Positions 1 to 64,000 of a stretch of 64,000 nt of DNA are shown piece by piece. This DNA comes from Flavobacteriales bacterium. Its GTDB lineage: Bacteria > Bacteroidota > Bacteroidia > Flavobacteriales_D > Crocinitomicaceae. A program made the translations under genes and the position numbers. Under the pieces are notes generated by a model that was not told where the DNA came from, did not search any database, and saw nothing but the letters and a program-made list of their open reading frames with translations. The stretch covers positions 1,380 through 65,379 of the forward strand of contig CANMTO010000008.1 of assembly GCA_947500755.1 (NCBI GenBank), read 5' to 3'. The first letter of the stretch is position 1. The number at the start of each line of letters is the position of its first letter.

Positions 1-3000
1 TAAAAGACGCTCCTGTACCTACCTGCGTAGAACCATTCGCGTTTGAATACCAATAAAAAGTATTTCCACCACCACCGTTTGCATTCAGCACCACAGTTTG
101 ACCGCAGTTTATAGCTGCCGGAACGGCGGCTGAAGGAGCTGCCGGTAAATTTACACTAACGGCAACCGGAATTAGGTTTGATGAACATGGGGTACTCATT
201 TGAGTGATCGTAACCAAGCCATGACCGGTTCTAATACCTCCAACAATTAATGGATTCGTACCAGAGTTGAACGATCCACCTCCACCACCGCTACCGGTGT
301 TGTTATCATGGTATCCTCCAGCACCGCCTGAATAACCGCCGCCACCGCCGCCGCCGCCAGTGTTACCATGGGTACCACCACCGCCACCAAAACCACCAAT
401 ACAGGTAGCATTTGATCCATGGTTACCGCCATTACCGCCATTAATAAAGGATAGACCTCCTGTACCGTAAGATCCGCTACCACCGTTAGAGGACAATCCT
501 CCACCGCCAGAAGCACCACTGTTGTTACAGCCGTTTCCTCCGTTTCCTCCGGCACCGCCGGTCGTACAACCAGAAGCTTGTCCGTTGTTCGCAGTAACCG
601 CATGCGCATTGTGAAGAAGTGAACTTGTAGAATACTGTCCACCGCCACCGCCGGCAACAAGAAGCGGAACATTGGCAGAAGTTGTAACGAAGGATCCACC
701 TCCACCACTACCAGAAGTTGATACACCCCCTTGTTGTCCAACTAAGATTTTAATTTGCTGACCCGCTGTCAATTGGAAGTCGCCTCGTATTTGGGCACCT
801 CGACCGAATTGATTAGCTCCACCGCCTTGAGCACCGAAGGCTTCAATTCGGTAGGTTGCGGTTGTTGGAACGGTCCAAAGCTGAATACCACTTGAAGATG
901 TTACTAAACCCGCCAAATTTGTGGCTGTATAAGCCGAATTTACCTGAGCTTGAGTTGGACCAAACTGTCCAGTTGCAGAGCAGTTAGTAAATGTGTAGGT
1001 TGTACCAGCACCCATACCCGTGGTTGAAGCCACGTAATAGGTAGTAGCACTTGATAGCGCAGGCGTAGTCCATGGACTTCCTGTTCCTACAATGGTAGAT
1101 CCTGCTGCGTTTGAAAACCACGTAATCGTATTACCACCTCCTCCAGCTGCAGAAAGTACTGTTGTTTGACCGCAGTTTATGTTTACGTTCGGGTTAGCTA
1201 CAGAAGGACTAGCAAGCGGATTAACCGTAACTACAACCGGGTTAATGGCTGTTGCACAAGCACCGGCACCGGCACCCACATAATAAGTCGTTGTACCTGA
1301 AAGTTGAGGAGTCGTATAACTTGCTCCTGCTACCAATAAGGTTGAACCGTTGGCATTACTGTACCAATTAATTGCACCAAGATTGTTGGATGCAGTAATT
1401 GTAGTCGTTTGACCGCAATTTATCGTTACGTTGTTGGCCGTTGGTGCGGTTAATGCATTTACGGTTACCGCAACCGGTATTAATGAAGAAACACAAACCG
1501 CGGAATTCCAACTGATAGTAACTAATCCATTTCCTGTTTTAAAGCCCTGTGTATGGGTTATAGCAGAAGCTGTTGCATCAGTAAAACTTGAACCGCCACC
1601 GCCGCCGCCGCCGCCATATCCAGAACCACCACCATAATAACCACCACCACCACTACCGGCATAATATCCAGAACCACCACCGTTTCCAAGGGAACCTGCC
1701 GGACCACCTTGAGAGGCTCCAGCGCCTCCAGCAGCTTGAGTTCCTCCTTGACCGCAGTAGGTTGGATTAAGTGAATTATTAGTATATCCTCCACCACCAA
1801 TTAATCCTCCACCGAGGCCACCATGATCGTTTGTCCAGTTCCAATAATATCCTGCACCACCACCACCACCGGCGACTATTTTTCTATCCACTAAGGCAAC
1901 ACCACCGATTCTAACATCGGTAGCACCTCCACCACCAGCAACACAGCCACATCCATAAGGCACGCCTCCACCATTCCAACCTCCAAGAGACATGGTGCCT
2001 TGACCACCTACATTCACATATACTGTTTGCCCCGGTGCTACAGAGATGGTTGCTTGAACGCGACCACCATTACCACCCGTACCATAACTTGAAGTACCAC
2101 CTTGCGCTCCTTGCGCGTCAACCGTAATAGAAGTTACACCTGCCGGTACCGTCCATGTTTGCTGAGCCCCAGTGTAATTAAATGATTGAGTCCCTGGCGT
2201 TGTACTAACAGAAGAAACATAATATGTTGTTGCTGAGGTTAAGGCAGGAGTAGTATAATTAGCTCCCGAACCAACTGCGCCAGTTCCATTTGAATTGGTA
2301 TACCACAGATAAGAATTACCTGCACCATTAGATGCTGTTAAATTTGCTGTGGTACCACAACCAACAACTGCAGCATTTGCTGTTGGAGCCGCTAATGCGC
2401 TTACGGTAATTGGAACAGCCACGGGTTGAGAAGCACAACCGATACTGTTCCATGAAATGGTAACAATTCCGTTTCCTGTTTTAAATCCTTGAGTATTGGT
2501 AACACTAGTTGATTGATTATTTGTGAAGCTAGAGCCACCGCCACCGCCACCGCCGTAATATCCTGAACCACCGCCGTAGTAACCACCGCCACCACTTCCT
2601 GCGTAGTATGCAGATCCTCCACCGGTGCCGAGTGTACCTGCTGGCGCACCGAATCCAGAAGCCCCTGCTCCACCCGCAGCCTGAGTTCCACCCTGACCGC
2701 AATACGTTGCGTTGTAGTTATTATTTGCTTTTCCTGCTTCTCCAGTTAAACCACCGCCGTTTCCGCCGTGATCATTGTTCCAGTTCCAATAGTATCCTGC
2801 ACCGCCACCACCACCGGCAACAATGGCACGGTTGGCCAATGCATTTCCACCAATACGAATGTCTGAGGCACCACCACCACCACCAACACAACCGCATCCG
2901 TAAGGTGTTCCGCCACCGTTCCAACCACCAGTTGAATAATTACCTTGGCCACCAACATTGACAATAATTGTTGCACCTGGAGATACAGGTATTGTTGCTT

Positions 3001-5020
3001 GGGTTCTTCCACCGAGTCCGGCTGTACCGTAACTGGTCTGACCTCCTTGAGCTCCCTGCACATCTACATTAATTGAAGTAACTCCTGCGGGAACTGTCCA
3101 CGTTTGTTGTGCGCCTGTGAAATTAAAGGTTTGACTTCCTTGGTTCACATTTGCTTGAACCGCATAAATGGTAGTTCCTGCGGCCAACGAAGGCGTTGTA
3201 TATGTTGAACCTGTACCCAATAGGTTGCCCCCTGCTGCGGCAGTGTACCAAGCCGTGTTGTTTCCAGAAGAAGACGTTAACGTGGTAGTTCCCCCGCAGC
3301 TTATTGCGGTAGTCCCTGTAATTACAGGCTGTGATACGTTCGAGTTTACGGTAACGGGCACCGCAACAATATTTGAAAGACAAGCCCCTTGACCTGCAGT
3401 TGTTGCAGCCACTTGTGTTAAAAATGTGGTTGCTATGTTGGTTGCCGTATTGTCGTCAATATAACCACCACTTGATGCGGCATATAATAAATAGTAAAGT
3501 CGAGTTGTCCCGGAAAGACCAGAAATATCATGTTGCGTATTATCTGTATTGGTTGCCCACGTATGTGTTGCTCCTGCATTATTTGGAATAATAACCATTT
3601 GGTTGATAGATGGGTCTCCAGCACTATATACACGCTTTAACATTACCTTATAAGTCTGGCATCCTACTGTTACAGATAGTGTGGTTCCATTGTACGTTCC
3701 AGAACCATCTGCCCCGTTATTTCCTGAAATGTTAAATGTAGAGATGTTGTTGACATCAGCTGCCAAAACCCACATGTTATTAATTTTTCTCGTAAAGTAC
3801 TGCCCCCCTGCACCAAAAATATTGGAGTTCGCAATGGCATTATCCGAATATGTAAGGTTGTTCCCGAGGTTTGTTCCGATGTAGTTACCTCCATCGTACA
3901 TGTCATTTCCTCCATCACTGATGTAGGTACTGTTCAATCCGTTTGGACCATCCATGGTAAAATTATAACCATTGGGAACCGCTGCGCTTATTGCTCCTGC
4001 ATTTGAGTTTAGTGAACTCAATATGTTTGCTAAAGAAGCGGCACTACATCCTGCTTGTCCAGAAGTTGTGCGCACATAATAAATGGTATTCCCTACAAGG
4101 GCTGGCGTAGTAAAAGAAGCTCCTGTTCCAACTTGTTGCGTCGCTGCCGCATCTGAATACCACACGTAAGTACCTGCACTTCCAGAAGCAGTAAGGGTAG
4201 CTGTATTACCGCAATTGATACTTACAGGGTTCGCTGTTGGAGAAGGCAAGGGATTCACTGTAATAGGAACCGCTACAACGGGTGAGGTGCATGGTATATT
4301 TTGATAAGTTACCGTAACTCGCGCATACAATCCATTCAAAGAACCATGGCCATTGAAAAAACCTAAACACGTACTTACTGGAATTCGAAATTGATTTGCC
4401 CCGGCGACCACATACTGGTTCGGCTGAAAGTTAAAGGTAAAAATATTATTGTTAGACCCACAACAATTACAATGGTAGGCAGGTGTGAAGGGGGTGCCGT
4501 TATTATTATTCAATTGCGGGGTTAGTGCTTGGCCGTTGTGACATTGTACACCCACGCTAATCTGTATTTGAACAGTTGCAATTTGGGTTCCTGCTGCTAA
4601 ATTGTCATTCCAATTGAATCCCACAGACCCCCCGCAACCATAGTAAGACGATGCACCCCCACAACAGTTGTTTGGAACATTTACCAATTGGCCATAAGTT
4701 GAAATATTATAGGTTTGAGTACCCGCCTGAGCTGCTCCTGCTGCACCGCGCAGATACATAGTTGTATTTGAGGTTAAGGCTGGAGTGGTATATGAGGCTC
4801 CTGTACCGACCATGTTGGTGCCTGCCGCATCGCTGTACCATATATAGTTAGGAGAGCCCGTTGCAGATAGTGTCGCTGTTGCGCCACAATTTATCGCAAC
4901 CGCATTCGACGTAGGCGTTGGAGGCGGGCATTGCCCAAATACAAAAACCATTGCAAAGATTGCAAAGGCCGTAAATCCAAATCGCAGAAAAAGCTTTGAA
5001 GAGTGTAGAAGAGTAGTCAT
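1..5020 (-). CDS. Giant secreted multidomain surface protein, 3' end beyond the window (signal peptide; at least 7 Ig-like INCG modules; Cys-rich module; unassigned module; three glycine-rich Gly_rich/ALK-LTK-type domains)
   Basis: Absent from the ORF track because it has no in-window stop. Hand translation of the minus strand from ATG 5020-5018 gives [55 protein letters not shown]... I re-verified the same frame at 4561-5020, 3841-4080, 3061-3180, 2441-2500, 2161-2200, 1501-1560, 600-1020 and 1-260. It is still open at base 1 (...[38 protein letters not shown]). All track ORFs at 247-3918 lie in other frames or on the other strand. Confidence 0.85.
   Translation of the reverse strand, partial: [1673 protein letters not shown]
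1508..3133 (-). repeat. Intragenic tandem duplication: two glycine-rich domains of about 228 aa (2450-3133 and 1508-2188) separated by an Ig-like spacer
   Basis: [31 protein letters not shown]...[13 protein letters not shown] compared with [31 protein letters not shown]...[13 protein letters not shown]. The nucleotide copies differ mainly at third codon positions. Confidence 0.8.
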
Positions 5021-5070
5021 AGTATAAAAGTTTTATCAGGTTAAATTTATAAATTCTTAATTAAAAAAAT

Positions 5071-5078
5071 CAAATGTA
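5071..5078 (-). promoter_or_regulatory. Candidate Bacteroidota sigma-A -7 box (TAcaTTTG) upstream of the giant gene
   Basis: The minus strand reads ...ATACATTTGATT..., an exact match to TAnnTTTG about 50 nt upstream of ATG 5020. I found no well-spaced -33 TTG. Confidence 0.25.
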
Positions 5079-5122
5079 TTGTGTTATCAATTTAAGAATT
5101 TAAACAGAATGCTCTTTGTTTT

Positions 5123-5151
5123 GAATATTCAATGGACGACATCGAATATTC
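5123..5151. promoter_or_regulatory. Two copies of the 8-bp palindrome GAATATTC spaced 21 bp centre to centre (candidate operator)
   Basis: GAATATTC(A) occurs at 5123-5130 and 5144-5151, in the 323-nt spacer between the S8 peptidase gene and the giant gene. Confidence 0.25.
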
Positions 5152-5343
5152 ATTGAGAAAGAATGAACGTAAAAAACGCTCAATCTTGCTTTTTTTCTTC
5201 ACGATCGCGAAAAAAGGGGGTAGATTTAGTAGCATAAGGTAGGTTTAGGTGATTCAAAAGTAGTAGTATTTCTAATTCAAGTTATATCATTAAATTCCAT
5301 GTATTTAATTTACGTGTAATTACGTATTTAATACTGCGTGTTT

Positions 5344-7434
5344 CTAATTAACTACGAACGGTAGTATACTATGTTTTTTAGTACTGGTTGAAACGAATTG
5401 TGCGAGGTATTTCCCACTGGCTAATGGAAGGCTTAGTGATTGGCTTCCTTCTAAAGCTACATCAAACACTACGCGGCCTTGCGCGTCAAAAATACGTGTT
5501 TGAAAAATTTCATCTGTTGGAAGGGAAACATTGAACGATCCACTGTTAGGATTTGGATATAGGCTAAACACCATGTTATCTATGCTCGGTGCCTCTGCAT
5601 TCATAAGATTTTGTACCTGAAAGGAGTCAAGCATTTGACAGCCGTTGGCATCGGTAATGAGCACCTCATAGAAACCCGAGCCCAGCGAAGTTAAATCCTC
5701 AGATGCGTCATTGGTATTCCAAAGATACATATAGGGTGCTACTCCCCCTTGGGCTGTTAGATCAATCGCCCCATTGTTTAAGACCGTTTCATCCGTAACA
5801 AATCCAGTAGCCACGATCGCTGAAGGAGCAATCAAGTTAAAGGCTTGTTGAATTGAACATCCATTTCCAAAAGAAAGCGTTGCTAAATATGTACCAGCTC
5901 CCAAGCCACTGAGTTGGGTTCCAACACTTCCCTCTGACCAAAGCACCGAGGTGGCTGTATTATTTGTAACATTCAACTGTATTCCCCCATTGTATGAATC
6001 AGCGCACAAGGGATCTGCTTGAATAACGGTGTAGGTTGGAGGAATCACATCATATACAAAAACAGCGGTATCTAAACGACATCCGTGCGTTCCCTCAATG
6101 TGTACCGTATACGTGTTCGTGGTAAGACTAGGATTAAATACACCCGTTACGTTATTCCCCCAGGTTACATCAAACGGAGCTTGTGCTCCCTGTATTAATA
6201 AGGTTGCTGACGCATCTTGGATATAGCAAGAATCGGTCAACAAAAAGGCAGGGACAATCGGGTTCCAAGTATTTGAGGCAGCCAACACCGCTTGAAAGGC
6301 ATCTAACCTACCCGCACCAAGTTTACCTGCATACGTTGGGTTTAAAGAATTTAGAGGAGCTGCCGTACTTTTAAGTATTTGCTCAATTTGAATGTTTGAG
6401 ATGCATTTATTGGCTGATAGCATTAATGCCACTGTTCCACTTACATAAGCGGCCGCGAACGAGGTTCCGTTCATATTCAGAAACCATCCACTTGCTGGAG
6501 ATACCGCAACACCGTAACCGGGCGCAGCTAAATCTACTGAATCATTATGGTTATGTGTCGAGGTTGGATCACCCGCCCACTGCTCGTGATTGTCTGTAGC
6601 ACCTACCGAGGTAACGGAGAAGACATGATTGTAAGAAGCTGGGTAAACAAGCGCATCTGGTAAGCCACACGTATTTCCATTTCCGGCTGAAGCTACAATA
6701 AAGGAACCGTTAGCGGCAGCCTCTTCGATTACATCCTGTTCCAATTGACTGAAGAAGCACCCGCTGCTCCAACTGATGTTAATAACATCGGCGCCCGCGT
6801 AACTTGCCGCCAAGACCTCATTAAAATTCATTTTATAGAGGGCAAGGCTTGTATTGAAGCCAATAGAACTTAGACCATAGCCATTGTTCGTTTTACCAGC
6901 GGCAGTGATTGCAACAGCTGTTCCATGCGTAGTGGTTAAATTGTTATTGACGTCGTAGTAAATATATTTCCCTTCTAGGTCCTGGTGATTCACATCGAAA
7001 TTTTGATCGCACACAGCAATCACCACTTGATTATCGCCTTGGGTTAGATCCCATGCTTGAGGCGCATTGATCAGGGTTAACGCATAATCAGAAATTCCCG
7101 CTTGACTGTTTAAATCATTTGGGACGTATAAAGGGGTGTATTCAGGGCCTCGTTCGATGCTGTAAATTTTACTTCCTAAAGAAGCACACGCCTCTTTAAA
7201 TTGCAGAAGATCGCACTTCCCGTTAACTTCATACACTTTTTGAAGTTCGGGATTTCTACTTGCACTGAGTGCTTTTACAGGGGTAGTCAATTCAAATCGA
7301 TTGCTTAGGGCACTCCACGCAGTTGAACTAAAGACCGAAGGTTCAGCTTTAAACCAAAAGGTAGATTGTTGAGAGAAAGCGACAGAAATCGAACAGACAA
7401 TGAAAATTGTTTTAAGGAAAGATAAGCAGTTCAT
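5344..7434 (-). CDS. S8 (subtilisin-family) serine peptidase with SprB-like repeats and a T9SS type A C-terminal sorting domain
   Basis: Triad contexts are VIAVCDQNFD (Asp), HGTAVA (His) and GTSFAAAYVSGTVAL (Ser). The signal peptide MNCLSFLKTIFIVCSISVAFSQQ starts at the internal ATG 7434 (the ORF extends to 7473). The C-terminal tail is SLYPNPNSGSFNVSL...GKYLAQFVS. Confidence 0.9.
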   Translation of the reverse strand: MNCLSFLKTIFIVCSISVAFSQQSTFWFKAEPSVFSSTAWSALSNRFELTTPVKALSASRNPELQKVYEVNGKCDLLQFKEACASLGSKIYSIERGPEYTPLYVPNDLNSQAGISDYALTLINAPQAWDLTQGDNQVVIAVCDQNFDVNHQDLEGKYIYYDVNNNLTTTHGTAVAITAAGKTNNGYGLSSIGFNTSLALYKMNFNEVLAASYAGADVINISWSSGCFFSQLEQDVIEEAAANGSFIVASAGNGNTCGLPDALVYPASYNHVFSVTSVGATDNHEQWAGDPTSTHNHNDSVDLAAPGYGVAVSPASGWFLNMNGTSFAAAYVSGTVALMLSANKCISNIQIEQILKSTAAPLNSLNPTYAGKLGAGRLDAFQAVLAASNTWNPIVPAFLLTDSCYIQDASATLLIQGAQAPFDVTWGNNVTGVFNPSLTTNTYTVHIEGTHGCRLDTAVFVYDVIPPTYTVIQADPLCADSYNGGIQLNVTNNTATSVLWSEGSVGTQLSGLGAGTYLATLSFGNGCSIQQAFNLIAPSAIVATGFVTDETVLNNGAIDLTAQGGVAPYMYLWNTNDASEDLTSLGSGFYEVLITDANGCQMLDSFQVQNLMNAEAPSIDNMVFSLYPNPNSGSFNVSLPTDEIFQTRIFDAQGRVVFDVALEGSQSLSLPLASGKYLAQFVSTSTKKHSILPFVVN

Positions 7435-7525
7435 AGCGTAAGGTTTTGTGTTGTTTTGCCCGAAGGCGAACACGCTTACGCAACTGGTTCGGAGAAGGTT
7501 ACAAAAAATTAAATCAGATTACCTA

Positions 7526-9250
7526 CTATTCAGCAATGCTTGGTTTTAAATCTTTCAAGACTAACTGAACCGTGGAGCGCTTGTTGAATTCATTAATTTC
7601 AAGTGTATATAAGGCATCAAACGCCAATCCTGCATGGGTTAGCGCTTCTTTTTCGATCAGATTAAACCCGATAGCGTTTAACCCTACGACCGATCCTTGC
7701 TGTACCAGTGACAACTTTAGATGTAAGTCCTTCAGCACCTTGGCTTGCGTGGCATACACCTCATTAGTTTGAAAAATGGGTTTTAGATTACCCGGACCAT
7801 GGGGCTCAAAAGCTTCAAGCACACGTACCAATTTCGGAATTAAAAATACGGACTCACTCCCAAAAATCTCATTAAAATTAAGGGTGGCTTCATAGCTTAA
7901 AACGGGGGTGCGTGGATTGGTTTCGAAATACACAGATGCCAAATCATTCAACATCTGTTTCAGAGCGTTGAAGTGCTGGGGGTGCAGAGAAAGCCCTGCG
8001 GCATGCTGATGACCACCAAACTGAATTAACAGGGCTGCACACTGAATCAACGCTTGGTGTATATCAAAGTTCCCGACCGTACGCGCAGAACCCGAAAGAA
8101 CGCCTTGATGTTCCGTTAAAATAAGCGTTGGGAGCGGATATTTCTCAATGACCCTAGAGGCCACAATACCCACCACCCCTTTGTGCCAATGAGTTGCAAA
8201 CAGAACATTCACCGAGCGATCGCTTGGTTCTTTTGCAAGCATATCCAACGCTTCTTTGGTGATTTGCTGATCGAGTCCTTTTCGCGTGGCATTATCTTGC
8301 TCAATGTCATGCATCAGTGCATCCAGGTCTTCAGATACTGGATTCAACATGCATGCCACGGCGGTTCTTCCCGATCGGATTCTTCCTGCGGCATTAATTC
8401 GCGGGGCAATCCCAAAAACGAGGTCGTTCAATTTAATCATTCCAGAACGATTCGCCGCGGAGAGCATCTTTTTAAAAGCAGGACGCGCATACTCATTGAT
8501 CTGTTTAAGACCATAAAAGGCGTATATCCTGTTTTCATCGGTAACGGGTACGATATCTGCGGCAATGCTCAAGGCCAGTAAATCCAAATTGGCATAGAGT
8601 TCCTCCAAGGGCCACGCATTGGAACTGAACAAGGCCTCTAATAATTTCATCCCAACTCCTGCACCAGAAAGGCCTTCAAACGGATAGGTATCCTTAGGCA
8701 CCTTGGGGTCCAAGATAATTGCTGGAGGCAGGACCTCCCCTGGTTCATGATGATCACACACAATCACTTGAATCTGATTAGACATCAAGGTCTGGATCAG
8801 TTCTACTGAACGCACTCCACAGTCTAGGGTAACTAGCACATCAATGTTATCACTAATTGCTGCTTCTACTCCGGCTTGACTTAAGCCATATCCTTCAGCA
8901 TAGCGGTCTGGAATGTAATAATCAATAAAAGCAACCCTGGCACGCAAGGCATTCATTGCGATCGCTACAGCGGTAGTACCATCTACGTCGTAGTCGCCAA
9001 ATAATCGAATTCGTTTTTTTTCTTTAATTGCTTGATTTAACAGGTCAACTGCTTCCTGCATGTGAGTAAACAAGAATGGGTCGTTCACATGGCTCAATTT
9101 AGGCCGGAAAAAGCGCTCTGCTTCCTGGTAGGATGTTACACCCCGATGCACCAAGAGGGAAGCAATTAACGGCGTTATTTTAACCTCTTTTGATAAATGT
9201 TCAACCTTTTCTGGACAGGCTGGGTCCTTGGGAATCCAAGTGTAGTTCAT
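7526..9250 (-). CDS. recJ: Single-stranded-DNA-specific exonuclease RecJ
   Basis: DHH family motifs FGDYDVDGTT, VTLDCG and VCDHHEP; DHHA1 motif GGHQHAAG; 574 aa. Confidence 0.93.
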   Translation of the reverse strand: MNYTWIPKDPACPEKVEHLSKEVKITPLIASLLVHRGVTSYQEAERFFRPKLSHVNDPFLFTHMQEAVDLLNQAIKEKKRIRLFGDYDVDGTTAVAIAMNALRARVAFIDYYIPDRYAEGYGLSQAGVEAAISDNIDVLVTLDCGVRSVELIQTLMSNQIQVIVCDHHEPGEVLPPAIILDPKVPKDTYPFEGLSGAGVGMKLLEALFSSNAWPLEELYANLDLLALSIAADIVPVTDENRIYAFYGLKQINEYARPAFKKMLSAANRSGMIKLNDLVFGIAPRINAAGRIRSGRTAVACMLNPVSEDLDALMHDIEQDNATRKGLDQQITKEALDMLAKEPSDRSVNVLFATHWHKGVVGIVASRVIEKYPLPTLILTEHQGVLSGSARTVGNFDIHQALIQCAALLIQFGGHQHAAGLSLHPQHFNALKQMLNDLASVYFETNPRTPVLSYEATLNFNEIFGSESVFLIPKLVRVLEAFEPHGPGNLKPIFQTNEVYATQAKVLKDLHLKLSLVQQGSVVGLNAIGFNLIEKEALTHAGLAFDALYTLEINEFNKRSTVQLVLKDLKPSIAE

Positions 9251-9333
9251 AAATAAAAATGATAATAAAACACAATACGCTTTACATCAAAATTAATTGT
9301 TTATATTCACCTCAAACTTTAAATCTTTTTAAT

Positions 9334-9903
9334 ATGAAAACAAAAAATTTACTATGGGTAGCGCTTCTAGGTCTTGCTGTATCTTGTACGGTAAGCAAGC
9401 GAATTGACAAATGGGGATACAAGGTATCTTTAAACAAAAACCAACAATCAGAGCTTAGCAATGAGGAAGTAGCTGTAGTTCCAATGACGGAGCAAACCAA
9501 TTCAACATTACAAACAGTTCAGCTTGAACCGGTTGTTTCATTGGTTGAAACTGCGCGTGTAGAACCTACTGCAGAAGTAAATTCACCAGAGGTTACTGCA
9601 CAAGCCGTGAAAATGGTGAACGCGAATCAAACAAATGGAGCAGTTGCGATGAAATTGAACAAAAAGGCTGAGCGCATTATGGCAAAGCTTAATTCAAATG
9701 AAGCAAAAGCGAGTAATTCAAACCGCACAGAAACTTGGGTATATGTCGTGCTTATTTTATTAGTTCCTTTTGGAACAACAATTTCGATGTATCTATATGA
9801 AGGAAGTTGGACAAAGCGTGTAACTACGAATTTAATTCTAACCTTACTTTGTGGTTTACCAGGATTCATTCATGCCTTGGTTGTGATTTTTGGCAACAAA
9901 TAA
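9334..9903 (+). CDS. Lipoprotein-like membrane protein with a C-terminal YqaE/Pmp3-like two-TM segment
   Basis: ATG 9334 gives MKTKNLLWVALLGLAVSC (lipobox-like). The C-terminus WVYVVLILLVPFG...LILTLLCGLPGFIHALVVIFG resembles the Pmp3/UPF0057 family. Confidence 0.6.
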   Translation: MKTKNLLWVALLGLAVSCTVSKRIDKWGYKVSLNKNQQSELSNEEVAVVPMTEQTNSTLQTVQLEPVVSLVETARVEPTAEVNSPEVTAQAVKMVNANQTNGAVAMKLNKKAERIMAKLNSNEAKASNSNRTETWVYVVLILLVPFGTTISMYLYEGSWTKRVTTNLILTLLCGLPGFIHALVVIFGNK

Positions 9904-9924
9904 TCTGGCCTTTTAAGGATAGTG

Positions 9925-9952
9925 AGCCGGGGAGTTATTCTCCGGCTTTTTT
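9925..9952 (+). terminator. Candidate Rho-independent terminator
   Basis: AGCCGGGGAG-TTAT-TCTCCGGCT hairpin followed by TTTTTT. It overlaps the last codons of the convergent gene 9935-10333. Confidence 0.45.
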
Positions 9953-10333
9953 ATTGAACTCAAGGTGCGAAAGAATCATGGAATGAATGCTTACCGATGC
10001 ATTTCCGTGATGATATCGATCAAGGTACCACTCCCCTTTTTCGTTCTTAGATAGCACATTAAATCGATCGAAAAAGTCGATTCCCAATTGTTCTCCGAGC
10101 GAACGAACTGTATGTGTAATTTTGTCTATAGAACAGCCAGAAGCCTTTACCTCTGCTTCGTTAGCTGCGATAACAACAGCGGCACACTCAAAGCAAAATC
10201 CTTGAGCATCAATCGGTGTACCATGGGTTTTCCAATTTGAAACAAATGTGCTCAATGTATTATTAACGATGAATACTTCTTCGGTATTCAACATTCGATT
10301 GGCCACAAACACCCAGGTTCTTTGATCTGTCAT
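9935..10333 (-). CDS. Conserved hypothetical 132-aa protein with a CxxC motif
   Basis: Complete ORF starting 5 nt downstream of the CCG-domain gene. It contains GFCFECAAV plus a third Cys (ASGCSIDK). I do not recognise a family. Confidence 0.6.
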   Translation of the reverse strand: MTDQRTWVFVANRMLNTEEVFIVNNTLSTFVSNWKTHGTPIDAQGFCFECAAVVIAANEAEVKASGCSIDKITHTVRSLGEQLGIDFFDRFNVLSKNEKGEWYLDRYHHGNASVSIHSMILSHLEFNKKAGE

Positions 10334-10338
10334 CTTTC

Positions 10339-11127
10339 TTACAAATCCGCTGCTTGAGCAATTAATTCCGCTACATCAAGCACTTGAATATCTGCTTCTT
10401 TATTGAAATTCTTTACCCCATCGGTCATCATGGTATTGCAAAACGGGCAACCAGTCGCCACAATATTTGCCTTAGATTCGAGTACATCTTCTGTGCGCTC
10501 AATATTAATTTCTTTATTGCCCTTCTCTGCCTCTTTAAACATTTGGGCACCCCCAGCGCCACAGCAAAGGCCGTTGGTTTTACAGCGCTTCATTTCTACC
10601 AATTCACCGTCGAGGCTCTCAATGAGGTCGCGAGGCGCTTGGTAGACATCGTTTGCTCTACCTAAATAACAAGGGTCGTGGAAGGTGATTTTCTTTCCTT
10701 TGAAGGTGCCTCCATCGATCAGGGACAATTTACCTGTATTAATTAAATCCTGAATCAACTGGGTATGATGGAGCACCTCATAAGACCCACCTAGTTCGGG
10801 ATACTCATTCTTCAGTGTATTAAAACAATGCGGACAACCTGTAACAATTCGCTTTATTTCATAGCCATTGAGCACTTGAATATTCATTTGAGCCTGCATC
10901 TGAAATGTGAATTCATTTCCAGCGCGGCGTGCAGGATCTCCAGTGCATGACTCTTCTGTACCTAGCACGGCAAATTTCACCTTACAATGGGTTAAAATTT
11001 TGGCAATTGCCTTGGTGATTTTCTTGGCACGGTCGTCAAAACTACCGGCACATCCTACCCAAAACAGGACGTCAGGAGTTTCTCCTGCGGCCATCATTTC
11101 GGCCATTGTTGGAACTTTCAAATTCAT
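10339..11127 (-). CDS. (Fe-S)-binding protein with two CCG domains (HdrD/DsrK C-terminal-like, LutA/GlpC family)
   Basis: Cys patterns WVGCAGSF...CTGDP, TGCPHCFN, GLCCGAGG and TGCPFCN; 262 aa. Confidence 0.8.
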   Translation of the reverse strand: MNLKVPTMAEMMAAGETPDVLFWVGCAGSFDDRAKKITKAIAKILTHCKVKFAVLGTEESCTGDPARRAGNEFTFQMQAQMNIQVLNGYEIKRIVTGCPHCFNTLKNEYPELGGSYEVLHHTQLIQDLINTGKLSLIDGGTFKGKKITFHDPCYLGRANDVYQAPRDLIESLDGELVEMKRCKTNGLCCGAGGAQMFKEAEKGNKEINIERTEDVLESKANIVATGCPFCNTMMTDGVKNFNKEADIQVLDVAELIAQAADL

Positions 11128-11131
11128 CCGT

Positions 11132-12436
11132 TTAATTTTCTTCGGTCCATTTCATTCGATCAGCAGGAGAAAACTGCCATGGTGCACCATTATTCTCAAT
11201 GTTAGTTAACATTCCTGTTAATTCCGTTGGGACTTTTGATTCTTCCATAACCAGGTATCTTCTCAGATCAACAATAATCGAAAGTGGATCAATGTTCACT
11301 GGGCATTCCTGTACACAGGCGTTGCAGCTCGTACAGGCCCAAAGCTCTTCGGGGGTAATGTAATCTCCAAGCAAGGACTTTCCGTCATTTAAATCAAAGT
11401 TATTTGACCCGATTTCTGACAAACGATCACGCGTATCCATCATGATTTTTCTAGGAGAAAGCAATTTTCCAGTTTGATTTGCCGGACAAACAGAAGTACA
11501 ACGGCCACACTCGGTGCATGAATAAGCATCCAACAATTGCTTCCAAGAAAGGTCTTGCACATCCTTCGCCCCAAAGCGTTGAGGAGCCTCTGTTGTAGGT
11601 GCTGCTGCATAAGGGTCAGCCGATGGGTCAAGCATTAACTTCACTTCCGCTTCCACGGACTCCATGTTATTGAATTTTCCTTTGGCATTAAGGTTGGAAA
11701 AATAGGTATTTGGAAAAGCAAAGAGAATATGTAAATGCTTGGAATACGGTAGGTAATTTAAAAACACAAACACCATAACGAGGTGCCCCCACCAACCAAT
11801 CGAAGAAATAATATGAAGTATATTTTCGTTGTTGATTCGTCCAAAAAACAAGGGCCCGAGGTATTGACTTACCGCGAATCCATACCCCACATTAGAACGC
11901 CATATTTTATCTGCTTCATCTGCGCCATTCATCATGAAAATAAAAATGATTAGAAGCAACTCAAATAACAGGATCAGGTTGGCATCATTTCTTGCCCAAC
12001 CGTTTAGGTCTGAGGAGGTAAAGCGCGGAATCTTGATTAAATTTCTACGGGCAAAGAAGATCAATGTGGCAATGAAGGTAAGTACCGAAAGCACTTCAAT
12101 TGAACTGATTACGAAGGTATAAAAAGGACCTAACCCTGCCTCATAAAAGAATCGATGGGACCCGGTGAACCCATCAATAAAAACTTCGATTAGCTCAATT
12201 TGGGTAATGATAAAAGCCACGTAAAAAATAAAATGTAAGATTGCCGGAATTGGTCGATTAAACATTTTTTTCTGGCCAAAGGCTACCAACAACATGGTCT
12301 TAATTCGCTCCCCTACTCGATCGGTTCGGTTGGTGGGACGGCCCAACTTGATTTGCTTTACAATTGAGCTCAGTTTCCATGAGAAAATCGCGATAGAAAC
12401 CAAGGCCAAGATAACGAAAACAAGGTGTGCTATCAT
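11132..12436 (-). CDS. Membrane-anchored 2x[4Fe-4S] ferredoxin-domain protein (DsrM/NarI-like TM domain fused to an HdrC/DsrK-like N-terminal half)
   Basis: N-terminal region of about 260 aa with 5-6 TM helices and His-rich GWWGHLVMVFVFLNYLPYSKHLHIL; then CTECGRCTSVCP and CTSCNACVQECP. Confidence 0.8.
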   Translation of the reverse strand: MIAHLVFVILALVSIAIFSWKLSSIVKQIKLGRPTNRTDRVGERIKTMLLVAFGQKKMFNRPIPAILHFIFYVAFIITQIELIEVFIDGFTGSHRFFYEAGLGPFYTFVISSIEVLSVLTFIATLIFFARRNLIKIPRFTSSDLNGWARNDANLILLFELLLIIFIFMMNGADEADKIWRSNVGYGFAVSQYLGPLFFGRINNENILHIISSIGWWGHLVMVFVFLNYLPYSKHLHILFAFPNTYFSNLNAKGKFNNMESVEAEVKLMLDPSADPYAAAPTTEAPQRFGAKDVQDLSWKQLLDAYSCTECGRCTSVCPANQTGKLLSPRKIMMDTRDRLSEIGSNNFDLNDGKSLLGDYITPEELWACTSCNACVQECPVNIDPLSIIVDLRRYLVMEESKVPTELTGMLTNIENNGAPWQFSPADRMKWTEEN

Positions 12437-12439
12437 GGG

Positions 12440-13480
12440 CTATTCAGGGATTGTATCTAACCACTTTTTTAATTTTCCTTCTTCTTTTCCGGTAAGTTGG
12501 AGCCCTTTATTTTTTCGTCCAATCACAGATAAATGCACATAGCGTTCAGGGTGTGCTTGCAAATCGTCCACAAGTTCTTGAAGCTCATTGTTTGTTTCAA
12601 CAAGTTCATTGTATAGTTTTTCGTCATGCACTAGTTTCCCCAAGGTACCCTTTCCACTGTTCACATCTTCGAGCATGTAATTAAACTTTTTCAAGGTAGT
12701 TTGTGCTTCAAGAACAGTACCCTTGAAGTCTGCACTCACCATGTCATCTGTCACTTTTTTGGTGTTTCCAATAATTGCACTTACCTCATCGCTACTTTTT
12801 TCGAGGTTCAAGGTTATCCGTTCCACATGGTCCATTATTTTAGAAAACTGCGCCTTTTCTTGCCCAACAAACCCTTGGATTTCTGAGGATAAATCTCCAA
12901 TTTTCTTAATGGTGATTTTTAGCTCTTTAATGCTTGCTGTGATGTCGTTGGAACCTTTTTCATCAAAAACTCCAGAAAGCGAATTCACCATGCCGTCGAT
13001 ATGTAGGATAAGTGTTTGAAGTTTCTGAGAAATTGGATCTGCATATTGTTTAACCTGAGAAAACATATCGGCGGACATCTTTCCAGGAATTTCATCCCCG
13101 GAACGGTAGCTTCCGTTTTTAGGTTTGCTGGGATAATTAACAATGAGTCCTTTGGTTAATAGATCCAAAGACCCTAATTCGATGACTGTACCTTTGGGTA
13201 ATTTAATGTCCGATTCACTCACACTGAATTTAATTTTCACTCGGCGATTCTCTGGATTCGTTGGTACGTTTTCGATGTCTAGAATTTTCCCAATAATCAC
13301 CCCGTTCAAGGTGACATTTCCAGATACCATTACTTGGCCAGAATTAGGGAAATAGGAATAGAACGTATTATCCCCACCGAGCAGACTATAACCCTTTAAA
13401 AAATTAATACCAAGCACCAATAATACGATGGCACCAACCGCAATAAACCCTGCTTTTATTTCTTTGGAAAGTTTCAACAT
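12440..13480 (-). CDS. MlaD/MCE family protein
   Basis: N-terminal TM segment KAGFIAVGAIVLLVLGINFLKG, an MCE beta-barrel region, then a long helical C-terminus; 346 aa. Confidence 0.8.
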   Translation of the reverse strand: MLKLSKEIKAGFIAVGAIVLLVLGINFLKGYSLLGGDNTFYSYFPNSGQVMVSGNVTLNGVIIGKILDIENVPTNPENRRVKIKFSVSESDIKLPKGTVIELGSLDLLTKGLIVNYPSKPKNGSYRSGDEIPGKMSADMFSQVKQYADPISQKLQTLILHIDGMVNSLSGVFDEKGSNDITASIKELKITIKKIGDLSSEIQGFVGQEKAQFSKIMDHVERITLNLEKSSDEVSAIIGNTKKVTDDMVSADFKGTVLEAQTTLKKFNYMLEDVNSGKGTLGKLVHDEKLYNELVETNNELQELVDDLQAHPERYVHLSVIGRKNKGLQLTGKEEGKLKKWLDTIPE

Positions 13481-14656
13481 TTATTTTTCTGCTAATTTAA
13501 TGGCTTTTTCGATACTGATGCGCTCTCCGTTAGAGAAAGCGATAACAAATGCGCTAGAAAAGCCTTTTTCTTGCATTGCTGTTTTATGTTTCTTCGCCCC
13601 TTCGAGGTCTTTGATAAACATGCCCGTGTAATATTTATACAGATTATCTTGGGTATATTCTTTGACTGGAACGTCTTTAAATTTAGGGGCATCCGATGAT
13701 AATTTTTCAGCAGAGGATACGATTTGAACCGCGAAAAATACTTCAGAAGAACTTATTGGAACCGCAGATACCGAATCTACCGCCGTGGAATTTGTTGGTT
13801 TCGTATCCGGTCTCTCTGGAATCACCACATGGTCTTCAGTAAGCATTTTTCCTTCGTACGTATTTTTATATTTAACGAACGCTTTAAGCATGGCGTTCGA
13901 CATTTTCTCTTGCCCGGCAGCATTTCCGATGAACGCCTCCTCATTTGGATTGGTAAGAAACCCCGTTTCAATGAGAACGCTAGGCATCGCTGTTTTGTAC
14001 AACACCAAAAAACCAGCTTGTTTAACGCCTCGATCATATCGGCCGATGCTTTTAAACTCTGATTGTAAAAATCCGGCGAACTTAATCGCATTATTTAGAT
14101 TCACATTTTGCTGCAATTGGATTGCGATCATGGCATCCGGTGTTAAATCAAAAGCCTTATATTTTGCGCCTTTATCCTCTTCCAATGAAATAATGGAGTT
14201 TTCTCGTTCCATTACCTTTTGTTGAGATTCAGTTCTATGTAAACCAAGTACATAGGTTTCCGTACCATAGGCCGCGGAGGAACCCGCATTTGCGTGAATG
14301 CAAATGAACAGGTCTGCGTTAGCTTTATTTGCAATATTCGCACGCTCAATTAATTCCACAAAAACATCCGTTTCACGGGTGTATTTCACGGTAATGGTTG
14401 GGTATTTCTCTTTGATTAATTTTCCCAGCGTCAGCGCCATAGATAAACACACATCTTTTTCATGGGCATATCCGCCATGGCAACCGGGATCTTTACCACC
14501 GTGACCGGCATCAATAACCACGGTTTTTAATTTTGGGGAATCAACACCTTTCTGAGCAAAAAGATTGGTTGAAACAAAAAGGTTGCACAAGATACATGCA
14601 ACAAACGCGTTCCTCAGAATCAGCGCTTTTTTTGGTAGTTTTGCAATACGTTCCAT
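13481..14656 (-). CDS. N-acetylmuramoyl-L-alanine amidase (Amidase_3) with a C-terminal SPOR-like domain
   Basis: VVIDAGHGGKDPG, FICIHANA and GFLTNPNE; C-terminal VFFAVQIVSS...YYTGMF...GFSSAFVIAF. ATG at 14656 (MERIAKLPKK...); the ORF extends to a TTG at 14680. Confidence 0.88.
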   Translation of the reverse strand: MERIAKLPKKALILRNAFVACILCNLFVSTNLFAQKGVDSPKLKTVVIDAGHGGKDPGCHGGYAHEKDVCLSMALTLGKLIKEKYPTITVKYTRETDVFVELIERANIANKANADLFICIHANAGSSAAYGTETYVLGLHRTESQQKVMERENSIISLEEDKGAKYKAFDLTPDAMIAIQLQQNVNLNNAIKFAGFLQSEFKSIGRYDRGVKQAGFLVLYKTAMPSVLIETGFLTNPNEEAFIGNAAGQEKMSNAMLKAFVKYKNTYEGKMLTEDHVVIPERPDTKPTNSTAVDSVSAVPISSSEVFFAVQIVSSAEKLSSDAPKFKDVPVKEYTQDNLYKYYTGMFIKDLEGAKKHKTAMQEKGFSSAFVIAFSNGERISIEKAIKLAEK

Positions 14657-17213
14657 GATAGATTTCAAATTTACGTTCAAGATTCAAACGAAAGTTGTGC
14701 CACCTTGGCTACTTTTCTTCGTTGGAATGTTAATAATGTGTTTTTCTTTAAACGCACAACGTGTAATTTCGGATACAATCTACCAAGATGACCAGCAAGT
14801 TGATGAAATTATAAAATATGGTGCTCGAGACTCTTCCTTCTATGATGTGCCCTCAAAAAAAGCCTATTTATACGGCGGAGCATACGTTGAGACGCTTACC
14901 AGTAAACTCACCGCGGGTGCCATAATCATCGATTTTGACCAGAATGAGGTTGAAGCGAGTTATATTCTGAACGCGCACAGTATGGCGATAGAGTACCCTG
15001 TTTTTGTTGAATCGGGCGAAACCATGACTTGTAAGCGCATGCGGATGAATACCGAAACGCAAAAGATCTACATTGAAGCGCTACAGGTTAAACAGGATGA
15101 ATTGTTCTTTAACATGGGAGAAGCGAAGCGCTATCCTTCAGATCAAATACATTTAAAAAAGGGAGTACTTACCACCTGTGATCAAGAGGAGCCTCATTAC
15201 CATTTTTTATTGACAAAAGGAGTTGTTGTGCCAGATAAACGCATAGTGGCGGGTCCGATGAACTTGTGGATTAGTGGGATTCCTACGCCCATTGGACTCC
15301 CCTTTGCTTTTATTCCACAGCAGAAGGAGCGCACTAAAGGTCTACTATTCCCGGAATTTATCCCCAGTTCAAGTTATGGGTTTGGTATTCAAAATTTAGG
15401 GTATTTTATCCCGATTAACGAGCATCTTCAAACGAGCGTGTACGCCAATTTATACAGCCGGGGAAGTTGGGGGATTAGGAATGAACTGGAGTATGCCAAA
15501 CGCTATGGATTTACCGGGCGAATCGGTCTTGGTTATCAGCAATTCAACAACGGATTTCCTAGTTATAGCAAGAATAATAAACTTACGGTAACGTGGTCGC
15601 ACAACAAGCAACAAAAATCAAATCCTTTTTGGAATTTCACCTCAAACGTTAATTTCATCTCCGATAATACTTCCAAAAACAACCCTGACCCAATAAATCC
15701 TGAATATTTCAACAACTCCTTTAATTCAGATATCAACTTGACACGCTTCTTCCCGGGAAAGCCATTAACCATGGGGGCTAAAATCTCCATGCGTCAGAAC
15801 TCTTTAGCACAGAACATGGCCTTAGTTGCTCCGGTAATGAATATAAACATGACCCGTATTTTTCCGTTTAAGCAGCTAATTCCACTTCCCACATCTGAAT
15901 TCGGGAGAGCCATTCAACGCATTGGATTAACATACAATTTTGAGACTCAAAACAAAAGCACCTTCGCAGATTCACTCATCAGCCCCTTTGATTTTACCGG
16001 AATCGGGCAAACTTTTTTTAATGGTGTAAACCAAGGAATCGGACTACAAACAACCTTTGGTTTATTTAAAAATGCGGTAAAAATAAACCCCACGTTGAAT
16101 TATGGAAATAAAATAAATTTCCAGCAAATTGAAAAAAAATACGATATATTATCCAACAGTACGCTTACTGATACCCTACGAAAGGCAGCTATGGGGAATG
16201 AATTTAGTTTCAGCGTTAATGCAACCACGGTGGTCTATAGCTATTATAAGGTGCTTGGAAAAAACAAACCCATAATACGGCACTTAATGACTCCTTCTAT
16301 TGGGTATCGGTATGTGCCTAAACTTAACGAAATCGTTACTGCCAACGTAGGACCAAACCTCAGCACCATTAGTTATTCTCCCTTTGAGCGAAGCATCTAC
16401 GCATTCGGAAATACGCGCGCTTCATCATTTTTAAATTTCGGGATCAACAACAGCGTTGAGCTAAAAATGAAATCCGAAAAAGACACTATAAGCGGATACC
16501 GTAAAACAAGGCTCATTGATCAGTTCTCAATCAATGGGAATGTGGACTTTCTAAAAGACTCCATGAACTTGTCTGACTTATCATTAAACCTGCGAATAAG
16601 CCCCTTTAAATGGATGAATTTTGTAGCCAATGGCACCTACAGTTTGTATGGTTGGAATGACAGCTCGGGCAATGCAATTCAATCCTTTGCTTGGGAAACC
16701 GGCCAAGGAATAGGACGATTATTAAATGCAGCATTAAACACCACACTAACACTTACCTCGAAAAAAAGCAGGGAAATAATAGAACAGAAGCAGGAAGAAA
16801 TAAGCCAGCAATGGAATGCCGACTACACCTATTTTGCGTTACACCCTGAACAAGCCATATACTTTGACATACCCTGGAAAATAAATGTGGCTCATGTATT
16901 TAGCATTGTAAACAACACGAACAAAACCGTAACTAATCCAGCTACCTGGTCAACGGTTCAAACCCTATCAATGAATGGGGACATAAGCTTTACTAAGCGT
17001 TGGAATGTATCTACGAATATCAATCTGGACACAAAAACACGGCAAATTACCAACATGAATTTAGCACTCAACCGCAACATGCATTGTTGGGCCTTGAGCT
17101 TCTTTTGGACACCGATTGGAGGGAATCAAAGCTTTCTATTAAGTATTCGCAATACCTCTTCCTTGTTCCGCGATGCTAAAATCGATGTGCGCAAACCCCC
17201 TGCTTTCTTTTAA
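14655..17213 (+). CDS. Large outer-membrane beta-barrel protein, putative LPS-assembly LptD/OstA-like
   Basis: 852 aa from ATG 14655. The signal-like N-terminus is MIDFKFTFKIQTKVVPPWLLFFVGMLIMCFSLNAQ. It has an OstA-like N-domain (AYLYGGAYVE...AGAIIIDFDQNEVEA) and a long region rich in aromatic-x-aromatic strands. The alternative start 14727 gives a signal peptide that is too short. Confidence 0.6.
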   Translation: MIDFKFTFKIQTKVVPPWLLFFVGMLIMCFSLNAQRVISDTIYQDDQQVDEIIKYGARDSSFYDVPSKKAYLYGGAYVETLTSKLTAGAIIIDFDQNEVEASYILNAHSMAIEYPVFVESGETMTCKRMRMNTETQKIYIEALQVKQDELFFNMGEAKRYPSDQIHLKKGVLTTCDQEEPHYHFLLTKGVVVPDKRIVAGPMNLWISGIPTPIGLPFAFIPQQKERTKGLLFPEFIPSSSYGFGIQNLGYFIPINEHLQTSVYANLYSRGSWGIRNELEYAKRYGFTGRIGLGYQQFNNGFPSYSKNNKLTVTWSHNKQQKSNPFWNFTSNVNFISDNTSKNNPDPINPEYFNNSFNSDINLTRFFPGKPLTMGAKISMRQNSLAQNMALVAPVMNINMTRIFPFKQLIPLPTSEFGRAIQRIGLTYNFETQNKSTFADSLISPFDFTGIGQTFFNGVNQGIGLQTTFGLFKNAVKINPTLNYGNKINFQQIEKKYDILSNSTLTDTLRKAAMGNEFSFSVNATTVVYSYYKVLGKNKPIIRHLMTPSIGYRYVPKLNEIVTANVGPNLSTISYSPFERSIYAFGNTRASSFLNFGINNSVELKMKSEKDTISGYRKTRLIDQFSINGNVDFLKDSMNLSDLSLNLRISPFKWMNFVANGTYSLYGWNDSSGNAIQSFAWETGQGIGRLLNAALNTTLTLTSKKSREIIEQKQEEISQQWNADYTYFALHPEQAIYFDIPWKINVAHVFSIVNNTNKTVTNPATWSTVQTLSMNGDISFTKRWNVSTNINLDTKTRQITNMNLALNRNMHCWALSFFWTPIGGNQSFLLSIRNTSSLFRDAKIDVRKPPAFF

Positions 17214-18137
17214 CTATTCGCCATTATTGTACAGCAAAATTTTCGGTCCTACCACCATGCGAATGGTAGTTACTCTGCGATTGGGATTATTCTTTTGTTG
17301 GTTATCACTGACGCTTGGAGGAAGAATTTCACCCTTCCCTTCATAGGAAATCCGAAAACTCAATTTCCATTTCACATCCAATGACTTGAGTTGTTTTTCA
17401 AATTCTGCAGCCACAGCTTTAGCCCGTGCTTCGGACAATACTTGATTGCGCTCTGTGCGTGTTTTTTCATCGCCAAAACCTTGCTTATCCGAATATCCAG
17501 AAATGATTAAAATCGTGGAATAATCCTCATCTGAGAATACATTTTCGTTGTGATTATCCAAATAATTTCGCCACCCTTGTATATCTGCTTTGATGCTGTC
17601 CAGCATACCTGTAATGAGTTTTTTGCCGTCTTCGCTAATTATTGCACTTCCCGTGTCAAAACTTATGTCCGCTGCAATATTTTTTAACTCTTTATTGGCC
17701 GCAATTAAATCTCCCAGTGGCACTACGTATTTATATAACAAATCATTTAGCTCCTGAGCTAAGCGCAGGGATTTCTCATGGCCTTCCGTTGTGTACGGAT
17801 CTGTTTCATTGAGCGATTTAATGATTCCTTCCGTGCGCGCCATCAAGCGCGTGAGTTGATCATCTATCTCTTTAATTCGTTCGGTAGAATCAATGGAATA
17901 AAACATTTTTTGTTGCTCTTTTAATACGGATAAGGCTTGTTCCGACTTTTCAATTTCTGCTGCTAAGCTTTTCTCACGCTCTGCTTGTTTACGGTTAAAT
18001 GCATTGACTTCAGTATCTCCTTGCTGCCCATGAAACACCGTGGTTTTATACTTTGGTTTTACCAATACACCGCTGTCTTTACATGAATAAAGAAGTACCC
18101 AAAAACTGATTAGCGTTAATAAATAGAATGGTTTCAT
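17214..18137 (-). CDS. OmpA-family lipoprotein with a coiled-coil N-terminal region
   Basis: MKPFYLLTLISFWVLLYSC lipobox; C-terminal OmpA-like ISGYSDKQG...LSEARAKAVAAEF...NRRVTTIRM. Confidence 0.8.
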   Translation of the reverse strand: MKPFYLLTLISFWVLLYSCKDSGVLVKPKYKTTVFHGQQGDTEVNAFNRKQAEREKSLAAEIEKSEQALSVLKEQQKMFYSIDSTERIKEIDDQLTRLMARTEGIIKSLNETDPYTTEGHEKSLRLAQELNDLLYKYVVPLGDLIAANKELKNIAADISFDTGSAIISEDGKKLITGMLDSIKADIQGWRNYLDNHNENVFSDEDYSTILIISGYSDKQGFGDEKTRTERNQVLSEARAKAVAAEFEKQLKSLDVKWKLSFRISYEGKGEILPPSVSDNQQKNNPNRRVTTIRMVVGPKILLYNNGE

Positions 18138-18163
18138 TTTGATGATTTTAAACTAAGATACAA

Positions 18164-19036
18164 TTATTGTGGAACTTCGTGATATGCTTTCCCATACACA
18201 TAGGTAAATTTAGCGCCAAAAAAGATAACTTGAGCCGTGTAAAAGACCCAAGCCATTAAAATAAACATAGAGCCAACCACATCGCCTTTTCCGAGAAAAA
18301 AATAATGTTGTAGGTAATACTTAATGATCAACTGGCTCATGAATAGTAGCAGCGAAGTCAATAAGGCTCCTTTGAACGCCAATCTCCAGCGCACCGTACC
18401 ATCATGCACGAATTTAAAAATAAATGCTATTATCAATAGATTCAAAAGGATCGAGAACAAATGATGGAATAAAATAAAGCCAATAAGCACATTTCCAAAG
18501 GAGGAAGACATCCAATTTTCAAGGATACTGAATGCGAAAATCTGTATGAAATAAGACAATAAAATAAGCAGGGCAAACACCGCTAAATACGCCAAGGAAA
18601 GAAACCTGAATTTGAGAATATCCATAACCACATTCAGCTTCTCTCGTTTTCGTTTTTGTATGTTAAAGAAATCGTTGATGCTGTATTTTAACGAAACCAT
18701 AAATGCTGAACATGAATAGAGCAGCGCGATTATCATCACCAAATTCAGCGAGAAAGATTTTGATTGATTATTCAAATTCTTAAGGTAAGAGGTAAATATG
18801 GAAATGTCTTCAATGCCAATATTCTTTTGAAAAATCTCTGTAACGGCATTGATACACAAGTCTTCACCGAAAATCTTACCAAAGCTAATAAGGGTGAGAT
18901 ATAAAAGCGGGATGAGCGCAAACAGGGTGTAATACGCGAGTGCGGCGCCATGAAAAAATGCCCCTTCTTCGAAGAACTCTGCGGTAGCGTTTCTTAATAT
19001 ATGAAGAAATTTTTTGGAGGATTTATCGGAATCCAT
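18164..19036 (-). CDS. YihY/BrkB family membrane protein
   Basis: 290 aa with about 6 TM helices. The N-terminus ...RNATAEFFEEGAFFHGAALAYYTLFALIPLL is typical of the YihY family. Confidence 0.75.
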   Translation of the reverse strand: MDSDKSSKKFLHILRNATAEFFEEGAFFHGAALAYYTLFALIPLLYLTLISFGKIFGEDLCINAVTEIFQKNIGIEDISIFTSYLKNLNNQSKSFSLNLVMIIALLYSCSAFMVSLKYSINDFFNIQKRKREKLNVVMDILKFRFLSLAYLAVFALLILLSYFIQIFAFSILENWMSSSFGNVLIGFILFHHLFSILLNLLIIAFIFKFVHDGTVRWRLAFKGALLTSLLLFMSQLIIKYYLQHYFFLGKGDVVGSMFILMAWVFYTAQVIFFGAKFTYVYGKAYHEVPQ

Positions 19037-19949
19037 TGGAACGTATTTTTAGGGTTAGGGGGAGTTTGGTAATGCTATGTAGAATGACTAACTCCCTAGA
19101 TTCTGTATAATAATAATGAATAAAAATTGTTCCGTTAAACAAATAACGCTCACAACTCACCGGAATTCCTTCAGGATCCACGCGAAAGTCATTGGGACGA
19201 AATCGATGGTTCGTTCCTTTCCAGTTGATCGAGTTTACCTCACCAAACCAGCGAGCTTCTTGTAAATTCGTTAAGTTGTGGTATCGTTCAGTCGGATTAA
19301 AAAAAGCGGTAAGTTTCCCCTGCCTCAGGAAAGCCATTTTGGAGCAAATGGTCAGCATGTCTTGTGCATCATGAGAAACCAAAACCAAACAAATATGCTC
19401 TGTCTCCTTTAATTGAAGGAGTAAAGTAATCAATCTTAATTTAAGTACATGATCTAAGTGGGAGAAGGGCTCATCCAACAACAACCATGAAGGCTTTGTT
19501 GCAATGGCTCTAGCTATCGCTAGCCGTTGTTGTTCGCCGCCAGATAGGAATTTGGCTTTTGTCGCTTTAACCTGCGATAAGGAAAAAACGTTTAGAAGGT
19601 GTTTTACCCGTCGTTCGCGGAGCCTTGGCTCCCAATTCAAAATAACCTCTCGAATATTTTCTTCACACGTATGAAAAAGATCCAAGGCATAGTCTTGAGC
19701 TACTAAGGCGATGCCAGGATGACCTGGTATTAAGCGCTGAGAGGCTCTTGGTAATAACTGATCCTGTAATAGCACCTCCCCCTCAGACTGATCCAACAGC
19801 CCGGCAAGGATATTCAACAAGCTTGATTTTCCGGCACCGCTTCTTCCTGCAATGCCATAGATTTCACTCGGTATGAGGCTTGCATTAATGCGATGTAAAA
19901 TTTGATGCGTCGCATCAATCGAATAACTGAGGCCCTTAATCTGGAGCAT
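19023..19949 (-). CDS. ABC transporter ATP-binding protein with a C-terminal extension of about 100 aa (TOBE-like?)
   Basis: Walker A GRSGAGKSSLLN, signature LSGGEQQRLAIARA, Walker B LLLDEPFSHLD, H-loop VSHD. Start at ATG 19949 (MLQIKGLSY) or 19973. Confidence 0.85.
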   Translation of the reverse strand: MLQIKGLSYSIDATHQILHRINASLIPSEIYGIAGRSGAGKSSLLNILAGLLDQSEGEVLLQDQLLPRASQRLIPGHPGIALVAQDYALDLFHTCEENIREVILNWEPRLRERRVKHLLNVFSLSQVKATKAKFLSGGEQQRLAIARAIATKPSWLLLDEPFSHLDHVLKLRLITLLLQLKETEHICLVLVSHDAQDMLTICSKMAFLRQGKLTAFFNPTERYHNLTNLQEARWFGEVNSINWKGTNHRFRPNDFRVDPEGIPVSCERYLFNGTIFIHYYYTESRELVILHSITKLPLTLKIRSNGFR

Positions 19950-20376
19950 GGGTGAGAAGTTCATTCGGCACATCGTGATTTGCGATGTACACTCCAGGAA
20001 TTGGATTTATGAATGGCTCATTATCCTTGAGTTCTACAAGGATATGTTGCCGATCAGCATCGTTCGTTTGTTTTATGCTGTTCAGTAGCTGATTGGATAT
20101 AGCAAATTGCACCTCTTTTCCCGCTAATAAGGCTAAAGAGATTAACGTTACCCCCCCTATTTCATATGAAAATTCAGTACCTGAGCCCAAGGCCCCTCTT
20201 AACGAATAAGCCGCGTCTTTCGTAATGTTTACCGCAAGCACATCTTGCACTTCCAATTCATCTTCCCAATGATAGCGGTGGTTGTCTGCTGTTTCCTCCC
20301 CTGAATGCTGTATTTCGGCAAGCTCCTGAGAAAACAAATCATTTAAGTGAGCGCAAGTGAAACTAAGGGTGAACAT
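19936..20376 (-). CDS. Hypothetical protein (146 aa)
   Basis: Complete ORF whose stop overlaps the ABC ATPase start. I do not recognise a family. Confidence 0.5.
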   Translation of the reverse strand: MFTLSFTCAHLNDLFSQELAEIQHSGEETADNHRYHWEDELEVQDVLAVNITKDAAYSLRGALGSGTEFSYEIGGVTLISLALLAGKEVQFAISNQLLNSIKQTNDADRQHILVELKDNEPFINPIPGVYIANHDVPNELLTHAPD

Positions 20377-20513
20377 TTGGTAAAAATTTTAGTACTCACG
20401 AAAGTATTAATTTTGGTTGAACTTTAGTTCATATTTCACCATGAACAATGAGATGTGAAGAATATTCTAAGAAATCCTCCCCATAAACTCGCATAAAATA
20501 CTAAATTCGACTT

Positions 20514-21869
20514 ATGAAAAACCTGAAACTCCTTCTAATTGCACTCTTGCTTGCAGGATTTACGAATGGGCAAACAAAGCTAAGCACCACTGAAAAAGCG
20601 AATTATAACCGATTACTAAATAAAGGAATTGAAACCTTTAATGCCGCCAGGTTGAATGAAGCCTTAGAAACCTTTAAACGTGCAGAAGCGATTGACCCAG
20701 AGGCATGGAAATTAGCGTTCTGGATGGCTTCCTGTCATTATGAACTAAATAGCTATTACACCGCTGAAAATTATATAAATAATGCCCTTCGGAACATGCC
20801 TGAAACCGAGGAAGGTGACGCCACTTTTTATGAGTTAAGCGGAAAGATTAACCACCGATTAGGCAAAGTAGAGGAAGCGATCACAGCCTATAAAAAATGT
20901 GCGATACTCATGGGAAGTAAGATGGCCTCATCGTATGGAATCACCATGTATATCTCCCAATGCGAATTAATGATTCAAGCGAAAAAACAAGGGTTAACAT
21001 CCCTTCGAAAACCATTATCTATTCAGCTTAATTCCTTGGAAGACGAATACGCACCTATTCTGGTTTCTGGAGGAGCCTTGTTTTTCACGGCCCGTAGGCC
21101 AGAGACCACGGGTGAAACGTCTGATCCAGATGATTCAAAATATTTTGAAGATGTTTATCGTGCCCAATGGAATCCCATTATTTCAGATTATGAAATAGAT
21201 TATGAGTTCTTTAAACCAATCAATACCTCGGGATTTGATGCATTAAGTTATGTAAATTCCAACGGTACTTTTGCACTTTTAACGGTAAACACCGAAATGA
21301 CCGAAAAAACTACCAAAGGATCAGACTTATTCGAACTGCGAAGCGAAAGTCCATTTATTTGGGAAGCCCCAACCCTTATTAAGAAGAAAGGCCTGAATAC
21401 TGATTATTTTGAAGGAAGTGCCACCTGTACTGAAGGGTCTGAGTTTGGCGATTTCATGATTTTTGTTTCAGACCGCAATGCAGAGACCAGTGGCCTAGAC
21501 CTTTTTACGTGTACGCAACAAGAATCAAGCTACGGAGAAGTAACCGCACTTCCGAAGCACTTAAACAGTGCAGGTAATGAAACCACTCCGATGATCACTG
21601 CAGATGGTAAATATTTGTTTTTCAGCAGCGACGAGCTCCCAGGATATGGTGGTTATGATATTTTCTACAGCACGAATGAAAATGGCGTGTGGTCGATGCC
21701 GATAAATTTAGGTCCAGAAGTTAACTCGGTTAACCACGATACACATTTTAGTTTGGATACTAAGAATAAAAAAGGAGTGTTTGCCTCGCTTGCTGAAAAG
21801 GAAGGTTATTTTTCTTTTGATTTATATGGGGTAGACTTGGATGGAAAGGATTTTCCGTTCTTGAAATAA
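20514..21869 (+). CDS. TPR plus PD40 (TolB-like beta-propeller repeat) protein, no OmpA domain
   Basis: Signal peptide MKNLKLLLIALLLAGFTNGQ; TPR (LNEALETFKRAEAIDPEAW...); PD40-like DEYAPILVSGGALFFTA and GNETTPMITADGKYLFFSSD...GGYDIFYS. Confidence 0.75.
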   Translation: MKNLKLLLIALLLAGFTNGQTKLSTTEKANYNRLLNKGIETFNAARLNEALETFKRAEAIDPEAWKLAFWMASCHYELNSYYTAENYINNALRNMPETEEGDATFYELSGKINHRLGKVEEAITAYKKCAILMGSKMASSYGITMYISQCELMIQAKKQGLTSLRKPLSIQLNSLEDEYAPILVSGGALFFTARRPETTGETSDPDDSKYFEDVYRAQWNPIISDYEIDYEFFKPINTSGFDALSYVNSNGTFALLTVNTEMTEKTTKGSDLFELRSESPFIWEAPTLIKKKGLNTDYFEGSATCTEGSEFGDFMIFVSDRNAETSGLDLFTCTQQESSYGEVTALPKHLNSAGNETTPMITADGKYLFFSSDELPGYGGYDIFYSTNENGVWSMPINLGPEVNSVNHDTHFSLDTKNKKGVFASLAEKEGYFSFDLYGVDLDGKDFPFLK

Positions 21870-21871
21870 GC

Positions 21872-22921
21872 TTAATTAACTCGTACTTTCTTTCTGTTGA
21901 TGTTATCTAGACTGTAGCGCACAAAGGTCTCAAAACCACCTTTGAAATTCGATACTAAAGATAAACGAGAGATGTTAATATCGTAAGCAAATCCGGCGGA
22001 AAAAGGCCCGTAAAAGATGGCCGAGCGCACCACCATGGCGTCTTTGAATCGATTAAAAACACCTACACTGAACGCTATTTCCTTGATGTTATCTGTTTCC
22101 CAAGAGGCCTTACGTATGATTTGCTTGTAACTAACTCCGAACAATAATTCGTTGGATTTGCGCTGCCTCTGAAAATAGATCGCGGGCTGAAGCACCCCAT
22201 TCATTGCTGTGATGCCAATATTCGCATTGACGAAACTTGAATAACGCACAGGAAGCGTTTGAATGCTTGAATTATAAAAGGAATACCTTGGATTATTGAC
22301 GTGATACGCGGCAAATCCCACATTAAATCCTTTATCCGCCTCGTTGGTAACCTTGCCAATATCGGTTTGAAAGGAATAGACCCCACCAACACCCAAGTCG
22401 AAGTATGAAAAATTTTGCTCATAAAACGGCTCACCATTCGGAAGAATAGGATTAAACGACATCCCGTCATACTGTGTACCCCATTGTCCAGCGGCCGGAT
22501 TAGTAACGCATTGTCCAAAGGTTGAATTCAAGCCTAAAGCAACTTTGCTAAACCGAGAAATCTTTAAATTGTATGAGAAGTTAATGCCAATATTACTTTG
22601 GCTGAAGTAACCATCACCCATTCTATCATTGACGAAAACAAGTCCTGCCCCTAAGGTTCCATTTGAATTTTTCAATGCTGCAGTTAAACGCCCGTCTATA
22701 GCAGCAAAAAACGTTTGAAATGGAGAAGCAAAACTACCGTATTGTCCTCTATACATGGCTATCCCTTGAAACGACGCATTAGCACCTGCCAACGCCGGAT
22801 TCAAGGTGAGTGGGGATATCTCTGCTTGAGAAAAATGTACATCTTGCGCGGTAAAAACCAAGCAACGCATGGTTAATGCTAGAACCAAAAATGTTTGAAC
22901 TGTACTGCGTGTATTCATCAT
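21872..22921 (-). CDS. PorP/SprF family type IX secretion system membrane protein
   Basis: N-terminal AQDVHFSQAEISPLTLNPALAG signature; about 350 aa of beta-barrel-like sequence. ATGA overlap with the upstream type-B cargo gene. Confidence 0.88.
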   Translation of the reverse strand: MMNTRSTVQTFLVLALTMRCLVFTAQDVHFSQAEISPLTLNPALAGANASFQGIAMYRGQYGSFASPFQTFFAAIDGRLTAALKNSNGTLGAGLVFVNDRMGDGYFSQSNIGINFSYNLKISRFSKVALGLNSTFGQCVTNPAAGQWGTQYDGMSFNPILPNGEPFYEQNFSYFDLGVGGVYSFQTDIGKVTNEADKGFNVGFAAYHVNNPRYSFYNSSIQTLPVRYSSFVNANIGITAMNGVLQPAIYFQRQRKSNELLFGVSYKQIIRKASWETDNIKEIAFSVGVFNRFKDAMVVRSAIFYGPFSAGFAYDINISRLSLVSNFKGGFETFVRYSLDNINRKKVRVN

Positions 22922-25038
22922 CTTACCAACGTTAAACTACCTGATTTATGAAGTATTGTATCGTCGTACAATTGTACATTTAAATCATACACATAATTTC
23001 CTTCTTGCGCTGGCCTACCTTTATAAAACCCATCCCATTCAGCATTGATATTCGTAGCCTCAAATACTTTTTGCCCCCAACGGTCATAAATTACAAATCC
23101 AAAATCCTTTACGCATACTGCTTTTCCAAAAACCCTCAGCGTGTTGTTTTCTTTCGGACCTGTTCCATTCGGACTAAAAATCGTAGGAACAAAAAACTCA
23201 CCACATAACAGTTTTACGCTAACTACCAAAGAATCTTCCCCTTGACATCCATTATTATCTTCAACCTGTACGTAATAGGTAATGGTAGAATCTGGGGTTA
23301 TGACTGGATTCGGGCAATCGGTACAGGATAAGCCATCTACGGGACTCCAATCGTAGATTGTTCCACCATAAACATTGGCAATAAACGAAGTTTCAGGGTT
23401 GATCACGGTATCTCCAGGAATCATGGTTATCGGTAAAGAATTAACAATACCAATAGTGCCCGCTGCCCCTATTTGACAACCGTTTGCATCACTTACATTC
23501 ACCCCATAGGTCCCGATATTCAGGTTTGAAATGCTGTCTGTGGTATTTCCATTTGTCCAGAGGTAATTGTAAGCACCTGTTCCACCAGACACCGTAACAT
23601 CCATGGTTCCTAAAACGCCTGATGCACAATCAATCGATGTTGAATCAGCACTAATGGTGAGGACGGGAGGCTGAATAATCGTAATTCCTTGCACGACCAC
23701 ACAATTCAATGCATCTACTACAACAATGTTGTAATTCCCCGGAGCTAGGCCAGTAACGGTATCGTTTGCTACACCAATTGGAGACCAAGAGAAAACAAAA
23801 GGCGGGGTTCCCAATGAATCTATCTGAACAGCTGCGGAACCATCTGCTGCGCCATTACAAGATACATTAGTAACGAAATCAATACTCACTACCGGTGCTT
23901 GTGGTGTAGGATTAACCGTATACGAACTTAAAGAAGTAGTAATGCAGTTGGATAGGGTATCCTGAACATATATCGTGTAAACTCCTCCTGGAATATTAGG
24001 AAAGATGGGGCTTGCTTGATAATTAGATCCATTTAACGAATACACGTAGTTGGTACCAAGTGGGGCAGTCACCGTTATAGTACCTAAGGGTTGAGGACAG
24101 TTTGGTTGCGCGACCGTTGCTGTTGGAACCGGTGGAATAGTTAGTGCATTAGCAATTGTTGCACTGGTACTAAATCCTGAAGTACAACTCTGATTATTTG
24201 TTACAGTAAAGAGGTAACTCACTCCTGCAGGTAATCCAGTAAAAGTTGCGGTTGTTCCAGATCCTGTTTGAGAAAATGCACCCGGTGAGGCGTTCAAGGT
24301 CCAAGTTCCTGTTGAAGGTAATCCTGACAAAAGTACACTACCCGTATTTGAGGCACACGTAGGATTTTGTATGACTCCTACCTGGGGTGCGCTTGGATTG
24401 ATTGGTGGATTAACGAATACATTGTTTGACGGAACAGAAGTACATGCCGATGAAATCAATGTAACAGTAAACGTATATGAACCAATCGGCAAGTTTGTAA
24501 AACTAACATTAGGGCCAATGCCCGTTTGTGTAAAAGTAGTTGGACCAGGACCTGTTGCAGTGATTGTCCATTGTCCTGTGGTTGGTAAATTCGATAAAGG
24601 TACAGTACCGGTTGTAACACCCGGCGCGCAATTTGGTTGTTGCACCAATCCAGCTATGGGTGCAGGTGGATTTGATGGTATGGCGTTAATATTTACTGCA
24701 CTAGAGAACGCTGATGTGCATGGCACATTCGGCTCGATACAGATGAATGTATACGCTGTTCCAGGGGATAAATTACCAACGGTAGCTGTTGAGCCTGAGC
24801 CTGATTGTGTTGGTGCAGGAAACGGAGGAGGAACTGGTGCGCCTGAAGGAATCGCATACAAGTCCCAATTACCGTTTGGTAAACCAACCAACGTTGCAGT
24901 AGCCGTGGCGTTGGTACACGTAGGCTGAACAAGGGCTGTTATTACCGGCGCAAGCGGACATTGGGCCATCGTAACAATCGAGTTACCCAAACCTGTAAAA
25001 CCAAAGAATAAGAAGAAGAATCGTAAATTTCTAATCAT
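22918..25038 (-). CDS. T9SS type B sorting-domain surface protein (Ig-like/SprB-type repeats)
   Basis: ATG 25038 gives MIRNLRFFFLFFGFTG. Contains repeated modules of about 80 aa (VQPTC...LP.G.W...G.Y.F.V...C.S) and SprB-like repeats (CNGAADGSA..., GGTGAYNYLW...DANGC). The C-terminal gliding-motility CTD is FFVPTIFSPNG...YDRWGQKVFE...WDGFYKGRPAQEGNYVYDL. Confidence 0.88.
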   Translation of the reverse strand: MIRNLRFFFLFFGFTGLGNSIVTMAQCPLAPVITALVQPTCTNATATATLVGLPNGNWDLYAIPSGAPVPPPFPAPTQSGSGSTATVGNLSPGTAYTFICIEPNVPCTSAFSSAVNINAIPSNPPAPIAGLVQQPNCAPGVTTGTVPLSNLPTTGQWTITATGPGPTTFTQTGIGPNVSFTNLPIGSYTFTVTLISSACTSVPSNNVFVNPPINPSAPQVGVIQNPTCASNTGSVLLSGLPSTGTWTLNASPGAFSQTGSGTTATFTGLPAGVSYLFTVTNNQSCTSGFSTSATIANALTIPPVPTATVAQPNCPQPLGTITVTAPLGTNYVYSLNGSNYQASPIFPNIPGGVYTIYVQDTLSNCITTSLSSYTVNPTPQAPVVSIDFVTNVSCNGAADGSAAVQIDSLGTPPFVFSWSPIGVANDTVTGLAPGNYNIVVVDALNCVVVQGITIIQPPVLTISADSTSIDCASGVLGTMDVTVSGGTGAYNYLWTNGNTTDSISNLNIGTYGVNVSDANGCQIGAAGTIGIVNSLPITMIPGDTVINPETSFIANVYGGTIYDWSPVDGLSCTDCPNPVITPDSTITYYVQVEDNNGCQGEDSLVVSVKLLCGEFFVPTIFSPNGTGPKENNTLRVFGKAVCVKDFGFVIYDRWGQKVFEATNINAEWDGFYKGRPAQEGNYVYDLNVQLYDDTILHKSGSLTLVR

Positions 25039-25172
25039 AAAGTATTTTAAATACTCATTTCTGCCCCGTAAAGTTACACTAATATTCAAATATTTCCCAA
25101 GAAGCCCATTGAAATTGAATTACGCAATAATATAATCTTGGTTGCTTACCAAATAAAACAGACCTTTGTGAC

Positions 25173-25901
25173 ATGGAAAAGCAGCGGATTTTTATGGAGA
25201 TTTCCTATGATGGCACGGCCTACAGTGGGTGGCAAATCCAACCTAATGCCTTCACCATACAAGGTGCAATTGAAGAGGCGCTTTCTAAACTTAATGGGAA
25301 TAAGCCAATAGGGATCGTGGGTTGTGGTAGAACAGACACGGGAGTTCATGCCAAGCAGTATTTTTTTCATGTTGAACTTCCTGATTTTAACTGGTCGGAA
25401 GTGCGATATAAGCTTAATAAAATGCTGCCAAATGACATTAAAATCGTTGATGCGTTTTACAATCAAAAACACGCACGCTTTGACGCTAGAAAGCGCACCT
25501 ACCGTTATTTCATCGCTAAAGAAAAGTCGCCGTTCAATGACCGATTTTGTTGGGTATACGAGCGGCCATTATCGGTAGAAGCAATGAACACAGCTTGCTC
25601 CCATTTAATCGGACACCTGGATTTCGCCTCCTTTGCCAAAGGGGATACCGACGTAAAAACCACCCTATGCGAGGTTTTTAATGCCTCTTGGGAAGAGACG
25701 AATGAGGGGTATGTTTTTGAAGTAAGTGCAAATCGTTTTTTGCGCAACATGGTGCGAGCCATGGTAGGTACGTTAATGGAGGTTGGCATCGGGAATATTA
25801 CGCCGGATGCAATTCCAATAATTCTCGCAAAAAAAAGCCGCCAAGAGGCAGCTTTATCGGTCCCTGCTAAAGGACTATTTCTTTGGGAGATTTTATATTA
25901 A
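25173..25901 (+). CDS. truA: tRNA pseudouridine(38-40) synthase TruA
   Basis: GCGRTDTGVHA catalytic Asp motif; 242 aa; ...RFLRNMVRAMVGTL. Confidence 0.92.
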   Translation: MEKQRIFMEISYDGTAYSGWQIQPNAFTIQGAIEEALSKLNGNKPIGIVGCGRTDTGVHAKQYFFHVELPDFNWSEVRYKLNKMLPNDIKIVDAFYNQKHARFDARKRTYRYFIAKEKSPFNDRFCWVYERPLSVEAMNTACSHLIGHLDFASFAKGDTDVKTTLCEVFNASWEETNEGYVFEVSANRFLRNMVRAMVGTLMEVGIGNITPDAIPIILAKKSRQEAALSVPAKGLFLWEILY

Positions 25902-26596
25902 TCTGCTCGTTGACGCAGTAAGTCAAAGTACCCGTAGGTTTCCACAACGATGGCCCCACCTAAGGTGTCGCCATATTTTGCAGGTAATCCACCCGTGTAC
26001 ACCATCATACGATTGATGGAGCAGCTGGGTACGTTGTATACATCCTGCAATTTAACGCCATCTAACACATAGATCATATCCCCTTTTCGGGCGCCACGAA
26101 ACATTAACTCCCCGTCATCCGCCATTTTAATTTCTGAAGACATTTGGGTGGCCATCGTAGCAATGCTGAATTTGTTCGGATTGTGTTTAATCTCTTTTTC
26201 CGTTAGTTCGGGTGTTGGTAACTCCCCCATTCTCAATCGCAAGCGTTCTTTAACAACAATCTCATCTTTCAATACACCTTTTGGCTTGAACTCAACAGAA
26301 CCAATATTTCCATAGGATTCAATAGGAATATCAACCGCATAAGTTTGGGAAGTATCCCTCCCAAACACCAAAAACACATTATACTTGCCCGCAGGAATGG
26401 CTGAAATTCTAAATCGACCGTCTTTATCGGTCATGGCTTGATATTTCTTGCCTTGATCTAGGATAACTGCTTTAATGTATTCCATGGGTTGTTTTGAATC
26501 CGCATCCAATACGGTTCCAATGGCATCTCCGAGCGCGGATTGTGCCAATAATTGTGACACCAAAATACTCGCTAATAGGGTTAAGGTTTTTTTCAT
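25898..26596 (-). CDS. Stand-alone CarboxypepD_reg-like plus TonB-dependent-receptor Plug-like protein (no barrel)
   Basis: Signal peptide; GTVLDADSKQPMEYIKAVI...TDKDGRFRISAIPAGKYNV (carboxypeptidase regulatory-like); MFRGARKGDMIYVLDGVKL...VYTGGLPAKYGDTLGGAIVVET (plug-like). Only 232 aa. Confidence 0.65.
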   Translation of the reverse strand: MKKTLTLLASILVSQLLAQSALGDAIGTVLDADSKQPMEYIKAVILDQGKKYQAMTDKDGRFRISAIPAGKYNVFLVFGRDTSQTYAVDIPIESYGNIGSVEFKPKGVLKDEIVVKERLRLRMGELPTPELTEKEIKHNPNKFSIATMATQMSSEIKMADDGELMFRGARKGDMIYVLDGVKLQDVYNVPSCSINRMMVYTGGLPAKYGDTLGGAIVVETYGYFDLLRQRAD

Positions 26597-26642
26597 GATT
26601 TCTAATGTTTGATTACTAAGGTAACGAAAAAAAACTAATAAC

Positions 26643-27527
26643 CTATCCTATACTTGCAGAAGAAACTGGCAACTCGCGGTTAATTTTCTTAAAAAGTCCT
26701 TGAAGTACCTTTCCAGGCCCAACCTCAATCACTTCCGAAAGTCCGTGGTCATTCATTGCCATCATGATTTGAGTCCATTTCACGGGGGCGGTAAGTTGCG
26801 CTAATAAATTTGCTTTTATCAGGGTCGGGTCGGTAACCGGGAGCGCATTCACATTTTGATAAATGGGGCAAATGGGTGCGTTAAACTGTGTTGATTCGAT
26901 AGCGGAGGCTAATTCTGCACGAGCAGGTTCCATGAGTGGTGAGTGAAATGCACCTCCAACCTGGAGTATCAACGCGCGTTTAGCTCCTGCCTCTGTGAGT
27001 TTAGTGCACGCTTCTTCAACCGCTTTTAATTCACCAGAAATCACCAATTGTCCGGGACAATTGTAATTTGCGGGCACCACCACTCCATCAATGTGGCTAC
27101 ATATCTCTTCTACCACCTGGTCTTCTAGGCCTAGAATTGCTGCCATGGTAGATGGGATGAGTTCACAGGCTTTTTGCATGGCCGTAGCGCGGGCGCTCAC
27201 CAAACGTAAGCCATCCTCAAAACTTAAGGTTTTATTGGCCACAAGGGCAGAAAATTCGCCAAGGGAATGCCCTGCAACCATATCTGGTTTAAACGAATCC
27301 CCTAAGCATGCTGCTAAGATGGTAGAATGAATAAAGATTGCGGGCTGTGTAACATTCGTTTGTTTTAAGGCTTCCTCAGAACCTTCAAACATAACAGCAG
27401 CAATATCAAAACCGAGCACTTCATTTGCTCGATGAAATAACTGCTTGGCATCGGCACTCGAATCAAATAACTCTTTTCCCATTCCGCTGAACTGGGCACC
27501 TTGCCCAGGAAAAACATATGCTCTCAT
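26643..27527 (-). CDS. fabD: Malonyl CoA-ACP transacylase
   Basis: MRAYVFPGQGAQ..., active-site GHSLGEFSAL, 294 aa. Confidence 0.93.
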   Translation of the reverse strand: MRAYVFPGQGAQFSGMGKELFDSSADAKQLFHRANEVLGFDIAAVMFEGSEEALKQTNVTQPAIFIHSTILAACLGDSFKPDMVAGHSLGEFSALVANKTLSFEDGLRLVSARATAMQKACELIPSTMAAILGLEDQVVEEICSHIDGVVVPANYNCPGQLVISGELKAVEEACTKLTEAGAKRALILQVGGAFHSPLMEPARAELASAIESTQFNAPICPIYQNVNALPVTDPTLIKANLLAQLTAPVKWTQIMMAMNDHGLSEVIEVGPGKVLQGLFKKINRELPVSSASIG

Positions 27528-27539
27528 AATAATTATAGG

Positions 27540-28382
27540 TTAAAGTTGTCCCAAGGAGTGAAATTTACCATCCTTGTATATTTTAATTTTCTTTAAAATT
27601 CCGTCGGCGTTGTACACGTAAACTTTTCCATCATACAGTTGACCTGCTTTAAAATTACCATCCAACCAAATTTCGTCATTTTCATTATACACTTTGTTAT
27701 ATCCTTCTGAAAAGAAGGTAACCCCTTTGGTGATTGGATTCGTTACCGAGGGTGGTGGTTCCTTTGATTCGGGTTCGGTATGTGCATCGGGTTGTTTCAC
27801 CGCTTGTTTCTTTACGGTTTCAGTAACTTTTCCCCCACTAAACTTACTATACAAGCGCACTGTCCCGTCTTCATTATATTGGGTATACACCCCTTCTACC
27901 TTTCCTTTTTTAAGCCCATAGGAAGCCTCCAATTGTCCATTGCTATAATAATGGGTTACAGTACCCGTTTCCTTTCCTGCATCGTCAAAGGTGGCTTGGT
28001 ATGCAATAGTTCCATTCTCATGGTAGCGAATCAACTCACCGGAAGAAGCATTATCCCCAAAGCTTCCTTTTTCTTTTATTTTTCCGTTGGAAAAATAGCG
28101 TGTATAATTACCGTTCGGCCGATTATTCACATAGTTTCCTTTCAGCTTGACCGTTTTCCCATCTTTATTGTACTTAATCCAAACCCCGGTTTTACGCCCG
28201 TGATGGTATGTTCCCTCTTCGATTATAGCATTGGATTCAAAGCCCGATTTCGGACGATCTACTCCCTTAACCACCCATTTACCGTGTTTTTTGCCGTCTT
28301 CGTCCCTTAGGTTTTGACCGTAAACAGCCTGTGTCAACAAACCAACATAGGCAACAATAAACAGCAAATATCGAACCTTCAT
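27540..28382 (-). CDS. Secreted MORN-variant repeat protein (YwqK-family-like)
   Basis: Signal peptide MKVRYLLFIVAYVGLLTQAVYGQ; repeats of the form G.W..Y..NGK....G.Y.NN..NG. Confidence 0.7.
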   Translation of the reverse strand: MKVRYLLFIVAYVGLLTQAVYGQNLRDEDGKKHGKWVVKGVDRPKSGFESNAIIEEGTYHHGRKTGVWIKYNKDGKTVKLKGNYVNNRPNGNYTRYFSNGKIKEKGSFGDNASSGELIRYHENGTIAYQATFDDAGKETGTVTHYYSNGQLEASYGLKKGKVEGVYTQYNEDGTVRLYSKFSGGKVTETVKKQAVKQPDAHTEPESKEPPPSVTNPITKGVTFFSEGYNKVYNENDEIWLDGNFKAGQLYDGKVYVYNADGILKKIKIYKDGKFHSLGQL

Positions 28383-28428
28383 AGTAGTCGTAAAATTAAA
28401 TTAAATTGTGAATAACAAACCGAAACAT

Positions 28429-29361
28429 ATGGATATTGACCCAAATTTGTTATTAATTTTGTTTTCCATGTTAAGCATTTCTCCGTCTGATATAACGGTG
28501 CAGAAACTGCATCACTACCTGCTTGGATCGGTGGGCCCAAGGCCTATTGCGTTGGCATCAACCATTGATTTAAATGGCAACAAGAACCTAGCTCCTTTTA
28601 GTTTCTTTAACGTTTTCAGTGCAAATCCCCCGATTTTGATTTTTTCGCCTGCTCGTTCGGGAAGAACAAATTCGGTGAAGGACACCTACACGAATGCAAA
28701 AGCCCACCCCGAGGTAGTCATCAATGTTGTTACCTACGCCATATTGGAGCAGGTAAGTTTAGCCAGTTCGCCTTATGGTCCCGGGATTAGTGAATTCGAA
28801 AAGGCAGGCCTTACGCCGCTCGCCTCTGAATTGGTGAAACCGTTTCGGGTGAAAGAATCACCAGTTCAATTTGAATGTAAAGTCAATGAAGTTATTGAAT
28901 TAGGCTCTGAGGGTGGCGCAGGGAATTTAATCATTTGTGAGGTGGTCAGAATGCATATTGATGAGGCGATACTGGATGCCAATCAACAAATAGATGCCCA
29001 TAAAATCGACTTAGTTTCCCGCATGGGAGGGGATTGGTATTGTCGTGCCGACACGAACAGTATGTTTGAAATTAAAAAACCAATCACCACCTGTGGAATT
29101 GGGTATGATGCACTACCATCTGACTTATTACGCAGCGATGTATTGACGGTAAGTGACTTAGCGCGTTTGGCTGGGATAGAGCATTTGCCCGACGAAACCG
29201 AGGTGAACGAATACAAGCTTACCGAACTGAGTGACCTTTTCATGACGCATGTAGATAATGCTGCACGATTAGAAAGGGAATTACATGAACGAGCCAAAGC
29301 ATTATTAAAAGCAAATAAATTAACAGAAGCTTGGCAAACGCTTCTGAGTTTTAATCATTAA
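28429..29361 (+). CDS. Flavin reductase-like FMN-binding domain protein with a C-terminal extension
   Basis: GPRPIALASTIDLNGNKNLAPFSFFN core. ATG at 28429 (the track ORF starts at GTG 28408). Confidence 0.7.
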   Translation: MDIDPNLLLILFSMLSISPSDITVQKLHHYLLGSVGPRPIALASTIDLNGNKNLAPFSFFNVFSANPPILIFSPARSGRTNSVKDTYTNAKAHPEVVINVVTYAILEQVSLASSPYGPGISEFEKAGLTPLASELVKPFRVKESPVQFECKVNEVIELGSEGGAGNLIICEVVRMHIDEAILDANQQIDAHKIDLVSRMGGDWYCRADTNSMFEIKKPITTCGIGYDALPSDLLRSDVLTVSDLARLAGIEHLPDETEVNEYKLTELSDLFMTHVDNAARLERELHERAKALLKANKLTEAWQTLLSFNH

Positions 29362-29370
29362 CAAATCGAT

Positions 29371-29778
29371 ATGAATCAGCTTAAATTAACCAACGTACGA
29401 ATCAAATTAATTCATCCAACTCAGCAAGTAACGGAAAAATTCTCCAAACGAGAATTCGTAGTTACTGACGGAATGGAGAGTGATTATCCGCAACATATTA
29501 TACTCCAAGCTACGCGAGACAAGTGTAGTTTATTGGATCAATTCAAGGTAAATGATCTGGTAGATGTTGCCATTAACATCAGAGGTCGCGAATGGACGAG
29601 TCCACAAGGTGAAATCAAGTATTTCAACTCCATCGAGGCATGGCGAATCGAGCCTGCTTCCGGACAAGCTCCTTCCGCTGCTCCGTCTGGCATGAGTGAT
29701 TTCGGTATTTCAAACGCTACGAATACGCAAAGTCCCCTCGAATCTTCTGCCGAAGAATCCGACGACCTTCCGTTTTAG
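29371..29778 (+). CDS. DUF3127-like small OB-fold-type protein with an SSB-like acidic C-terminal tip
   Basis: MNQLKLTNVRIKLIHPTQQVTEKFSKREFVV...; Pro/Ser/Ala/Gly linker; the final residues are EESDDLPF-stop, verified at 29752-29778. Confidence 0.7.
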   Translation: MNQLKLTNVRIKLIHPTQQVTEKFSKREFVVTDGMESDYPQHIILQATRDKCSLLDQFKVNDLVDVAINIRGREWTSPQGEIKYFNSIEAWRIEPASGQAPSAAPSGMSDFGISNATNTQSPLESSAEESDDLPF

Positions 29779-31055
29779 TCCCTTGTATTTGACTGATACT
29801 TTGCTTTGTATTTCAAGTAAAGTGATTCCTGAAAGTTAACAGGACTCTGAATTTTTCCGTTCATGACTATGGTGGTGACGTCATTGGTTTTCATGTCTAA
29901 CGCAGGGCCTTTAGAGACGAATATGGTTGCAGATTTACCGACCTCGATACTTCCAAATTCTTGATCAATCCCTAAAATCTTACATGAATTAATCGTAATT
30001 GCTTGTAACGCTTGTTCTTCAGTTAACCCATAGGCCATAGCGGTACCGGCTAAAAACGGCAAGTTTCGTGCATTCATAGCTTCCATTCCTCCTTCATTTT
30101 GTAAGCAAAATAACACCCCCATTTTGGCGAGGATTGCAGGAAGGCGATAGGGTAAATCTACAGGGTCCTCATCATGTTCAGGTAGGCGATGCAGGCGTTG
30201 AATCATCACGGGGATATCAGCATCAATAAACCGCTGTCCGAGTAAGTAGGCATCGTCTCCCCCTACAAGCACGGGATAAGGCAGCTTAAACTCTTGGACA
30301 AAAGCCAGAAGATCAATAATTTGTTGGGCATCATTGGCATGAATATACACGCGTTTAGTGCCTAAAAAACAATCCTTCATTGCTTCGAGTCGCTGATCGA
30401 ACGGAATAACTTTCGCATTCGCATAGGTACTCGCTAACTGAAAAAATTGCTTGAGTTCATTTAGCTCTTTGGTATACTGTTCATTTTTGTACTTGGGTGC
30501 AGGTTCGGCCCACCACCCCCCGCCGTAAGCGGTACTTGGCCAATTTACATGGATGCCATCGTTCGGTTTTACTGTAGCATCCTCCCAATTCCATCCTCCC
30601 ATGAACATTACAGAGGACGTACCAGAAACAGACCCACCTCTGGGCGTACTTTGAACCAGAAGCACTCCGTTGGTTTTTACAGTTTCAACCACTTTAGATT
30701 CTGCATTAAAGGCAATTTGTGCCCGCACATGCGGATTAAATTCACCAACCTCATTGTAGTCGTTTGTCGCGCGAATGGCATCCACTTCCGTCAACCCCAA
30801 GGTGCTATTAGGTGCCACGAATCCGGGATATACGTGTTGACCCGTTGCGTCTATGATTGTATCCCAATCTTTGGCAATATAGGTAGTTGAAAGGGCGTTT
30901 TTAATGCCTGTGATTTTTCCATCCACCATTTCCAGCAGAGATGCCGTAATTTCTTGCCCTACGACGGGATGGAGATGACCATTCACAATAAGAATACGCT
31001 GAGCCGGTAAACCCAGACTTATCAATAATCCGATTAAAATTAAGCGCGTTTTCAT
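29775..31055 (-). CDS. Amidohydrolase-fold protein (secreted), HxH metal motif not evident
   Basis: Signal peptide MKTRLILIGLLISLGLPAQ. Where PGxIDxHxH is expected the sequence reads YPGFVAPNSTLG. The C-terminal EVGKSATIFV is typical of the fold. Confidence 0.75.
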   Translation of the reverse strand: MKTRLILIGLLISLGLPAQRILIVNGHLHPVVGQEITASLLEMVDGKITGIKNALSTTYIAKDWDTIIDATGQHVYPGFVAPNSTLGLTEVDAIRATNDYNEVGEFNPHVRAQIAFNAESKVVETVKTNGVLLVQSTPRGGSVSGTSSVMFMGGWNWEDATVKPNDGIHVNWPSTAYGGGWWAEPAPKYKNEQYTKELNELKQFFQLASTYANAKVIPFDQRLEAMKDCFLGTKRVYIHANDAQQIIDLLAFVQEFKLPYPVLVGGDDAYLLGQRFIDADIPVMIQRLHRLPEHDEDPVDLPYRLPAILAKMGVLFCLQNEGGMEAMNARNLPFLAGTAMAYGLTEEQALQAITINSCKILGIDQEFGSIEVGKSATIFVSKGPALDMKTNDVTTIVMNGKIQSPVNFQESLYLKYKAKYQSNTRD

Positions 31056-31056
31056 A

Positions 31057-34000
31057 TTAATGTAAATTTTCTGTTTCGGAACCTTCCTCGCCTAGCGTGT
31101 CGCAATGAAAATGTTTTTTCTTACGCTTAATGAATGGTGCTTTAGGCTCTGCTTGAACTTCCTTTGCCAACATTTTACCAATAATGCGCATTTTCTCTGC
31201 TTGATTTTGAGCCTGAAGTAAGAGGTCCTGCGCCTGTTCAAAATAGAAGACCCCTTCAATCATCGTAGATTGAACCTTCGCTTCAATAGAAAGTGGATTT
31301 GCAGTCCATAACACCAGGTCTGCATCTTTACCTACTTTAACACTTCCTGTTCGATGATCCAGATGCAGTAATTTTGCAGGGTTTAGGGTAACCATTTTCC
31401 ATGCTTCAATTTCTGAAACCCCTCCATATTTCACTGTTTTAGCGGCTTCCTGATTCAGTCTTCGTCCCATTTCCGCATCATCAGAATTAATCGCAACCGT
31501 AATTCCCTGTTCATGCATCAGTGCCGCATTGTAAGGAATAGCATCGTTTACTTCAAATTTATAGGCCCACCAATCGGCGAAGGTTGAACCACCAACTCCG
31601 TGGTTTTTCATTTTATCGGCGACTTTATATCCTTCCAAGATGTGCGTAAAAGTATTCACCTTGAAGCCCATAGAATCCGCTACTTTCATCAACATGTTTA
31701 CCTCACTTTGCACGTAAGAATGGCAAGAAATAAAACGTTTTCCGTCTAGGATTTCATTCAATGTTTCGAGTTCAAGGTCGAACCTATAGGTTCCTGAAAT
31801 TCGCTGCATTCGGTACTGTTTAGCCCGATAAAACGCATCATAAAACACCTGTTCCACCCCCATCCGCGTTTGAGGAAAACGAACAACATTTCGATCACCC
31901 CAATTTGATTGCTTCACATTTTCTCCGAGTGCACATTTTATAAATCCTGGGGCATTTTCAATTTTCATTGCTTCGGGCGTAGCTCCCCATTTCAATTTAA
32001 TGAGCGCAGATTGCCCGCCAATGGCATTGGCAGAACCATGTAATAGTTGCGCAGCGGTAACCCCACCTGCTAATTGTCTGTAAATTGAAATATCCTCTGG
32101 GTACACTACATCCCCAATGCTAACTTCAGCAGAAACCACTTGTCCTCCTTCATTAACCCCTCTTGAAATGGCGATATGTGAATGCTCGTCGATAATCCCA
32201 GCAGTTAAGTGCATGTTGGTACCGTTAATAATTTTTGCCCCCTCAGGGTACGGCGGTTTTTTAGCACCCACATAGGTGATTTTTCCTTGTTGAACAACGA
32301 CATAACCGTTATCGATAATCCCTTCAGATTCATTGGTCCAAATGGTAACTTGCTCATAAACGGTTGATTGCTGAGTAAGCATCGCTTTAGAACCATAAGC
32401 CATATTTGGAAACCAAATTTCTGGATTGGGATTGGACACCATCTTTATTGGCGTTGAAACTTCGGTATCTTTCACCCGACGTATAGCGGACCATTGTCCC
32501 CAGCTCCCATCCGGATAGGTAATATCTCCTTCCCAAACGGAACCATTTGAGGAAATTTTACCATGAAGCAAAAACATCTTAGACTCGGCATTCGGAAGGG
32601 CAAACTGCAGGTTTACATCCCGGTCTGAATAGGTAAAAGAAACCGTTGTAATTACTGTATCTTTCTTAAATACTTTAAGTTTAGAATCCCAGATGTCTTT
32701 ATACTCAATTAGTGAAACTTTGGGTTTTTGATTGTCCCCTGAGACCTTCATCTCAAAGCGAAGACCTTTTAAATTCAGGCTATAGGTTCCAAGCACATTC
32801 GTTTGATTTGAGGGCTGTATGGCTTGACCATTACCAAGAGACCAAGATTCGACTAAGGTAGCTTCATACACGAATGGATCGGTGGAGAACAGATTAAAGC
32901 TCGCTAATTTGGATGCTTCAAGGGTCCCGATTATGGAATCCAAGCCGAGATAGGAGGCCGGTATTGTGGTAAGAGACGCCAGAATGGAAGAGGAGCTTGT
33001 ACCGTTAGCAATTAATTTTCGGATGGTTTTCCAGAAATCTGTTAGCGTAAGTCCGTGGGTTGTGATCGCCGTCGAAATTCCAGCATCGGACAGAATCTTA
33101 AAATTATACGGAGCGGCCTCCCAGTGTTTTAACTCTTGAATCGAAACGTTTTTTGCGACATAGGGATCAGAAACGTCGAGCGGTTTAGGGAAGGTCAGCG
33201 GAACAATAAGTTTAGGGTTGAGGGGCTTTAGCGCCTCTATGATGGCATATTCATCACCTGCGGTCACATATATAAACTTCTGTTTGAATTCTTTAGCAAC
33301 GCGTTCAGCACGTAGGATATCCCATTTATCTCCCACCTTAAAGACTGATGGTAAATGTTCATTAGCCACCCATGCGTCCATGGATTGTTTACCTAACTCT
33401 GAAGCCGGGTTCTTTTTATAATATTCAAGATCATAAAACGATTGACGCAATAAGGCAATAGAGCCCATTAAGGAAGACGGATACGTTTGTTGAGAAACGC
33501 CTTTATTGAAGGAATAAAAAAAGGCTGAGGCACGGGTGCGAGTTGCTTCCAAGGGATTTAGATTCCCTAATGCAATTAGGGGCGCGGAGCCCCGAACAAT
33601 CCCATCCGCTTGATGGGGGACGGCAAACCCAAACCCTTGTTTGTATAATTCCGTGCAGCGTTCATCGCTTACATTAAATCCATCGAGTGCATTGATTTCT
33701 GGGTGGATGGATTCGTTCCAATAAAACGCGCCTTGTTTTGATGTTTCTAATTGCGGATAGGATCCCTTGTGATGGGAGGATGCTTTAACAACTCCAGCAT
33801 CGGTATACAACTCAATAAATGAGGTAACTGCAGTAAATCCTTCCTTATCGAATATCACAAAATCCGACGGAATATTTACATTGGTTCCAACTTCAAGAAT
33901 CCGTTCTGCTTGAATTAATATCGTCGCGTTCTCTAGTTTCTTGGTCGGATTCACATAAACGTCAACATTAATTAGGGCAATTTTTTTCATTTCCGAAGGC

Positions 34001-34092
34001 GCTACACCGTTAGTAGGCCGCACTTGAGCATGGCCAACCTGCAGAAAGCCGAAAAGTAGAAGGAAACACGAAATGGGATAAATTAGCTTCAT
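31057..34092 (-). CDS. Large two-module amidohydrolase-family protein (secreted)
   Basis: Signal peptide. The C-terminal module has an intact TAGIIDEHSHIA (HxH), CHSY, FTHILEG and AINSDDAE. The N-terminal module has TSFIELYTDAG in place of HxH. 1011 aa. Confidence 0.8.
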   Translation of the reverse strand: MKLIYPISCFLLLFGFLQVGHAQVRPTNGVAPSEMKKIALINVDVYVNPTKKLENATILIQAERILEVGTNVNIPSDFVIFDKEGFTAVTSFIELYTDAGVVKASSHHKGSYPQLETSKQGAFYWNESIHPEINALDGFNVSDERCTELYKQGFGFAVPHQADGIVRGSAPLIALGNLNPLEATRTRASAFFYSFNKGVSQQTYPSSLMGSIALLRQSFYDLEYYKKNPASELGKQSMDAWVANEHLPSVFKVGDKWDILRAERVAKEFKQKFIYVTAGDEYAIIEALKPLNPKLIVPLTFPKPLDVSDPYVAKNVSIQELKHWEAAPYNFKILSDAGISTAITTHGLTLTDFWKTIRKLIANGTSSSSILASLTTIPASYLGLDSIIGTLEASKLASFNLFSTDPFVYEATLVESWSLGNGQAIQPSNQTNVLGTYSLNLKGLRFEMKVSGDNQKPKVSLIEYKDIWDSKLKVFKKDTVITTVSFTYSDRDVNLQFALPNAESKMFLLHGKISSNGSVWEGDITYPDGSWGQWSAIRRVKDTEVSTPIKMVSNPNPEIWFPNMAYGSKAMLTQQSTVYEQVTIWTNESEGIIDNGYVVVQQGKITYVGAKKPPYPEGAKIINGTNMHLTAGIIDEHSHIAISRGVNEGGQVVSAEVSIGDVVYPEDISIYRQLAGGVTAAQLLHGSANAIGGQSALIKLKWGATPEAMKIENAPGFIKCALGENVKQSNWGDRNVVRFPQTRMGVEQVFYDAFYRAKQYRMQRISGTYRFDLELETLNEILDGKRFISCHSYVQSEVNMLMKVADSMGFKVNTFTHILEGYKVADKMKNHGVGGSTFADWWAYKFEVNDAIPYNAALMHEQGITVAINSDDAEMGRRLNQEAAKTVKYGGVSEIEAWKMVTLNPAKLLHLDHRTGSVKVGKDADLVLWTANPLSIEAKVQSTMIEGVFYFEQAQDLLLQAQNQAEKMRIIGKMLAKEVQAEPKAPFIKRKKKHFHCDTLGEEGSETENLH

Positions 34093-34118
34093 GCCCCAAA
34101 AATAAACAATTAAGTGGA

Positions 34119-34796
34119 CTAGATGTATTTACTCGCCTCGCGCTTGGCCAGGCCAGTAAGTTGTTCCGATTTCACCACCTCAGCAACCCAGATAGGGTTC
34201 CATTTAGATACCTCGCGCAAACTCCAACCAATGGCTTTTTGGATGAAGAATTCCCGTTCTGGTTTAAATCTACTGATGAAATACTGAAGGAGGGCTAAAT
34301 CCGTTTCTTTTCGATACCGTAACTGAAAAATCAAGCAAGCCCGACGGATCCAAAAGGAATCATGGGATTCCCATCGATTGAGTGTCTCTTTCATTTGTTC
34401 CGGAAATACACGTGCAAATTTACCTACCACATTTGGCGCGATGCCGTCCACGGTATCCCACCACGACTTGGTTGTGATTAACCACTCGAACAACTCAATG
34501 TCTGATGCTATGAATTCTTTTGGATTCCATTTCATGATCCACTCTAAGGCTACGAGTTGATATTCTCGATGTTCTTCTTCCCATAATTTGACTACCAATG
34601 ATCGTTTTTGGGTTGGGTTTAAAGAATTCAACCCTTGCATTTTGAGTTCATTTAAAATCTCACGTCGTTCTTGGCTCATGATTCCCAAAAAGGGAAACTT
34701 GTTTCGCATGTAGGCTTCCATTTTTGAAGCGCGCAGGAGGTTTGTACGAGTGCATAATTCCTTGTGTAAATTATCGTAAAAAAAATCTTCCTGCAT
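34119..34796 (-). CDS. DNA alkylation repair protein (AlkD-like HEAT-repeat family)
   Basis: 225 aa; ...AYMRNKFPFLGI..., WIRRACLIFQL, AIGWSLREVSK. Confidence 0.75.
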   Translation of the reverse strand: MQEDFFYDNLHKELCTRTNLLRASKMEAYMRNKFPFLGIMSQERREILNELKMQGLNSLNPTQKRSLVVKLWEEEHREYQLVALEWIMKWNPKEFIASDIELFEWLITTKSWWDTVDGIAPNVVGKFARVFPEQMKETLNRWESHDSFWIRRACLIFQLRYRKETDLALLQYFISRFKPEREFFIQKAIGWSLREVSKWNPIWVAEVVKSEQLTGLAKREASKYI

Positions 34797-34847
34797 TAAA
34801 TAATTGTTAGGTAGCCTCCAAAATTAACCATTATAAAAGATTGTATA

Positions 34848-34855
34848 TACCTTTG
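34848..34855 (+). promoter_or_regulatory. Candidate -7 box TAccTTTG
   Basis: Exact TAnnTTTG match 16 nt upstream of ATG 34871. No well-spaced -33 TTG. Confidence 0.25.
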
Positions 34856-34870
34856 TTGAAAGCAACTTTT

Positions 34871-37429
34871 ATGCGTATTTTTCTAAGACAGAACATTTTA
34901 ATACTGTTTTTTCTTAGTAATGTTTGTGTTTTATCTCAAACCCTTGTTATTAATGAAATTTCCCAAGGCCCCTCGGGTTCAAAAGAATACGTGGAGTTCT
35001 TGGTGGTCCCAACGGGAGCAATAAATCCTTGTCAACCCAATGCCAATTGCCTTGACCTCCGTGGATGGATTTTCGATGACAATAACAGTTATTTCACACC
35101 GGGAAGCACATCGGGTGTTGGGCTAGCTCAAGGCTCCTTACGATTTTCCAACTCGGCTTTTTGGGCATGTATACCGGTTGGGACACTCATTGTTATCTTC
35201 AACGATATGGACATAAATGCTTCAATTCCAGCTAATGACGTTAGTATGAATGATGGAAATTGTCGATTAATAATTCCAGCATCCTCGGGCTTAATAGAAG
35301 GTAACGCAAATAATCCATCGGCTGCCGCACCTTTAACGTATCCTATTGTTGGATGGACGGTAGGAGGCTTTTGGAATTATACTGGAATGGCTAATACTGG
35401 CGACTCGTACCAAGTTTATGCACCTGTTAACACCAGTATTCCAGCACATGCGATTAGTTGGGGAAATAACTCTTCAAACAATATTATATATTTTGCCGGA
35501 CCATCAACTGCTTTGGTCTTTTATTTTAATAGTTTGAGTAACAACCCCTACGTACAAAATAATTGGTCAAGTGGGTCTTCTCCTTTGTTTGAAACACCTG
35601 GATCTGGCAACAATGCCGCAAACACGAACTACATTCAATCGTTAACCAACAATTGTAGTCCTATTGCACCTTTGGTGGTCAATCCATCGGCTCAACCTGC
35701 TGTTTGCATATGCAATGGAAGTGTAACTGCCTCCCCAAGTGGTGGGAATGGCGTATATTCTTATGTATGGACAAACGCACAGGGACAAGCCATTGGTAAT
35801 TCGTCAACTGTTTCTAATCTTTGTGCAGGTTGGTATTACGTTCAAGTAGGCTCTGGAGGATGTACAGACAATGATAGCATTCAAGTTATTAACGCTGGGG
35901 CACTTATCAATCCAACGTTTTCAAACTTTGGACCATATTGCCAGGGTGTAATTCCTGCCGTTTTGCCCAACACCTCCAATAATGGCATCACAGGCACATG
36001 GACACCGCCTAGCATTAGCACGTTTAGCAGCGGCAGTTCGGTATACACCTTTACCCCAAACGCAGGACAATGCGCTAATACGAGCACCCAAACTGTAGTG
36101 GTGAATGGGAACATAACGCCAACATTTAATACGTATGGTCCATATTGCCCTTCAGCACAACTCCCTGCACTTCCAAATACTTCACTTAACGGAATTAGTG
36201 GTTCATGGAACCCCGGAATGGTTAATTCAACCTTAGGCTCAACTACCTACACATTCACACCCGCAGGAGGACAATGTGGCAGCACAGAAAACCTCATAAT
36301 AACCATTATAAGTAGTGTAGCACCCACCTTTATGAATTTAGGGCCTTATTGCCAAAATACGCTTGTGGCTCCACTACCGAGCACATCCAATAACGGCATT
36401 AGTGGGAATTGGAATCCACCTTCAGTTAATGCGAATATACAGGGTTTAGGTACATATATTTTCACTCCTGACGCTGGTCAATGCGGCGACACTATTGTGC
36501 AGCAGATTCAAGTAAGCGCGGAGTTATCTACAACATTTACGAATTTTGGTCCTTACTGCTTAGGTGATTTTACCGCACTGCCTAATACCAGTAGCAATGG
36601 GATTTCGGGAACTTGGAATCCATCAAATATTAATACCTCCCAAGTAGGAACAAGCACCTATACCTTTACCCCCACCCCCGGAAATTGTGCCATAGACACG
36701 GTTATATCAGTGTTAGTGGCTAACCCACTTATCAATGCGGGAAATGATACTACTATTTGTGCTGGAAATTATATTATATTGGAAGGGAGTGGTGGAAGCA
36801 ACTATCTATGGAATAATGGGGTACAGAATGGGATTCCATTTTCACCAAGTACCACCTCAACATACACCGTGTGCGGTACTGTTGGCTCTTGCACCGGATG
36901 TGACACCGTTCTAGTGACGGTAAATCCAAGTCCTAACGCTTCCTTTATATCAGATATAAGTGGCTACGATGTTCAATTTTTATACATGGGAACCCCTGTA
37001 CAAACCTTTAACTGGGATTTTGGTGATGGTGATAATTCCTCGTTGATGGATCCAGCTCATACCTACACTAGCCCGGGTACCTATGGGGTATTACTGATAG
37101 TAAATGATAACGGATGCACAAGCACTTATTTCGCAGAAATCGAGCTCTTTGCACCAGGAACCGATGTACATCTGATTAATATCATTACGCCAAATGGGGA
37201 TGGGGTGAATGATGAGTTCTACTTAAACCTGAATGGATATAAAAAGGTGACTATACAAATAGTTAACCGTTGGGGAAATCTCATGGCAGAATTGACTGGA
37301 TCTCAACTCACTTGGGATGGGAAAACGAATGGACATATGGCTCTAGAAGGCGTGTATTTTTACACATACGAAACGCTGGGTTATGACGGTAAGAACGCCA
37401 CGGGTCATGGATTCTTTCATCTAAAATAA
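34871..37429 (+). CDS. T9SS type B sorting-domain surface protein with an N-terminal lamin-tail-like domain, four Cys-containing 69-aa repeats and a PKD domain
   Basis: ATG 34871 gives MRIFLRQNILILFFLSNVCVLSQ. LTD-like LVINEISQGPSGSKEYVEFLVV...LRGWIFDDN; PKD FNWDFGDGDNS...HTYTSPGTYGV; CTD INIITPNGDGVNDEFY...VNRWGNLM...WDGKTNG...EGVYFYTY. Confidence 0.88.
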   Translation: MRIFLRQNILILFFLSNVCVLSQTLVINEISQGPSGSKEYVEFLVVPTGAINPCQPNANCLDLRGWIFDDNNSYFTPGSTSGVGLAQGSLRFSNSAFWACIPVGTLIVIFNDMDINASIPANDVSMNDGNCRLIIPASSGLIEGNANNPSAAAPLTYPIVGWTVGGFWNYTGMANTGDSYQVYAPVNTSIPAHAISWGNNSSNNIIYFAGPSTALVFYFNSLSNNPYVQNNWSSGSSPLFETPGSGNNAANTNYIQSLTNNCSPIAPLVVNPSAQPAVCICNGSVTASPSGGNGVYSYVWTNAQGQAIGNSSTVSNLCAGWYYVQVGSGGCTDNDSIQVINAGALINPTFSNFGPYCQGVIPAVLPNTSNNGITGTWTPPSISTFSSGSSVYTFTPNAGQCANTSTQTVVVNGNITPTFNTYGPYCPSAQLPALPNTSLNGISGSWNPGMVNSTLGSTTYTFTPAGGQCGSTENLIITIISSVAPTFMNLGPYCQNTLVAPLPSTSNNGISGNWNPPSVNANIQGLGTYIFTPDAGQCGDTIVQQIQVSAELSTTFTNFGPYCLGDFTALPNTSSNGISGTWNPSNINTSQVGTSTYTFTPTPGNCAIDTVISVLVANPLINAGNDTTICAGNYIILEGSGGSNYLWNNGVQNGIPFSPSTTSTYTVCGTVGSCTGCDTVLVTVNPSPNASFISDISGYDVQFLYMGTPVQTFNWDFGDGDNSSLMDPAHTYTSPGTYGVLLIVNDNGCTSTYFAEIELFAPGTDVHLINIITPNGDGVNDEFYLNLNGYKKVTIQIVNRWGNLMAELTGSQLTWDGKTNGHMALEGVYFYTYETLGYDGKNATGHGFFHLK
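35905..36725 (+). repeat. Four tandem repeats of about 207 nt (69 aa) within the CDS
   Basis: P(T/S)F.N.GPYC......LPNTS.NGI(T/S)G.WNP.......G...YTFTP..GQC occurs four times, beginning near 35905, 36113, 36316 and 36523. Confidence 0.85.
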
Positions 37430-37434
37430 AAAAA

Positions 37435-37819
37435 GGCAAATCATAAGCCGGGTTCTGTTCGTTTTGTCACACGTGACGCAACTGCCTATCATTTATCTAG
37501 CACTGACGTCGCCATCAGCGTCTATCGACCTACCCTCCGGAATCGAGCGAGCAACTCTTAATGTACAAGACATACTCCGGTATACATGGTCTTTCAGCGC
37601 GTAAGGTTTACCCTGCCAACAACATCACTGTTGCTGCGGTGAGCTCTTACCTCCCCTTTTCACCTTTTCCCCAACGCAACAAGTTTGTCAAGGTAGTTTA
37701 TTTTCTGCGGCACTTTCTGTATTCATCAAGATGAACCCTTCCCGTTAGGAAGTACACTGCTCTGTGCTGCCCGGACTTTCCTCCCTCCCGTAAACGGGAC
37801 AGCGATAGGCCGATTTGCC
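37435..37819 (-). ncRNA. rnpB: RNase P RNA, bacterial type A
   Basis: The minus strand reads GGCAAAUCGGCC...GGGAGGAAAGUCCGGGCAGC (P4 5' strand)...AGAAAGUGCCGCAGAAAAUA...GGUAAGAGCUCACC...GGGUAAACC...ACAGAACCCGGCUUAUGAUUUGCC (P4 3' strand and P1 closing with the 5' GGCAAAUC). It lies in the only 400-nt region with no ORF. Confidence 0.93.
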
Positions 37820-37834
37820 AAGTCAAAGGTACAA

Positions 37835-38914
37835 TTAGAATTTAACTAACGGAAATTCCTTAGATCCATGAATTCCACTAAGGATTATTCGGTATGTCCC
37901 TGTATGTAATGCGTTGAGATCAAGGCTATAATTAAGCACATTATTCAATGAAGTACTAAGGACAAGCCTTCCGGCGCCATCGTAGATTTGAGCTAAATAT
38001 ACAGGGGATTTAGAATCAATAAGTAATGTTTCATGTACGGGATTAGGTCCAATGGATGCATCCAGCGTGGATTCAATTAAGGAAGCATCTAATCCCAAAT
38101 AATCCTCTTGATATTCTACTTGATTAACCGTACCGTTTGTTTCTGTTGCTTTAAGCACCCACTCTTTTTCACCGTTTGCAAACCACTCGTATTCCGTGCG
38201 TTGAATTGGCGGCGTTCCAAACCACTGACCAGCACCAAAAAATGTTTGATAAACCGAATCAATTTCGGCAATATCGTGTCGTAAGCGCAATGCTTGAAAT
38301 GTACCCTTCGGGGTTGTAATAGTTCCCCATCCATCTACATTCGTGGTTCGTTGACGATATTGTTTGATTTTAAAGTCAATGACTGGATTTAAATCGATGT
38401 AGGTGTAGCCTCTGGAATAATGAGAATCATTGTAATTCAATGGTAATTTATAGCGTGTTTCTATCGTATCCGATTTGAATGGAACCCCTTGTCCATTAAC
38501 GCTTATGGAATAACCAAGTGAGGTAATAGAGTCTGTCATTCGCTTGGTATACTGATTCAAATCACTTAAAGAAACAGGTAGGAATTGAGACAATTGATCC
38601 AGTGGTAAATCGTTCGTTGGATTAAAGTAACTCGCTCGATAATTTGTTGGTGCAATGGGTCCATAGGTTCCGAACACCAATAATGAAGCAAAACCAATGG
38701 GATTAAACTCCTTGAGGTATTGACTGTTTGCAGATAAGGCGCTAAAATCCCACGTAAAATTCGCGCCAGTTGAGAGAAAATCCAAGCCTGCTCCTGCTGC
38801 TTGAGAAATACGGACGGTATCACCGGAATTTGCGAAATCCGCTACACTGAGGGTGATTTGTGACGAAATCCCAACTAAAAAACTCAGAAAAAAAACTGAT
38901 AATATAGCCTTCAT
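37835..38914 (-). CDS. T9SS type A sorting-domain protein, function unknown
   Basis: ATG 38914 gives MKAILSVFFLSFLVGISSQ. The C-terminus is IGPNPVHETLLIDSKSPVYLAQIYDGAGRLV...LHTGTYRIIL. Confidence 0.8.
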   Translation of the reverse strand: MKAILSVFFLSFLVGISSQITLSVADFANSGDTVRISQAAGAGLDFLSTGANFTWDFSALSANSQYLKEFNPIGFASLLVFGTYGPIAPTNYRASYFNPTNDLPLDQLSQFLPVSLSDLNQYTKRMTDSITSLGYSISVNGQGVPFKSDTIETRYKLPLNYNDSHYSRGYTYIDLNPVIDFKIKQYRQRTTNVDGWGTITTPKGTFQALRLRHDIAEIDSVYQTFFGAGQWFGTPPIQRTEYEWFANGEKEWVLKATETNGTVNQVEYQEDYLGLDASLIESTLDASIGPNPVHETLLIDSKSPVYLAQIYDGAGRLVLSTSLNNVLNYSLDLNALHTGTYRIILSGIHGSKEFPLVKF

Positions 38915-38982
38915 TATTCGTAGATTAAAGGATAAAGGTACATGAAATTGACTAACAAAATAAATTGCCTTACTTTTAGTGC

Positions 38983-41900
38983 GTGAATGATAAATCAATC
39001 ATTTTATCGGAATTAAATCAATTTGAACTGGACCTCTCAAGGTTTAATTCCTCTGATTTATTGGTGAATATCCAAGCGAAACATGTACTGCCTTTTGAAA
39101 AAGAAACGGAAGAACTGAGGCCTGAAGCATCGAAACTGATAAAAGCTGCGTATCAAAAAGAACGAGAAGAGGGTGTGTTTTCCTTATGTTTATCTGAAGG
39201 TATCCTATTCTTGCAGGAAGCAGAGCACCAGCAACAAATTCCAATTTTCCTTCATTTATTGAACCCGAAAATCAACCCCGTATTAAATCAAGTTTCTTGG
39301 AATATCGGGGCGGATGAATGGATCATAAACCCCTATTTATTGCAGATCTTTTCATTTGAAGAAACAGAATTTACAGCCCTTGAAAAAAAGGAACTATGTG
39401 AGCTGTTGACATCAAAAGGATATGATTTGGATGCACGTATTCGGTACATAGGAAATTTCCATCCGTATCGACACAGCCTATTGAAGGAAGTGATTGAGTT
39501 AAAAAAAGAAACCGATTTAAGTCATTTCGATTTTCTATATCAAGGTGCTCAACACGTTGAAGAACCCATCCATAAATCCTTGTCTCCATTACTTTTCGAG
39601 GCAGACCACACCCAGTTCCAAGCAATAAAACGGGCGGAGTTGCAACACTTGGTTATTCAAGGCCCCCCAGGGACCGGGAAATCACAAGTAATCGGAAATT
39701 TAATCGGTCGGTTTTTAGAAGAAAAAAAGCAGGTGCTTCTTTGTTCTCAAAAACGTCAAGCATTAGAAGTGATTGCGTCTAAATTAACAGATTGTGGACT
39801 CGGAGAATTAATGCTGAGGAGGAACTCGCAGGACGGAATAAAAACTAGTATTCAGTCGCTGGCCAAAAGCTGGGAAGCGATAGAAAAACCATTAGATTCC
39901 ATGGAGCAAGACTTTTCAAGTACCGTTCGCTTGAATTGGCTTCAAGGTCAACTGGACCTCTACCACAAGGACGGATTAATTGGGGAGATGAGCCCAAAGG
40001 ACTTCATTACCGCGACGCGAATCGGAGAAAAAAAGAACGCGGCATTTCATGCAGGCATGCCGAGTTACTCGGAATGGTTAACATATAAGCCTATAATTTC
40101 GACTATTCCTGATTCGGTGCTGCAAATGCTGAGTATGCTCAAAGGTAATTTGAACTTGGAAAACACCTTTGAAACACGTCTAAAAACACTTAAGCATATA
40201 CAAACGGAGCTAAGCCATTTACAATGGCAGCACTTAACCGATACGGAGATTCTTGAACAGGCACACGTAGCACAGATGGTACATTTGTTTTCAAATGATA
40301 CGGCGCAGCGCTGTTTGCCGTGGATGAAACATCGAAGTAAAATCAACCGATTGATTAAAAAGTTGGATCTTGCTGAGGCGCAGCTTCAACAGAAAGAGCA
40401 TGCGCTTACTTCGTGGAAAAAATTACCTTCGATTGTTTTGTTAAGTGGGCTACGTAAAGAACTTTCAAAAGGTGGTTTGTTTAAGAAATTCCATCAGCTT
40501 CGAATAAAACGAAACTGGTTAACTGAATCAACCGCTGATATTGGGGTATTAATTGAACTAACTGAAGTATACCATTCCTTACTTGATGAACGCTTAAACG
40601 CTCAAATGGAATTAATTTCGCTTGGATTAACGGATATTAGGACCGATATTACAGCCTATAAAACCTTTAATACCTTGTTTGATGGAAACTTGTATGAACA
40701 ATACCACGCACTTTCTAAACAAGAACGAAGTTTCTATGGTACAAATCATGCAATGATTCAAGGAATTGCGCTAGCAATTAAACAACAATTCACAAGGAAT
40801 TCTGAAGCACCCGTCTATGAAAATATAGATCATCTTTTAACTAATTTCCATAGCTGTATTCCTCATTTAAAAGCATGGGATCAAGTCCCCTGTTCCGTCA
40901 CTGCCCCCGTGATTGAATTCGAAACTACTGGAGCCTATGAAGAGGCCATAATTGCTTCCGATTGGAACCGATTTATCGCCCAATTTCCTGGAATGAAGGA
41001 ATTTCTTTCGCTTTCCATTGCAGATGAATTAGCACGGATTAAGGCGAATAGAAAAAATACGCAAGAACGGGTTGTTCATCAGATTTTGGTTGATCGTAAA
41101 AACACCTTTGATGCATTTCATCGAATAATAGCTACGCCTAGCGGTAAATTAACGGCAAGGGAAAAGACATTAAAAAATGAATTGATTATAGGAAAAAGAA
41201 TCCTTTCAAGGCTTTTTAGTCGAAAAAGAAATTTCCCTGCCTTACGCACCGTACTGGAAAGTGAAGCTTCGCATTGGATTTCTTTATTGAAGCCCATTTG
41301 GCTAAGTAGTCCCGTGCAAATCGCCATGGATTTACCTTTGACTAAAAACCGTTTTGATGTTGCAATTATTGACGAGGCGAGTCAGTTGTTATTGTCTCAT
41401 TCGTTAGGTACGATTTATCGCTCCAAGCAATTAATTGTGGCCGGCGATTCTATGCAAATGGCACCTTCAGCCTTTTTTCAGCGAGGAACTTCTAATGCGC
41501 TCACCCTACTAGATCAGGCAGCATTCAATTTACCTCAAAGTCCATTAAAATTTCATTACAGAAGCCAACACGAGGAGTTGATACAATTTTCGAATCAACA
41601 TTTTTATAACAATGAACTCATTGTTTTGCCAAGCTATCCAAACTATCAAGCCATTACATCAATCTATCTCCCCGGGAATCATTACAAAGATGGAATAAAT
41701 ATAATTGAAGCACAGGCTGCAAAAAAGCTATTGGTTGAAAAATTAAGGCTAAAAGATACCCGCATTGGATTAGTAGCGTTTTCAGAAAAGCAACTTAAAG
41801 CCATAATTTCGTTGTGCACCACAGCGGAGCGCTTAGCGATGGAGGTAGCACTTGAATCAGATACGCTATTTTTGAAAACTGCAGAACAAATTCAAGGGGA

Positions 41901-42363
41901 TGAATGCGATGAAATCATCATATCATTTGGCTACGGGTACAATGAAGATGGAAGATTTGATTTACGGTTTGGCCCCTTAACTCAAGACGGTGGCGATAAA
42001 CGACTCAACGTTTTATTCAGTAGGGCAAAGCGTAAAATACATTTCATTCATTCGGTATGCGCTAAGGATTTCCCAATGAGTGAAAACCCCGCAATCCATG
42101 TGCTAAAACAGTGGTTTTCTTATGTTGAACACACCAAATCATCCTCCGAATCCTTAGGACTCCTTAATGTGATGAATCATCAGATTGATGGACGCGACAT
42201 TCGAATTCAACGCTGGATTGATTTATCTCCCAACGTATTCGATCTAATCACCTATGAATCAATCTTAAGTGCTCGAGGGTGGGTTATTCGAGAGGAGGCG
42301 TTTTCTTCGGCACCGGATCGTACCCGTGTCCTCCCCTTGGATGACAGCGTGAAATTCGCTTAG
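38983..42363 (+). CDS. Superfamily 1B (Upf1/DNA2-like, AAA_11/AAA_12) helicase with a DUF4011-like N-terminus and a large intramotif insertion
   Basis: GTG start. Walker [11 protein letters not shown] (nt 39661), motif [12 protein letters not shown] (nt 41371), [59 protein letters not shown]. Confidence 0.85.
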
Positions 42364-42541
42364 TACCTAACCAAAGGCCTTTAACTGGACCCCACACTTG
42401 AATGGCTTCAATCATATAAGAAGAACATGACGGTGTATATCTACAACTTGGGGGGAGCAATGGCGAAATAACCCACTGATAAATTCGGACTAAAAAAATA
42501 AAGGGAAAACCCAGGATTTTCTTTAACATTTCCACAGTCAA
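42284..42541 (-). CDS. yidD: Membrane protein insertion efficiency factor YidD
   Basis: [27 protein letters not shown]...[14 protein letters not shown]. Confidence 0.9.
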
Positions 42542-42622
42542 ATATAGGGATTAAAAAAAGGATGTTTGTAACTGAGGTCACTTTACGCGTTGGCAAACGA
42601 GTTATTCCTTAATTTCACCTCC

Positions 42623-43567
42623 ATGAATTTATTCCGATTTCTCCTTATTATTTCAATGAATTATTCGTTTTTCATACAGGCTCAAACGTGGACACATGAA
42701 CAGCTGGAGGTTAAAACCAAGAACACCTTGAACCGGGTAATGCGTTCCGACGACCTGTTTGAAGACCGTTGGGTTGAATTGCCACAAGCTAAGTTTTGGA
42801 GACGAATCATGACCTTATCTCCAGATTCTTGCATTATTAATGTTGCCAAAAATCGCACGATACTCGAGACCATAGCCTTCAGACAGTGGCGAACAAAAAC
42901 CGAAACTGAAAAAGCGCAATACAAGGCCACATTACGTAAAACCTTTGGCTTAGATTCTACAGAGGAACTCTATGTTACAACGGGGAAAAATGATTTTTAC
43001 AGATTTCACGAAGTATTTCCTTCACTTGGCAGCGGAATAGCGGCATTTGAAAACAACCAAGTAGATCCTTGGTATGCACAAGCCATCCTTTTGATTGAAA
43101 GTCCCGCTCAGCTCAAGAAATCAATCAGTGGTGCGTATGGCCCATTTCAACTCATGCCTTCGGTTGCTCAACGATACGGACTCACCGTAAATGGAAACAC
43201 CGATGAGCGTGCGGACTTTTCAAGAAGTGCTTATGCCTCCTCTCAACTGATTAAAACCTCTTGTATTCCATCCGCTCGACGCATATTAAATGCACATGGA
43301 CTGAGCTATACAGAAAGTGATTTGTGGTTTAGGTTGCTTGTCATGCATGTATATCATGCGGGAGCAGGAAATGTAGCCGCTGTTGTCAACAAAATACATC
43401 CTACATCGGGCAGTATGGACCTTATTCAACAGATGTGGATTACTTCCGCCGCAGGATTCGGAAATAACTCTCAAAACTACAGTCAATTGGCAATCGCAGC
43501 GCAGTGGCTATTGCACGATTATGTGTATACTCAATGCGATGAAATTCACCCGTGTACGGGTAAATGA
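42623..43567 (+). CDS. Lytic transglycosylase (SLT) domain protein
   Basis: ATG 42623 gives MNLFRFLLIISMNYSFFIQAQ. Catalytic context AILLIESPAQ...GAYGPFQLMPSVAQRYGL. Confidence 0.75.
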   Translation: MNLFRFLLIISMNYSFFIQAQTWTHEQLEVKTKNTLNRVMRSDDLFEDRWVELPQAKFWRRIMTLSPDSCIINVAKNRTILETIAFRQWRTKTETEKAQYKATLRKTFGLDSTEELYVTTGKNDFYRFHEVFPSLGSGIAAFENNQVDPWYAQAILLIESPAQLKKSISGAYGPFQLMPSVAQRYGLTVNGNTDERADFSRSAYASSQLIKTSCIPSARRILNAHGLSYTESDLWFRLLVMHVYHAGAGNVAAVVNKIHPTSGSMDLIQQMWITSAAGFGNNSQNYSQLAIAAQWLLHDYVYTQCDEIHPCTGK

Positions 43568-44628
43568 TGGGTAAGCTGATCCTGAGATAGGGATAACCCA
43601 CACGTGAAATTTGTTGCAAATAAGCCCCCGGTGCCTAATCCCTGGGGAAGGTTGAGTGGGTATTCCGCGGCAAACTGAGCCACTGCAGTTAGACCGATGT
43701 TAGACTCCAAGGCAGAGGTCATCCACCAACCAATTCCGCGTGCGGTGGCTAATTCTATCCACGTTTGTACTCCCGAGACTCCTCCGTGCAAGCTGGGCTT
43801 TAAAATGATGAATTGAGGGCCAACGCGATCGAGCAAGGCCACTTTTTCCGCCAGTGTATAGCATGGAATCAGGGATTCATCTAAGGCTATTGGCACAATG
43901 GCCTCCTTGCACAATGCTGCTAATAAATCAATCTCGTTAACTGCTACAGGTTGTTCAATCGAATGAACATTTAAGTCTCTGAGTTGATTCAGTATCTGTC
44001 GAACATTAGCTGCCGTAAATCCACCGTTCGCGTCCACGCGAATCGTAAGTAATTCAGGACCAAAATGTTTACGCACCTGTTGAATTATTTCATGTTCTTG
44101 CTTCCAATCAATCGCGCCAATTTTAAATTTCAATACGGAATATCCTTCCTTTATTTTTTTGGCTACCTGGTCTTGCATCCATTCCGGTGCACCCATCCAA
44201 ATTAACCCATTGATTTGAATAGCAGATTCTCCTCGCGCAAAAGCATTGTCAAAAAATAGCCCATGACTCGGAGCCAACCAACTCCGCAGGGCACATTCCA
44301 CTCCAAATCTAATCGAAGGGAAATATAATAAGTCCGGAATCAACAAATCAAGGGAATCGAGCAATTCCGCTTCAGATAAAGACGCTTGATTTAGGGCATG
44401 AATTACTTCGCTTAGTTTACCCTCGTACTGAACGTCGTTGATATACTCTGGAGAAAGGCCTTCAATGATGCTGCACTCTCCAATTCCTTGCTTCCCTTCA
44501 GCGCTTAGGGTAATAAGCCAAAGTTTCTTTGTCGTAAGCACTCCCCTACTGGTTCCTGCTGGAAAATTAAACGCTAATTCATGCTTTTGAACTGTGAAAA
44601 TCGGGCTTACATCCATTGTTTGTACCAT
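43546..44628 (-). CDS. Enolase-superfamily enzyme, o-succinylbenzoate synthase (MenC)-like
   Basis: LKFKIG (KxK), RVDANGG, IEQP, ALDES, ILKPS; 360 aa. No other men genes are in the window. Confidence 0.7.
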   Translation of the reverse strand: MVQTMDVSPIFTVQKHELAFNFPAGTSRGVLTTKKLWLITLSAEGKQGIGECSIIEGLSPEYINDVQYEGKLSEVIHALNQASLSEAELLDSLDLLIPDLLYFPSIRFGVECALRSWLAPSHGLFFDNAFARGESAIQINGLIWMGAPEWMQDQVAKKIKEGYSVLKFKIGAIDWKQEHEIIQQVRKHFGPELLTIRVDANGGFTAANVRQILNQLRDLNVHSIEQPVAVNEIDLLAALCKEAIVPIALDESLIPCYTLAEKVALLDRVGPQFIILKPSLHGGVSGVQTWIELATARGIGWWMTSALESNIGLTAVAQFAAEYPLNLPQGLGTGGLFATNFTCGLSLSQDQLTHHLPVHG

Positions 44629-46463
44629 GATTGAAAACTAAAATAATACCATATAAACAAGCTATTTGTATCCGTTCCATTGAGAAATGACTTTACTTCG
44701 CGCTCCAATTCAGGTGCCTTAAAAATCCCTTGCTCCTTAAGAAATCTTGGTTCGATGAAATCCAACAGTTCGGATTTTAAATATTCCCTCATCCATGCGG
44801 AAATTGGGATAGCGAATCCTTTTTTAGGTCCTTGCATCAAGGCAGGAGGAAGTAAATCGTGTGCAATATGTTTCAAAAGAATTTTTGTGTCTTTCCCATC
44901 ACATTTATAGTGATCAGGTACTTGCGCTAGGAACTCAAATAATTCATGATCTAAAAACGGTTCTCTACCCTCCAATCCAACAGCCATGGTAGCACGATCC
45001 ACTTTGTGTAGAATATCATTCGGAAGATAGTTGATGCTGTCGTTGAGTAACATGGTTGTCAGAGGCGATCTTCCTTGAAAAAAGGGCAGCTTTTCTGGAA
45101 TGTTTCGTTGGTTAATAAGCTTATTTAATTGGTCATTTGACATGGAGGTGTTCATGGCTTGCATGTACGACTCTACTGAAAAATCGCTCAGTAGGCGGGC
45201 GAATTTTTGAACACGTTGCGCTTTTAAACCAGACAGTCCAATGGCTTCGATGGAATTAGCGATGCTTGAACCTACCCAACTCGGCAGGTAACGAACCGCA
45301 CTCGGGATGCGAGAATAATAGAGGTGTCTGTTATACCCTGCAAATAATTCATCCCCTCCATCGGCACTCAAAGCTACCTTCACTGAATTGACCGCATGTT
45401 TTGATACAAGATATGTTGGGATGGCACTGCTATCTGCGAAGGGTTCGTCATAGATCGTGGGTAGCATCGGAATTACCTCCAATGCTTCATGTAAATCACA
45501 GGTAATTTCCGTATGGTCGGTGCCCAAGAAATCAGCGATTTGTTTCGCTTTAGGGCCCTCGTTTAAGCCGGCCTCAGGAACCGCCACTGTAAAGGTTTTA
45601 AGATCCTTGCGGGATTGGGTTAAAAGCGCTGCAGTAGTCGCTGAGTCATAGCCGCCTGAAAGAAATAAACCCACAGGAACATCTGACACCATGCGTAAAT
45701 TAATGGCATCAGACAGCAATTCGCGGGTCCTGATTTTAGCGGCATCAAAAGAAATGGAGCGGGTTTCCTTTTGAAAATTGGCCATGGGACTCCAAAACAC
45801 TTTTTTTTCAAGTCGAAGGGTATTGCAATCAATACTCACCATAGTTCCCGGTTCTACTTTGTAAGTATCCTTAAAAATGGAATGGGGCGAAGGGATATTG
45901 CCGTATTGAAAAAAATACCAAACACTATTTAAATCGAGCGATTTTTTAAATTGTGGATGGGTGTGAAATGGTTTTAATTCGCTTCCAAACAGCAACAAAT
46001 GATCATTAAGATAATAGTACAAGGGCTTAACGCCAAAGCGATCGCGAATTAGAAACAAGGTTTGTTCTACTCGATTAAAAAGAATGAGCGAGAACATGCC
46101 TTTGAATAAATTAAGGGCTTTACTATTCCACTTATGAAAAGCCAGGAGCACTACTTCACTGTCGGATTGCGTTCGAAATGAATACCCCGCCTTCACCAAT
46201 GTTTCTCTAATTTCTTGGTAATTATAGAGCTCGCCATTAAACACCATTGAAAGCTCCTCATAATGCATGGGCTGATTCGCAAAATCAGTGGTATCAATAA
46301 TGGAAAGCCTCCTATGGGCTAAACCTAAAGAAAACGTTTGGGAATCATAAAAATACTCCCCTCCTGCGTCGGGTCCTCGATGAATCAAAGAGTCTCGCAT
46401 ACCAAGGAGCACATCGGTAGAGGTGCGTTTGCTTAAATCAATAAATCCGGCGATTCCACACAT
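44607..46463 (-). CDS. asnB: Asparagine synthase (glutamine-hydrolysing) family amidotransferase
   Basis: N-terminal MCGIAGF (Ntn Cys); PP-loop FLSGGYDSATTAAL; 618 aa. Confidence 0.88.
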   Translation of the reverse strand: MCGIAGFIDLSKRTSTDVLLGMRDSLIHRGPDAGGEYFYDSQTFSLGLAHRRLSIIDTTDFANQPMHYEELSMVFNGELYNYQEIRETLVKAGYSFRTQSDSEVVLLAFHKWNSKALNLFKGMFSLILFNRVEQTLFLIRDRFGVKPLYYYLNDHLLLFGSELKPFHTHPQFKKSLDLNSVWYFFQYGNIPSPHSIFKDTYKVEPGTMVSIDCNTLRLEKKVFWSPMANFQKETRSISFDAAKIRTRELLSDAINLRMVSDVPVGLFLSGGYDSATTAALLTQSRKDLKTFTVAVPEAGLNEGPKAKQIADFLGTDHTEITCDLHEALEVIPMLPTIYDEPFADSSAIPTYLVSKHAVNSVKVALSADGGDELFAGYNRHLYYSRIPSAVRYLPSWVGSSIANSIEAIGLSGLKAQRVQKFARLLSDFSVESYMQAMNTSMSNDQLNKLINQRNIPEKLPFFQGRSPLTTMLLNDSINYLPNDILHKVDRATMAVGLEGREPFLDHELFEFLAQVPDHYKCDGKDTKILLKHIAHDLLPPALMQGPKKGFAIPISAWMREYLKSELLDFIEPRFLKEQGIFKAPELEREVKSFLNGTDTNSLFIWYYFSFQSWYKQWM

Positions 46464-47785
46464 CAGGTTGGGCTCGTCATTTGAGGTTTTCTAAGCGTTA
46501 GAAGCAGAAAGAAAAAAGGCAATACCAGGGCTCGAATCCGAACCAAAACACCAAAAAGGATGGAGGTATATCCGGCCATAAATGCGGTTAACAATACAAA
46601 GGTAAGCATGTAAATGGCAAATTCACTTTTAAACATAAAACGAAGGTTCTTTAACAGATGTCGATTTAAAAAAAACAACCCTGTAAAAAAGAGAAGGGCG
46701 ACACTTTCAAGTCCGTTCACGATGAAATTCAGTCCTACGTTTTCTGTAATAAATGGGCGATAAAGGGCAATAAATACGGCTTGAGGGAGGGCAGCTACCA
46801 AGCCCAAAATTGATCCGTCGGATTGGTTTATTTCATATTTGGCTCCAGTATAAATTGGGTTATCACTAAAATCGGACTGGGTAATTTGTGCTTCTTGAAT
46901 CAGTACTTGGGTTCGATCTAAATTTGCGATCACAACAAATATAAGCACCAGCGATACATATACAAACCCTCGAAAAAGAAGTAAGATAAGCGGGCGCTTC
47001 GACCACCGATTGGCATAACGAGCGACTATCGCTAAGAAAAACGGAGCAATGATGGCCAAGGCAACAAACTGTCTTAGGCTGAACAGCAAGGCGCTTATTA
47101 CGACCATAAAAAGTAAACGAAAAACCGTTCGCTTTGGATCCCATTTTAACCAACGGAACAATTGATACATTAACAGTAAGGAAAGCGTATACACCTGACT
47201 GTCCTTGCTAATCCCCGAGCACCAAAACGTAACGGAGGGGAAAAATAAAAATGCAAAGAGTACGGCCTTTATGTTTAAATTCTCGTGGGTAATTATTCGA
47301 TAAACCATCAACCAAGAACTAAAAAAAACAACTGACGCCACTACAAGCGTTGTTGCCCAGAAGCTGTTGAAGGTAAGAATAGAAAAAACTGATAAGATCT
47401 TTGCTGCATTCCATGCCTCCGGTTCACGCCAAATCCAACCAGGAGGATACCCCGTACCTTGATTAAAACGGTAGGTAACGCCTAGAAGTCTGTCAGTATT
47501 GATCACTTCCTGAACATAGCCCATCGGATTATTTAAAAACAACTTATTTAATACGGTAGCACTGTCCCAATAGGCATTGATGTCCCCGCCTCCAAGAATG
47601 AACAAATAGATTAAGGCAAAAATTAGGGCAAAAAATATTTTAAACCCCCATCCCGCATAAAAATATCGATGAATACGCTCATGGTAATATCGATTGCGTA
47701 TCAATCTCCCGATCCAGAACAAAATTATGATCCACAGCACTACAGTTAAGCCCTCTGCAATGGAAAATAGTTGCCCTTGATTCAT
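46463..47785 (-). CDS. Polytopic membrane protein (about 11-12 TM), possibly a Wzy/EpsG-like glycan polymerase
   Basis: 440 aa and strongly hydrophobic throughout. The stop overlaps the asnB ATG (TGATG). The function is inferred from context only. Confidence 0.55.
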   Translation of the reverse strand: MNQGQLFSIAEGLTVVLWIIILFWIGRLIRNRYYHERIHRYFYAGWGFKIFFALIFALIYLFILGGGDINAYWDSATVLNKLFLNNPMGYVQEVINTDRLLGVTYRFNQGTGYPPGWIWREPEAWNAAKILSVFSILTFNSFWATTLVVASVVFFSSWLMVYRIITHENLNIKAVLFAFLFFPSVTFWCSGISKDSQVYTLSLLLMYQLFRWLKWDPKRTVFRLLFMVVISALLFSLRQFVALAIIAPFFLAIVARYANRWSKRPLILLLFRGFVYVSLVLIFVVIANLDRTQVLIQEAQITQSDFSDNPIYTGAKYEINQSDGSILGLVAALPQAVFIALYRPFITENVGLNFIVNGLESVALLFFTGLFFLNRHLLKNLRFMFKSEFAIYMLTFVLLTAFMAGYTSILFGVLVRIRALVLPFFFLLLTLRKPQMTSPT

Positions 47786-47806
47786 GTGGATAAAGTTAAT
47801 AAACCA

Positions 47807-48280
47807 TCAAGAATGGTGGTAACTTTCGCCTTTATTTATGGTGCATGCTCGGTATAATTGTTCTAAAAATATCATGCGGACCATTTGATGAGAAAAGGTC
47901 ATGGAAGACAATGCAATCTTCCCATTGGCGCGGGCATATACTGCATCGGAAAATCCAAAGGCACCCCCGATACAAAAGGTTATTTTTTTAACACTGTGTA
48001 ATTCATGATTGGCAAGTAGTAGAGCAAATCCTTCCGAGGTATAGCTCGTACCTTTTTCATCCAGTAAAATTACATGCTGATCGTCGGATAATTTAGACAA
48101 CAAAGCCTGGCCTTCTTTCTCTTTAAGTTGTGCCGGGGTTAAGGATGATGCTTGCTTAACATCGGGGAGCTCTGTGCGCTCATAACTCACATAATGAACC
48201 AGGCGTTTTTCATAGGTTTGCTCTAACTCTTTGAGGGCATTGGACACCGTTTTCCCAATGAACATCAATCGCACCTTCAT
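47807..48280 (-). CDS. rlmH: 23S rRNA (pseudouridine1915-N3)-methyltransferase RlmH
   Basis: 157 aa SPOUT fold; MKVRLMFIGKT...ITFCIGGAFG...SSMTFSHQMVRMIFLEQLYRA. Confidence 0.9.
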   Translation of the reverse strand: MKVRLMFIGKTVSNALKELEQTYEKRLVHYVSYERTELPDVKQASSLTPAQLKEKEGQALLSKLSDDQHVILLDEKGTSYTSEGFALLLANHELHSVKKITFCIGGAFGFSDAVYARANGKIALSSMTFSHQMVRMIFLEQLYRACTINKGESYHHS

Positions 48281-48281
48281 G

Positions 48282-50195
48282 TTAGCGACCTGTTCTAACT
48301 TCCTTTAACGTATTGAAGAAGATAATTCCGTAACCAAAGGCCAACATCAAATGAAAAGGAACCATTCCAAAATCGCCAAATGCTAAACGATTTAATGCGG
48401 TAAATCCGAAAATCAACATAAAGGAGCCTTCGGCGATATTTAGGATCGAGAGGCTTTTTTTGTCGTATTTGTTACCAGTAAACTCATCTTTTTGAGCCAC
48501 ATTGAATTTCGGAGTGCGCACAAATGAACTTTTTATCCGTAAATACCCTTCAATCACTGCGACCGCATTGCTCATAGACAATGCCATAGATACCGTCAAG
48601 AACTGAACAAAACGCTTAATGAATTTAAACAAATCGTTCCAAAATCTCCCGGTTTTATCTCGGTAAGAATTCCAATAATAGAAGGCAAGGAATACGGTAC
48701 TTGAAATGAAAAATGCACCAAATTGAACGAAATAATTCAAATCAGAAAAAGAATCCTTGATGTGCAGAATAAATAAACTTAGAATGGATAAGATTAAGAT
48801 GAAAACAAACACCGAGGAGTTAAATAAATGGGCCATTCCATGCACTCGATCCGAAAATCTTACCCCGGGATGTGTAAGTAATTTACCCCGCATTTTAATA
48901 AAGCACTCTGCCCCACCTTTCATCCAGCGATGTTGTTGACTTTTTAATGCAGACATAGTAATTGGCAATTCTGCCGGCGATTCCACCTCTTCTAAATAAG
49001 TGAATTTCCAACCCCTCATTTGCGCACGGTAGCTCAAATCTAAATCCTCTGTAATGGTATCATGTTCCCATCCACCTGCATCTTCAATGCATTTTTTCCT
49101 CCAAATCCCTGCAGTACCATTAAAATTTATAAAGTGGCCAGTAGAATTTCTTCCTTGCTGTTCAATCGCAAAATGACCATTTAATCCAAAGGCTTGAAGT
49201 TCTGTTAGTAGGGAATATGATTTATTCAAGTGACCCCAACGCGTCTGAACGACCCCAACTTGTTCATTATTGAAGTAGGGAACTGTGCGTAATAAGAAAT
49301 TTTCATCTGGAACAAAATCAGCGTCAAAAATCGCAATGAAGTCACCTGTAACACGGTCCATTGCATCATCCAGTGCTCCCGCCTTATACCCTGTTCGATC
49401 CACGCGATGAATATGCTGAATATCTACCCCCGTAGCAGCAATTTCCGCCACTTTTTTCGCGATAATTTCTTTGGTTTCATCCGTGGAGTCATCCAATACC
49501 TGAATTTGAAACTTATCTTTTGGATAGGCCAAGCGGGCGGTGGTTTCAATAATTCGCTCCGCAACATACATTTCATTATACATGGGAAGCTGTATCGTAA
49601 CTTTCGGCGCGTGCTCTAAATCAAAAGCGGGCATTGGTAATTTTGGCAATCGCTTAGATTTTCTGTATGCTATAGCTAACAAAAGTTGGATGACACTGTA
49701 ATAAAAAATCATAAATAAACATAGGCCGTAGATAACCAAAATAACCCTTGCCATCATGTGAGACCAATAATGTTCTTGGACCACTTTTTTACCATTTACC
49801 ACCGTGGTTCTATCTCCCCAATTGAATAACCATGTTACTTTCAAACGGGCACTAAAGGGTTGAGTTTTACTAAACGTATAGTGCTCTAAATGTTCTTTTA
49901 CATTGGTTTTAAATACCTTCAGGGTATCATTTCGATAGTCTTTGTCCGCAAGAATTAATATGCTTTCCCCTATGGGAACATTATTAAAGGTAAAAACCCC
50001 ACGTTGCGTTTCTGCTTTAAATCGTTCACCCGTTTCTTTTGATACCAACAACAAAGAAACCTCATCGACATCCCTTCGTGTTTTAAAATCAACCAAATAT
50101 CCTTTGATTAATTTCGATCTTAACCTCATGGTAGAAGCAAGTGTGTCCTGATTAAAGGCAATTATCAGTAGGCTGAATAAAAGTAATTTTTTCAT
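48282..50195 (-). CDS. Processive family-2 glycosyltransferase (cellulose/hyaluronan-synthase-like) with an N-terminal periplasmic carboxypeptidase-regulatory-like domain
   Basis: ATG 50195 gives MKKLLLFSLLIIAFNQDTLA. GT2 motifs LDDSTDET, IFDADF, TEDLDLS and QQHRWMKG (QxxRW). One TM lies before the GT2 domain and about 4 lie after it. Confidence 0.8.
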   Translation of the reverse strand: MKKLLLFSLLIIAFNQDTLASTMRLRSKLIKGYLVDFKTRRDVDEVSLLLVSKETGERFKAETQRGVFTFNNVPIGESILILADKDYRNDTLKVFKTNVKEHLEHYTFSKTQPFSARLKVTWLFNWGDRTTVVNGKKVVQEHYWSHMMARVILVIYGLCLFMIFYYSVIQLLLAIAYRKSKRLPKLPMPAFDLEHAPKVTIQLPMYNEMYVAERIIETTARLAYPKDKFQIQVLDDSTDETKEIIAKKVAEIAATGVDIQHIHRVDRTGYKAGALDDAMDRVTGDFIAIFDADFVPDENFLLRTVPYFNNEQVGVVQTRWGHLNKSYSLLTELQAFGLNGHFAIEQQGRNSTGHFINFNGTAGIWRKKCIEDAGGWEHDTITEDLDLSYRAQMRGWKFTYLEEVESPAELPITMSALKSQQHRWMKGGAECFIKMRGKLLTHPGVRFSDRVHGMAHLFNSSVFVFILILSILSLFILHIKDSFSDLNYFVQFGAFFISSTVFLAFYYWNSYRDKTGRFWNDLFKFIKRFVQFLTVSMALSMSNAVAVIEGYLRIKSSFVRTPKFNVAQKDEFTGNKYDKKSLSILNIAEGSFMLIFGFTALNRLAFGDFGMVPFHLMLAFGYGIIFFNTLKEVRTGR

Positions 50196-50238
50196 ATTAA
50201 ACTTATGGAGCAGGTTGATTTCAAGGAACAAAGATAAA

Positions 50239-52371
50239 TTAATCTTTGATTAAAGTCATTTCATTCACTAAATGTGTTGCCCCGGCATAGATGTCCATCA
50301 CCCAAAGCACGTAGCGAATGTCCACTACAATATTCCGACAACGGTTCGGATCAAACAAATAATCACTCATGGTACTTTCCCAGGATCGGTCAAAGTTCAA
50401 ACCCATCAAATTCCCTTTTTCATCTAACACTGGAGAACCTGAATTTCCTCCAGTGGTGTGATTTGAACCTGTGAAACACACCCATAATTCGCCGTCTTGC
50501 GCATAGGGTCCATAGGTTTTATTGGATGCCAATTCGAACATTCTTGGCAATAATTCAAAATCCGGATTTCCAGTACTGTTTTTAGCAATCATCCCATCCA
50601 GCGTAGTATGTTCGGTATAGGCCATGCCATCTACTGGGGAAGACCCTTCCAGTTGTCCGTATGTAATACGCAAGGTTGAATTGGCATCTGGCCAATGTTT
50701 TTCATTAGGAAACATGATATATTTACCCTCTACGTAGCGCTGCATCAAGGGGGTGATTTTAGCCTGGTATTGCTTAAAGGCTGGGGCCACCTCTTGCACG
50801 AATACCGGATAATAGGTATTGTAAAAAATGTAGGCAGGGTCTTTAATTAGTTTCTTAGCAGAGTTATTTGAAAAGGATGTTACAAATTGAATAAACCGCG
50901 TAGAATCTGTAAAAATTGATTTGGCGTAAATATTGCCTGAGAGTACCGCAACATTAATCACGCTCCAATTCTTGTTCGTTGCAATTTCAGACCGTTGATA
51001 TTGAAGGGTTAGTGCGTTGAACATGGATTGATCTACTGCACTGTTATAGTTTTTAAAAAACGCTCGTGCACTGGCAATTAATTTACTCTTTTCAGCAGAA
51101 AATACCTCGGGAGAGGTTCCCGTATTCGAAGCGTTCAATAGCTCACTCGAAGCTTTTATCATTTTAAAAAATTCAGGACCGTAGAAAAAATATTCAACCC
51201 CCATGGCATAGCGGTACTCTTTTTCAGAATTATTCTTTACATACTGATTCAATGAATCTAAGACATTGGTATATTTTTTCCATTCTGGATTAGATTCGGC
51301 CGTTTTTCTATATGCCGCTTCCTCGCGTTGTTTGACCGCAACACCGTCTAAATTTTTCAAGCCTACCACCTGTCCAATCCATTTTTTCCAAGCATTGGCT
51401 ATGGATGCTTGCTTGGCGGAATATTGAATGCGAACCAAATCAGATGATTGCATACCAGCATCAATAGCAGCTAAACTTTCATCCCGCATTGCAATGCGGG
51501 CCGGACGTTCTTTTTCAATAATAAATTTCAAATATTCAGAAACCACGTGCTGTTCGGTAACACCAGGAAATCCGTACACCATGGTAAAATCTCCTTCTTT
51601 GCGGTCCTTGAATGAAATGTTTAAATACTGAATTGGCGTGTATGGAACATTATCCGCTGAATATGAGGCTGGTTTATTATCCGGTCCAGCATAAATTCTA
51701 AATACCGAGAAATCTCCAGTATGTCTTGGCCAAACCCAATTATCGGTATCTCCCCCAAATTTTCCAATAGAATTAGGAGGAGTACCTACAAACCGAATGT
51801 CTTTAAACACTTCTTTTACCATCAAGTAATAGGCATTTCCATAATCAAATGCTTTAACTTCAGCCTCATAATGTGTTCCTTCGATGGCTGTTTTTACGAT
51901 TGCATCGATGTTTGCTGCGATGACCGCTCGGTCCTGTTTTCCTTGCGCATTCAGTAATACCAAGGCGGTAACATCTTCGATCCGAACGATGCGTGTTGCA
52001 GTTAGGCCAGGATTGGTTAATTCATCTTTTTTTTCTTTTGCCCAAAATCCATTTTTCAGGTAGTCGTGTTCCAAACTGGAATGTGACTGAATTTGAGAAT
52101 ACCCGCAGTGATGATTGGTCAACAAAAGCCCTTGACTTGAAACCAATTCAGCGGTACAGCCACCGCCAAACTGAAAAATAGCATCTTTTAAACTGGCATG
52201 GTTTACACTGTATATTTGGTCAGCGGTCAACTTCATCCCCCGCGCTTGCATATCCGATTCAAAGGCTTTAATAAGCAATGGAATAAGCATGCCTTCATCC
52301 GCCCGAACGGATCCGAAAAGGATTGTAAAAGAAAATAAAAGGGTGAAGAATTTCAATTTCATGTGAATCAT
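50239..52371 (-). CDS. S46 family dipeptidyl-peptidase (DPP7/DPP11-like)
   Basis: GGCTAELVSSQGLLLTNHHCG (His) and GGNSGSPVLDEKGNLMGLNFD (Ser); 710 aa with a signal peptide. Confidence 0.88.
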   Translation of the reverse strand: MIHMKLKFFTLLFSFTILFGSVRADEGMLIPLLIKAFESDMQARGMKLTADQIYSVNHASLKDAIFQFGGGCTAELVSSQGLLLTNHHCGYSQIQSHSSLEHDYLKNGFWAKEKKDELTNPGLTATRIVRIEDVTALVLLNAQGKQDRAVIAANIDAIVKTAIEGTHYEAEVKAFDYGNAYYLMVKEVFKDIRFVGTPPNSIGKFGGDTDNWVWPRHTGDFSVFRIYAGPDNKPASYSADNVPYTPIQYLNISFKDRKEGDFTMVYGFPGVTEQHVVSEYLKFIIEKERPARIAMRDESLAAIDAGMQSSDLVRIQYSAKQASIANAWKKWIGQVVGLKNLDGVAVKQREEAAYRKTAESNPEWKKYTNVLDSLNQYVKNNSEKEYRYAMGVEYFFYGPEFFKMIKASSELLNASNTGTSPEVFSAEKSKLIASARAFFKNYNSAVDQSMFNALTLQYQRSEIATNKNWSVINVAVLSGNIYAKSIFTDSTRFIQFVTSFSNNSAKKLIKDPAYIFYNTYYPVFVQEVAPAFKQYQAKITPLMQRYVEGKYIMFPNEKHWPDANSTLRITYGQLEGSSPVDGMAYTEHTTLDGMIAKNSTGNPDFELLPRMFELASNKTYGPYAQDGELWVCFTGSNHTTGGNSGSPVLDEKGNLMGLNFDRSWESTMSDYLFDPNRCRNIVVDIRYVLWVMDIYAGATHLVNEMTLIKD

Positions 52372-52437
52372 TTTCCCAAAAGTACTTCAAAAGTTTAAAA
52401 TCCACGTTTATTTGGATTGCTTACCTTTGCGCTTCAA

Positions 52438-53370
52438 ATGATGAAGGTACTTACAGGTTTAGCAGCACTTCCGATCTTACGGAATCCTATAGTGACACTG
52501 GGCACATATGATGGGGTGCACATCGGACATCGGAGTATTCTGACAAAGCTTATTAGCAAAGCAAAGGAAACGGGGAAAGACAGCATGCTTATCACCTTTG
52601 ATCCGCATCCTAGACAGGCCTTGGGATTAGGAGAAATCTCTTTACTCAGCGCACTGGATGAAAAGATTGAGCTCCTTTCGGAAACTGGATTAGATTACCT
52701 TTTGATTTTACCATTTACCAAAGAATTCTCCACACAAGGCGCGAACGACTTTATCACCAATGTTTTAATTGAGCAACTAAACATCTCAGAAATAATGTTG
52801 GGTTACGATCATAAATTCGGGCATAATCGGGAAGGCGATGTTACCTTGTTGGCGAATGTACTTACCAAAACCAACCGATTTGTCACTGAAATTCCCGCCC
52901 AAGATGTGGATGAGATTATCGTAAGTTCAACAAAAATTAGAGCGGCCTTAATTCAAGGGGAAGTTGAAAGAGCCAATCGCTTATTGGGATATAATTACCA
53001 AATTAATGGAAAGGTAGTAACGGGAAATCAGCTAGGAAGAACAATTGGATTTCCTACGGCTAACATTGAACCAACAAACCCCTCAAAACTAATTCCGGGA
53101 GACGGGGTTTACGCAGTAAAATTTTGGGTAAAAGACAGCACGCATATGGGGATGATGAATATTGGCGTACGGCCAACGGTAAGTAATTCAAAACACCGCG
53201 TAATCGAAGTACACTTATTTGATTTTAATGCGGACATTTACGGAGAATCTGTGCGCATTACCGTATGTAACCACATCCGCGGGGAGCAGGTGTTTTCAGG
53301 TCTTGAAGCGTTAACAGAGCAATTAAAAAAAGATGAAGTCGATTCTCGTAGGTATTTCGCTAGTTTGTAG
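52438..53370 (+). CDS. ribF: Bifunctional riboflavin kinase / FAD synthetase
   Basis: LGTYDGVHIGHRSIL, ITFDPHP, GFPTANI, EVHLFDF; ATG 52438 (MMKVLTG). Confidence 0.92.
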   Translation: MMKVLTGLAALPILRNPIVTLGTYDGVHIGHRSILTKLISKAKETGKDSMLITFDPHPRQALGLGEISLLSALDEKIELLSETGLDYLLILPFTKEFSTQGANDFITNVLIEQLNISEIMLGYDHKFGHNREGDVTLLANVLTKTNRFVTEIPAQDVDEIIVSSTKIRAALIQGEVERANRLLGYNYQINGKVVTGNQLGRTIGFPTANIEPTNPSKLIPGDGVYAVKFWVKDSTHMGMMNIGVRPTVSNSKHRVIEVHLFDFNADIYGESVRITVCNHIRGEQVFSGLEALTEQLKKDEVDSRRYFASL

Positions 53371-53905
53371 TGTTTTGTTGTTTGGACAACAAACAAAGCA
53401 TAATTTCACGCTAGCTGAGTTGAATCAAGCAAACCCAGACAGCGTCTTCTCCATTGATTTAAGTCGTGAAAAACTCACAACCATTCCCGCAGAAGTCTAT
53501 CGATTTACCAAAATAAAGACCTTAAATCTTACGAAGAATAAAATTGAATTCTTGGGAGACTCTTTGCGTATTTTTCAAGAACTAGAGCACCTAAACCTAA
53601 CTAAAAACAAACTCTTTGCGATTCCTTATGTAGTATTTCAAATGGGTGCGCTTAAAGCGTTATTGCTGGCGGAAAACCACATAGAGATAATCCCAAATGA
53701 AATTGAACAATTGACACAATTGGAGGTCTTGGACTTATATGACAACGCGGTAAATTCCATATCTCCTCGCTTGAAAGAACTACCGAACTTAAAACGCTTA
53801 GACATTCAAGGCGTCATGTATAATCATGAATTTCACAAGCAATTGGTAAATGATTTCAAGCATTGTACCTTGTTTTTAGATCCCCCTTGTTCTTGCATGG
53901 ATTGA
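53333..53905 (+). CDS. Secreted leucine-rich repeat protein
   Basis: Signal peptide MKSILVGISLVCSVLLFGQQ; LRRs such as LNLTKNKIEFL, LNLTKNKLFAIP, LLLAENHIEIIP, LDLYDNAVNSI. Confidence 0.8.
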   Translation: MKSILVGISLVCSVLLFGQQTKHNFTLAELNQANPDSVFSIDLSREKLTTIPAEVYRFTKIKTLNLTKNKIEFLGDSLRIFQELEHLNLTKNKLFAIPYVVFQMGALKALLLAENHIEIIPNEIEQLTQLEVLDLYDNAVNSISPRLKELPNLKRLDIQGVMYNHEFHKQLVNDFKHCTLFLDPPCSCMD

Positions 53906-53981
53906 ATTATTAACAATTCCATATAGAAATTTATCCGGAAATAAACAGAGCCGAAATAAAGAATCGTATTAACTTTAGACT

Positions 53982-56633
53982 GTGAAAACGCTTTTAGTTT
54001 TTTTCGGTTTTTGTATCACTCTTCAAGTTTGGGGGCAAAATTTCATTTATAACGGTCATTTCGAGTTCGGAGGGCTTGGTACGGGATTTAGTGTGAACGG
54101 ACAAGGCTACACGAACCTCATTCCTCCATACTTAGGCACCACTCAACCCGGTGATTTTGCCATTACAAATAACCCGCAACCTTTGAATAACGGATATTTC
54201 CTTCCGTTTTCGGACCACACTTCGGGTCAAGGAAATATGTTGGTAGTAGACGGGGGAAGTATTGGTGGAAATCAACCTTTCTGGCAAGCGGGGAGCAACG
54301 GAGGCGGTGTTTGTGGCTTAACGCCAGGGAATCCATATGTGTTTAGTTTTTGGTTGCGTTCAGCATCAAGTGCTGTAACAGGCCTAGCTACGCAAGCAGA
54401 CATTAAAACACTTTTTAATAACGCCAGTAATATTCAAGGACTAACGCCTACCCTAGCTCCTCTTCCTGCGCTTGGTTGGCAAGCCTATGCGGTGGAATTT
54501 GAAGCGACGAATTCTTGCGTAAACATTAGCCTTTATGACGATAATATCAGTGTAATTGGGAACGACTTTGCCATAGATGATCTCGCTGTAATGCCCCTTG
54601 GGGATCCGCTAACGTTAACGGCATCTACCACTCGGCCTTTCTGCAGTGATTCAGTAAGCGGGGGGCTTATCGCATATGCCAAAGGAGGATACCCTCCCTA
54701 TCAATTCACCCTAACTGGAATGATGGGTACGTGGAATAATGCATCGGGTATTTTTACAGGATTACCCAACGGGAGCTACGATGTAACGGTAACGGATGCC
54801 AATAATCAAACCGTAATCCTTCCAAATCAACCTGTTTATCCGAATGATTTCTTACAGGTTAATCCTGAAGATACCCTCGTTTGTGGAAATACTCCATTGG
54901 ATTTAACCGTTACTGGAGGAACCAACACCAATTACCTTTGGATGGCTACTCCGCCAGATCCAAATCTATTGAATCCACTGAATGACACGATAACCGTAAG
55001 TCCGAATCAGTCGACCACTTACCTTGTCTCCACCAATAATTTAAATGAGAATTTGGTTGCCAACGGGAATTTCGAAGCGATGAACACCGGGTTTTACAGC
55101 GATTTATCATTTCTCACCCCAACCAATCCAAATGGGCTACAAACAAGTTATGGGATTACACCCAATGCAAGTTTTTGGGAAGGAACATTTTCGCCCTGTG
55201 TGGATCACACCTTTGGCAATGGCGTAGGAAATATGATGGTGATTGATGGAGCAGTATCCGGAAATCAAACGGTATGGAAGCAAGTAATCTCCGTGGAAAA
55301 AAATACCAATTATTCCTTTTCCTACTATTCGCAATCGGTAGAAAGTAACAACCCGGCAATACTAAAAGCCAGCATAAATGGAATTTTCCTTAGTGTTGAC
55401 ACCTTAACGAATACCACCTGTTCATGGCAACAACAAAGCGCCACCTGGAATTCTGGCACTGATAGTATAGCAATCTTATTGATAGAAAATTTGAATCAAA
55501 GCGGCCTCGGAAACGACTTCGCTATTGATGATATATCATTCAGTACGTTGCGCTCTTGTAGCGGACAAGTAACCGTTCAAATCATTGGTGGAAACCCTGA
55601 TCTAGGTCTTAATTACCCAACTGATTTGTGTGTCAATTCAGGCGTGAATAATCCAACACTCTCCCCGAACACCCCTAATAATGGCACGTATAGCTCATTT
55701 CCGGGAGGACTCAACCTAGATCCGGTCAGCGGAGCTATAAACACCACTGGCAGCGGTCCTGGTACATATTCCGTGGTGTACAGTGTGTTGGTCTGCTCTG
55801 TATTGGCAAAAGATACCGTAGAAATCACAGTGCATGCCCTACCGAGTCTATTAAGCTTAACCGGTGGCGCATACAATTGTGGGTTGCAAACATTCGATTC
55901 TGTACTCTTGTATCTAAATGCGGTATATCCGGTAACAGTGAGTTGGACCTTAAATGGAACTGCCCTCGTAACGAACGGAGTAACGGATCCTGTATTTTTA
56001 GATACGGAAGCTGGACTCTATGTGCTGCAGACGATTACAGATGGGTATTGTACGGCGAATGTTAATGGAAGTATTTACTTAGATTCGCTATCCATTCCAG
56101 AAACACCCATTATCATCGGTGATACTGCAGTATGTGACAATGAACCCTCCGAGGTGATCTCCTTAAGCAATTCCAATCCGAATGGCGTAATTTCATGGTA
56201 TAGCGATGCTGCACTCACGCAGTACCTCGAAAGTGGAAATTTTTTCTATCCAAGCAATGATAGCTCAGCGACCTATTATGTGGTGCAAACCGTGAACGGG
56301 TGTTCCAGCAATGCAGCGGCTTTTTCAACATCCATTGTTCCGTGTAACCTGGTGGTGCCAAGTGCATTCACTCCTGACGGCGATGGAGATAACGACGTTT
56401 GGGAAATCGTTGGATTAGATGCGAAATTTCCATTGAACCAAGTGAAAATATTTAACCGATGGGGAGAACTGATATACACCAGTATCGACGGAAACTATGC
56501 CTCCGAACCTTGGGATGGAAGCTTTAAAGGCGAAGCACTGCCTGTTGGTAGCTACTATTACATCATTGAAAAGGCTACAGACGGTAGTATTGAGCCCATA
56601 AACGGAACGCTTTCCATATTACGCGCCCCATGA
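53982..56633 (+). CDS. T9SS type B sorting-domain surface protein with two CBM-like jelly-roll modules
   Basis: GTG start, MKTLLVFFGFCITLQVWGQ. NGHFEFGG...NDFAIDDLAV and NGNFEAMNTGF...NDFAIDDISF; SprB-like GGYPPYQF...DANNQ; CTD VVPSAFTPDGDGDNDVWEI...FNRWGELIY...WDGSFKGEALPVGSYYYII. Confidence 0.88.
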   Translation: MKTLLVFFGFCITLQVWGQNFIYNGHFEFGGLGTGFSVNGQGYTNLIPPYLGTTQPGDFAITNNPQPLNNGYFLPFSDHTSGQGNMLVVDGGSIGGNQPFWQAGSNGGGVCGLTPGNPYVFSFWLRSASSAVTGLATQADIKTLFNNASNIQGLTPTLAPLPALGWQAYAVEFEATNSCVNISLYDDNISVIGNDFAIDDLAVMPLGDPLTLTASTTRPFCSDSVSGGLIAYAKGGYPPYQFTLTGMMGTWNNASGIFTGLPNGSYDVTVTDANNQTVILPNQPVYPNDFLQVNPEDTLVCGNTPLDLTVTGGTNTNYLWMATPPDPNLLNPLNDTITVSPNQSTTYLVSTNNLNENLVANGNFEAMNTGFYSDLSFLTPTNPNGLQTSYGITPNASFWEGTFSPCVDHTFGNGVGNMMVIDGAVSGNQTVWKQVISVEKNTNYSFSYYSQSVESNNPAILKASINGIFLSVDTLTNTTCSWQQQSATWNSGTDSIAILLIENLNQSGLGNDFAIDDISFSTLRSCSGQVTVQIIGGNPDLGLNYPTDLCVNSGVNNPTLSPNTPNNGTYSSFPGGLNLDPVSGAINTTGSGPGTYSVVYSVLVCSVLAKDTVEITVHALPSLLSLTGGAYNCGLQTFDSVLLYLNAVYPVTVSWTLNGTALVTNGVTDPVFLDTEAGLYVLQTITDGYCTANVNGSIYLDSLSIPETPIIIGDTAVCDNEPSEVISLSNSNPNGVISWYSDAALTQYLESGNFFYPSNDSSATYYVVQTVNGCSSNAAAFSTSIVPCNLVVPSAFTPDGDGDNDVWEIVGLDAKFPLNQVKIFNRWGELIYTSIDGNYASEPWDGSFKGEALPVGSYYYIIEKATDGSIEPINGTLSILRAP

Positions 56634-57610
56634 GACAGCTATACGTGATACTTTTCTTAGGTTTTAGCTCATTGATGGCGCAACAAATGCCTCAATTTAG
56701 GCAGGTGAATACCAGCCCCTCGCTGTATAATCCTGCAGGTATGGCCATGAATAAGCAGGCAAGCATTTCGTTATTAGCCCGTTGGCAAATGCTTGGATTT
56801 GGAAATGAACCGCGAACGATTGCTTGTTTCGGGCAAGCCATGATAAAGAAAAAAGTTAAAACGGTGTTTAATCCTGGAAGTAGGATTCAATATCCGATTG
56901 AACCCTTGGAAAAGAAAAAAAAGCGTGTTTTTCAACAGTTTGTTGGTGGACAAGCAATTTCAGACAACTACGGCGCCTTTAAATACCTCGAGGCAAATGG
57001 AAATTACGCCTTATGTCTTCCCCTAAATAATCAATGGAAACTAAGTGCTGGAATTCGTATTGGAATAAGAAACAATGTGTTTTCACCGAGTCAAGCCAGC
57101 GTGTTAAATTTATCGAATCCGCAACTCCCTTATGATGGCGGGGATGCCACGTATGACGCCTTTTTATCGTCTGGCCTGCGGTCGATTTCTCTAAGTAGTG
57201 GTTTTGGGATGACCTTGTTTTCTAGAAAAATGTTTTTTGCTGGTGCCCTCCAACACGGAGGATTACTACATTCTCTTGGGGAACAAAGTAGCTTTTTCGA
57301 CCAACAATACCATTGGAACACCCAAATTGGATATACCATGAATATTGCCAATGGATTGGAGTTACAGCCCATCCTTATTCTCAAACAAATGCATCAAGGT
57401 CCTATTTCTGTGGAAATGACGCTGATGACCACGATAAACTATATTTTTTGGGCTGGAATTAATTATCAATACAATGCCTCTGCAGGAATCCTTGCCGGTA
57501 TGGAGGTGTCTGACAACCTAAAAATAGGGTATGCTTTTGATTTTTCAACCAACCGAATTAATCGATTCAGTAATGGCGGACATGAAATTTATTTGAGTTA
57601 TGGGTTTTAA
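56630..57610 (+). CDS. PorP/SprF family type IX secretion system membrane protein
   Basis: AQQMPQFRQVNTSPSLYNPAG signature; ATGA overlap with the cargo gene; 326 aa. Confidence 0.88.
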   Translation: MRQLYVILFLGFSSLMAQQMPQFRQVNTSPSLYNPAGMAMNKQASISLLARWQMLGFGNEPRTIACFGQAMIKKKVKTVFNPGSRIQYPIEPLEKKKKRVFQQFVGGQAISDNYGAFKYLEANGNYALCLPLNNQWKLSAGIRIGIRNNVFSPSQASVLNLSNPQLPYDGGDATYDAFLSSGLRSISLSSGFGMTLFSRKMFFAGALQHGGLLHSLGEQSSFFDQQYHWNTQIGYTMNIANGLELQPILILKQMHQGPISVEMTLMTTINYIFWAGINYQYNASAGILAGMEVSDNLKIGYAFDFSTNRINRFSNGGHEIYLSYGF

Positions 57611-59228
57611 CCAAGTACTACTAACTTCTTGTTTCTTACTTGCACAGTTCGCTTGGGGACAAATTTATGAGTTCACTACCCCAACGCGATTAGGTGCCAC
57701 CATTAATACCTCCGCAGACGAAAGTAATCCGGTGATTTCCAGCAATGGGAACACCCTCTATTTTGTTCGAACCTTTGACCCTAAAAATACAGGGGGAATT
57801 TACGATCAGGACATTTGGTATTGTAAGAAAACCATGGCTGGTTGGGGACCCACATTTTCCTTAAAAGCACTGAATAATAAACTAAATAACGCCGTAATTG
57901 CGGAAACCGTAGAAGAATTGGACTCAACCCGCCAACGCTTGTATTTAATTAGCTCCTATGGCGTGGAACGAGATGTAGAAAAAGGAATAACCATGGCCTC
58001 TCGAAGCATCTTAGACACGCAATGGGTTATTCAAAAGAAATTACCTGTCCCTAGCTTAAATATCGATGGGAAATATGTTTCATACACCCTTTCAAAAGAT
58101 CAGCAAGTTGTAATTATATCGTATGAAGGATCAGACTCAGAGGGTGAAGAAGATTTATATTATTCGTTAAAAGAACCCGATGGTTGGTCCGAACCTGAAC
58201 ATCTTGGAGCTGCGGTGAATACGCCTGGGTTTGAAATCTCACCTTTTTTATCCCGCGCAAACGACACCTTGTATTTTTCATCGAATGGCTTTAAAGGATT
58301 TGGCGATGCAGATATCTTTTACAGTGTTAGAAAAGGAAAATGGAGCAGCTGGTCGAAACCGGTAAACCTCGGCAAAACCATCAATACCCCGTTTTTCGAT
58401 GCTTATTTTTCAATAACACACAACTGTGCATTGTGGTCTAGCAATAGAGAAGGAAAAGATTTAGATCTGTGGACAGCATGGGCAATTGCACCACCGGAAT
58501 TATTGATAACCGTGAATGAAATTAAACATGCCAGTGAATTTCAAGGTGCAGATGGAAAGATTGACATTGACGTTGTTTCTGGTGTGAAACCCTATAAATT
58601 CCTATGGTCAAATGGCATGACCACAGCGGACATTAGTTCGCTTCGAAAAGGGGAATACAAGCTACAAATCACCGATTCCATTGGTCAAAAAATAAGTCGC
58701 GTATTTACCATCGATGAACCCGAAGCTACAGAACAGCGTATGATTCGTTTTCCAAACATCCAATATGAATTCAACAAGTGGACCTTTGTCAATGATTCTT
58801 TAATAAATACAAACGATTCCTTACGTCTCGTGGCCAAACTCCTGGAAGACTATCCAAACCTTATGATTGAACTCATTTCGCATACTGATTCAAGAGGCGA
58901 GGAATCAAGAAATCTAATTTTATCTAAAAACCGCGCTAAAGCTTGTTATATTTCTCTAGTCAATGAATTTAAAATCGACCCAAGGAGAATTATTCCCGTA
59001 GGAAAAGGAGAGGCAGAACCCGCAAGTTGGTATGACCCAGAATTGCAACAATTGGTTTTACTGAGCGAAGAATATATCCAAACTAAGAAAAACAATGAGG
59101 GTCTCTTTGAATACTTGCATCAATTAAATCGAAGAACAGAAGGTAAGGTATTGCGTCTTGATTTTAACCCAAACAATGCTCCTGAAGCCCCAAAGAGCTA
59201 TTTAGAATTTCAAGCAATGCCAAAATAA
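57600..59228 (+). CDS. PD40-repeat / SprB-repeat / OmpA-domain protein
   Basis: PD40-like DESNPVISSNGNTLYFV and GFEISPFLSRANDTLYFSS...DADIFYS; SprB-like GADGKIDIDVVSGVKPYKFLWSNG...DSIGQ; OmpA ELISHTDSRGEESRNLILSKNRAKA. Confidence 0.85.
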   Translation: MGFNQVLLTSCFLLAQFAWGQIYEFTTPTRLGATINTSADESNPVISSNGNTLYFVRTFDPKNTGGIYDQDIWYCKKTMAGWGPTFSLKALNNKLNNAVIAETVEELDSTRQRLYLISSYGVERDVEKGITMASRSILDTQWVIQKKLPVPSLNIDGKYVSYTLSKDQQVVIISYEGSDSEGEEDLYYSLKEPDGWSEPEHLGAAVNTPGFEISPFLSRANDTLYFSSNGFKGFGDADIFYSVRKGKWSSWSKPVNLGKTINTPFFDAYFSITHNCALWSSNREGKDLDLWTAWAIAPPELLITVNEIKHASEFQGADGKIDIDVVSGVKPYKFLWSNGMTTADISSLRKGEYKLQITDSIGQKISRVFTIDEPEATEQRMIRFPNIQYEFNKWTFVNDSLINTNDSLRLVAKLLEDYPNLMIELISHTDSRGEESRNLILSKNRAKACYISLVNEFKIDPRRIIPVGKGEAEPASWYDPELQQLVLLSEEYIQTKKNNEGLFEYLHQLNRRTEGKVLRLDFNPNNAPEAPKSYLEFQAMPK

Positions 59229-59845
59229 TGAACGTACTCTCCCATGTTTTTCATTTAGGTGTTTTATTTTCCGCGTTTGCATTCATTTGGTTTTGGCTAC
59301 AGTTGCTTTTAATGTTCCTTCTTCCTGAAGGAATTCGGATGCAACTTCGATATTTCCTGCAATTGCTTCAATCGTTGTTTCTAGGGGTGCTCGTATTAAA
59401 ATTTGTAGATAAAGAAGAGGGTAGCTTAACGCTTAATGGCATGCTCGTACTTTCTTTAATTACTTATTTCTTATATCTATTAAGGAATCTTCGATCAGAG
59501 CGAAATGCAATGCAGTTTCAACTGTATACGAACCTTTATAAAAAAGTGAAAATGAAAAATGAATGGGAATTGGCCGTAGCGCTAATCTCTATTTCCATAA
59601 CCATCCTCTGGGTGTTTTTCCCTGTTGCATTAGATAGCGTGGTTACTCAGTGGTTTTATGAACAAACGCACGATTTAATTCAGATTCCTATTATTGGATG
59701 GATCTTTAAACTTGCAGGATTCTTCTTTTTGCTTGCTACCCTGATACGTTTTTTAGCAGCCATTACGTGGATGCTTCGGGGTCCGAAATCAAAACTTCCA
59801 GAACGCGACTCTGACGATTTCGACGAATTCGAAGAAATTAAATAG
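59228..59845 (+). CDS. Hypothetical membrane protein of about 5 TM with an acidic C-terminal tail
   Basis: The start overlaps the upstream stop (TAATG). Hydrophobic segments throughout; the tail is PERDSDDFDEFEEIK. Confidence 0.6.
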   Translation: MNVLSHVFHLGVLFSAFAFIWFWLQLLLMFLLPEGIRMQLRYFLQLLQSLFLGVLVLKFVDKEEGSLTLNGMLVLSLITYFLYLLRNLRSERNAMQFQLYTNLYKKVKMKNEWELAVALISISITILWVFFPVALDSVVTQWFYEQTHDLIQIPIIGWIFKLAGFFFLLATLIRFLAAITWMLRGPKSKLPERDSDDFDEFEEIK

Positions 59846-60461
59846 CCGCGTAAAATAATGATCGGCCACTTGCTACGATCATCTGAATGCCAATAGAAAG
59901 CACTAACAACCCCATAATTTTGGACATCGTACGCAAGCCACTTTGCCCCAAGTATTTGAGAATATATGGCGCTGAAGATAAAATCAAATAGATACTCAAA
60001 CAAACCATGAAAATACCTGCAATCACGATTGCTTTTGCATCAAATGCCTCATGTTGTAGGGCTAGATTAATCAGTAAAGATATCGAGCCCGGACCAGCCA
60101 ATAAAGGCATAGCTAAGGGACTGAAGGAAATGTCTTCTTTCATGCGTGATTCGTCTTCAATCGGTCCTTGGACATCACTTTTGTGTTGTGCATTTAGTAA
60201 TTGAAACCCAGACCGAGAGATAATAATTCCCCCTGCAATTTTTAAGGCATGGATGGAAACACCGAAGAAATTCAACACGAATTCCCCAATTAAAAAGGAA
60301 ATCAAACAAACCAAAAACACATACAGCGATGTTCTTCGAATGGTGCGAAACAAATGATCTTTTGGGAACCCATTGGTTAAGGAAATAAACACGGGCATTG
60401 CACTCAACGGATTAATGAGTGAAAACAAGGAAACGAAGGTAGAAACAAGGAGAGCAGTCAT
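59838..60461 (-). CDS. MarC family (UPF0056) membrane protein
   Basis: 207 aa with 6 TM; N-terminal LFSLINPLSAMPVFISL and central ...SPLAMPLLAGPGSIS are typical of MarC. Confidence 0.8.
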   Translation of the reverse strand: MTALLVSTFVSLFSLINPLSAMPVFISLTNGFPKDHLFRTIRRTSLYVFLVCLISFLIGEFVLNFFGVSIHALKIAGGIIISRSGFQLLNAQHKSDVQGPIEDESRMKEDISFSPLAMPLLAGPGSISLLINLALQHEAFDAKAIVIAGIFMVCLSIYLILSSAPYILKYLGQSGLRTMSKIMGLLVLSIGIQMIVASGRSLFYAAI

Positions 60462-60571
60462 AAATTCGCTGCAAAGGTCGATATTCTACATGGATAGCCG
60501 CCTCAAACAAATGTTAAGAAAATGTAATGTTTATTTCTAAGGAGTAATTAAAATAATTTCTATTTTAGTGT

Positions 60572-61318
60572 ATGTATCAATTTATATTTTCTGTTGTCTG
60601 CATATCGATGGCAATGAATTTCCAAGCTCAAAAACAAGAACTTAATTGGGTTGGGAAGTCCAACCGTATAGTAAACCCTGGAGCTGAATCAAATTCATCT
60701 GGAGAACCCCTGCATTGGAAAACAGACTACGCCCGAGGATCAGAATCCAATTGGGTGTCTGAGTATGGCGTAACCTCGCACGAATGGAATCATGGTGCCG
60801 TAAAAGCAGGACTTCCAACCCAGCCTGGAGCAAATTATTTTCGATTAACAGTAGATAAATACAACGAAACACGTAAATTAAATATTTATCAGAGCATTCG
60901 AATAGATGATTTACACGCTACGCTACTCGTAGATACTGTAATGGCTAATTTCAGTTGTTGGATTGGTTCTTCTTACACTACCAAAACGAACTGTTCTTTT
61001 GCAGAGGTAAAAGTGATCTTCAAAGATGGTTCAGGTAATCCATTAGACTCGATTTACATTAAAAAAACTCCCGGTGAATTTAGAGATTTAGATGCCGGGA
61101 CTCCCGAGGCAGAAGAACGTGGGTTCAACGTGATGCATGAAATGAAACAATTTTCCCTATGGCATGAGTTACCAAAAAATAGTAAGGAAGCCCTGGTTTT
61201 TGTCTATTGTGAATATCCCTGCGAAAAGTTTATTGAAGAATCGGAAGAAGAATCTGAGGGAGAACACGCAAATACCTTTTTCTTTGATAACTTCTCTTTG
61301 GGAATCATTAAAAAATGA
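60572..61318 (+). CDS. Secreted hypothetical protein, CBM/galactose-binding-like jelly roll with an acidic insert
   Basis: Signal peptide MYQFIFSVVCISMAMNFQAQ; NPGAESNSSGEPLHWK near the start and FFFDNFSL at the end (pattern of the first and last CBM strands); EESEEESEGE. Confidence 0.55.
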   Translation: MYQFIFSVVCISMAMNFQAQKQELNWVGKSNRIVNPGAESNSSGEPLHWKTDYARGSESNWVSEYGVTSHEWNHGAVKAGLPTQPGANYFRLTVDKYNETRKLNIYQSIRIDDLHATLLVDTVMANFSCWIGSSYTTKTNCSFAEVKVIFKDGSGNPLDSIYIKKTPGEFRDLDAGTPEAEERGFNVMHEMKQFSLWHELPKNSKEALVFVYCEYPCEKFIEESEEESEGEHANTFFFDNFSLGIIKK

Positions 61319-61368
61319 CCCGATCTAATTAATTATTGTACATTTAACAATTACTAAACCTTATTGAT

Positions 61369-62691
61369 ATGCGTATACAGATGTTGGTGCTCTCGTTTTT
61401 TGTAATCCAACTGTGTTCCGCACAACTTGGCCCCATTGATTTTGAACCTGCCGGATTTGGTGCCACCTGGCAATGGACCACCTTCGAAAATGACTTCAAT
61501 CCCCCCTTAGAAATTATAGCTAACCCTGACCCTAGTGGTATAAATACCTCGAACACGGTAGCACGATTTACAGCGAATGTCGCAGGCGCTCCATGGGCAG
61601 GAGTAGAATCAGTGCACGGACAAGGAATCGGAACGTTTAACCTTACCGCAGCAAATTGTGTAATAAAAATAATGGTATACAAACCGGTAATCAGTCCAGT
61701 AGGTATTAAATTTGCTACCCCAGCAGGAGCCTCTACCGGAGAAATTTTGGTGAGCAACACCTTAGTTAATCAATGGGAAGAACTGACTTTTGATTTTAGT
61801 GCTGTAGTTAGTGCACCATCCTCTACCGGCATAGACCAAATTATCGTATTTCCTGATTTTACGCAGCGCAGCGACAACCGAATTTGTTTATTTGATCACA
61901 TTATATTTTCTAACCAAAACGGGGTCAACCCAATCCCTATGGGCCCTGCCCCAACCCCTACCTATCCCCCTGCCAACGTAATTTCGCTGTTTAGTAACCC
62001 GTATCAAAATGTCACCGTGGATACCTGGATGGCCCCTTGGTCAATGGCTCAAGTGAATGATTTGCAAATCGCCGGAAACGACACCAAACGATATGACGCA
62101 TTGAATTATGCAGGCGTTGAATTCCTTGCTAACAATCAATTAGATGTTACGTCTATGACACACTTCCGTGTTGATTTTTGGTCACCCAACCTCGGTACAT
62201 TTAAGGTTAAACTCGTTGACTTTGGTGCTAATGGTCAATATGCTGGCGGTGATGACAGCGAAAGTGAGCTAAGCTACGCCTTGCCAACAGAGGCATGGCA
62301 CACCTTAGAAATCCCCTTGAGTAGCTTCACCTCCCTTGCTGCCTTGGATCACTTATCTCAATTAGTGTTTTCTGGAACACCAAGCGGAGCCGGTACGGTT
62401 TATATTGATAATGTATTGTTTTTCAACAATGAAGGCGCAAGCATCCCCGAAGAACAAACCAATGGAGTGAAGGCCTATCCAAATCCTTGTACAGATAAAA
62501 TCTCAGTTAGTGCGAACGTTTCGTCGATGAATTCAATTCAAGTCTTCGGAATTGATGGCACCATGTTGATGGAAGATTCACCATATACAAATACCTCTTC
62601 AATCGACCTTTCAAAGGTGCCAACTGGCATTTATTTAGTTCGTATTTCTCTAGAAAATAGCACTGAAACCTTGCGCATCATCAAGGAATAA
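61369..62691 (+). CDS. T9SS type A sorting-domain protein with two CBM-like modules
   Basis: Signal peptide; IDFEPAGFGATWQWTTFEN...IANPDPSGINTSNTV and VISLFSNPYQNVTVDTWMAPWS...VKLVDFGANGQYAGGDDSE; CTD KAYPNPCTDKISVS...VPTGIYLVRISL. Confidence 0.8.
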   Translation: MRIQMLVLSFFVIQLCSAQLGPIDFEPAGFGATWQWTTFENDFNPPLEIIANPDPSGINTSNTVARFTANVAGAPWAGVESVHGQGIGTFNLTAANCVIKIMVYKPVISPVGIKFATPAGASTGEILVSNTLVNQWEELTFDFSAVVSAPSSTGIDQIIVFPDFTQRSDNRICLFDHIIFSNQNGVNPIPMGPAPTPTYPPANVISLFSNPYQNVTVDTWMAPWSMAQVNDLQIAGNDTKRYDALNYAGVEFLANNQLDVTSMTHFRVDFWSPNLGTFKVKLVDFGANGQYAGGDDSESELSYALPTEAWHTLEIPLSSFTSLAALDHLSQLVFSGTPSGAGTVYIDNVLFFNNEGASIPEEQTNGVKAYPNPCTDKISVSANVSSMNSIQVFGIDGTMLMEDSPYTNTSSIDLSKVPTGIYLVRISLENSTETLRIIKE

Positions 62692-62763
62692 TTCGTGTTC
62701 TATTGAACCCAAAGCGTTGGTAAAGGTATACCTAAGTGTTTCACCTTATCTTTGCAACGAATT

Positions 62764-64000
62764 ATGAAATGGTCTGGTCTATTTTTACTGTTTATAGTTA
62801 GTTTTTCTATCGCATACGCGCAAGAATGCACCTTTGATTACTATAACAAAAAAGGTGGCCATTACTTATTTTCCACGTACTATAACAATGACCAATCCAT
62901 TAGAGAAGGTGTCTGTGAACGAACGGATGGCACGCAGGTCTATGAAAAAAGAGTGTTTCAAAAAGGTCATATCATCTCTGAAGAATTAAACCATTACAAT
63001 GATGGGAAATTTACCCCTCGAACACGAACCACATTAAATCATCACGCAAAAAAAGGGAAACCTATTGGTGAATTAAAACAATTTAATGAACAAGGTACCT
63101 TGATGATACTCTGGGAATTCTACAACGATGAAAGTGGTCGGCGCCGCTATAGGAGTACAGAATTTCATATTAACGGAAAATTGCGCTTCATTCATGAGTA
63201 CGCCTTCATTCGATTAAGTGAAATTGATTCCTTCAACAGAAAGGACCATCCACCTCACACCGTTGATGATTTTGCTTATTCAAGCCTGATCGTTCCCTAT
63301 GGTAAACATACATGGTACAATGACCAGGGAGTACTGATTAAAGAAGAATCGTATGACAAGTTGTCCTTCTATGACCAAGATGCCCAACACCTGCTCCACG
63401 GAACGTATACGGAATACCACGATAATGGAAAAATTAGAACGCAAGGGCAATACAAGGAAGGTAATCCGGATGGCCTTTGGTTTCATTCCCACTACAATGG
63501 GAAACTTTATGAAACAGGAACCTACAAGGACAACATCAAGGACAGTCTTTGGCGTCAGTGGGATGACCAAGGCAGACTCACAAAAGAATCAATTTATACG
63601 CGACAAGCAAACAACCCCTTTGCTCCGGTGTGGGAAAAAGAATATAATGCGGCGGGACAGCTAATTCACTCGAAAGTAATCGATCAAAAAAATCAGGCAA
63701 TTCTTCAAGATTGGTCTCCTGAAGGTAAATTAATACGGTATGTAGTATTTAATAACGGTTCCCAAATGAATTGGACCAACACCGACTATCGAATTTTTGA
63801 AAAACAATGGTATGAAAATGGCCAATTGAAGGAGTGTTCTCAAAAATATTCTGATACGGCCTATGTAAGTTACTTCCGAAATGGACAGATGGAACGACTA
63901 AATATTGCCTATTGGAAAGATACGGTGCATTTTTCCATGCAAAAACTGTGGGATATCCTTGGAACGCTTAGCTCCGAAACCGTTGGATCATCATCGTTCC
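62764..64000 (+). CDS. Secreted MORN-variant repeat protein (YwqK-family-like), 3' end beyond the window
   Basis: Not in the ORF track (no in-window stop). ATG 62764 gives MKWSGLFLLFIVSFSIAYAQECTFDYYNKKGG.... It contains repeats such as GTYTEYHDNGKIRTQGQYKEGNPDGLWFHSHYNGKL and is open to base 64000. Confidence 0.75.
   Translation, partial: MKWSGLFLLFIVSFSIAYAQECTFDYYNKKGGHYLFSTYYNNDQSIREGVCERTDGTQVYEKRVFQKGHIISEELNHYNDGKFTPRTRTTLNHHAKKGKPIGELKQFNEQGTLMILWEFYNDESGRRRYRSTEFHINGKLRFIHEYAFIRLSEIDSFNRKDHPPHTVDDFAYSSLIVPYGKHTWYNDQGVLIKEESYDKLSFYDQDAQHLLHGTYTEYHDNGKIRTQGQYKEGNPDGLWFHSHYNGKLYETGTYKDNIKDSLWRQWDDQGRLTKESIYTRQANNPFAPVWEKEYNAAGQLIHSKVIDQKNQAILQDWSPEGKLIRYVVFNNGSQMNWTNTDYRIFEKQWYENGQLKECSQKYSDTAYVSYFRNGQMERLNIAYWKDTVHFSMQKLWDILGTLSSETVGSSSF

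Follow-up and report, generated by a model that had tools for sequence, protein, structure and literature searches.

The ligand-binding fold of the receptor kinases ALK and LTK joins a TNF-like beta-sandwich to a honeycomb of polyglycine-II helices (the TG supradomain). It is one of the few polyglycine-II bundle folds with a characterised structure (bioRxiv 10.1101/2023.11.25.568672), and 14 polyglycine-II (PPII) helices have been published for human ALK (PMC13243192). TNF-like domains and glycine-rich ones also occur in gp24, the tail fibre of phage Pam3, where they resemble ALK (7LIR) and have been assigned to host recognition (PMC9608196). Our searches for literature on bacterial PF12810 proteins, or on glycine-rich domain proteins exported by the type IX secretion system (T9SS), returned nothing relevant, and the statement in a preliminary description of the present DNA that such domains have no assigned function in bacteria holds within the literature that could be searched. 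Here we describe a giant gene at the left end of a 64,000 nt stretch of Flavobacteriales DNA (the window), whose product carries several domains homologous to the glycine-rich (GR) domain of ALK and LTK.

Reading frame, orthologues and export

The minus-strand frame 1 beginning at the ATG at 5020 contained no stop over 1673 codons and was open to the window edge, as had been read before, while each of the remaining five frames of the same 5 kb had 70-99 stops; given the base composition, an open frame of such length would be expected by chance with a probability of ~1e-40. Five codons upstream of this ATG there is an in-frame stop, and the start chosen in an independent public gene call (L001 12415) is this ATG as well. 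In that longer public contig the frame was still open at 2199 codons (526 residues more) without reaching the C-terminus; judged by the orthologues, the full protein has about 3800 residues, the window part being the N-terminal 44%. The gene was thereby confirmed as real. Because it runs off the window, it is absent from the list of open reading frames (at least 60 aa), and the 13 entries listed inside 1-5020 were all off-frame or antisense and rich in V/L, P or H/R; the preliminary description was right that the gene was hidden and spurious frames displayed instead, and wrong in counting about 15 of them. The seven related MAG loci were all cut by a contig end or located on short contigs. Near-identical internal repeats as the cause of the contig break were unsupported within the window, because the GR1 and GR2 cassettes share only ~72% DNA identity. 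No tRNA genes were found in the window.

Orthologues with 64-88% identity (best local alignment) were identified, four of them full-length (about 3450-3830 aa): P0001 (3832 aa, 81% identity), P0002, P0003 and P0004, all of which carry PF19081, PF12810 and PF18962. The gene order at the P0001 locus was that of the window (LptD, amidase, MlaD, Fer4, CCG, RecJ, S8 peptidase and the giant gene). With TIGR04183 the C-terminus of P0001 reached 25.0 bits, above the cut-off of 23, and with Pfam PF18962 it reached 24.9 bits, narrowly missing the threshold of 27. The T9SS C-terminal domain that had been expected beyond the window edge was thus located in a syntenic orthologue and, as read there, the sorting domain is of type A (Por_Secre_tail) and not of the CHU_C type suggested by the name Ig_7. 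The product of the adjacent gene, 5344-7434(-), is an S8 peptidase that bears a type A sorting domain for the T9SS, in agreement with the claim of a neighbouring T9SS-secreted S8 protease, and the same window contains four further T9SS cargo genes, which have CHU_C or Por_Secre_tail domains. Depending on the Flavobacteria concerned, sorting domains of type A lead either to release or to anchoring; the giant protein may be displayed at the cell surface. The related loci came from Cryomorphaceae/Crocinitomicaceae MAGs from ponds and lakes, and the host is most likely an uncultured freshwater Cryomorphaceae/Crocinitomicaceae bacterium (Flavobacteriales). The earlier view of one giant secreted, adhesin-like protein was supported (Table 1).

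Table 1. Features of the giant gene inside the window, with residues numbered from the ATG at 5020
Feature	Residues (aa)	Position	Strand	Basis or remark
Putative giant T9SS cargo gene, 5' part (1673 codons)		2..5020	-	Continues past the window edge
Putative Sec-type signal peptide, MTTLLHSSKLFLRFGFTAFAIFAMVFVFGQ	1-30	4931..5020	-	Read from sequence
Ig_7 spacer 1	~31-94	4739..4930	-	PF19081; approximate boundaries, by subtracting neighbouring modules
Cys-rich module, about 10 Cys	95-250	4271..4738	-	Predicted all-beta sandwich, CBM35/CBM6-like jelly-roll
Ig_7 spacer 2	251-319	4064..4270	-	PF19081
'Mid' module	320-550	3371..4063	-	Predicted alpha/beta fold; no Pfam/PDB match
Ig_7 spacer 3	551-627	3140..3370	-	PF19081
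GR1, short-type ALK/LTK-like glycine-rich domain, 31% Gly	628-860	2441..3139	-	PF12810, 82.4 bits
Ig_7 spacer 4	861-942	2195..2440	-	PF19081
GR2, short-type glycine-rich domain, 33% Gly	943-1174	1499..2194	-	PF12810, 75.8 bits
Ig_7 spacers 5 and 6, tandem	1175-1337	1010..1498	-	PF19081; best stretch aa 1192-1268
GR3, ALK-type TNF-like/glycine-rich (TG) domain	1338-1610	191..1009	-	Profile, fold, alignment to ALK
Ig_7 spacer 7, cut by the window edge	1611-1673	2..190	-	PF19081

The putative signal peptide, read directly from the sequence, combines an n-region made basic by K9 and R13 with a hydrophobic core of 15 residues, and it is conserved in P0001. Pfam recognised Ig_7 (PF19081) in seven stretches of the window protein (E 1e-65), matching the claim of an Ig-like spacer that recurs at least seven times, and the coordinates given earlier for the three glycine-rich segments agreed with ours within about 10 nt. 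The Gly content of GR1-GR3 is 30-33%, and that of the window protein overall is 20%. The Cys-rich module and the module of about 220 aa (~230 aa in our hands), both also proposed before, corresponded to discrete domains with confident fold models. No NCBIfam family was found for the whole window protein, and Pfam recognised no family other than Ig_7, PF12810 and Por_Secre_tail, either in this protein or among the full-length orthologues.

In Foldseek searches the Cys module matched 2w3j, 2w47 and 4qb2 (prob 1.0, TM-target 0.50-0.53, E ~1e-3), and a CBM35-like fold is predicted for it, this being the only consistent match of the Cys-Ig-mid model. The same module recurs in other T9SS giants; its CBM35-like fold was counted in favour of a binding-scaffold reading. 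Pfam gave nothing above noise for the Cys and mid modules, a DSRM_2 match (E 0.055) being dismissed; a match of the Cys + Ig + mid profile to the kinetochore protein CTF3 among PDB sequences (E 1e-3 over 50 residues) was taken as chance, and BcsB, PorU and a glucanotransferase, found by Foldseek with the Cys-Ig-mid model at a TM of about 0.2, were not accepted as assignments. The mid module, for which the fold model had a pLDDT of 85-98, matched no Pfam or PDB family. It contains the conserved motifs ISDGGNDMYDGGN, GNNGADG, KRVY.A.DPSINQ and TRLYYLL, its copies were found in many other T9SS giants (one to three, mostly two) and, considering its conserved Asp-rich motifs, it could have a catalytic role.

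Glycine-rich domains and their relation to ALK and LTK

The window protein reached 121 bits with PF12810 (ALK_LTK_GRD), and GR1 and GR2 each scored above the Pfam gathering threshold of 24.5 bits (Table 1). GR3 alone obtained 13.2 bits, below this threshold, so that only two of the three PF12810-type domains claimed in the preliminary description pass the Pfam cut-off; the third was nevertheless matched to ALK by its profile. A search of PDB sequences with the GR3 profile returned nine matches, belonging to ALK (3.7e-36), LTK (1.4e-31) and SCD-2 (7e-14) and to no other family, and phmmer related GR3 to the ALK chains with an E of 1.5e-18. The distance between the ALK-type cassette and human ALK is smaller than that between the C. 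elegans orthologue and the same profile. GR3 carries ALK's additional N-terminal helix, 'C.ATG..GPTQAQVN.AY', and was 42% identical to human ALK over 250 aligned residues and 51% identical in the N-terminal 91, the TNF-like part. All 14 of the ALK PPII helices (PMC13243192) aligned to Gly-rich stretches of GR3, such as GGFGGGGG and GGGGGGYSGG.

A structure model was obtained for GR3, the sole GR domain modelled, and it was ordered (AF2, pLDDT 86.1, pTM 0.88). Foldseek matched this model to ALK/LTK in the PDB with an E of ~5e-16, a TM of 0.74-0.79 and 31-34% identity, and the next family among the 50 PDB matches listed appeared at E 0.05. The check proposed earlier, of a TNF-like jelly roll with a glycine lattice against disorder, therefore came out on the side of the ordered fold, and the TM-score and the aligned motifs together point to a polyglycine-II geometry in GR3. 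Two different subtypes are represented among the three copies of the window; hhalign related the GR1 type to the GR3 type (99.6%, E 1e-24), and the three GR subtypes recognised were mutually homologous (99-100% probability). When used alone against PDB sequences, GR1 yielded by phmmer only antibody matches, which were compositional, caused by the GYYWNW motif, and were rejected as spurious; GR4 alone had no match in the same sequences. The profile, alignment and model data support homology between the GR segments and the glycine-rich domain of ALK/LTK, GR3 being the most ALK-like of the three. The preliminary description had counted three GR domains per protein, a figure that falls short of the full protein, which carries seven or more: the 2199 aa of the longer contig contain at least five, and in the orthologue of 3832 aa the number detected was seven. 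None of the outcomes named beforehand as contrary to its reading (an interrupted frame, a lack of significant profile matches, predicted disorder) was encountered.

The family is very large and already catalogued. A profile search at E<=1e-10 retrieved 7,335 clusters of the GR domain (50% identity), many of them with 2-10 copies per protein, and giants combining Ig_7, PF12810 and Por_Secre_tail were common in metagenome genomes of Flavobacteriales, Chitinophagales and Sphingobacteriia; the architecture can no longer be called unusual, as it had been. The GR3 fold was matched by many phage proteins (E down to 1.7e-18 in BFVD), for some of which the annotation reads 'virion structural protein' or 'putative short tail fibre', and the GR3 sequence matched phrog_22713 with an E of 2.8e-41, the matched PHROG families all being described as 'unknown function'. 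Marine cyanophages, cnidarians and mammals also possess this domain.

These results indicate that bacterial surface proteins and phage virion proteins draw on the ALK/LTK fold as a mass-produced building block, with thousands of clusters, copies that reach about ten per protein and some sequences 40-50% identical to the human one. They provide a large natural sequence library of this scaffold, of use in protein design and in assessing the tolerance of the lattice to loop variation, as well as material for a phylogeny of the origin of the animal ALK ectodomain. On this last point, it is conceivable, if unlikely, that the ALK-type TG cassette represents the microbial ancestor of the domain by which ALK/LTK bind their ligands, and that it is a hypervariable receptor-binding module common to aquatic Bacteroidota and their phages, which would have been horizontally transferred to early animals via stand-alone cnidarian TG proteins, later fused to a kinase, and which would still serve in bacteria as a programmable binding scaffold exchanged by cassettes. 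The locus also offers a lesson for annotation, since tracks of complete ORFs conceal giants at contig ends and display off-frame junk in their place.

Proposed function and alternative explanations

In the GR alignment the Gly motifs were invariant, and entropy and indels were concentrated in the connecting segments. The orthologues differed by the replacement of whole cassettes, the GR2 slot being occupied by an ALK-type domain in P0001, P0002, P0003 and P0005, and the Cys module was absent from P0004, showing cassette mosaicism among them. We consider it fairly probable that the giant protein is a T9SS-exported, modular cell-surface or secreted adhesin presenting rigid polyglycine scaffolds with variable loops. 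Such a protein would cross the inner membrane by means of its putative signal peptide of the Sec type, and the outer membrane through the type IX secretion system, using the type A C-terminal sorting domain, and would be arranged as beads on a string, with the Ig_7 domains as spacers between binding-type modules (the Cys-rich sandwich, the mid module and the TG series). In each TG domain, built as in the ligand-binding region of ALK/LTK, the invariant Gly motifs would form the rigid lattice and the variable, indel-rich connecting loops the recognition surface, and whole-cassette swaps between close relatives may diversify specificity. The result would be a multivalent adhesin or ligand-capture protein, for which cell surfaces, polysaccharides and particles are candidate targets; a testable idea is thus available for the role of the abundant giants of freshwater Flavobacteriales. 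Surface display, the binding function and the existence of a ligand are inferred, and a recognition role is favoured over a purely structural one because the loops vary and the cassettes are swapped between close relatives.

That same variation, which suits recognition better, weighs against the protein being a released extracellular matrix or scaffold component whose rigid polyglycine domains are structural (in a coat, biofilm matrix or sheath), as does the location of the phage relatives in tail-fibre or virion proteins; such a role is improbable, even if the very large size, the repetitive build and the stiff domains of the protein would suit it and type A domains are generally known to direct the soluble secretion of some Flavobacterium proteins. 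Another reading makes the mid module the active part of an enzyme-carrying or toxin-like cargo, in which the GR domains only target or stabilise. It draws on the confident alpha/beta fold of this module, which belongs to no known family, on its invariant acidic motifs (DGGNDMYDGGN, GNNGADG and DPSINQ) and on its weak Foldseek match to PorU; nevertheless, no catalytic family was matched, the fold matches were weak (TM ~0.2) and the one to three copies seen in other giants, mostly as tandem pairs, are typical of binding modules, and we give this reading a low probability. A gliding-motility adhesin of the SprB kind, which the gliding motor would move over the cell surface, is less probable still: proteins with SprB repeats or CHU_C domains abound in this Flavobacteriales genome, and the protein is a giant putative T9SS cargo, but it has no SprB repeats, PF13573 and PF13585 had no match in the window protein, P0001 or P0003, the sorting domain here is of type A and that of SprB is of type B, and, leaving out a 241-aa neighbour, no evident PorP/SprF-like partner was found beside the gene in the syntenic locus.

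Springtail antifreeze proteins bind ice by polyglycine-II bundles (bioRxiv 10.1101/2023.11.25.568672), and the related genomes came from seasonally frozen lakes and ponds, which would agree with an adhesin that holds a lake bacterium to ice by flat polyglycine-II surfaces. Nevertheless, the ALK lattice is a multilayer honeycomb, mostly buried and decorated with loops, and not a two-layer flat sheet, and the domain is shared with phages and animals in which ice binding would make no sense; we regard this function as very unlikely. An artefact, in the form of a low-complexity disordered Gly-rich stretch or a decaying pseudogene, might be suspected from the overall Gly share and from the break of each assembly inside the gene. 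The uninterrupted 5 kb frame, the conserved orthologues (four of them full-length), the confidently folded GR3 model and the strong HMM matches leave this suspicion with hardly any credibility, and we consider it already refuted.

Comparison with known systems

One of the closest described systems is the ALK/LTK TG supradomain (PF12810; PDB 7N00, 7LRZ and 7NX1), to which the likeness lies in sequence and in predicted fold homology. In contrast to ALK and LTK, the giant protein lacks a kinase, a transmembrane helix and EGF-like, MAM and LDLa domains, bears many tandem copies of the domain with Ig_7 spacers between them, and would be exported by the T9SS of a bacterium that has no ALKAL cytokine; the N-terminal helix segment is absent from GR1 and GR2. 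Judged from its sequence, it is a domain homologue of ALK/LTK and not a receptor kinase.

The phage proteins gp24 of cyanophage Pam3 and gp38 of Salmonella phage S16 follow the same design, in which a lattice of Gly motifs supports variable distal loops proposed to bind the receptor (PMC9608196). The phage tips are trimeric, chaperone-requiring fibre tips, whereas here the domains would be monomeric beads in one polypeptide, and neither gp24 nor gp38 was among the 50 Foldseek PDB matches listed or the nine PDB sequence matches.

The T9SS Ig_7 giants of Bacteroidota belong to the same class, in which a signal peptide is combined with Ig_7 repeats, modules inserted among them and a sorting domain for the T9SS, and dozens of close relatives and hundreds of more distant ones were found among them. 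In NCBI they bear names such as 'glycine-rich protein' and 'gliding motility-associated C-terminal domain-containing protein', and we found no experimentally characterised member in the literature. In most of these giants GR domains are missing and the sorting domain is CHU_C (type B), whereas the lineage described here combines Ig_7 with a type A sorting domain and multiple PF12810 cassettes.

Extent of the giant gene and its orthologues

Translation of the minus strand from the ATG at position 5020 gave 1673 codons with zero stops up to the window edge, whereas the remaining five frames of the same DNA had 70-99 stops each, confirming the long ORF of the preliminary description. Computed from base composition, the chance of an open frame of such length is about 1e-40. 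An in-frame stop was located five codons upstream of this ATG, which is also the start in an independent public gene call. The possibility that the giant gene was an artefact or a pseudogene was refuted. The ORF list for the window omits the gene because it runs past the window edge, and what it shows within the span of the gene are 13 ORFs with 60 aa or more, all of them off-frame or antisense and V/L-, P- or H/R-rich, so that the earlier count of about 15 spurious His/Pro/Val-rich ORFs was essentially right. The G+C content of the giant gene (window 1-5020) was 47.6%, against 41.4% in 5021-64000, a rise that we would attribute to its load of GGN glycine codons and not to a foreign origin.

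The parent contig (L001; ENA ERZ27280207 k141_2205356, 74.5 kb) was found by exact-sequence look-up of the neighbouring S8 peptidase, and was identical to the window across the shared portion of the gene (all 1673 codons). With this leftward extension, which had been proposed beforehand, the giant gene reached 2199 codons and was still open at the contig end. The added sequence contained a fourth glycine-rich domain (GR4) and part of a fifth (GR5), showing that the copy number of three initially given was wrong.

The 2199 residues, used as query in a search for homologues, retrieved the full-length orthologues P0001 (3832 aa, 81% identical), P0002 (3790 aa), P0003 (3764 aa) and P0004 (3454 aa), in all of which Ig_7 (PF19081), PF12810 and Por_Secre_tail (PF18962) were present. 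The C-terminus of P0001 matched the T9SS type A sorting domain TIGR04183 with 25.0 bits (cut-off 23), in agreement with the secretion route first proposed; the Pfam Por_Secre_tail score of P0001 was a narrow miss (24.9 bits vs a threshold of 27).

The P0001 locus (L010) lies on a 1.29-Mb contig and its gene order matches that of the window: LptD, amidase, MlaD, Fer4, CCG, RecJ, S8 peptidase and giant gene. Downstream of the latter (L010 21749-31499) there were genes for a T9SS protein of 1378 aa, a protein of 241 aa assigned to no family, and a T9SS giant of 5197 aa in which PKD and Ig_7 were matched. Very large T9SS cargo genes form an island here, and its counterpart falls past the window's left edge. 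Related loci in reference genomes all came from pond or lake MAGs of Cryomorphaceae, Crocinitomicaceae or Flavobacteriales. All seven related MAG loci (L003-L009) were broken by a contig end or lay on short contigs, and therefore short-read catalogues systematically truncate or miss such giants. The internal cassettes in the window were only about 72% identical in DNA, a similarity that does not explain the contig breaks.

Domain layout and neighbouring T9SS cargo genes

The features identified are listed in the table; the coordinates of the glycine-rich domains agreed with those of the preliminary description to about 10 nt.

Features of the giant protein and T9SS cargo genes in the window (amino acid i = nt 5020-3(i-1))
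Feature	Residues (aa)	Window position	Strand	Remarks
Putative signal peptide	1-30
Ig_7 spacers				in seven stretches by Pfam (E 1e-65)
Cys-rich module	95-250	4271-4738	-
Mid module	320-550	3371-4063	-
GR1	628-860			short type
GR2	943-1174	1499-2194	-	short type
GR3	1338-1610	191-1009	-	ALK type
S8 subtilisin-like peptidase		5344-7434	-	SprB repeat; T9SS type A sorting domain (TIGR04183, 39.6 bits)
T9SS cargo gene		22918-25089	-	type B CHU_C sorting domain; SprB repeats
T9SS cargo gene		34841-37429	+	type B CHU_C sorting domain; PKD domain
T9SS cargo gene		53982-56633	+	type B CHU_C sorting domain; Ig_7 domain

The S8 peptidase gene adjoins the giant gene in the window and is kept next to it in L010; counting the three further CHU_C cargo genes, T9SS substrates are thus abundant in the window.

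An AlphaFold2 model of aa 95-550 (A2) covered the two non-glycine modules near the N-terminus, neither of which has a Pfam family. The Cys module was predicted as a beta-sandwich (pLDDT about 80-90) resembling CBM35/CBM6 jelly-rolls (probability 1.0, TM-target 0.50-0.53, E about 1e-3). The mid module was modelled as a confident alpha/beta fold (pLDDT 85-98) bearing the acidic, conserved motifs ISDGGNDMYDGGN, GNNGADG and DPSINQ, with no convincing match by structure or sequence comparison. Both modules recur in many T9SS giants without GR domains (e.g. P0043, P0063, P0072 and P0029), where the mid module is mostly found in two copies, as tandem pairs, and both are candidates for new domain families.

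Relationship of the glycine-rich domains to ALK/LTK

Glycine made up 30-33% of GR1, GR2 and GR3. GR1 and GR2 passed the PF12810 (ALK_LTK_GRD) cut-off of 24.5 bits (82.4 and 75.8, respectively), and GR3 scored only 13.2. Despite this low score, GR3 resembles ALK more than the other two do. The window protein matched human ALK among PDB sequences through aa 1342-1432 (phmmer, E 1.5e-18); the GR3-ALK phmmer alignment had 106/250 identical positions (42%), with 46/91 in the TNF-like N-part. The only PDB sequences matched by a GR3-type profile built from 27 sequences (A1) were ALK (3.7e-36), LTK (1.4e-31) and C. elegans SCD-2 (7e-14). The AlphaFold2 model of GR3 (pLDDT 86.1, pTM 0.88) matched ALK/LTK TG structures in Foldseek against PDB (E about 5e-16, TM 0.74-0.79, identity 31-34%), with no other significant family, the next having an E of 0.05. 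Glycine-rich stretches of GR3 aligned with all 14 PPII helices given for human ALK (PMC13243192). Given how GR3 matches these structures and how its motifs align, we infer that it would adopt a polyglycine-II geometry.

The protein has a short subtype (GR1, GR2 and GR5), the ALK type (GR3) and a long one (GR4); as judged by hhalign, the three are mutually homologous (GR1 vs GR3, 99.6% probability, E 1e-24; GR1 vs GR4, 100%; GR3 vs GR4, 99.2%). The ALK/LTK-type identity first assigned was thus upheld, by PF12810 for GR1 and GR2 and by the ALK match and fold for GR3; neither a stop or frameshift, nor a lack of Gly_rich HMM matches, nor predicted disorder in the GR3 model was found.

That a cassette from a flavobacterium should resemble the ligand-binding region of human ALK so closely is unexpected, and touches on animal domain origin and scaffold use. 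The bacterial profile scored human ALK (E 4e-36) far above SCD-2 (E 7e-14). Together with stand-alone cnidarian relatives, this scoring of the sequences may be relevant to the origin of the ALK ectodomain. These relatives, retrieved with GR3 alone as query and encoded on scaffolds of 1.5-16 Mb, are small non-kinase proteins of Xenia, Dendronephthya, Pocillopora and Nematostella (P0143, P0151, P0173, P0190, P0216 and P0235); where reported, identity to GR3 was 42-48%, and 43-48% for the stand-alone proteins on chromosome-scale scaffolds.

Distribution, cassette variation and proposed role

When 1.84 billion cluster representatives were scanned in full with the GR3 profile (HMMER), 11,990 proteins passed E<=1e-3, 7,335 passed E<=1e-10 and 2,969 passed E<=1e-30, and giants with 2-10 copies each were numerous among them; searching with GR3 alone, relatives were found in several bacterial phyla. 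NCBI already names relatives 'glycine-rich protein'. Because of these thousands of matches, multi-copy giants and named relatives, the architecture cannot be called unusual, as it had been. The family is known, yet without experimental study in bacteria, and literature searches found no paper on the bacterial family. Among predicted viral structures, the GR3 fold had 48 Foldseek matches at E<=1e-3 (best 1.7e-18), including annotations as 'virion structural protein' and 'putative short tail fibre'. All three subtypes matched PHROG families (e.g. phrog_22713, E 2.8e-41), every one annotated as unknown function.

Across aligned GR3-type domains, Gly motifs were invariant, and entropy and insertions gathered in the connecting segments. 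The close orthologues P0001-P0006 were 64-88% identical (best local alignment) and differed by swaps of whole cassettes: the slot of the short-type GR2 was occupied by an ALK-type domain in P0001, P0002, P0003 and P0005, and P0004 was without the Cys module and had a GR3-like domain near its N-terminus. Comparison of these sequences suggests that binding cassettes may be shuffled by recombination.

Because of the invariant Gly motifs with variable connectors, the cassette swaps and the parallels with phage tips, we propose, with function, ligand and surface anchoring all at the level of inference, that the giant may be exported by T9SS to serve as a multivalent adhesin or ligand-capture protein; rigid polyglycine lattices would display variable loops, with Ig_7 domains as spacers. 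Alternatives given lower weight were that the giant is a structural matrix protein that is released, an adhesin for gliding, a carrier of an enzyme with the mid module at its core, or an adhesin that binds ice. For a multivalent adhesin or ligand-capture protein, the phage parallels are the TNF-like as well as the glycine-rich domains of Pam3 gp24, to which host recognition via a variable distal tip has been assigned (PMC9608196), and S16 gp38, with the same mode.

Follow-up and report, generated by a model that had tools for sequence, protein, structure and literature searches.

Background

The ligand-binding region of the receptors ALK and LTK is usually portrayed as an unusual fold of these receptors, and in the solved ALK structures about 14 polyglycine-II helices pack into a hexagonal lattice. 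Relatives of this region outside animals are nevertheless on record. The Pfam model PF12810 already carries the name 'ALK/LTK, Glycine-rich domain', receptor tyrosine kinase is the automatic name of some phage proteins, and the structural likeness of the phage fibre protein Pam3 gp24 to C. elegans ALK has been published (PMC9608196). The family link between the animal, bacterial and phage domains is therefore not new and is already contained in databases, and the novelty of the locus described here is smaller than a first-pass annotation of this DNA had assumed. Classic glycine-rich proteins of the same family have been reported from bacteria, as BspA-GRD proteins from Trichomonas, and from C. 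difficile phages (Noel et al. 2010, PMC2843621). For the Pam3 fibre, the glycine-rich tip has been proposed to bind the host receptor (PMC9608196). A search of the open-access literature found no paper on bacterial ALK-type domains.

The DNA analysed here, referred to as the window, is a stretch of 64,000 nucleotides from a Flavobacteriales bacterium (contig CANMTO010000008.1). A giant open reading frame (ORF) on its minus strand encodes several glycine-rich domains, numbered as copies from the N-terminus. In our reading, held with a probability of roughly 80%, copy 3 is a complete ALK/LTK-type TG module and a candidate binding head on a secreted protein.

Architecture of the host protein

The following features were assigned to the giant ORF and its domains.

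2..5020, minus strand: giant surface-protein ORF, with its ATG at 5020, truncated by the left edge of the window
4931..5020, minus strand: probable N-terminal signal peptide (MTTLLHSSKLFLRFGFTAFAIFAMVFVFGQ), a hydrophobic stretch behind a short polar start
2453..3133, minus strand: glycine-rich copy 1 (aa 630-856), classic PF12810 type, 81.2 bits
1511..2188, minus strand: glycine-rich copy 2 (aa 945-1170), classic PF12810 type, 75 bits
1217..1447, minus strand: best-scoring Ig_7 spacer (aa 1192-1268), PF19081 'Ig-like domain CHU_C associated'
203..1000, minus strand: glycine-rich copy 3 (aa 1341-1606), complete ALK/LTK-type TG module of 266 aa
2..202, minus strand: start of the next Ig-like spacer, 3' of copy 3, an Ig_7-like repeat (AINCGQTVVLNANGGGGNTFYWYSNANG...)

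The source contig extends the giant ORF to at least 2,199 aa, where the contig end cuts the gene again. The window matches ENA contig k141_2205356 without differences, and the first 1,673 aa of the contig's gene are those of the window ORF. The N-terminus was read by eye from the translation and is probably a signal peptide. Pfam assigned Ig_7 in seven stretches together with PF12810 to the part of the ORF within the window, and Ig_7 in eight stretches and PF12810 in four to the contig-length gene. PF19081 scored 218.3 bits in total, with its top stretch at aa 1192-1268. Over the 2,199 aa only Ig_7 and PF12810 were found by Pfam, and neither a transmembrane helix nor a tyrosine kinase domain was detected. 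The Ig_7 domains sit between the glycine-rich heads as spacers, and copy 3 is the third of at least five such heads in a protein of more than 2,199 aa.

Sequence match between copy 3 and ALK

The first-pass annotation had compared the translation of 1000 down to 203, motif by motif, with a human ALK sequence. The translation was as quoted apart from one surplus glycine (SGSGGGGSF in the sequence, SGSGGGGGSF as quoted), and the ALK strings given there proved correct, ALK 683-986 (304 aa) being exactly residues 8-311 of PDB 7lrz_A. Each of the nine proposed motifs occurs once in copy 3 and once in ALK, in identical order, at the start positions below.

GPTQAQ: copy 3 at 14, ALK at 695
NxAY: copy 3 at 21, ALK at 702
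GIQxWxVP: copy 3 at 38, ALK at 722
YxIxxxGAxGG: copy 3 at 50, ALK at 734
ILVGQQG: copy 3 at 85, ALK at 773
(L/I)(V/I)AxGGGG: copy 3 at 114, ALK at 839
unnamed 8-letter motif: copy 3 at 202, ALK at 919
GGGGGGYxGG: copy 3 at 217, ALK at 931
GHGxVxI: copy 3 at 259, ALK at 975

When copy 3 was searched against PDB sequences with phmmer, ALK was matched at E=3.8e-18 (69.5 bits), LTK at 1.1e-14 and C. elegans SCD-2 at 1.8e-06. The ALK score came mostly from copy-3 residues 2-92, which contributed 62.7 bits with a composition bias of 0.4, as against 10.2 bits with a bias of 43.7 for the second stretch, which covers the glycine runs. Over residues 2-92, 46 of the 91 positions are identical to ALK (50.5%), and 35 of 73 (47.9%) once glycine columns are removed; identity over the whole domain is about 30-32%. 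The non-glycine columns gave a BLOSUM62 score of 174 against a shuffled mean of -49.5 (SD 16.4; z=13.6). With glycines masked to X in both sequences, BLASTP still returned 45.8% identity over 96 aa at E=9.6e-12, so that both the alignment and the motif order hold against the true ALK sequence. Human ALK scored 29.3 bits against nematode SCD-2; the bacterial surface module thus matches human ALK better than its nematode homologue does.

Copy 3 had also been described as closer to ALK than the two upstream copies, and this was borne out. Neither copy 1 nor copy 2 retrieved ALK in the PDB sequence search, and the best pairwise BLASTP match of either to ALK had E=0.022 (copy 2, 20.8 bits). Their PDB search did return antibody heavy chains, through a GYYWNW motif and glycine linkers, and these matches were judged to be due to chance. 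The two copies are 74% identical to each other by BLASTP and lack the N-terminal strand-helix element (GPTQAQ...AY) of copy 3. Copies 4 and 5 were matched by the classic profile starting at its first position, and copies 1, 2, 4 and 5 are all of the classic PF12810 type.

Predicted structure of copy 3

The structure of copy 3 was predicted with AlphaFold (pLDDT 94.6, pTM 0.93), and its parts were delimited as follows.

914..1000, minus strand: ALK-type N-terminal element (copy-3 residues 1-29, TYTFTNCSATGQFGPTQAQVNSAYTATNL), a short strand and a helix
725..997, minus strand: glycine-poor block (copy-3 residues 2-92), the first beta-strands, called TNF-like in ALK
260..652, minus strand: glycine-run region (copy-3 residues 117-247), with conserved glycine runs and variable loops between them
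203..259, minus strand: C-terminal strands closing the beta-sandwich (copy-3 residues 248-266, ending GHGLVTIT)

In a Foldseek search of the PDB, only ALK, LTK and SCD-2 matched the copy-3 model at E <= 0.001, and the next match had E>1. The TM scores to ALK/LTK were 0.69-0.78, with E about 1e-15. The model of copy 1 (pLDDT 95.9) likewise had ALK/LTK as its best PDB matches, at TM 0.54-0.58 and E about 1e-8. Next came tail-tip and fibre proteins of phages, among them the tail tip of mycobacteriophage Bxb1 (9D93) and the fibre of cyanophage Pam3 (7YPX); the matches to these solved phage structures were weak, at TM 0.28-0.37.

Secondary structure assigned to the copy-3 model with DSSP placed a strand at residues 2-4 and a helix at 17-24 in the N-terminal element, strands at 33-36, 39-43, 48-55, 68-77 and 82-86 in the glycine-poor block, and closing strands at 248-257 and 262-265. 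The GHGxVxI motif in this last part aligns with ALK 975-981. Residues 117-247 were assigned almost no helix or strand, the exceptions being a pair of helical turns of three residues each and two isolated bridges, with pLDDT values of 79-98 per ten-residue block, and the glycine runs of copy 3 align with those of ALK. This indirect evidence suggests that, in the model, residues 117-247 correspond to the polyglycine-II lattice of ALK. The predicted fold is a beta-sandwich packed on a glycine-run lattice, and in both homology and fold copy 3 is almost certainly a true homologue of the human ALK/LTK ligand-binding domain.

Subfamily and distribution

Copy 3 belongs to a large subfamily marked by the N-terminal strand-helix element (GPTQxQ...Y). 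In both copy 3 and ALK this element precedes the GIQxWxVP strand; it is common to the two and absent from copies 1 and 2 and from the Pfam model. A profile built from relatives of copy 3 scored human ALK at 124.6 bits, as against 15.4 bits for a profile built from relatives of copy 1. The two subfamily profiles are homologous from copy-3 residue 30 on (hhalign 99.3%, E=8e-21).

Copy 3 was not matched by PF12810 at its gathering threshold of 24.5 bits, PF21722 alone being returned, at E=0.049. PF12810 scores of close copy-3 relatives lie at 11-33 bits, and on human ALK the match begins at chain residue 51 (aa 733), with the N-terminal 50 residues outside the model. The failure of copy 3 to reach the threshold looks like a limit of the model and not like evidence against membership. 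Because the Pfam model omits the ALK-type N-terminal element, many members, copy 3 included, are left unannotated.

The copy-3 family comprises 5,641 clusters at 50% identity with E<=1e-3, of which 594 have E<=1e-30, mostly from metagenomes and metagenome-assembled genomes (MAGs). The subfamily occurs in bacteria, with relatives also in archaeal MAGs and phages. Among eukaryotes its spread is patchy: it was seen in ALK of bilaterians, in lectin-TG genes of cnidarians and in two transcriptomes from protists. Relatives with 76-84% identity were found in several freshwater Flavobacteriales MAGs (Crocinitomicaceae/Cryomorphaceae-like), and the closest genomes in the collection searched were MAGs from lakes and ponds, Lake Mendota and Lac Pavin among them. 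Because this genome scan relied on back-translated patterns specific to the copy-3 sequence, it recovered close relatives only. Being small and abundant, the microbial versions could serve as practical models for the folding and stabilisation of polyglycine lattices.

Proposed export and candidate function

The host protein is proposed to be exported by the type IX secretion system (T9SS) and displayed on the cell surface, as judged from sequence features of its relatives and neighbours. Among the relatives are proteins with T9SS C-terminal sorting domains, with pilin N-methylation sites, or with PEP-CTERM or IPTL-CTERM tags, and also with Big_1/invasin or PKD domains. The C-terminal Por_Secre_tail of one giant relative (P0199) scored 25.2 bits, just under the Pfam cutoff of 27 bits. 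Other T9SS cargo lies nearby: an S8 peptidase encoded by the adjoining gene has a Por_Secre_tail domain, and three CHU_C proteins are encoded elsewhere in the window.

Across the family, the glycine runs and strands are conserved and the loops between them vary in both sequence and length. Column entropy was 0.4-1.1 bits in the glycine runs as against 2.8-3.4 bits in the intervening loops. Copy 3 may accordingly be pictured as a rigid binding head, in which the conserved scaffold of strands and glycine runs would hold variable loops that set specificity; by analogy, such a model would parallel the proposal made for glycine-rich phage fibre tips. We give even odds to the specific function of copy 3 as an adhesin or binding head.

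The residues by which ALK contacts its cytokine were mapped onto the alignment, as the first-pass annotation had proposed, and no conservation was found in copy 3. At site 1, the contacts E859, Y966, E974 and E978 correspond to N139, an absent position (within an ALK-only insertion), T258 and L262. At site 2, the contacts S737, Y739 and L760 (PMC12017499) correspond to E53, F55 and R72. Every listed contact position held the expected residue when the ALK numbering was checked, and the family columns at the ALKAL-contact positions are variable. Because these residues are not conserved, the ligand of copy 3 is probably not ALKAL-like, and nothing in the sequence points to a cytokine-like ligand. 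The gene neighbourhoods of three small homologues were unrelated to one another and contained no conserved partner gene, such as one for a small helical ligand. To our knowledge, no bacterial member of the family has a known binding partner.

Copy 3 could also be a structural element that binds no ligand, for example a stiff spacer, a self-association surface in cell-cell aggregation, or an ice-binding face resembling that of the polyglycine-II antifreeze proteins of snow fleas. Its closest genomes come from lakes and ponds, and both Lake Mendota and Lac Pavin freeze seasonally. Polyglycine-II bundles serve ice binding as flat scaffolds in arthropod antifreeze proteins (bioRxiv 10.1101/2023.11.25.568672), and five heads of differing subtypes in one protein can be read as structural repetition. 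However, wherever a role has been shown or proposed for the sandwich-plus-glycine architecture it binds something, a cytokine in ALK/LTK and a host receptor in phage tips. Hypervariable loops on a conserved scaffold also suit specificity surfaces better than a uniform ice-binding face, and pilins and adhesin-type domains occur as fusion partners in relatives. We consider a non-binding role unlikely and retain the binding head as the preferred model.

Origin of the animal module

A neighbour-joining tree was built from 108 domains, using 181 non-glycine columns and 60 bootstrap replicates. When a large protein collection was queried with the first 98 residues of the TG region of ALK, vertebrate ALK exon fragments alone were recovered, which left human ALK as the sole true receptor sequence in the tree. 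The best support for any partner of human ALK was 3/60; its branch length was 0.99 against a median of 0.32, and it was not a close neighbour of copy 3. The cnidarian TG proteins formed a clade of their own (60/60) and in none of the 60 replicates fell within a small clade (<=6 taxa) with ALK.

One scenario, which we put forward tentatively and rate as somewhat improbable, is that animals acquired the ALK/LTK module horizontally from a bacterium or phage possessing an ALK-type TG module, that the kinase was joined to it later, and that nothing surviving is more closely related to the donor than the copy-3 subfamily. If so, the natural ligands of the copy-3 subfamily would show what the module bound before it bound cytokines. 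The bacterial breadth of the subfamily, the patchy eukaryotic spread and the long ALK branch are compatible with such a transfer. The copy-3 subfamily offers a natural starting set for tracing the origin of the animal module.

Copy 3 itself might be animal DNA, present through assembly contamination or a recent animal-to-bacterium transfer. Its identity to a vertebrate sequence is unusually high (50% over 91 aa), and one marine metagenome relative is auto-annotated as K05119, the KEGG ortholog number for ALK. Yet copy 3 lies in frame within a bacterial ORF, flanked by Ig_7 domains, on a 74.5-kb contig that also encodes RecJ, LptD and T9SS cargo. The recurrence of its 76-84% identical relatives in several freshwater Flavobacteriales MAGs, the thousands of clusters drawn mostly from metagenomes and MAGs, and the long ALK branch (0.99 against 0.32) away from copy 3 further argue against an animal source, which we regard as very improbable. 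A compositional artefact, that is, a chance alignment of two glycine-rich low-complexity sequences, might be suspected from the low-scoring glycine-run stretch (10.2 bits, bias 43.7) and the spurious antibody-chain matches of copies 1 and 2, but it is refuted by the low-bias (0.4), glycine-poor stretch that yields most of the ALK score, the 47.9% identity of the non-glycine columns (z=13.6), the glycine-masked BLASTP match (E=9.6e-12) and the restriction of PDB fold matches at E <= 0.001 to ALK, LTK and SCD-2, and its probability is negligible.

Comparison with known systems

Copy 3 is not a new kind of system, and four described groups resemble it to differing degrees. The TG region of ALK/LTK (PDB 7LRZ, 7NWZ, 7NX1) shares with it the nine motifs, the fold and the GPTQAQ helix element. 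ALK also has a kinase, a transmembrane helix and an EGF-like domain, whereas the host protein of copy 3 lacks these in 2,199 aa; the TG module is directly followed by the membrane-proximal EGF-like domain in ALK and by an Ig_7-type repeat, after GHGLVTIT, in copy 3. Relative to copy 3, ALK carries extra insertions, including one of about 36 residues after ILVGQQGE. The ALK cysteine pair C688-C701 is not kept, copy 3 having C7 with V20 at the partner position.

Classic PF12810 domains belong to the same superfamily as copy 3 (hhalign 99.3%) and occur in a similar extracellular setting, but they lack its first 29 or so residues, which form the strand-helix element. The classic type gave no pairwise sequence match to ALK and a weaker fold match than copy 3 (TM 0.49-0.58).

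The glycine-rich phage tips, namely Pam3 gp24 (7YPX), the Bxb1 tail tip (9D93) and gp38 of Salmonella phage S16, combine a TNF-like sandwich with a polyglycine lattice and, as in copy 3, present variable loops on a conserved scaffold. Among predicted phage proteins, the best fold match to copy 3 reaches TM 0.79. In the solved structures the phage tips form the trimeric ends of fibres and require a chaperone (PMC9608196), whereas copy 3 is a bead among the Ig-like domains of a cellular protein. A scan of 10 large ORFs of the window recognized no phage genes, and no tRNA genes were found in the window.

The cnidarian TG proteins (Actinia tenebrosa lectin-TG P0102; Xenia P0034 and P0048) are 42-48% identical to copy 3 over 54-100% of its length. 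They are products of intron-bearing animal genes; the Actinia gene has three exons, with an intron splitting the TG module, and its protein, P0102, fuses the TG module to a C-type lectin domain. The cnidarian proteins score 220-230 bits on the copy-3 subfamily profile and have the same N-terminal element as copy 3.

Layout of the giant protein and its surroundings

The glycine-rich module under study, copy 3, is translated from window 203-1000 (-) as 266 residues without a stop. It does not form a separate gene and corresponds to residues 1341-1606 of a larger open reading frame (ORF), which begins with an ATG at window position 5020 (-) and is cut by the left window edge, for which reason the ORF listing lacks it. 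The continuation of this gene was read from a 74.5-kb ENA metagenome contig identical to the window (ERZ27280207, k141_2205356) and reached by way of the adjacent gene, on which it spans at least 2,199 residues before the contig end cuts it again.

Features of the window, with coordinates and strand

203-1000, minus: copy 3, ALK-type glycine-rich module
1511-2188, minus: copy 2, classic glycine-rich module
2453-3133, minus: copy 1, classic glycine-rich module
3134-5020, minus: residues 1-629 of the giant protein, with uncharacterised regions blank in Pfam at E<=0.1, especially ~aa 205-340 and ~aa 430-620
5344-7434, minus: S8 subtilisin-like peptidase with SprB repeats and a T9SS Por_Secre_tail, gene next to the giant ORF
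22918-25089, minus: predicted T9SS type-B cargo by domain content (CHU_C with SprB, PKD or Ig_7)
31057-34092, minus: 1,011-aa protein with a C-terminal amidohydrolase domain
34841-37429, plus: predicted T9SS type-B cargo by domain content (CHU_C with SprB, PKD or Ig_7)
38983-42363, plus: 1,126-aa protein with helicase-type AAA_11/AAA_12 domains
53982-56633, plus: predicted T9SS type-B cargo by domain content (CHU_C with SprB, PKD or Ig_7)

The N-terminus of the giant protein is a hydrophobic, signal-like sequence, after which glycine-rich modules alternate with Ig_7 domains (labelled "Ig-like domain CHU_C associated" in Pfam), together with two uncharacterised N-terminal regions. Three glycine-rich modules lie inside the window and two beyond it, and at least three sequence subtypes of one superfamily are present in this single chain. 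The fourth and fifth modules, past the left window edge at 17500-19011 of the source-contig locus L001, are of other subtypes again (e.g. SQTFNYTGSVQTFTAAAAGVYTLEAWGAQGGNDPS...). Between the first Ig_7 domains, within residues 1-629, two long stretches are without a Pfam hit (E<=0.1). One of them, rich in cysteine, has CC and CxC pairs (NNCCGGASSYYGCGG...HCNCCGSNNN); the second, about 190 aa long, is Asn/Thr-rich. Each may represent an additional, uncharacterised head of the giant protein. Copy 3 also encloses a 164-aa ORF with a TTG start (window 247-741 (-)), read on the same strand in a different frame. This ORF is most likely a side effect of the GGN-rich coding sequence, whose alternative frames are poor in stop codons.

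For the neighbouring S8 peptidase, the GTG start listed at 7473 is probably wrong, as the exact product on record begins at the ATG at 7434. After the cargo gene at 53982-56633 (+) come a 326-aa ORF and an OmpA/PD40 protein (56630-59228), an arrangement that may represent the usual pair of cargo and outer-membrane partner. The remainder of the window looks like ordinary chromosome (RecJ, LptD, asparagine synthase, S46 peptidase), and no tRNA genes were found within it.

Sequence and predicted structure of copy 3

The first-pass annotation had likened copy 3 to the ALK/LTK ligand-binding region on the basis of nine motifs and quoted ALK strings. The quoted strings were right, as a 304-residue sequence of ALK 683-986 matched PDB chain 7lrz_A exactly; the quoted copy 3 translation was also right except for one surplus glycine, and the nine motifs occur once each in copy 3 and ALK in identical order. 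The similarity outlasted the masking of glycines (G to X in both sequences), with BLASTP reporting 45.8% identity over 96 residues at E=9.6e-12. When copy 3 was searched against all PDB sequences with phmmer, only ALK-family ectodomains were found below E=1, with E-values of 3.8e-18 for human ALK, 1.1e-14 for human LTK and 1.8e-06 for the C. elegans ALK homologue SCD-2. Residues 2-92 of copy 3, which are not glycine-rich, contributed 62.7 of the 69.5 bits against ALK, with a HMMER composition bias of 0.4. Over this segment 46 of 91 aligned positions are identical (35 of 73 once glycine-holding columns are removed), and the substitution score of the non-glycine columns was 13.6 SD above that of shuffled columns. 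These comparisons show that the resemblance of copy 3 to ALK is real.

An AlphaFold model of copy 3, built on 60 homologues, was of very high confidence, with a mean pLDDT of 94.6 and a pTM of 0.93. All 21 PDB chains matched by Foldseek at E<=0.001 were ALK, LTK or SCD-2 (TM 0.69-0.78 and 29-32% identity for ALK/LTK chains, TM 0.55 for SCD-2), and the first match outside these proteins had E>1. Strands are seen at both sequence ends of the model, and the middle, about 130 residues with ten-residue block pLDDT values of 79-98, contains almost no helix or strand by DSSP. As modelled, this middle has the appearance that a polyglycine-II lattice would present to DSSP.

An N-terminal element distinguishes the ALK-type module

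Copy 3 had also been proposed to be closer to the animal receptors than the upstream copies, and this was borne out: BLASTP of copies 1 and 2 against ALK gave nothing better than E=0.022. These two copies share 74% identity with each other, and BLASTP detected no similarity of either to copy 3. Their sole PDB sequence matches (window 1510-3133 (-)) were antibody heavy chains with E down to 7e-05, which were rejected as spurious since they arise from a GYYWNW motif and Gly/Ser linker-like runs; they are a good instance of a significant-looking spurious hit.

The Pfam model PF12810, "ALK/LTK, Glycine-rich domain", matched copy 1 at 81 bits and copy 2 at 75 bits and gave no match to copy 3, a result explained by the stretch that the model covers. 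On human ALK the PF12810 match begins at residue 733, leaving out the first 50 residues. Profile-profile comparison showed the two kinds of copy to be homologous (99.3% probability, E=8e-21), with the alignment opening at copy 3 residue 30. Copy 3 and ALK therefore have in common an additional element at the N-terminus, composed of a short strand plus a helix with GPTQAQ...AY, which copy 1 lacks. Human ALK scored 124.6 bits with a profile of copy 3 relatives and 15.4 bits with a profile of copy 1 relatives, and ALK/LTK were still the best PDB matches of the copy 1 model (TM 0.49-0.58, E ~1e-8). Copy 3 relatives scored 11-33 bits against PF12810, for which the Pfam cutoff is 24.5; Pfam annotates about one third of the copy 3 relatives among those listed and all of the copy 1 relatives.

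Distribution and origin of the ALK-type subfamily

A full HMMER scan of 1.84 billion representative proteins returned 5,641 clusters with an E-value of at most 1e-3, and 594 with one of at most 1e-30. Most alignments begin at query residue 1-3, and the relatives concerned thus have the N-terminal element. The closest genomes were freshwater Flavobacteriales MAGs (Crocinitomicaceae and Cryomorphaceae, 76-84% identity) from Lake Mendota, Lac Pavin and a pond. Modules with 51-54% identity were found in two archaeal MAGs labelled uncultured archaeon and Thermoplasmatota (L011 4001-4900 and L012 4001-4397), so that the subfamily extends to archaea if the binning is right. Nearly all kinds of bacterial surface-sorting signal are found joined to copy 3 relatives (pilin N-methylation sites, PEP-CTERM and IPTL-CTERM tags, C-terminal domains of the T9SS type), and other relatives carry adhesin-type domains. 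Predicted phage proteins in BFVD match the copy 3 fold with TM up to 0.79. UniProt gives several phage proteins consisting of the glycine-rich module alone the name "receptor protein-tyrosine kinase", presumably an automatic annotation error spread from the domain name; one TARA protein is likewise annotated K05119, the number of the ALK ortholog group in KEGG.

In eukaryotes the ALK-type module occurs in secreted proteins of cnidarians. In the Actinia gene, which has three exons, the module is interrupted by an intron and preceded by a C-type lectin domain, so that this is a real animal gene. Matches in two protist transcriptomes are possible contamination. A neighbour-joining tree was built on 181 non-glycine columns with 60 bootstraps; vertebrate ALK was present in the protein collection only as exon fragments, so human ALK alone represented the receptors. 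ALK sat on a long branch (length 0.99; median of the terminal branches 0.32), and with human ALK as the only receptor its position had no support, the best partner being recovered in 3 of 60 bootstraps. The cnidarian proteins formed their own clade (60 of 60) and never joined ALK in a small clade. As an argument from distribution, a prokaryotic origin of the module would be consistent with the pattern seen, very broad across bacteria, archaeal MAGs and phages and patchy across eukaryotes.

Likely function and ligand

T9SS cargo adjoins the giant gene and occurs elsewhere in the window. Taken together with the Ig-like spacers, the signal-like N-terminus and the sorting signals that relatives carry, this leads us to infer that the giant protein is extracellular and exported by the type IX secretion system, in which case its own C-terminal signal would lie beyond the contig end. 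Across 107 aligned relatives, column entropy was 0.4-1.5 bits in the conserved strands and glycine runs and 2.8-3.4 bits in the inter-run loops, which vary in sequence and length, a pattern that fits a stable scaffold presenting specificity loops. Wherever a role of the sandwich-plus-glycine architecture has been shown or proposed, it binds something: ALKAL cytokines in ALK/LTK (PMC12017499) and, as proposed for the glycine-rich tail-fibre tip of cyanophage Pam3, a host receptor (PMC9608196). Because the architecture binds elsewhere, the scaffold is conserved and the loops are variable, the explanation that we favour is an adhesin with several heads, on which copy 3 may act as a rigid binding head; we assign this function a probability of about one half.

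Mapping of the ALKAL-contact residues onto the alignment showed that the likeness to the receptors does not extend to them. At site 1, where the ALK contacts reported in 2021 are E859, Y966, E974 and E978, copy 3 has N, an ALK-only insertion, T and L, respectively. At site 2 the ALK residues S737, Y739 and L760 (PMC12017499) are replaced in copy 3 by E, F and R. Around three small homologues examined, no conserved neighbouring gene able to encode a partner was found. Given the replaced residues at both sites and this lack of a conserved partner gene, we infer from sequence that the ligand is not ALKAL-like.

Comparison with known systems

Homology between bacterial glycine-rich domains and ALK/LTK is already contained in the name and membership of PF12810. 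The family dates to a domain of Trichomonas, Flavobacteria and C. difficile phage that was described in 2010 (PMC2843621), and in 2022 a phage fibre was reported to resemble ALK in structure, the authors likening the Pam3 fibre to C. elegans ALK (PMC9608196). Searches of the open-access literature turned up no paper that treats the bacterial ALK-type subfamily, the N-terminal element that it carries or how close it stands to vertebrate ALK. Among phage structures, copy 1 showed fold matches to the Bxb1 tail tip and to the fibre of Pam3. To these known systems the analysis of copy 3 adds a useful sub-classification, and it exposes an annotation gap.
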